From IMG/VR virus record IMGVR_UViG_3300035698_013592: DNA of 20,000 nucleotides. One strand, given 5' to 3'. Position 1 is the first letter of the stretch; every line of letters begins with the position of its first letter. The notes under the pieces are model-generated. The model saw nothing but the letters and a program-made list of their open reading frames with translations, had not been told where the DNA came from and did no database searches. This document shows positions 1 to 20,000 of the stretch, in pieces. Both the position numbers and the translations under genes were made by a program. The DNA comes from an uncultured virus (IMG/VR IMGVR_UViG_3300035698_013592) (Duplodnaviria > Heunggongvirae > Uroviricota > Caudoviricetes).

Positions 1-38
1 TCAGCACCCGCCGCCCTGCGGAGCTTCCCTCTACCATA

Positions 39-341
39 ATGGATATCCACAGAGATATCTTGTCCGATCACATCGCGGACAGGGTCGAAAAGGCTGATCG
101 TATCTTGGACTTCAGACAAAAAGACTACGACAAAGCGTGTTCTACTCTGAAGGACGGCGCACGTATGTTCGATGAGTGGGTTCAATGGGTAGAGGAGAAC
201 GTATTGCCCGGCCCGCCCCCTCCTGCTGATCTCGGATCGGATCCTTCGGCGTACCTTGAGCTCATGGACACTATCGACACCGTACTCGAGAAGCCCATCT
301 ACATCAAACCCGTCTTGGTTGAGGGGGTATGCATTGACTGA
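39..341 (+). CDS. Hypothetical protein (100 aa; start uncertain)
   Basis: Open frame on the same strand as its neighbours; the stop overlaps the likely start of the next gene; no recognisable motif. Confidence 0.55.
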   Translation: MDIHRDILSDHIADRVEKADRILDFRQKDYDKACSTLKDGARMFDEWVQWVEENVLPGPPPPADLGSDPSAYLELMDTIDTVLEKPIYIKPVLVEGVCID

Positions 342-1098
342 GTACAACCTCAATCTCCACAAGTCTGGGCACATCCTCAGTCTCCCGGCGCTTGAGCAGT
401 TACCTCAAGTAGCTCAGGCAGATGTAGACGGTAACCTGATCATCCACCTAGGGTTCCATGCTTTCGGCCGTACGTATTACTGTGCGTCCTACCGCGACAA
501 CGCCTTCTGGTGTTGGGTTGAGGAAAATAACAGGGGCTACGAGAAGCATGTGACTGAGAGGTACCTCATGAGTGACCCTGACCACTACATGATTCACATC
601 CATCGGCCAACACCCATCAACCTCTTGGCGCCGCATGCTGTGCGTGAGGGTGAATTACTCCGTGAAGTAGCTGTTTGTCACGACTGTGGAGCCTTGGAGG
701 GTGCGCTACACCACTCAGGCTGTGACATGGAGCGTTGTCCCTTCTGCGGTGGTCAGTTGATCAGTTGTGACTGTGTCTACAAGCTGTGGGGTCTTTATGA
801 CACAGAGAAGTACACAGAGGCCACGTCCTTTCTACCCCGACACATCTACGAGAAAGGCCTCAACGAGTTACAGTCAGAGACGTGGGATGGGATGCTGCGA
901 GCTAAGGGTCTGATCCCCTACATCCGGTATCCCAACCTCTGTTACTACTGTGGAATGAAGTGGCCGCCCATGTTCCAAGTCTCTGATGAGGAGTGGAACC
1001 GCTACATCGAGCCATGCGCACGCAGTAAGATGATCTGCCAGGTATGCTACACGCGTATCAAGCAACTCATCGATGCTGCTAAAGAACCCGAAGAGTAA
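334..1098 (+). CDS. Cys-rich putative zinc-binding phage protein
   Basis: ORF 256..1098; likely start is TTG at 334 after GAGGGGG (321-327). Contains CHDCG...HHSGCDMERCPFCGGQLISCDC plus CYYCG and CQVC motifs. Confidence 0.8.
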   Translation: MTEYNLNLHKSGHILSLPALEQLPQVAQADVDGNLIIHLGFHAFGRTYYCASYRDNAFWCWVEENNRGYEKHVTERYLMSDPDHYMIHIHRPTPINLLAPHAVREGELLREVAVCHDCGALEGALHHSGCDMERCPFCGGQLISCDCVYKLWGLYDTEKYTEATSFLPRHIYEKGLNELQSETWDGMLRAKGLIPYIRYPNLCYYCGMKWPPMFQVSDEEWNRYIEPCARSKMICQVCYTRIKQLIDAAKEPEE

Positions 1099-1116
1099 AC
1101 GTTACTATTACTTGAA
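1095..1116 (+). promoter_or_regulatory. Recurring promoter/operator motif, copy 1 (GTAAACGTTACTATTACTTGAA)
   Basis: Matches the copies at 3672, 10903 and 15669; contains a TAnnnT -10-like hexamer (TACTAT); sits at a gene end/intergenic boundary. Confidence 0.55.
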
Positions 1117-1576
1117 TATGGGTGACCGGTGAAACTCGGGATAACAACCCCAGAGGTGATCTCATGTCACTTGCAACTTAGGCCCATCTGCCACGGTAGA
1201 CTGGACCGCGAAGGCCACTCCCCCCACACCCAAGGAGGAGCAGCCTGACTTTCGTTATGCTCTGCAAGTATGGAGGCCCAAGAGAGGGCAGCCCAGCCCT
1301 GCAAAGGAAATGACGTAAATGGCTTGTAGGAAAGAGCTTAGAGACACAGTGGCATATTTCCACGGATAAACCACCGTACTCATTCTTTCTTTGGCCATGT
1401 CATGGATTGTCCTCTCAGGCCTCTCTTGCGTGTGTCGTAGCGGGTACCAGAGCATGTTTACATCGCGGTACGTTGCGGTAGATATGCGGTACATCTGGTG
1501 TTGTTAGGTAGTAACGCGTTGGTATCTTTACATGTTTCTGTGTAGACACGGCGCAGGTTGTCGTGTATCATACGGT

Positions 1577-1614
1577 TGAGGTCGCTAAGGATGTAGGAGA
1601 CTCAAGCGACCTCA
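1577..1614. other. 10-bp inverted repeat (TGAGGTCGCT-N18-AGCGACCTCA) upstream of the 1637 gene
   Basis: Arms 1577-1586 and 1605-1614 are exact reverse complements. Confidence 0.6.
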
Positions 1615-1636
1615 CAGCTAAAGAAAGGAGGATGGT

Positions 1637-2002
1637 GTGAGTGATTCACCCATCAACCCGTTTGATGACAAAGTACCAGACAACTTGATCTCTGCGGACA
1701 TCGGTGACTTTACCATCCTGATAGACGGGGATCACCTGGAACAGCGGATCGCTACGCTCAGGGCGTGGTTCGAAGAGGGTCCGCCGGAAGAGTGGACGTT
1801 TACGCAAATGCTCTCCGTTGCGGTGACTGCCACATCTGTCGGCCTGATCAGTCAAGGAGTTCCCCCTCACGTTGCCCGAAGAACCGTGATGCACCCGCTC
1901 TCGATGTATCGTATTGCCTGTAGCATGATCCGTGATAAAGAAAGGATCGTAAGACAGGCACATTCGTTGCGTGAGCCACTGGAGGACGATGACAATGGGT
2001 GA
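1637..2002 (+). CDS. Hypothetical protein (121 aa)
   Basis: GTG start with a strong RBS (AAGGAGG); overlaps the next gene. Confidence 0.8.
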   Translation: MSDSPINPFDDKVPDNLISADIGDFTILIDGDHLEQRIATLRAWFEEGPPEEWTFTQMLSVAVTATSVGLISQGVPPHVARRTVMHPLSMYRIACSMIRDKERIVRQAHSLREPLEDDDNG

Positions 2003-2672
2003 GTATACTCCCGAAGCAGCCAAAGGGATGGAAAAGATAGCGGGCATCTTGAAGTTTAACGCTGAGCGCCCGTTTGCTGACGTACAGCCTGAGGATATCC
2101 CGCTTCTGAGCGAGTTGGGTGTCAACTCCGACGAGATGTTGATTAGTATGCTCTCAGATATCTCTGACGACCCGGTGCTGCCTCAGTTACTCCGAGAAGC
2201 GGTAGCAAAATCCAAAGGGACAGCGCCGAGCGTAGGAGGCTGTTACTCTAGCGCACCGCTCTGCCCAAACTGTGGCTCGCCTAAGACATCCGGCGATCAG
2301 GAAGTGCCGGATGGGTACGGGGATGAGGACGAGATGGATGGCCCCGCAGACGACGACGTAGAAGGTAGGCGACTGTTGGGTGAGGCCCTCAAGGTTGCAC
2401 ATAGTTACCACGAGGGAGGCCTGAAGCATCTGACAGAGAAAGACAAGGAAGATGTGATGGCCCACATACTGATCGCCGTGGTCTGTGAAGCGGGGATGAA
2501 CTCGCAAACGACCGTATCGTTGGCCACGCTGGGTGCTTTTCGTGATCGGGCGCGGTTCTTGCTCGACACGGAGACGAAAGATGCACACCGTGCTATTGAC
2601 GCCTGGCTTATCGCGCTGTGGAAACAACACGGTCACCGCTACGAAGATCTTTGTGGAGACAAACAAGGATGA
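1995..2672 (+). CDS. Hypothetical protein with a CPNC motif and an acidic linker
   Basis: ORF 1971..2672; likely ATG at 1995 after GGAGG; ATGA overlap with the next gene. Confidence 0.8.
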   Translation: MGEYTPEAAKGMEKIAGILKFNAERPFADVQPEDIPLLSELGVNSDEMLISMLSDISDDPVLPQLLREAVAKSKGTAPSVGGCYSSAPLCPNCGSPKTSGDQEVPDGYGDEDEMDGPADDDVEGRRLLGEALKVAHSYHEGGLKHLTEKDKEDVMAHILIAVVCEAGMNSQTTVSLATLGAFRDRARFLLDTETKDAHRAIDAWLIALWKQHGHRYEDLCGDKQG

Positions 2673-3271
2673 CAGCTAACATCATTAGCTTTACCGCCAT
2701 CGTGACCATAGCGTTCTCTGTCTGGCGCTGCTGTCGGTCGATGAGGGTCATGCGCAATTCGATTGACATGTGGCGTGAGACAACGGAGGCCAACGGTTGT
2801 GAGTTCAGTGCGTGGGTTAGGAACTCCATCGTTACGGATAGGCAAGTGGCGCTGGACATCAACGAATTGCGAGGCATCATTGCTAGTATGGCGGAGCAGG
2901 CCAGGAATAGCTTTGGCGCGGCTGAAGCTCTCAGCATACTCGCTGTAAACAGGTTCGTTGAGCAGACGGACTGGATACAGCTGAAGGCGCAGAAGCTGTT
3001 CCTCATCAACTATGTTGACGACAACATACACGCACGAGGCATACTTCATTTCCTCGATGCGTTGCAGGACATGTTGGTTGATGGCGTCGGCATACCCCAA
3101 GAGACGATCTTTGGGCCGTTGGACGATGATGAAAACGCGAATCTCTCAGAGGAGATGACCGACGAAGCAATCGACAAACAGTCGATGGACAAGGGCCGAA
3201 CTCACACCATAGCAGAGCGTTTCGGCAGGGCCAAAGTTGAAGAAGACCAAACCGAAGCCGGGCCGGTTTAG
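2669..3271 (+). CDS. Hypothetical protein with an N-terminal membrane anchor
   Basis: ATG at 2669 overlaps the upstream TGA (ATGA); hydrophobic IISFTAIVTIAFSVW; acidic C-terminus. Confidence 0.75.
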   Translation: MTANIISFTAIVTIAFSVWRCCRSMRVMRNSIDMWRETTEANGCEFSAWVRNSIVTDRQVALDINELRGIIASMAEQARNSFGAAEALSILAVNRFVEQTDWIQLKAQKLFLINYVDDNIHARGILHFLDALQDMLVDGVGIPQETIFGPLDDDENANLSEEMTDEAIDKQSMDKGRTHTIAERFGRAKVEEDQTEAGPV

Positions 3272-3315
3272 GACTCGGCATGTACCACGTGTGACGAAGG
3301 TTGAAGGTAGAGGCT

Positions 3316-3567
3316 ATGTATAACTTGCAGTCGAGAGCTCAATCGCCTGGCCCTCCCCTGTTGGACGAGAGCCACAGCGAGCTGAGTGCGTTGGTATCAC
3401 TTCTCAGTGAGGATCTGTGTCGTAGTATGTCCCAGTACTTCTCTAAGGAGGAGTTCGACTGGAAGACATTTGCACAGGAACCACAAGTGAGACGGTATAT
3501 CGGCATGTGGCTAGCCAAGCACCCGGATAGGGCGTTGGCACGAGCTGTCATTCTGTCTGCGGCATAG
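3316..3567 (+). CDS. Hypothetical protein
   Basis: ORF 3301..3567; likely ATG at 3316 after GAGG; followed by terminator-like hairpins. Confidence 0.6.
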   Translation: MYNLQSRAQSPGPPLLDESHSELSALVSLLSEDLCRSMSQYFSKEEFDWKTFAQEPQVRRYIGMWLAKHPDRALARAVILSAA

Positions 3568-3595
3568 TTCTACGTACAGCAAGCGAACCGTATAG

Positions 3596-3660
3596 GAGCC
3601 GTCCCTCTTCGGAGGGGCGGCTCATCTTGTTACGAGGCCTTCGGGGTCAGGCTTTTCTTT
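3596..3660 (+). terminator. Tandem hairpins / intrinsic terminator
   Basis: GAGCCGTCCCTC-TTCG-GAGGGGCGGCTC (3596-3623; 12-bp stem with one G-U pair and a cUUCGg loop), then a short GCCT...AGGC stem followed by TTTTCTTT (to 3660). Confidence 0.75.
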
Positions 3661-3671
3661 AGCACTCGCCT

Positions 3672-3697
3672 GTGACGCGTTACTATACCTTGAACCC
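3672..3697 (+). promoter_or_regulatory. Recurring promoter/operator motif, copy 2, upstream of the RAMP gene (GTGACGCGTTACTATACCTTGAACCC)
   Basis: Near-identical to the 10903-10929 copy; lies between a terminator and the gene's RBS. Confidence 0.7.
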
Positions 3698-3769
3698 TGC
3701 GGCTACCCTGTTGAGTGGCCGCGACCTCCACCCGTTGGTAGCGGGTATCTTTACGAAGGGAGTACGAGC

Positions 3770-4552
3770 ATGGAGTACACGCAAGCAGAACTGGACACGC
3801 TGTTGGAGGCCGAACGCTGCAAGGCCACGATCCGCTGCAGGATGCTCCGGCCTTTGGCTGGTGGGCAGCCTGCGGGCAGGGAGGGCGTCGAAGCGTTCGT
3901 GCATTATCAGTGCAAGATCGACCCAGAGTCCGAAGAAGGTCAGGCTGCCGTCAACCGTATCCTCAAGGATGAGATCGGCGAGCGGGAGACAACCCCGGAC
4001 GGTGGCGAAGTGAACGAAGCCGAGAGCTACGGCATCAACGTGATCCGTCGCACCGAACTCGGCCCGTACATTGGCCACCACCAGCTGAAGGCTATGCTCA
4101 AGCAGGCGGCGTCTCGCCTTGGCCTATTCAAAAAGAAGATAGGCAGCAAAGGCGATCTCGTCGAGCTCGGTACCGTCAGTGCCGTCGGGCGTTCCCTGGC
4201 TGACCCCGCGCGTCCGTGGGAGGTGTACCTGTACAAGGTCGACTCCGGCGGCCCGGACGACAACGAGGAGTGCTTCGCTCCGGCGGACACTCACTTCGAC
4301 AGGCTTCAGGGCAAGGTCAGCACTCCTGCTGGGATGAAGAGTATCCAGCATGACACAGAAGTGGCTGAGGAAAGCACGCAGTTCCACTTCGAGCTTCGCT
4401 GGCCCACCAAGAAGTTGAAGGAGGAGGACATGGCGTTGGTCATCGCGGCCGCAACGCAGATCGGCATCGGGTCTTGCCTGTCGCTCGGGTACGGCCGGTT
4501 TGAGGTGATGCTGATGACGGTCGGCGAGCCCCCTGTAGTGGTGGTCGGATAG
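3770..4552 (+). CDS. Stand-alone RAMP superfamily (Cas7-like) protein; candidate Vipr-like effector
   Basis: RAMP motifs in canonical order: N-terminal strand ATIRCRMLRPLAGGQP; PYIGHHQLKAMLKQAA (cf. P-x-IPGSSLKG-x-LR); EVAEESTQFHFELRW; C-terminal Gly-rich loop GIGSCLSLGYGRFEV. RBS AAGGGAG. 260 aa. Confidence 0.88.
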   Translation: MEYTQAELDTLLEAERCKATIRCRMLRPLAGGQPAGREGVEAFVHYQCKIDPESEEGQAAVNRILKDEIGERETTPDGGEVNEAESYGINVIRRTELGPYIGHHQLKAMLKQAASRLGLFKKKIGSKGDLVELGTVSAVGRSLADPARPWEVYLYKVDSGGPDDNEECFAPADTHFDRLQGKVSTPAGMKSIQHDTEVAEESTQFHFELRWPTKKLKEEDMALVIAAATQIGIGSCLSLGYGRFEVMLMTVGEPPVVVVG

Positions 4553-4560
4553 TCTAAGCG

Positions 4561-4593
4561 TACACCCCGCAGATTAACACTCTGCGGGGTGTA
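4561..4593. other. Perfect 13-bp hairpin between the RAMP gene and the array
   Basis: TACACCCCGCAGA-TTAACAC-TCTGCGGGGTGTA; no U-tract on either strand. Confidence 0.9.
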
Positions 4594-4594
4594 T

Positions 4595-6274
4595 GTGTCG
4601 TAACCTAGCGGCAAAGCAGGGCGGAGCGTGACAAAGACGTAGCGGCAAAGCACGACAAGGCATGACCGCGCCGGACTTAGCGGCAAGTCATGGCGCCACG
4701 GTACGCTACCTAGAGGCAAAGCTGCACATTACGGCACAACGCTGTACCTAGCGGCGTGGCCCTACGACACGACACACTACGAAGCGGCATTACGGGACAG
4801 CACCAGACCTCACGGAGCGGCGCAACAAGACATGGCTGTACCACACAAAGCGGTGCAACCAGACATGACCTTACGGTATGGAGCGGCAGGACGGTACGAG
4901 ACGCAACAGCATGGAGCGGCGAAACGGAACCAAGCCATACGCTACAGCGCGGCCTCGCCTGTCCCCACCCGACGCAGCGGCAACATAACACAAAACAACA
5001 CGGAGAGGCACAACAAAACTCAACACAGCGGCGGAACCCGACGTTACTGAGCTTAACCCGACGCAGCGGCAGAACAAGGCGGGACGGAACAAGACGGAGC
5101 GGTATGACATCACGCCCCTCGACTCAGCGGCGGAGCTGAACTGAACGTCAACGGAGCGGCAATACGAGGCAGATCGAGACTGAGCAGAACGCAGCGGCAA
5201 AGCTGAACTGACCGTTACGGGACAAAGCGGCAACACAAAACAAAACGACACGGAGCGGCGAAACCAGGCATGCCTCGACTCAGCGGCGATACGAGACGAA
5301 ACGGAGCTAAACGTAACGTAGCGGCTACACAGGACAAGACTATACACATCTCAGCCTCACGAGGCGGCATGACGAAATAGAGCTGTACAGCACGGAGCGG
5401 CGAGACATCATAGTACTTCACCGTAGCGGCGTGGCAGGGCGAAACTAGACAAAGCGGCAAGGCTCGACGGTCCCGGACAAAACGCAGCGGCAAGTCAGAA
5501 CAACACAGCACGCCACAAAGCGGCAGGACAACGCGGAACTCCACGCAGCGGCACTACGGAACCGGACGCAACGGCAATATAGGACAACCCCAAACTGAGC
5601 GGCAGAACATGGCTCCACTCGACCGGGCGGCATGACATGACTTCACAGTACGAAGCGGCATAGCTGAACAGAACATCGCGGCATAACAACACAAAACTGG
5701 ACTAAGCGGTAGTACACCACTAGACGGCACAGGACCTAGCGGCAAAACAGGACAAGTCAGGACATGACCGGACTTAGCGGCAAGGCCCGACGCCACAAAA
5801 CTGAACACGGCGGCTATACATAGCACAACTCAGCGGCAGGACAGCACACCACTCAGCCTAGCGGTGAGGCCCGACGCTACGAGACGCAGCGGCACAACAA
5901 AACTTGACGGAGCATAGCGGCCTGACGGGGCCGGACCAAACGCTACAAAGCGGCTGAACAGCACCAAACTTGACCCAGCGGCTAGGCAAGACTCAACAAT
6001 ACGGAACATTACAAAGCGGCAGGGCAGGACTGGACCCAACAACACCTGGCGGCTATACACCGCCTGACGTAACGGGACTAAGCGGCAAAACAGGACCTGA
6101 CGATACGCAGCGGCAAAACCCAACTTGACATTACTCAGCGGCAGGACAAGGCTGGACGGGACACGCCCGAACCCTACTAAGCGGCGAAACCAGACGCAAC
6201 ACTGCGGCAGTACAGCACCCAACGCTACGCCACAGTACGGTGACACACGACCCGACAGAACACTACTCAACAAG
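4595..6274. repeat. Non-coding hierarchical repeat array, [GCGGC (NNNRC)3-7 NNA] x53; putative guide-RNA array
   Basis: Parsed by hand: 53 anchors from 4608 to 6237 (45 GCGGC, 4 GCGGT, 2 GAGGC, 1 ACGGC, 1 ACGGT). Anchor spacings are 23 (x5), 28 (x17), 33 (x18), 38 (x7) and 43 (x2), with three +1 exceptions (34, 29, 29). Example: GCGGC ATTAC GGGAC AGCAC CAGAC CTCAC GGA (4784-4816). Confidence 0.95.
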
Positions 6275-6283
6275 GAGAAACGC

Positions 6284-6523
6284 GTGAGGAAAACTGACGC
6301 CAAGGCGTTCGCGGCTATAGAGGCCTGGATTAGCGAGAAGAATGAGTACAGGCATGCCACTCTGGAGATCGGAGGTAAGAACTTCGAGTGTACCCTACAC
6401 GACGAGTTCCATGGGCTGCACGTACACGAGAGTGGTGCGACACCGTTCTGGGCCGCTAAGGCTGCGATAAAGAAGCACAAGACCATGGCTGCTGAGCAGT
6501 GGGGGTTGAAGTGGAGACCTTAA
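6284..6523 (+). CDS. Hypothetical protein (79 aa)
   Basis: GTG at 6284 with AAGGAG at 6272-6277; the upstream part of ORF 6125 is array sequence. Confidence 0.75.
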   Translation: MRKTDAKAFAAIEAWISEKNEYRHATLEIGGKNFECTLHDEFHGLHVHESGATPFWAAKAAIKKHKTMAAEQWGLKWRP

Positions 6524-6538
6524 CGAGAGGAGGTACCT

Positions 6539-7579
6539 ATGATCTTTGACATGCTGTGCAGGCTGCCAAAGCTGATCGAGCGCTCAAATGAACCACTGGC
6601 TCAGAGCGTGGACGTGCGTACGCTCCGGGGAGCGCTAAAGCGTTCGAAGTTGTTGCTTGTCCCTCCCCTCTTTATTGGGAAGGAGGATAAGGATTGGAAC
6701 TCACTCCCTGCCAACACAGTAGCAGAGTTCTTGCCTCCGTTCCCGGTTTCAGCGGTTGAGACTCCTTTTAATCTCACGATCTTCGATGCTTCGGGACGAA
6801 TCCCCTTCGATTTTCAAGGAGATAAGCAGCCAGAGTACGTGGCGCCGGGCACACCAGGTCTTCTTCATCGCTGGGGGTATGTTTCCTGCGCTCGTATGGC
6901 TCAGTGGATGGTGGACGAGCAGGAGGCTGATGGGGTTCTACCTGGCTTCAATGACCTGGATGTCGAGGCAGACTTACGGGCTGGGGTAGAAATTCACTTT
7001 GCCAACTTTGGGTTTATGCAGGTCTTAGGGTCTGAACCGACAGAGACTGGACGAGTGATGTTGGACGTTACGGGTATCTCGTCTCTCTCCATTCCGTTCT
7101 CTAAAGACCGAGTGTACTACTTTAACCTTGACCCTGAACAGCAGGATTTCAAAGAGGGGTCTGTTGACTCCGCTAAAGATCGTGTGCAGCGTTCCCTAGA
7201 CGGTATGTGTCTAAAGCTACGGGACTTGACAGAGCTCAACGCTCCCGACAAGTTTATCCTTGAGACCACGCCGATACTGAGCCCTAAGGCGGAGACGCGC
7301 TTGTGTCGTAGTGAGCAGAAGGTTGGTCACATCAGGCGATCGACCGAGCGCCCTGTCTACACGATACTGAAGCCGCACGACATTCGTAAGAAGATGGGTG
7401 TCTCAACCCCCACAGGGAGGAAGATAGGCTCGCACGAGCGACGAGGGCACCCTCGTACGTATCGCAGTGCCGTATTCAAGAACATGAAGGGCAAGACCGT
7501 GTGGATTGAGTCGACGTGGGTCGGCTGCTCCGAGAAGATCGAAGGCAACAAGCGGTACAAGGTACTGCTGGACAAATGA
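6539..7579 (+). CDS. Phage hypothetical protein with a C-terminal HxRRGHxR motif
   Basis: RBS GAGGAGG; the C-terminus SHERRGHPRTY...KTVWIESTWVG matches a basic motif I recall from many phage/mobile-element proteins. Confidence 0.85.
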   Translation: MIFDMLCRLPKLIERSNEPLAQSVDVRTLRGALKRSKLLLVPPLFIGKEDKDWNSLPANTVAEFLPPFPVSAVETPFNLTIFDASGRIPFDFQGDKQPEYVAPGTPGLLHRWGYVSCARMAQWMVDEQEADGVLPGFNDLDVEADLRAGVEIHFANFGFMQVLGSEPTETGRVMLDVTGISSLSIPFSKDRVYYFNLDPEQQDFKEGSVDSAKDRVQRSLDGMCLKLRDLTELNAPDKFILETTPILSPKAETRLCRSEQKVGHIRRSTERPVYTILKPHDIRKKMGVSTPTGRKIGSHERRGHPRTYRSAVFKNMKGKTVWIESTWVGCSEKIEGNKRYKVLLDK

Positions 7580-7590
7580 GGAGGACGCCG

Positions 7591-8049
7591 ATGCTGAACT
7601 GGAGTATTAAGCCTCACCCGTGGTTCCAGGATGTTGTGCGGTGGTCGCTTCAGAGAGTGTGTGTGGAGTTGCAGATACCAAAATGTATCAACTCGACGCC
7701 GTTCTCCGACACTTTGGGGCTCGACCCAGTAAGTGACTCTGCGCTTAACTGCATTTGTGCTGAGCTTCTGCGCGGATCGGAGCACGCACTGATGCATAAG
7801 CCTACTGGATACCAGTTTCTCGTTCTTGACCGCGTGTTGCGGTGGTCGCTCAGTGAGTGCGAGCAGGTCGCGGATGGTGCGATAGCTCGTATTCGTGATC
7901 GCTACTTCTGGGACAGAGACTACGAACAGTACTGTGGCGAGTACCCGCTTTATAACGACCTTACGGTGGGGATAAGTGGCGAGGGGCCGAACAAAAACCA
8001 CAACGACCCTGCCGAAGAGTTGAGCAAGCTGCTCTACTCTGACGTATGA
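7591..8049 (+). CDS. Hypothetical protein
   Basis: ORF 7516..8049; ATG at 7591 follows GAGGAGG (alternative start 7576 by ATGA overlap). Confidence 0.7.
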   Translation: MLNWSIKPHPWFQDVVRWSLQRVCVELQIPKCINSTPFSDTLGLDPVSDSALNCICAELLRGSEHALMHKPTGYQFLVLDRVLRWSLSECEQVADGAIARIRDRYFWDRDYEQYCGEYPLYNDLTVGISGEGPNKNHNDPAEELSKLLYSDV

Positions 8050-8062
8050 AAGGAGATGCACG

Positions 8063-8494
8063 ATGGCCGTAGTGTATTCGTATGCAGGGTGGGGTCTCAA
8101 GCTACCCCATAGTGAGTTGACGGTCCGGCGTAGCCACCCAGCCTGTAAGCATGACTTCCCTTCAGGTAGCAACTTCTGCCCAGAGTGCGGGACGAAGAGC
8201 ATATGGGCGAGCGAGGTACTTCGCTGTGGCGTGAATTTGGTCGCCCAGGAGTACAACTCGCTGCAGCTCATCTCAGGGTATAAGTTTGGGGAGGACAAAT
8301 ACGACGTATTCATCGGTATCTTTGACTCCATCGGTATCTTTGACTCCATGCCTGACTGTACGCTGCCGAAGAATGCTTACGAGGCTGTTACGGAGAATGG
8401 GCTCGGAGGCAAACACATTCGTGATGAGATCAGCGATGAACTACGGGCGTTAGGCGAGTGGGGTTTCTGGCTCTTCACGGTCTGGAAACCATAA
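8063..8494 (+). CDS. Zinc-ribbon protein, paralog family A, copy 1
   Basis: RBS AAGGAG; SYAGWG...CKH...NFCPECG...DVFIGIF...GEWGFW. Confidence 0.85.
   Translation: MAVVYSYAGWGLKLPHSELTVRRSHPACKHDFPSGSNFCPECGTKSIWASEVLRCGVNLVAQEYNSLQLISGYKFGEDKYDVFIGIFDSIGIFDSMPDCTLPKNAYEAVTENGLGGKHIRDEISDELRALGEWGFWLFTVWKP
8311..8346 (+). repeat. Perfect 18-bp in-frame tandem duplication (CATCGGTATCTTTGACTC x2)
   Basis: 8311-8328 is identical to 8329-8346; encodes IGIFDS-IGIFDS. Confidence 0.95.
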
Positions 8495-8522
8495 CCGAGG
8501 GCAACACTAGAGGAGACACAGG

Positions 8523-8957
8523 ATGTCAACATCAGTAATTTCGTACATCGGGTGGGGCTACAAGCTACCCAAGAGTGCACTGACAACAATACGTACCTCC
8601 CCGGGTTGCGGGCACGACGAGGTCGCCGAAGGCAACAAGTTCTGCCCGGAGTGTGGCAACAAGGGACCCTGCGAACAGGAGGTACCCGTAGACGGCGTGG
8701 ACATGGACGATGGGATGTACAAAGGTAGCCTGCAGATCGTTGTTGGGCAGGGCTTTGGATATGACAACGATGACGTATTCATCGGTATCTTCGAGGCTAT
8801 CAAGTCTGACGGCAACGCTACCTCGCCAGAGAACCTCTGGAGCCTGGGTAGGGGTGACAACGGGCGTGAAAGATGCGAGCAGATTGCGGCCGTAGTTACC
8901 AACGAGCTGGCCGAAAAGGGTGAGTGGGGCTTCTGGCACTTTTTGGTTTGGGATTGA
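8523..8957 (+). CDS. Zinc-ribbon protein, paralog family A, copy 2
   Basis: RBS GAGGAG; SYIGWG...CGH...KFCPECG...DVFIGIF...GEWGFWHF. Confidence 0.85.
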   Translation: MSTSVISYIGWGYKLPKSALTTIRTSPGCGHDEVAEGNKFCPECGNKGPCEQEVPVDGVDMDDGMYKGSLQIVVGQGFGYDNDDVFIGIFEAIKSDGNATSPENLWSLGRGDNGRERCEQIAAVVTNELAEKGEWGFWHFLVWD

Positions 8958-9193
8958 TGATGGGTTGGACTACAAACTTAGCGTTCAAGGAATTCGTGGA
9001 AGGTAAACTCATTGAGCGCGTTGTCATCAAGGGGAGAGCTGAAATTACCCTGAAGTTTGACGACGGCACCTCTCTCGTGCTTACTGCGATACAAGACGAC
9101 ACACAGCGATGTAACGCGTGTGGCGTACATCATCCAGAGATGGCCCTTCTGCAGAACCCATTCAAGAAGGACGGAAAATCAGGCTACATATAA
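8957..9193 (+). CDS. Hypothetical protein with a CxxC motif
   Basis: TGATG overlap with the upstream gene; CNACGVHH. Confidence 0.65.
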   Translation: MMGWTTNLAFKEFVEGKLIERVVIKGRAEITLKFDDGTSLVLTAIQDDTQRCNACGVHHPEMALLQNPFKKDGKSGYI

Positions 9194-9206
9194 AGGAGCG
9201 ACCTCT

Positions 9207-9512
9207 ATGGCAAAAGTACGCTGTAAGGCGTTTGTAGATCGAACGAACTGGTCTTCGTTCATTCACGGGACCATACCTGACCCGTCTGGCACGTGTGATC
9301 GTGCAGCGCGGGTTTCGGTTAACGGAATACATCTGTGTTTGGTGCATACGGGCAAAGCAGCTGAGCTCTTGGCGCGTAGGTCGCCGGGATTAGTGTGTAC
9401 CGTGAGCATTGAGATCGTTAGACCAGAGGCTTCTCCGGCGTCACGTCATCATCTGGTAGCGGATTCCCTGATAGGCCTGAGAGGCATAGATGAGGGAGCT
9501 AGACTGTGCTGA
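9207..9512 (+). CDS. Hypothetical Cys/His protein
   Basis: ATG at 9207 after AAGGAG; C...C...HLCLVH pattern. Confidence 0.7.
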   Translation: MAKVRCKAFVDRTNWSSFIHGTIPDPSGTCDRAARVSVNGIHLCLVHTGKAAELLARRSPGLVCTVSIEIVRPEASPASRHHLVADSLIGLRGIDEGARLC

Positions 9513-9784
9513 AGATCATCACGTATAACTTGTACAACGTCAACAATTGCCGTATCGGTTTACCTCGGGGTGCGCGGGTTATAACCGTGACAAAGCGTGA
9601 AGGGTTTGATCCGGTGCTCAGTGTGTTGGCTGATCCGGATCAGCCTAAAGTGCCGTATTACGTTGAGTGTTGCAGGAGGAATAACTGGGTGACTCAAGAG
9701 CTTGTGGATGTTCCGTTCATCGGTAGCGCCATCGAAGACGGGCATCCGATCTACGTTTTTGGTGGTACACCCGTCAACAAGTAG
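9506..9784 (+). CDS. Small phage protein, paralog family B (DUF7352-like, tentative)
   Basis: GTG start after GAGGGAG; MLKIITYNL...IGLPRGARVITV...VLADPDQP...FIGS...IYVF aligns by eye with 14149..14412. Confidence 0.7.
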   Translation: MLKIITYNLYNVNNCRIGLPRGARVITVTKREGFDPVLSVLADPDQPKVPYYVECCRRNNWVTQELVDVPFIGSAIEDGHPIYVFGGTPVNK

Positions 9785-9809
9785 TCAGGGTCAACAGTTG
9801 GAGGTTGTA

Positions 9810-10229
9810 ATGAAAGGCATTAGATCGTACTGCGGGTGGGGCTTTCGTGTGTCGGGCAATATCATTCACGACGACGTATACACACCCACCTGCGAACATG
9901 ACGATGCGGAGAGGGACGAGAAGTTTTGCCCTACGTGCGGCATGGAGCAGGAGTTCTGTCCAGCCGAGGGTGATCCCTTCGGCATAGACCAGGGGGGTAA
10001 GGTTGTGAACTTATTTACTGTTCACTCCATAGTTCACCAGAAGCTGGGTAAAGCGTACTTCGTCGGATTGTTTGACGAGATGGTGGTGAGCGAGAAGACG
10101 ACCGATCATATACGTCTGGTCACGCAGAGCGTATCCGATGTGCTCCTCGTCATACGCAAGATGCCGAAGGCTATCGTTGACGACGGGTCGTTTGGGCTGT
10201 GGCATTTCTGCGTGCCTTTCGACGAATAG
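9810..10229 (+). CDS. Zinc-ribbon protein, paralog family A, copy 3 (diverged)
   Basis: ATG at 9810 after GGAGG; SYCGWG...CEH...KFCPTCG...YFVGLF...GSFGLWHF. Confidence 0.8.
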   Translation: MKGIRSYCGWGFRVSGNIIHDDVYTPTCEHDDAERDEKFCPTCGMEQEFCPAEGDPFGIDQGGKVVNLFTVHSIVHQKLGKAYFVGLFDEMVVSEKTTDHIRLVTQSVSDVLLVIRKMPKAIVDDGSFGLWHFCVPFDE

Positions 10230-10246
10230 GAGACAAGGAGAGACTG

Positions 10247-10570
10247 TTGGGATATTACATTGAGACTGATGGCGTGTATGACAAGGCCGTATTCATCTGT
10301 AGAGAGTATGGTGCGAAGTAGATATGCCTGAGAGACGTACGTGAGCTCATCAAAGACCCGACCAAGGCGATTATCTCTGTGATCGACAACGGCCGCGTTG
10401 AGGCAGCTGCGTTCGTGTACAACGAGGACGAACTTGATGCGTTTGACCACCGTAGTGACCGACGCCCCAAGACATGGCTGGTGATGGATCGCACGAAGGC
10501 GTGTGAGCTCACCGGTTATGTGGACGAGAAACAAGGAGACGCAGCAGATGCCAGCCCCGATAAAGGCTAA
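10247..10570 (+). pseudogene. Small phage gene interrupted by an in-frame TAG (10319-10321)
   Basis: AAGGAG (10235-10240) plus TTG at 10247 gives MGYYIETDGVYDKAVFICREYGAK*ICLRDV..., in frame with ORF 10379..10570 (IDNGRVEAAAFVYNEDE...DRRPKTWL). Confidence 0.65.
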
Positions 10571-10850
10571 GATGCTCGTCACAGAGGCTGAGCGTAAGTT
10601 CTTGCTCCGACTGCTTGAGGACACTCCACAAGAGGATGAAACCAGGGCGCTGCACGAGCAGCTAACCCGGCTGTGTATCATACCTCCGCTGAATCTTACC
10701 GATGGGGAGCTGGCGGCGCTGCGTGAGGCTGCGGATCACCGAGCTGGCGTGTTCTATGCCCAGAGTGATGCGTGGGCGGTACACGGGCACAGCGTACACG
10801 GTAAGTTAGTTAACGAGCAACTTCGTCGAACTGGAGAACACAGCGTGTAG
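10548..10850 (+). CDS. Hypothetical protein
   Basis: ATG at 10548 after AAGGAG; followed by a terminator. Confidence 0.7.
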   Translation: MPAPIKAKMLVTEAERKFLLRLLEDTPQEDETRALHEQLTRLCIIPPLNLTDGELAALREAADHRAGVFYAQSDAWAVHGHSVHGKLVNEQLRRTGEHSV

Positions 10851-10858
10851 TTAGGTAT

Positions 10859-10892
10859 ACCCGGCCCATTTGGGCCGGGTTTCCTTTTCTTT
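10859..10892 (+). terminator. Intrinsic terminator
   Basis: ACCCGGCCC-ATTT-GGGCCGGGT followed by TTCCTTTTCTTT. Confidence 0.85.
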
Positions 10893-10902
10893 ACTTTAGT
10901 TA

Positions 10903-10929
10903 GTAATGCGTTACTATAACTTGGAACCC
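10903..10929 (+). promoter_or_regulatory. Recurring promoter/operator motif, copy 3 (GTAATGCGTTACTATAACTTGGAACCC)
   Basis: Same terminator-motif-RBS layout as at 3596-3770. Confidence 0.7.
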
Positions 10930-10971
10930 AGGCGTATAACCCTTTTTTGTGTCCATTGATAGGAGAAGTAC

Positions 10972-11412
10972 ATGGCGAAGAAGACGCCAAAATTGATCCC
11001 GCCTGATCTTAACCAGTGTCAGGCTGAGAAGCGCGTTGGGTCTTTCATGTCGTTTGGAAAGCCTGAAATGGTTCGCTGTACCAACGCACCGATTGTGGTC
11101 GCTGCTGAGAGGGTGGCGCCGCACGGTTCGATGTCTCTCTGTTGGCATTGCTGGCAGAAGTTGATTGAACACATGGGGGTGAAAAGTGTAGACGTTACAC
11201 CTATCCCTAACGTTGTGCCCGAGAGCTACGAGATTAACTACCCCGTAACCGTAGACATCAAGGAGCTTTGGGCACTCATTGCCGTGGGCCAGATACTCAT
11301 TGATAGGCTGTCCCCGTCGGTAAAGAGAGCGTGTCAGGCGCGTGTGAAGATGTGGGATTTACAGTGTGAGACGTTTGCTCGCACGACCCGTAGAGATCAA
11401 GAGGGGGACTAG
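10972..11412 (+). CDS. Hypothetical Cys-containing protein
   Basis: RBS AGGAG; QCQAE...RC...MSLCWHC motif. Confidence 0.75.
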   Translation: MAKKTPKLIPPDLNQCQAEKRVGSFMSFGKPEMVRCTNAPIVVAAERVAPHGSMSLCWHCWQKLIEHMGVKSVDVTPIPNVVPESYEINYPVTVDIKELWALIAVGQILIDRLSPSVKRACQARVKMWDLQCETFARTTRRDQEGD

Positions 11413-11496
11413 CGCTAAGGCGGATCGGTGGTTACGAAAGGTATACCGGAGTCCTTGAACATCCGGGCACTTCTGTTCGTACACTAGGAGATCATT

Positions 11497-12630
11497 ATGG
11501 TTAAAGAGGGTAGCATGGGCGTATCAGAGTACACGGAAGGGAAGCAGGTTGTCCTTAGTTCAATACTACGGGCGGCTATCAATACGTGGGAAGGCACGTT
11601 TATCTACGTGGGCCTCAACGGGGGTAATGGAGGCGTAGGTAACGTTGACGGGAGTCCTTTGGTGCTGCTTTCGGCGGCAAGAGAGGAGCTGGGACCTGAT
11701 CAGCAGTGCCGCGCGTTCTTCATCGAGAAGAACCTCAAATCGTTTCAGCAGCTGTTTGCGCGAGCTTTCGTTGCGAACGAGGAGGTGGTAGCCGTGCCCA
11801 TCCTTGGCGATCACCTGGACGTACTCCCCACACTCAAGACCATGTTGTCTGACGAACCTGGTCTTATCTACTCGGACGAGTGCGGTACGGGCATTCCCTT
11901 TGAGCTACTCCGTAAGCACGGTGGCTTGGAGACTTCAGATGTTCTGATTCGTGTGCATCTGAACGCGTTTTTCCGAAGCCGCAAAGAACTGACCTTCAAG
12001 TCGCTGGAGATGAAGCACTGGCTTCTCACCTCTCCTGAAGGTCCGAAAGAGTGGATGTTTGCTTACGGTAGTAACCATCCACGTTACAAGCTCTTCGGTG
12101 AGCTGATCGACATTGGGTTTTACCCTGCGGACTCGGACGAGGGCCGGGAGATAGCACGCAGGATCAAAACTACAGCTAAAAGGGCGACCAGTAAGACGCC
12201 CACGAAAGCTGTAAGCGAGCGTCAGAGGTTTAGCATTATCCCTGACGCCACACGCGCTGAGATTCGCGCGTATCGTAGGGCTCACCCTGAAGGTACGCTT
12301 GCTAGCATAATGCGGAAGTTTGGCATTTCCGCCCGTTCCGTGGGGAATGTCATACGTCAGGCTCCCTTCACGTGGGAGGTTGCAGGTATTCCGCCGCCAG
12401 CTCAGAAGGTTCCTCGTATCCTGGCCACACCGAAGGCGAAGAAGCCGAAGGGTGCGCGTAAGGGCGGTGTCACCGAGCAGGTGGTACGTAAGGTTGAGGA
12501 TGCATTCAATGGTGGGTTTACGTCGGCCCAGATCTGTAAGAAGTACGGTCTCAGCGGTGCAACCGTCTGGCGTATCCAGCGAGGTAAACAGGCGCATCAA
12601 CGTGGTTCTGAACGGGTCCGTATCTTGTAG
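11497..12630 (+). CDS. TcmP (three-Cys-motif partner)-like methyltransferase-fold protein with C-terminal HTH segments
   Basis: YTEGKQVVL...FIYVGLNGGNG...DGSPLVLL...FFIEKN resembles the TcmP N-terminus (T..K..L / YIDxxAGxG / GSPL / FIE). HTH-like segments: TLASIMRKFGISARSVGNVI and TSAQICKKYGLSGATVWRI. Confidence 0.7.
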   Translation: MVKEGSMGVSEYTEGKQVVLSSILRAAINTWEGTFIYVGLNGGNGGVGNVDGSPLVLLSAAREELGPDQQCRAFFIEKNLKSFQQLFARAFVANEEVVAVPILGDHLDVLPTLKTMLSDEPGLIYSDECGTGIPFELLRKHGGLETSDVLIRVHLNAFFRSRKELTFKSLEMKHWLLTSPEGPKEWMFAYGSNHPRYKLFGELIDIGFYPADSDEGREIARRIKTTAKRATSKTPTKAVSERQRFSIIPDATRAEIRAYRRAHPEGTLASIMRKFGISARSVGNVIRQAPFTWEVAGIPPPAQKVPRILATPKAKKPKGARKGGVTEQVVRKVEDAFNGGFTSAQICKKYGLSGATVWRIQRGKQAHQRGSERVRIL

Positions 12631-12631
12631 G

Positions 12632-14065
12632 TCACAAGTTCCACGATACGGGGCCAGCACGGAACAGATGTGTGAAGGGAATCTTCGTGAATCGCTTCGG
12701 CGGTTGGCCGGACACGAAGAGGATTCGGCGTTGAAGTCGACCTACCTCTACACACATCTGTTCCAGGCCCTCGTGAAGGGTTTGTATGTCCTTGGACGTG
12801 AAGGCCGAGCTGATCTCGCTGTAGGGATCGTAGCTGCGTCCACTGGGTTCTGCGTCGAATCCAGCTAGGTAGATAGCGTCGCAGCCGGTGTGTAGAGCAG
12901 TCGCATAGGCTATCGCCTCCGCCGTATGTACCTCAAATGGCTTGAGATCGTCCGCTGGGAAGCCGTGGAAGCCCTCAGCCTGCAAACGGGTGCCAGGGGC
13001 CACAATACGCGCTCCAAGCTGCTGAAGGTCCTTATATGCGTCTTGTGTAGACGATTCGGAGAGACATCCGTAGGTAGGCGCGAAGCCCCAGGTGGAGGTA
13101 CAGAGGTACGCGTCGTCCACCGCGATGGTGATTTCATTACGTAACTCGCTTAGCATCAAGCGGTTAAGTGACAATCCAGACCGTATAATGAAGCATCGCT
13201 GCCCCTTATGGATGTTCTTGGTTCTACTAAGGGCTGGAAGTGTCGGCGTATCTCTTGTTAGGTCATCAAGGTTAGCGAACGGCAACACCTTGAGGTTTTG
13301 TGCCTTTGATGCGTTGAAGAGTTGGAATCCACACTGCTTGGCGTACTCTTGGAGGAGGATGAACGTGCAGGTAGAGATGTCTGCCGCAGCTTGGCCATGT
13401 GTCCGCTTACCCTTTTGAAGAGGTACTACGGACGTCTCCGTGTTATGATCCTGGCCTACGATGTAGATCTGGTTACAGCCAAGGTACATCGCAAGCGGGA
13501 CGGCCGTATCGGACACCACGTAGCCCCCGGATCCTATGAGGTGTGGGCGCTCGTCCAAGAAGTGGTTGACGTGGTCGCATTGTGATGCGCGGGTATTGGA
13601 AGCTGGGTACTGGACAGTCATCACATGGTTCGGGGGTAGTTTCCCTTTGAACTCATCAGCGACGTAGCTGGATACAACGAGTTGAGAGTCGCTGTACGCT
13701 AGGGAGATGTCCAGCAGCTTTGGGCAGAATTTGGGGTTACCGTCTGTGATCACATTGTAGGTAGGCGCCCACCCATAGGTCTCGCCAAGATACTTGGGTA
13801 TCCCGTTGACACCAATTGTGATCTCGTTGCGGAGCCAGTCGATGTCTTGTTCTTTGAGGGAGGGGCCAGAGGCAATGATGAAGCAACGCTGTCCATCGTG
13901 GCGTGCTTTGAGACATCGTGTTCGCTCGGTAGTCATACCCAGTGACTCGAGCCCTACTTCGACTTCCCCCTCTTTCCGCCGCCGCTCCAAGAATCCTTTC
14001 AGGCGCAGCTCGAAGGTATCCCGCATACGCTCAGTTTTGCGCTTGGCTCTCTCAACATAATCCAT
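12632..14065 (-). CDS. Tandem DUF115 / MAF-like (MptE-like, glycosyltransferase-related) domain protein
   Basis: HDGQRCFIIASGPSL...LRNEITIGVN...LAMYLGCNQIYIVGQD, and a second copy HKGQRCFIIRSGLSL...LRNEITIAVD...ALHTGCDAIYLAGFD. Start uncertain (14065 or 14113; the ORF is open to 14158). Confidence 0.8.
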   Translation of the reverse strand: MDYVERAKRKTERMRDTFELRLKGFLERRRKEGEVEVGLESLGMTTERTRCLKARHDGQRCFIIASGPSLKEQDIDWLRNEITIGVNGIPKYLGETYGWAPTYNVITDGNPKFCPKLLDISLAYSDSQLVVSSYVADEFKGKLPPNHVMTVQYPASNTRASQCDHVNHFLDERPHLIGSGGYVVSDTAVPLAMYLGCNQIYIVGQDHNTETSVVPLQKGKRTHGQAAADISTCTFILLQEYAKQCGFQLFNASKAQNLKVLPFANLDDLTRDTPTLPALSRTKNIHKGQRCFIIRSGLSLNRLMLSELRNEITIAVDDAYLCTSTWGFAPTYGCLSESSTQDAYKDLQQLGARIVAPGTRLQAEGFHGFPADDLKPFEVHTAEAIAYATALHTGCDAIYLAGFDAEPSGRSYDPYSEISSAFTSKDIQTLHEGLEQMCVEVGRLQRRILFVSGQPPKRFTKIPFTHLFRAGPVSWNL

Positions 14066-14148
14066 TGTGGTACACTCAGAGGAACATCGTTTGTGGTGGG
14101 CGCCGCCCGCCATGATGCTTTTGATTCTAACATAAGAAGGGTCTGTAG

Positions 14149-14412
14149 ATGAAGGCAATTTGGAAGTTTCCGTTTGATATCACGGACAACATCACCATCG
14201 AGATGCCGCGAGGGGCAATTCCGCTTCAGGTGGCTGCCCAGAACGACGTTGCGTGCATGTGGGCCTGTGTTGACACCGAGGCGCCCAAGGAATCCCGCAG
14301 GTTCAAGCTGAGAGGCACAGGGCATAACGCGGACACCATCGACCCGAGCAAGCACGTGGGTACCCTTTTTTTGTACTCTGGCGCCATCGTCTTTCACATC
14401 TTCGACGCTTGA
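14149..14412 (+). CDS. Small phage protein, paralog family B (DUF7352-like, tentative)
   Basis: MKAIWKFPF...IEMPRGAIPLQVAAQ...CMWACVD...RRFKLRGTGH...HVGT...VFHIFD, a pattern I recognise from a widespread phage family. Confidence 0.8.
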   Translation: MKAIWKFPFDITDNITIEMPRGAIPLQVAAQNDVACMWACVDTEAPKESRRFKLRGTGHNADTIDPSKHVGTLFLYSGAIVFHIFDA

Positions 14413-14437
14413 CCCCGCAACACTAAGGAGGAGGCGC

Positions 14438-15019
14438 ATGTCCGTACATTGTGTAGAGCTCAATGAGCTCATAGGACACCCACACGAGTTTCACGTTTTG
14501 GACGATAGGAGGCGTGCGTTTGCCTTGCATGTCTACGTGGACCATACTAAGAGGGTGGTAGTCTTCGCCGATGACCATGACGGCGACTACAGCTTTGAGT
14601 TTACCCGCAAAATTCCCACCGACGACCCTCAGTTTAACACCCAGCGGGCGAATACGCCTTCACCCTTCGAGAGTCTTCTGAGGACACGGAACGATGCGAT
14701 GATTGGCCTGTCCGGATCAGAGGTTGTTGTTAAGCTGGTTAACGTGACGCCAGACTGGTTCATGGAGTATGCGTTTGAGCTCGCTCTCGGGGAGTATATG
14801 TCGAGCGCTAAGACGTTTGGGGCAAAGTTCTTTGTGAACGAAGTCCTCATGCCACACATGTTCGAGCTCCCGGTTGACTTCTGGCTTATGGCCGGGGATA
14901 AGAAGGACCGCAAGAACGTCAAATACTCCTACCACAAGATCATGATGAGGTTTCTGCGTACGAAGCGTGTGCGGAAGTTTATCGAGCGTTACTACCTGGT
15001 TCAGCCCGACGTCAAGTAG
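14438..15019 (+). CDS. Hypothetical protein (193 aa)
   Basis: Strong RBS AAGGAGGAGG. Confidence 0.8.
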   Translation: MSVHCVELNELIGHPHEFHVLDDRRRAFALHVYVDHTKRVVVFADDHDGDYSFEFTRKIPTDDPQFNTQRANTPSPFESLLRTRNDAMIGLSGSEVVVKLVNVTPDWFMEYAFELALGEYMSSAKTFGAKFFVNEVLMPHMFELPVDFWLMAGDKKDRKNVKYSYHKIMMRFLRTKRVRKFIERYYLVQPDVK

Positions 15020-15046
15020 GCGTCACAACCCTAAGGAGTCGTAACT

Positions 15047-15343
15047 ATGCATATGCCGTCACGACTGAAGGCGATATCCCGTATCGAGGTTGTCGTACTG
15101 GTCGCGATCGCTATCCTCGTATGTGCTCTGCCGTTCCTGTGGAACAACTTTAAGAACGGTGTCGACAAAGCGATACAGGAGATGAAGACTAGGCATAGCA
15201 AGCAGGACGCCGAGGCTTTCAACGGGCGGGTGAAGCTCACCGGCAACCCGAAGAAGCTCACCTACAAGGAGTTTCTGGCGGTCAAGTATGCCAAAGTGCT
15301 CCCGATGCCCCCGCAGGACAAACCCGTTACCCCTAAACCGTAA
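15047..15343 (+). CDS. Membrane protein with a prepilin-like N-terminus
   Basis: RBS AAGGAG; RLKA|ISRIEVVVLVAIAILVCAL, with Glu at +5 followed by a hydrophobic helix. Confidence 0.7.
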   Translation: MHMPSRLKAISRIEVVVLVAIAILVCALPFLWNNFKNGVDKAIQEMKTRHSKQDAEAFNGRVKLTGNPKKLTYKEFLAVKYAKVLPMPPQDKPVTPKP

Positions 15344-15363
15344 GCTGACAAGGAGCAGCAACG

Positions 15364-15654
15364 ATGAGGAAACATTTAGTCGTTTTGGCCGTTGTCTTAC
15401 TCGTGGTGTGTGTTGTCGCTGGATGCGCGAGGCCGTACCCGCTGGAGAGACCTATATATGAGAGGCCAGCGGGCTTCTGGTATGGGCTGTGGCACGGGAT
15501 AGTTGTGTGCTTCTCGTTCGTGGGCTCTCTGTTTGATGATGGTATCGCCGTATATTCGGTATACAACAGCGGCAGCTGGTATGACTTCGGATTTCTGGTG
15601 GGTGTTGGTGCATTCGCTTCGTCCGCAAGCAGTCGAGTCAAGAAGTCCGAGTGA
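15364..15654 (+). CDS. Putative lipoprotein / membrane protein
   Basis: RBS AAGGAG; signal peptide with a VAGC lipobox; PAGFWYGLWHG...SLF...YNSGSWYDFGF. Confidence 0.8.
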   Translation: MRKHLVVLAVVLLVVCVVAGCARPYPLERPIYERPAGFWYGLWHGIVVCFSFVGSLFDDGIAVYSVYNSGSWYDFGFLVGVGAFASSASSRVKKSE

Positions 15655-15668
15655 ATAAGCCCGCGTCT

Positions 15669-15686
15669 GTAACGGCGTTACTATAG
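15669..15686 (+). promoter_or_regulatory. Recurring promoter/operator motif, copy 4 (GTAACGGCGTTACTATAG)
   Basis: Intergenic, about 20 nt upstream of the sigma region-4 gene. Confidence 0.65.
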
Positions 15687-15707
15687 ATAGAGAGGGGTAG
15701 CAATCAC

Positions 15708-16376
15708 ATGGAAGTATTCAGCGTACCAGAGGAAGCTAAAGAGGCCATCGCGTTTGACGAGGGAAGTGAAGTGCTACTCAATGCGGTAGCGACGCTAACG
15801 CACAGAGAACGCGAGGTTCTTTATCTCCGTACGGGCATCACAACGGGTGAAGTGCTTACGTTGAGGGAGGTTGGGCGCAGGTTCAGCGTCACTGTTGAGC
15901 GTATCCGCCAGATACAGGTTAAGGCACTGTATAAGCTGCAGCGCCCAGGCTGTGCCAGGACTGTTGAGCCTTTCGTAATGGATCTACGTAAGGGTCCTGT
16001 TGCGTTAGGTTGGAAGTCTCGCCCCTACGACCACTACGGGCAGTATCTTTCGGGTCACAGGGAGATCCGCGAGTTCATTGAGTGTAGCGCCTGTACGCTC
16101 AGGAACTACATCGAGCGGGGTCTTCCGCTTGATAGGTACAACTACCACGTTTACATAACGAAACTGGCTGTTGTGGATTGGCTGGAGCAGGAAGCAGATA
16201 TATCTGACGAGCGTTATGGATGGGGCATTCGTCAGTTTGCTGAGTCGACCAGGAAGAAGTTCACCGAGGAGTCAGATCATGAGCAATACGTCGACGCAGA
16301 AGACCAGGAGTACAGTGGATGCTGTAATCCGAAAATTCTTCAGCTACCACCGGGAACGAGCGCTCCGATTGCGTGA
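15708..16376 (+). CDS. Sigma70 region-4 domain protein with a second HTH (no region 2)
   Basis: LTHREREVLYLRTGITTGEVLTLREVGRRFSVTVERIRQIQVKALYKLQRP closely matches RpoD region 4; GHREIREFIECSACTLRNYIERGLP...VVDWL resembles a Xis/MerR-type HTH. Confidence 0.85.
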   Translation: MEVFSVPEEAKEAIAFDEGSEVLLNAVATLTHREREVLYLRTGITTGEVLTLREVGRRFSVTVERIRQIQVKALYKLQRPGCARTVEPFVMDLRKGPVALGWKSRPYDHYGQYLSGHREIREFIECSACTLRNYIERGLPLDRYNYHVYITKLAVVDWLEQEADISDERYGWGIRQFAESTRKKFTEESDHEQYVDAEDQEYSGCCNPKILQLPPGTSAPIA

Positions 16377-16497
16377 GATTGCCGAGGGCGTCGTTTTGGC
16401 GCCCCGGCTGGTCTTCGCCTGCTTACAACGTCTACGAGGCCGCAACCTGATCCGCTACGACAATCGCGGCGGCTGGTGGGCGGAGGAAGAGTGCTAA
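16279..16497 (+). CDS. Small winged-helix protein
   Basis: ATG at 16279 after GAGGAG; LRLREIAEGVVLAPRLVFACLQRLRGRNLIRY...GGWW; overlaps the upstream gene by 98 nt. Confidence 0.65.
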   Translation: MSNTSTQKTRSTVDAVIRKFFSYHRERALRLREIAEGVVLAPRLVFACLQRLRGRNLIRYDNRGGWWAEEEC

Positions 16498-16508
16498 GGA
16501 GAGCTACC

Positions 16509-16850
16509 ATGGCTGGATGTTCAGTCGAGTACGATGCACAGTGTGATGACACGGCTAAAAGAAAGTGCGTCATCTGCCGGAGATGGACGTGTAACAGTTG
16601 TTCAGTCTTCAAGGACTTACCGCGCAAGTTGGACGCGTGTATCTGCATGGGCTGTATCGAGGAGGCCGAGCGTTACGAAACATATGCGGACCTCTATGCT
16701 TTGGCGCAGGCCAACATGTTTGAGTCAAATCCGAATGAGACGCCGTTCTTAGACGACAACATACTCGGGTTTGATGCGTGGGTAGGGCTGGGACCTCGCG
16801 GAGGTCAAAGACAGCAAAGGGATCGTGAGATGGCGTTCTTTAGAGACTGA
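16509..16850 (+). CDS. Cys-rich zinc-finger-like protein
   Basis: RBS AAGGAG; C...C...CVIC...CNSC...CMGC. Confidence 0.7.
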   Translation: MAGCSVEYDAQCDDTAKRKCVICRRWTCNSCSVFKDLPRKLDACICMGCIEEAERYETYADLYALAQANMFESNPNETPFLDDNILGFDAWVGLGPRGGQRQQRDREMAFFRD

Positions 16851-16859
16851 GGAGAGAAC

Positions 16860-17099
16860 ATGAATCGGTATACGCTTACTGTTGTTGTTGGTTGTATCGT
16901 TTGTGTTGTGGGCATCGCGGTTCTTTGGGTCACGGGACAAAGAGACATCATTCAGCTCTGGACCCCCGCGTGTTGGTTGGCCATGGCCATGGCGGGCTTG
17001 TGGTACAAGTTCGGCACGCACGAGCATAAGTTCGAGTCGACGACTGACATCGCTATGGCATCGGCCATCGTTGCCAGGTATACAAGGGAGGAAACATGA
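16860..17099 (+). CDS. Small membrane protein
   Basis: RBS GAGGAG; two hydrophobic segments; ATGA overlap with the Nudix gene. Confidence 0.7.
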   Translation: MNRYTLTVVVGCIVCVVGIAVLWVTGQRDIIQLWTPACWLAMAMAGLWYKFGTHEHKFESTTDIAMASAIVARYTREET

Positions 17100-17686
17100 A
17101 GCACGATAGCACTGACCGACAGCTCATTGCTGAAGGTAAGCACCTGCAGCTGGATACTGTGCATGTCGTCCGTGAGGATGGCAAGAAGTTTGAGTGGGAA
17201 GTCTGCAGCCGCAGGAACAACCAGATAGCCGTTGTGGTTGTCGCCACGTCGGCGAAGGGCATCATTTTGGTTGAGCAGTACCGCGCCGCTGCGGGCTGTC
17301 ATGTCATCGAATTCCCTGCGGGCATGATCGACGTTGGCGAGACCCCCAGGGAAGCCGCTGTGCGCGAATTACGCGAAGAGACAGGATATATCGGCAGCAG
17401 TCTTGGATTTTTACAGTCAGGACCTGACGCCAGTATCCCGGTATTCTCGTCGTCAGGACTGACGAATGAACGCGTGGTATTCGTTCGTTTGGGTGTTGAC
17501 GACAAGCATAGGACCGCCGTGGACTTTCAAGGGTCCGAGGACATTACGACCCACCATGTTCAGTGGGGGGGCCTATCCGACTTTATTCAGGATTCGGTTT
17601 CCTGTGGTAGCGCGCTCAGTGCGCGCGTCTACGCTTTCCTTGTTGGTCGCAAGTACCTGCAATGGCACGGGGCTAAGGAGCAATGA
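17096..17686 (+). CDS. Nudix hydrolase, ADP-ribose pyrophosphatase (NudF)-like
   Basis: Complete Nudix box GMIDVGETPREAAVRELREETGY, preceded by ILVEQYR...IEFPAG and followed by SSGLTNE and SEDI. Confidence 0.92.
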   Translation: MKHDSTDRQLIAEGKHLQLDTVHVVREDGKKFEWEVCSRRNNQIAVVVVATSAKGIILVEQYRAAAGCHVIEFPAGMIDVGETPREAAVRELREETGYIGSSLGFLQSGPDASIPVFSSSGLTNERVVFVRLGVDDKHRTAVDFQGSEDITTHHVQWGGLSDFIQDSVSCGSALSARVYAFLVGRKYLQWHGAKEQ

Positions 17687-18576
17687 TGATCAACAGCTTT
17701 GAAGGGAAGTACAGATTCTTGTCGAACTTCCACCTGTGTACGATCGTCTTTGAAGGGGCGGTCTACTCGTCGGTGGAACACGCCTACCAAGCATGGAAGA
17801 CCCTCTCGGCCAGCGAGAGAACGCGTATCATGCTTGCCACAACGCCCGGGATGGTGAAGAGGTTCGGACAGGAAGTGACGTTACGGCCGGACTACAGCGA
17901 CGAGACGCGCATCAATGCGATGTATGGGTTTCTCTTGCAGAAGTTTAACAGAACACCATTGTTGCAGCGCCTGCAAGGCACGAGCCCCGAAGACATCGTA
18001 GAGGGCAATACGTGGGGCGATACCTTCTGGGGTGTCTGCGACGGTGACGGGCGTAACCATATGGGCAGGCTGCTCATGAGGATACGTGACGAGCTTGCTG
18101 AGTCTTGTCCGATAGGCAACTACTCGGTTGGATGGGAGTCGGCGCCGAATCACCGCGTTGAGCTCGGCGTTACCGCCCCGGATGGGCAAGAGGTCTACGT
18201 CTGCGACCTGGACGGCACAGACGAGTTCTGCAGGGAGATCTGCCACGCTCTGGACATGATGCAGGACGAGCGACGCACGCTTGTAGACGCACTACGTGAT
18301 GATACGTTTTGTGCCTACTGCGGGGAAAAGTATCCCCATGGAACGCCTAAGCATAGCAACGCGTTACTGACGGAGCACATCAAGAAGTGCGAGAAGCATC
18401 CGGCGTTTGGGATGAATCGTACGTTAAATGCGATTCACTGTTACGTCACCAACGCGACGTGTACCGTGCCGGGATGTCAAGGACCTCTTGCGCCGGACCC
18501 AAGCGACATGTGTGAGATGTGCAGCGTGATCAAACACGTACGTCTGCTCATCGAGAAGCAAGGAGTTCTGAAATGA
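17683..18576 (+). CDS. NADAR (YbiA-like) domain protein with a C-terminal Cys/His extension
   Basis: FLSNF...YSSVEHAYQAWK...QKF...IVEGNTWGDTFWGV...GRNHMGRLLMRIR; the C-terminus has CAYCG...HIKKCEKHP and further Cys pairs. Confidence 0.92.
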   Translation: MMINSFEGKYRFLSNFHLCTIVFEGAVYSSVEHAYQAWKTLSASERTRIMLATTPGMVKRFGQEVTLRPDYSDETRINAMYGFLLQKFNRTPLLQRLQGTSPEDIVEGNTWGDTFWGVCDGDGRNHMGRLLMRIRDELAESCPIGNYSVGWESAPNHRVELGVTAPDGQEVYVCDLDGTDEFCREICHALDMMQDERRTLVDALRDDTFCAYCGEKYPHGTPKHSNALLTEHIKKCEKHPAFGMNRTLNAIHCYVTNATCTVPGCQGPLAPDPSDMCEMCSVIKHVRLLIEKQGVLK

Positions 18577-18848
18577 CGCAGGAAGAGGACTTCGCAGACA
18601 CCATTTGCCGTTGGAAGGCGATAATCGAGGTACGATGCCCGCGTTGCCTCTATGGCGCGCGGGACCTCGGCGATATACGCTGCTGGCACCATTACCATCC
18701 AGGTACTGTGGGCGGCGCCGGTACGGCGTCTTCGGCTCAGTGTGTGCATTTCGTGGATACCTGCAAGATGGGCCGTATCGTGAGAACAAGTATAGTAGTC
18801 CGTGATGGTCCGCTGTTACCACCAATGAAGGAAGAGGAGAAACAATGA
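18573..18848 (+). CDS. Cys-rich hypothetical protein
   Basis: ATGA overlaps at both ends; CPRC motif. Confidence 0.65.
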   Translation: MTQEEDFADTICRWKAIIEVRCPRCLYGARDLGDIRCWHHYHPGTVGGAGTASSAQCVHFVDTCKMGRIVRTSIVVRDGPLLPPMKEEEKQ

Positions 18849-19105
18849 ACGCATACGTAATTGAGTTTCTGAAGTTGAACGGCAAGTCGTACAGGCATCG
18901 TATGTTCGTCAAGAAGGTCAACAACCCCATACCGGCTCGCTCTTACTGCGCGAGTGTCCGCGCGGGTGACCTGTTCATCTGCTATGCGTGTGCAGAGACG
19001 TATATGGATAAGGTTGTCTCTGCGGGCGTTGTGTACACCGGCCGCTGGACGTACCCGAGAGGTCGTTTGAGCATTGAGCTCGTGACCATAGGAGAGCCGG
19101 TATGA
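18845..19105 (+). CDS. Hypothetical protein
   Basis: RBS GAGGAG; ATGA overlaps at both ends. Confidence 0.7.
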   Translation: MNAYVIEFLKLNGKSYRHRMFVKKVNNPIPARSYCASVRAGDLFICYACAETYMDKVVSAGVVYTGRWTYPRGRLSIELVTIGEPV

Positions 19106-19272
19106 ACTCGCACATTTGGTGGTTTGCCATGACAATCGTCATGTTCATTCTTGGCAAGCTATACGGTCGTATTACGGTCGAGGCGGAGATTATTTCCCAT
19201 GACCAGCACGATTCAAATCCGTGCGACACGAAGATTGGACCGTATTGGTACTCTTGTAGGAGGAGAGACTAA
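19102..19272 (+). CDS. Small membrane protein (56 aa; not in the ORF track)
   Basis: RBS AGGAG; MNSHIWWFAMTIVMFILGKLYG...; ATGA overlap upstream and TAATG overlap downstream fill the gap exactly. Confidence 0.7.
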   Translation: MNSHIWWFAMTIVMFILGKLYGRITVEAEIISHDQHDSNPCDTKIGPYWYSCRRRD

Positions 19273-19709
19273 TGAAGTGGTATGATGCAAGATACAGAGA
19301 GGCCATGAATGCACTTAAGCTGCAGTGGCAAGCCGAGAACGGGTATTATTGGGGCTTGAACTGGAGTAATATACTCCGGCCGTTTGTCCACATGCTCAAC
19401 GGCGAGGGTCCGCCGCGTGTGACAACCACCTACGAGGCGTCCTGCACTGTTGCAGATTTCGCTGAGAAGTGGTTGGTCGAGGAGAATACAACCGTTGATT
19501 ACGACGTGATCGACGCCGTGTACTGGGTTTCCGCTGAGCGTACGGGGCCTAAAGGCGGTTCCGGTCTTTTCCCCTATTCGCTGAGGACTGACGGTGTGTT
19601 CCTTAGCGTGTGGGGTGACATGGAGGGTACGTTGTGGGAGTTCAAGGATCGCCACGAAGCGTTGGCTGAGGCGATGGTAGCTGTGCTGAAAGAGAAAGCA
19701 GCACACTAG
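19272..19709 (+). CDS. Hypothetical protein (145 aa)
   Basis: RBS AGGAGGAG; TAATG coupling with the upstream gene. Confidence 0.8.
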   Translation: MKWYDARYREAMNALKLQWQAENGYYWGLNWSNILRPFVHMLNGEGPPRVTTTYEASCTVADFAEKWLVEENTTVDYDVIDAVYWVSAERTGPKGGSGLFPYSLRTDGVFLSVWGDMEGTLWEFKDRHEALAEAMVAVLKEKAAH

Positions 19710-19788
19710 GAGGGAGCAATGAGTAGAAGAAAGTCGTGCAGGTCAAAACGACGGACGCAGCGAACAGGACTATCGGACGCCGAGAGAT

Positions 19789-20000
19789 ATGCGGCGGCTA
19801 CCTATTGCTGAGGAGAGGCTAAAGAAGGCGGACCAGGATGACATATCGATGATGTATATCGAGCCTATTGCCGAACGTCAGAAGCGGATTGGTGACGCGA
19901 TTCCCGCTCTTGCGGAAGGCAACGACCGCTGGCGCATGGCGGCGGAGCGACAGCTTGATGCAGAGTGTCGCCAGCGCAAGCTAGCGGCGTGGCAGGAAGA
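19789..20000 (+). CDS. Partial hypothetical protein running off the window (start uncertain)
   Basis: MRRLPIAEERLKKADQDD... stays open to the window end. Confidence 0.5.
   Translation, partial: MRRLPIAEERLKKADQDDISMMYIEPIAERQKRIGDAIPALAEGNDRWRMAAERQLDAECRQRKLAAWQE

Follow-up and report, generated by a model that had tools for sequence, protein, structure and literature searches.

The window, 20,000 nucleotides of an uncultured salt-lake phage (IMG/VR record IMGVR_UViG_3300035698_013592), carries a cassette in which a lone Cas7-like gene is followed by about 52 short guide units built on a five-base step. An intrinsic terminator on the plus strand (3596..3623; a 12-pair stem with 9 GC pairs, then a T-rich tail) closes the upstream gene and marks the 5' border of the cassette. 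It is followed by a phage promoter-like motif (3658..3697, plus strand), which reads ..GTGAC-GCGTTACTATAcCTTGAA and has its core, CGTTACTATA, at 3678..3687. The core is found four times in the window (1100, 3678, 10909 and 15676), always on the plus strand and upstream of an ORF, against 0.59 copies expected, and one of 200 shuffles reaches four. The four copies of the motif align to one another, and 3651..3687 is the sole stretch common to contigs from two metagenome runs whose flanks differ. The motif is a putative promoter; a scan of 3300..6700 with the sigma-70 consensus found none. All window genes from 256 to 12630 are plus-strand ORFs. Between 3678 and 10909 the motif has no further copy, so plus-strand genes 3' of the array would need read-through.

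Between the gene and the array lies a plus-strand hairpin (4558..4596). The first-pass annotation had seen this hairpin but sized it at 13 bp; it has 16 pairs. At -29.8 kcal/mol (z -5.75) it is matched by none of 200 shuffles, and no U-tract follows the stem on its 3' side. The hairpin is not conserved in relatives: in 14 of 20 of them the downstream array begins no more than 10 nt past the stop codon, which leaves no space for such a structure. The terminator, the promoter motif and the 260-aa RAMP gene with its loop had been described in the same annotation, and the cassette elements it listed are all confirmed as present in the window. It was also right that no cas genes accompany them. Neither Pfam (16 window ORFs) nor PADLOC (21 ORFs) identifies one, their output being limited to sub-threshold Cmr6 matches, every one to the RAMP itself. 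The window holds neither the CRISPR repeat-spacer array nor the further cas genes by which a class 1 CRISPR-Cas locus is recognised, and Rfam has no family match in 3300..6700. The window ORFs are mostly orphans, with PHROG matches that include a sigma factor, a late activator, a nudix protein and phrog_1017. There is no structural phage gene in the 20 kb, and megablast of the window against a phage collection gave no match. One relative sits on a 215-kb IMG/VR contig.

The gene itself (3770..4552, plus strand) encodes a 260-aa, single-RRM RAMP protein of Cas7-like type with an alpha-helical insertion, a thumb hairpin and the G-loop GIGSCLSLGYGRF. The AF2 model (pLDDT 90.5, pTM 0.83) has a long beta-hairpin at residues 174-199 and places the G-loop at 232-243. 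Its best Foldseek matches are Cas7, Csm3, Cmr4 and Csf2 (E 1e-8), and VIA-align gives Z 12.4 with about 170 residues aligned. Model, Foldseek and VIA-align agree on the RAMP/Cas7 fold that had been proposed from the letters, and we are confident in assigning the predicted structure to the Cas7/Csm3 type. The best matches in the viral library include a siphovirus protein named 'Cas system-associated RAMP superfamily protein'. The family is large, with 606 cluster representatives at E <= 1e-3, 101 of these at E <= 1e-30. A Pfam domain is absent from all 95 homologues found, and a sequence search of the PDB with the family profile gave no matching chain.

The resemblance to phage VIPR systems pointed out in the first-pass annotation is real. 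VIPR preprints do exist, and hhalign ties the present family to that of the SUSP1 Vipr protein (86%, E 5e-6, 138 columns), in an alignment that takes in helix-1 and the G-loop. Pairwise BLASTP against SUSP1 Vipr matched the G-loop alone (E 0.049), and two intermediate proteins from the profile search formed no bridge to the SUSP1 family (70% and 1.4%). These comparisons point to a remote homology between the 260-aa protein and SUSP1 Vipr. The residues with which SUSP1 Vipr contacts GGY (D177, W178 and R179) align with S235, C236 and L237 here, so SUSP1 base recognition is not simply transferable. The thumb arginine of SUSP1 Vipr, R138, is also without a conserved counterpart in the present family.

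The array occupies 4607..6208 of the plus strand and is punctuated by AGCGGC anchors that bound units of 4-8 pentamers. The annotation was correct about the array, and its figure of 53 units becomes about 52. A last, open-ended unit (6209..6270, plus strand) contains six good pentamers and then decaying ones that continue, with no closing anchor, into the ribosome-binding site of the following gene (start codon GTG at 6275). This brings the total to ~1.6 kb (4607..~6270). Each unit follows the grammar GGC + (NNN-A/G-C)n + NNAGC. Forty-nine anchors are exact and three are degenerate (AGAGGC twice, AACGGC once), the latter falling in correct register in three longer gaps. The spacing between anchors is 8+5n in 42 of 48 cases (3 mod 5; binomial p 1.5e-23), and three units carry a 1-nt indel. 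On the plus strand 49 of the window's 92 GCGG[CT] words lie within 4600..6210, as do 2 of its 40 reverse-complement words. Among 199 internal pentamers, position 4 is A (0.79) or G (0.16) and position 5 is C (0.98), while positions 1-3 are near-maximally variable; position 3 leans to G (0.40 here, 0.42 across the family). Within the array 113 of 225 AC dinucleotides have another AC five bases on; outside it the figure is 63 of 1138. The segment 4601..6301 is the sole window segment with a lag-5 excess above 0.15. The earlier statement that this grammar differs from GGY/NN, with two constant and three variable bases plus anchors, is borne out: the pattern is NNN-A/G-C on the gene strand and G-Y-NNN on its complement, so that the GGY/NN consensus is found on neither. 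An invariable structured 3' tail is likewise missing from the array, in which the 6-nt anchor alone stands between units and Rfam finds no match.

The link between gene and array is conserved. The first-pass annotation had named period-5 arrays beside homologues as a check on its reading, and in 28 of 41 related loci the homologue does have such an array next to it, anchored by GCGGC and spaced at 8+5n. These arrays all share the strand of the gene, 20 of them downstream and the rest upstream. Fourteen of the 20 downstream arrays overlap the stop codon or begin within 10 nt of it, and four of nine upstream arrays end 20-39 nt ahead of the start codon. Five further loci (L001, L023, L024, L025 and L041) have short or variant-anchor arrays recognised by eye; two of the 41 (L015 and L016) have no array within 6 kb on each side of the gene. 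Across loci the grammar is kept and the triplets differ. In 291 guides from 32 other loci, position 4 is A (0.82) or G (0.14) and position 5 is C (0.80) or T (0.20). Substitutions between related guides, compared in pairs (198 aligned pentamers), number 19 at N1, 22 at N2, 16 at N3, 21 at position 4 and 9 at position 5. By this measure N3 varies no more freely than N1 and N2, which does not imply that this third base is read. All-against-all clustering of ORFs from the 41 loci and the window gave no neighbour common to more than three loci that could be an accessory (vap) gene, the larger clusters being merely frames that overlap vipr or the arrays. This branch appears to need no accessory gene.

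We propose that the locus is a VIPR-type RNA-guided phage system whose two parts are a divergent Vipr and an extended array of guides, and we regard this identification as likely. The evidence can be set out as (i) the fold of the protein; (ii) its remote homology to Vipr; (iii) the grammar of the array; (iv) the conserved same-strand linkage of gene and array. From these we infer a course of events in the cell. Transcription of the plus strand would begin at the phage promoter motif near 3678 and proceed through the gene into the array, giving an RNA of the form 5'-GCGGC-(NNN-A-C)n-NNA-3' with some 52 repeats. By analogy with the SUSP1 complex, whose structure is solved, one protomer would occupy each 5-nt step. 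It would bury the constant purine-pyrimidine step, which is A-C here where SUSP1 has GGY, and display the variable bases. The AGCGGC anchor would add 3 nt and break the 5-nt register, so that each unit of 4-8 pentamers would form its own short filament or be cut out. Competing mobile elements with matching DNA would then be bound by the loaded filaments, and transcription would be blocked.

A more specific proposal can be made tentatively, although we doubt that it will hold as a whole: that this branch reads all three variable bases and that the anchor is recognised by Vipr, parcelling the transcript into about 52 guides. If the SUSP1 geometry of 3 nt of DNA per protomer is kept, reading of all three bases would make targets contiguous, with no skipped base. 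Guides parcelled in this manner may act independently and require neither Cas6 nor a ribozyme nor a structured tail.

The identification as a VIPR-type system could hold with guides made from the minus strand. The RNA would then be (G-Y-NNN)n followed by GCCGC, a YNNNG type whose short 3' tail would be the anchor. Comparing motifs does not decide between the strands. Read as its reverse complement, (G-Y-NNN)n, the array equals exactly the alternative 'YNNNG' repeat named in the methods of the VIPR preprints (bioRxiv 10.64898/2026.04.26.720920 / 10.64898/2026.04.26.720927). In this orientation G (0.98) and a pyrimidine (0.95; T 0.79 + C 0.16) fit the conserved G and free pyrimidine of GGY, while on the gene strand A stands where the conserved G would be. 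The anchor would also end each unit, as the 3' tail follows the repeat tract in SUSP1, and the open-ended unit at 6209..6270 would simply be without a 5' boundary. Several observations argue the other way. In 14 of 20 loci the array touches the stop codon or overlaps it, and in four of nine upstream cases it ends just ahead of the start codon, so tight against the gene that no space is left for an antisense promoter or terminator. Terminator-like hairpins follow two of 29 arrays on the gene strand and none of 29 on the other. In SUSP1 the vrRNAs are on the strand of vipr, as are all eight of eight YNNGG matches, and the window genes around the cassette are themselves plus-strand ORFs. On balance we think minus-strand guides unlikely.

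Searches for targets of the guides yielded no signal that exceeded the controls. The guides for the search were variable triplets joined with 0-3 skipped bases. The 42 well-formed guides of the window, compared with the array-masked window at each of these skips, gave mismatch distributions equal to those of order-shuffled guides, and in about 245 kb of related loci 191 family guides, each 15 nt or longer, had no advantage over shuffled or reversed ones. Five scans for exact matches in viral contigs (four 0-skip patterns and one 1-skip pattern from window units) returned one match, L048, within a primase-like ORF of a low-GC phage and out of register with its codons; this match, to a purine-rich 20-mer, is probably due to chance. 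The protein-RNA filaments might instead act on RNA, perhaps by keeping translation from starting on transcripts of the host or of rivals. In the window, purines predominate among the variable bases (A 0.35, G 0.32), A and G are frequent in the two triplets that directly follow each anchor, and several joined triplets resemble a Shine-Dalgarno sequence plus ATG. SUSP1 Vipr filaments can also pair with ssRNA in vitro according to the VIPR preprints, which describe mostly incomplete filaments on RNA targets. Yet the purine bias is weaker in the 32 other loci (A 0.26, C 0.22, G 0.33, T 0.20), and an estimate from position frequencies indicates that base composition alone roughly accounts for how many ATG triplets there are and in which register. 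Last anchors with no guide after them are likewise followed by A-rich first pentamers, which may therefore belong to the anchor. We consider action on RNA quite improbable, and the general claim that guides target ribosome-binding sites was dropped, given the weaker bias elsewhere and the ATG count that composition explains. More radically, the array could be no guide store at all, being instead an element that works at the level of DNA (iterons bound by protein), or else a coding or satellite repeat carried along with the gene. Long ORFs do span it on both strands (for example 4756..5139, plus, and 5830..6486, minus), as a result of the T-poor plus strand. Pentamers shifted by 3 nt at each anchor are incompatible with a reading frame, the conservation of grammar with differing triplets across loci speaks against such an element, and the RAMP fold of the partner protein is an RNA-binding one. 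In contigs of four metagenome DNA runs (2017-2019) the array has gained or lost no unit, and 3400..6700 shows three single-base differences only, so it is not an unstable satellite. We give this possibility very little credence.

Experimental work on VIPR to date concerns the GGY/NN type only, and the present locus belongs to a sizeable branch outside it. Relative to the tested type, two bases are fixed and three varied, and about 52 guides are packed within 1.6 kb. If the third base were read, the recognition code would be unlike the published rule of a dinucleotide plus a skip, and each short guide would specify 12-24 bases, making the units dense, compact and programmable. For the division of a long transcript into guides, the conserved 6-nt anchor offers a simple candidate.

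Several known systems bear on this assignment. Class 1 Cas7 backbones (Csm3, Cmr4, Csf2 and type VII Cas7) are the best structural matches and share the RRM core, thumb and G-loop, but their sequence identity is 11-15%, their step is 6 nt and not 5 nt, and the present locus has neither a CRISPR array nor other cas genes. VIPR systems, first described in 2026 (bioRxiv 10.64898/2026.04.26.720920, 10.64898/2026.04.26.720927), are closer. As presented in those preprints, SUSP1 VIPR type II (Vipr + vrRNA + vap1) shares with the present locus a lone small RAMP with G-loop and thumb, 5-nt repeat RNA genes beside vipr on its strand, a probably phage-borne location and the lack of cas genes. The constant part is A-Y (2 nt) here and GGY (3 nt) in SUSP1, with three and two variable bases, respectively. 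SUSP1 has a few ~100-nt RNAs of 9-16 repeats, each with a pseudoknotted tail, whereas the ~52 units here have 4-8 pentamers bounded by AGCGGC and no such tail. At 260 aa the protein is longer than SUSP1 Vipr (195 aa), it does not keep the residues that contact GGY, and the vap gene of SUSP1 was not found here; such an accessory gene is typical of VIPR loci without being universal.

The discovery preprint, which distinguishes seven VIPR types, lists alternative NNNGG, YNNNG and NNNNG repeats and 'staggered' vrRNA arrays, and the authors admit 'a related consensus' beyond GGY/NN. The alternative repeats would share two fixed and three variable positions with our array if it is read as YNNNG on the minus strand, and differ in that the fixed purine on the gene strand is A here, not G. 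The 'staggered' arrays share abutting units with no long tail. The preprint's pipeline dropped contigs under 20 kb; two NCBI members of the present family are on contigs of such a length. A further survey (bioRxiv 10.64898/2026.10.21.760802) reports divergent VIPR arrays of GAC/NN or CAC/NN units, with a Vipr-like fold beside them. Shared with our array are the A-C constant step and a lean to G at position 3. The survey modelled units with three fixed and two free bases in runs spaced exactly 5 nt, whereas here position 3 is nearly free and the 3-nt anchor shift breaks the runs every 4-8 units. The suggestion in the first-pass annotation of a possibly undescribed subtype was accordingly overstated, as NNNGG, YNNNG, NNNNG, 'staggered', GAC/NN and CAC/NN arrays already appear in these texts. 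With alternative grammars and 'staggered' arrays in print, the locus is a variant of a published kind, which it extends without opening a new one.

The 260-aa product of the vipr-like gene (3770..4552, + strand) is a RAMP/Cas7-like protein, as the first-pass annotation had proposed. The AF2 model, for which 36 of the 95 homologues served as input, has a pLDDT of 90.5 and a pTM of 0.83. Foldseek groups it with Cas7-family subunits (type VII Cas7, Csm3, Cmr4 and Csf2; E ~1e-8) and VIA-align gives Z 12.4 over ~170 residues. Against the viral structure library, the model is closest to uncharacterised viral proteins and to one that bears the name 'Cas system-associated RAMP superfamily protein'. 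Pfam and PHROGs searches returned no match, and PADLOC and NCBIfam gave sub-threshold Cmr6 matches only, located on the G-loop. The 95 homologues are all unnamed or 'hypothetical', and mostly metagenomic. A profile search with the family recovered 606 cluster representatives at E <= 1e-3, 101 of these at E <= 1e-30.

The cassette begins after an intrinsic terminator (3596..3623, +), and a promoter-like motif with core CGTTACTATA (3678..3687, +) lies between this terminator and the gene. Copies of the motif (..GTAAC-GCGTTACTATAaCTTGAA..) precede four + strand genes or gene blocks, at 1100..1109, 3678..3687, 10909..10918 and 15676..15685. Because these four copies (chance expectation 0.59) are confined to the + strand and always stand ahead of ORFs, the motif is probably a type of promoter peculiar to this phage. 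A sigma-70 scan found no consensus promoter. The copy at 15676..15685 lies 23 nt ahead of a sigma-70-region-4 gene (15708..16376), which forms a + strand cluster (15708..18576) together with genes for a NUDIX hydrolase and a NADAR-domain protein; large phages typically carry such accessory genes. Contigs in two metagenome runs match the window over the 37 nt of 3651..3687 only, with unrelated flanks on both sides; a further genome from these lakes seems to use the same promoter-like element.

Elsewhere in the window, two adjacent paralogous zinc-ribbon genes (8063..8494 and 8523..8957, +) contain repeat families at 71-73% identity, the former with a perfect 18-nt tandem duplication (8311..8346). 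The sole convincing minus-strand gene (12632..14158) has a 508-aa product in which an MptE-like domain is recognised (E 6e-18); its PHROG match, sialyltransferase-like, is weak.

The initial description of the cassette holds overall and is corrected in small counts: the hairpin between gene and array (4558..4596; -29.8 kcal/mol, z -5.75, no U-tract after it) has 16 pairs rather than 13, and there are ~52 units rather than 53. The punctuated array (4607..6208, +) contains 49 exact GCGG[CT] anchors, the words that bound its units, and three degenerate anchors stand in correct register within its three long gaps. Anchor spacings equal 8+5n in 42/48 cases (p 1.5e-23), giving the unit formula GGC + (NNNRC)n + NNAGC with 4-8 pentamers per unit. 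Among the 199 internal pentamers, A (0.79) or G (0.16) occupies position 4 and C (0.98) position 5; the other three positions are nearly fully variable, the third leaning to G (0.40). The last unit (6209..6270, +) lacks a closing anchor and continues into the ribosome-binding site of the gene that follows. Array contigs from four salt-lake metagenome runs (2017-2019) differ at three single bases in 3400..6700, units being neither gained nor lost; the array was stable across these runs. The units at 4642 and 5739 have almost identical variable triplets, each offset by one inserted pentamer, and differ in their 'constant' fourth bases; they look as if two guides were directed at variants of a single target.

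The expectation that homologues would be linked to period-5 arrays was borne out in most of 41 loci encoding relatives at 35-61% identity. A lag-5 periodic segment abuts the gene in most of them, and GCGGC-anchored 8+5n arrays adjoin it in 28/41, downstream or upstream and in every case on the gene's strand; six loci stop <=124 nt past the gene, where the downstream side cannot be judged. Five further loci have, by eye, short arrays or variant anchors, and two (L015 and L016) have no array despite 6 kb on either side of the gene. Low-GC locus L023 (940..1386) has AGCAGT anchors and NNNAT units, and L024 (900..1601) has AGAGGC/AGTGGC anchors; the choice of pyrimidine in the constant step seems to track the GC content of the genome. 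Across 32 other loci (291 guides) the grammar is that of the window: A 0.82 at position 4, C 0.80 or T 0.20 at position 5, and G 0.42 at the third variable base. Comparison of neighbouring genes found none common to the loci. A small ORF family lies directly upstream of upstream-type arrays in three loci (L020 3938..4198, L025 434..775, L028 909..1292); it is the sole accessory-gene candidate encountered, and the window lacks it.

The motif cannot decide which strand supplies the guide RNA: the complement of a purine-pyrimidine step is again a purine-pyrimidine step. Along the gene strand the array reads N-A-C-N-N; the opposite strand reads G-Y-N-N-N, which equals the YNNNG repeat published for VIPR. 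Locus architecture favours the gene strand, which we regard as the likely source. Downstream arrays start <=10 nt from the stop codon or overlap it in 14/20 loci, 4/9 upstream arrays end 20-39 nt ahead of the start codon, leaving space for an RBS only, and 2/29 loci show a terminator-like hairpin past the array on the gene strand, versus 0/29 on the other. The motif copy at 3678 is followed by none before 10909, so that the + strand genes downstream of the array would need read-through. Strong + strand terminator-like hairpins stand after the array at L038 2700..2870 and L029 1940..1975; that of L038 separates the gene from an array upstream of it, and this array may thus be transcribed as a unit of its own.

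Window guides searched against the window, with 0-3 target bases skipped between joined triplets, matched no better than shuffled guides, and 191 family guides matched related loci no better than controls. Viral contigs scanned five times for exact matches yielded a single one, read as chance. Between related guide pairs (198 pentamers) the third variable base changed 16 times, versus 19 for the first and 22 for the second; by this comparison it behaves like a guide position, which is not proof of its being read. A unit of 4-8 pentamers would specify 8-16 bases if two per step are read and 12-24 if three, an argument rather than evidence.

The proposed resemblance to VIPR was correct: the protein's family profile matches that of Vipr from Escherichia phage SUSP1 (86% probability, E 5e-6) across helix-1, the thumb region and the G-loop. 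The discovery preprint on VIPR describes lone Vipr RAMPs, mostly of phages, with YNNGG-repeat vrRNAs that recognise DNA by a 1-nt-skip rule; it also describes seven types, alternative repeats (NNNGG, YNNNG, NNNNG) and 'staggered' arrays (bioRxiv 10.64898/2026.04.26.720920). In the companion structural report, each 5-nt repeat takes one protomer, each protomer covers three DNA bases, and D177, W178, R138 and R179 bury GGY in SUSP1 Vipr (10.64898/2026.04.26.720927). The GGY-contacting residues are GVGDWRPRFGRF in SUSP1 Vipr and GIGSCLSLGYGRF in the 260-aa protein, replacements that would fit the different constant motif here. The SUSP1 GenBank record has a 195-aa Vipr and 8/8 YNNGG matches on one strand; its guides lie on the gene's strand, a further point in favour of the gene strand in the window. 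Divergent arrays in 21 clusters, with units such as GAC/NN and CAC/NN beside Vipr-like folds, are described in a further report (10.64898/2026.10.21.760802), so that an A-C constant step has been published before. The possibly undescribed subtype suggested earlier is thus a variant within a kind that was published in 2026 and does not open a new one. The uncultured phage does carry a genuine VIPR-type locus, which is large and well conserved. Its branch is marked by a unit of two fixed and three variable bases, by short anchors in the place of tails and by having no accessory gene.
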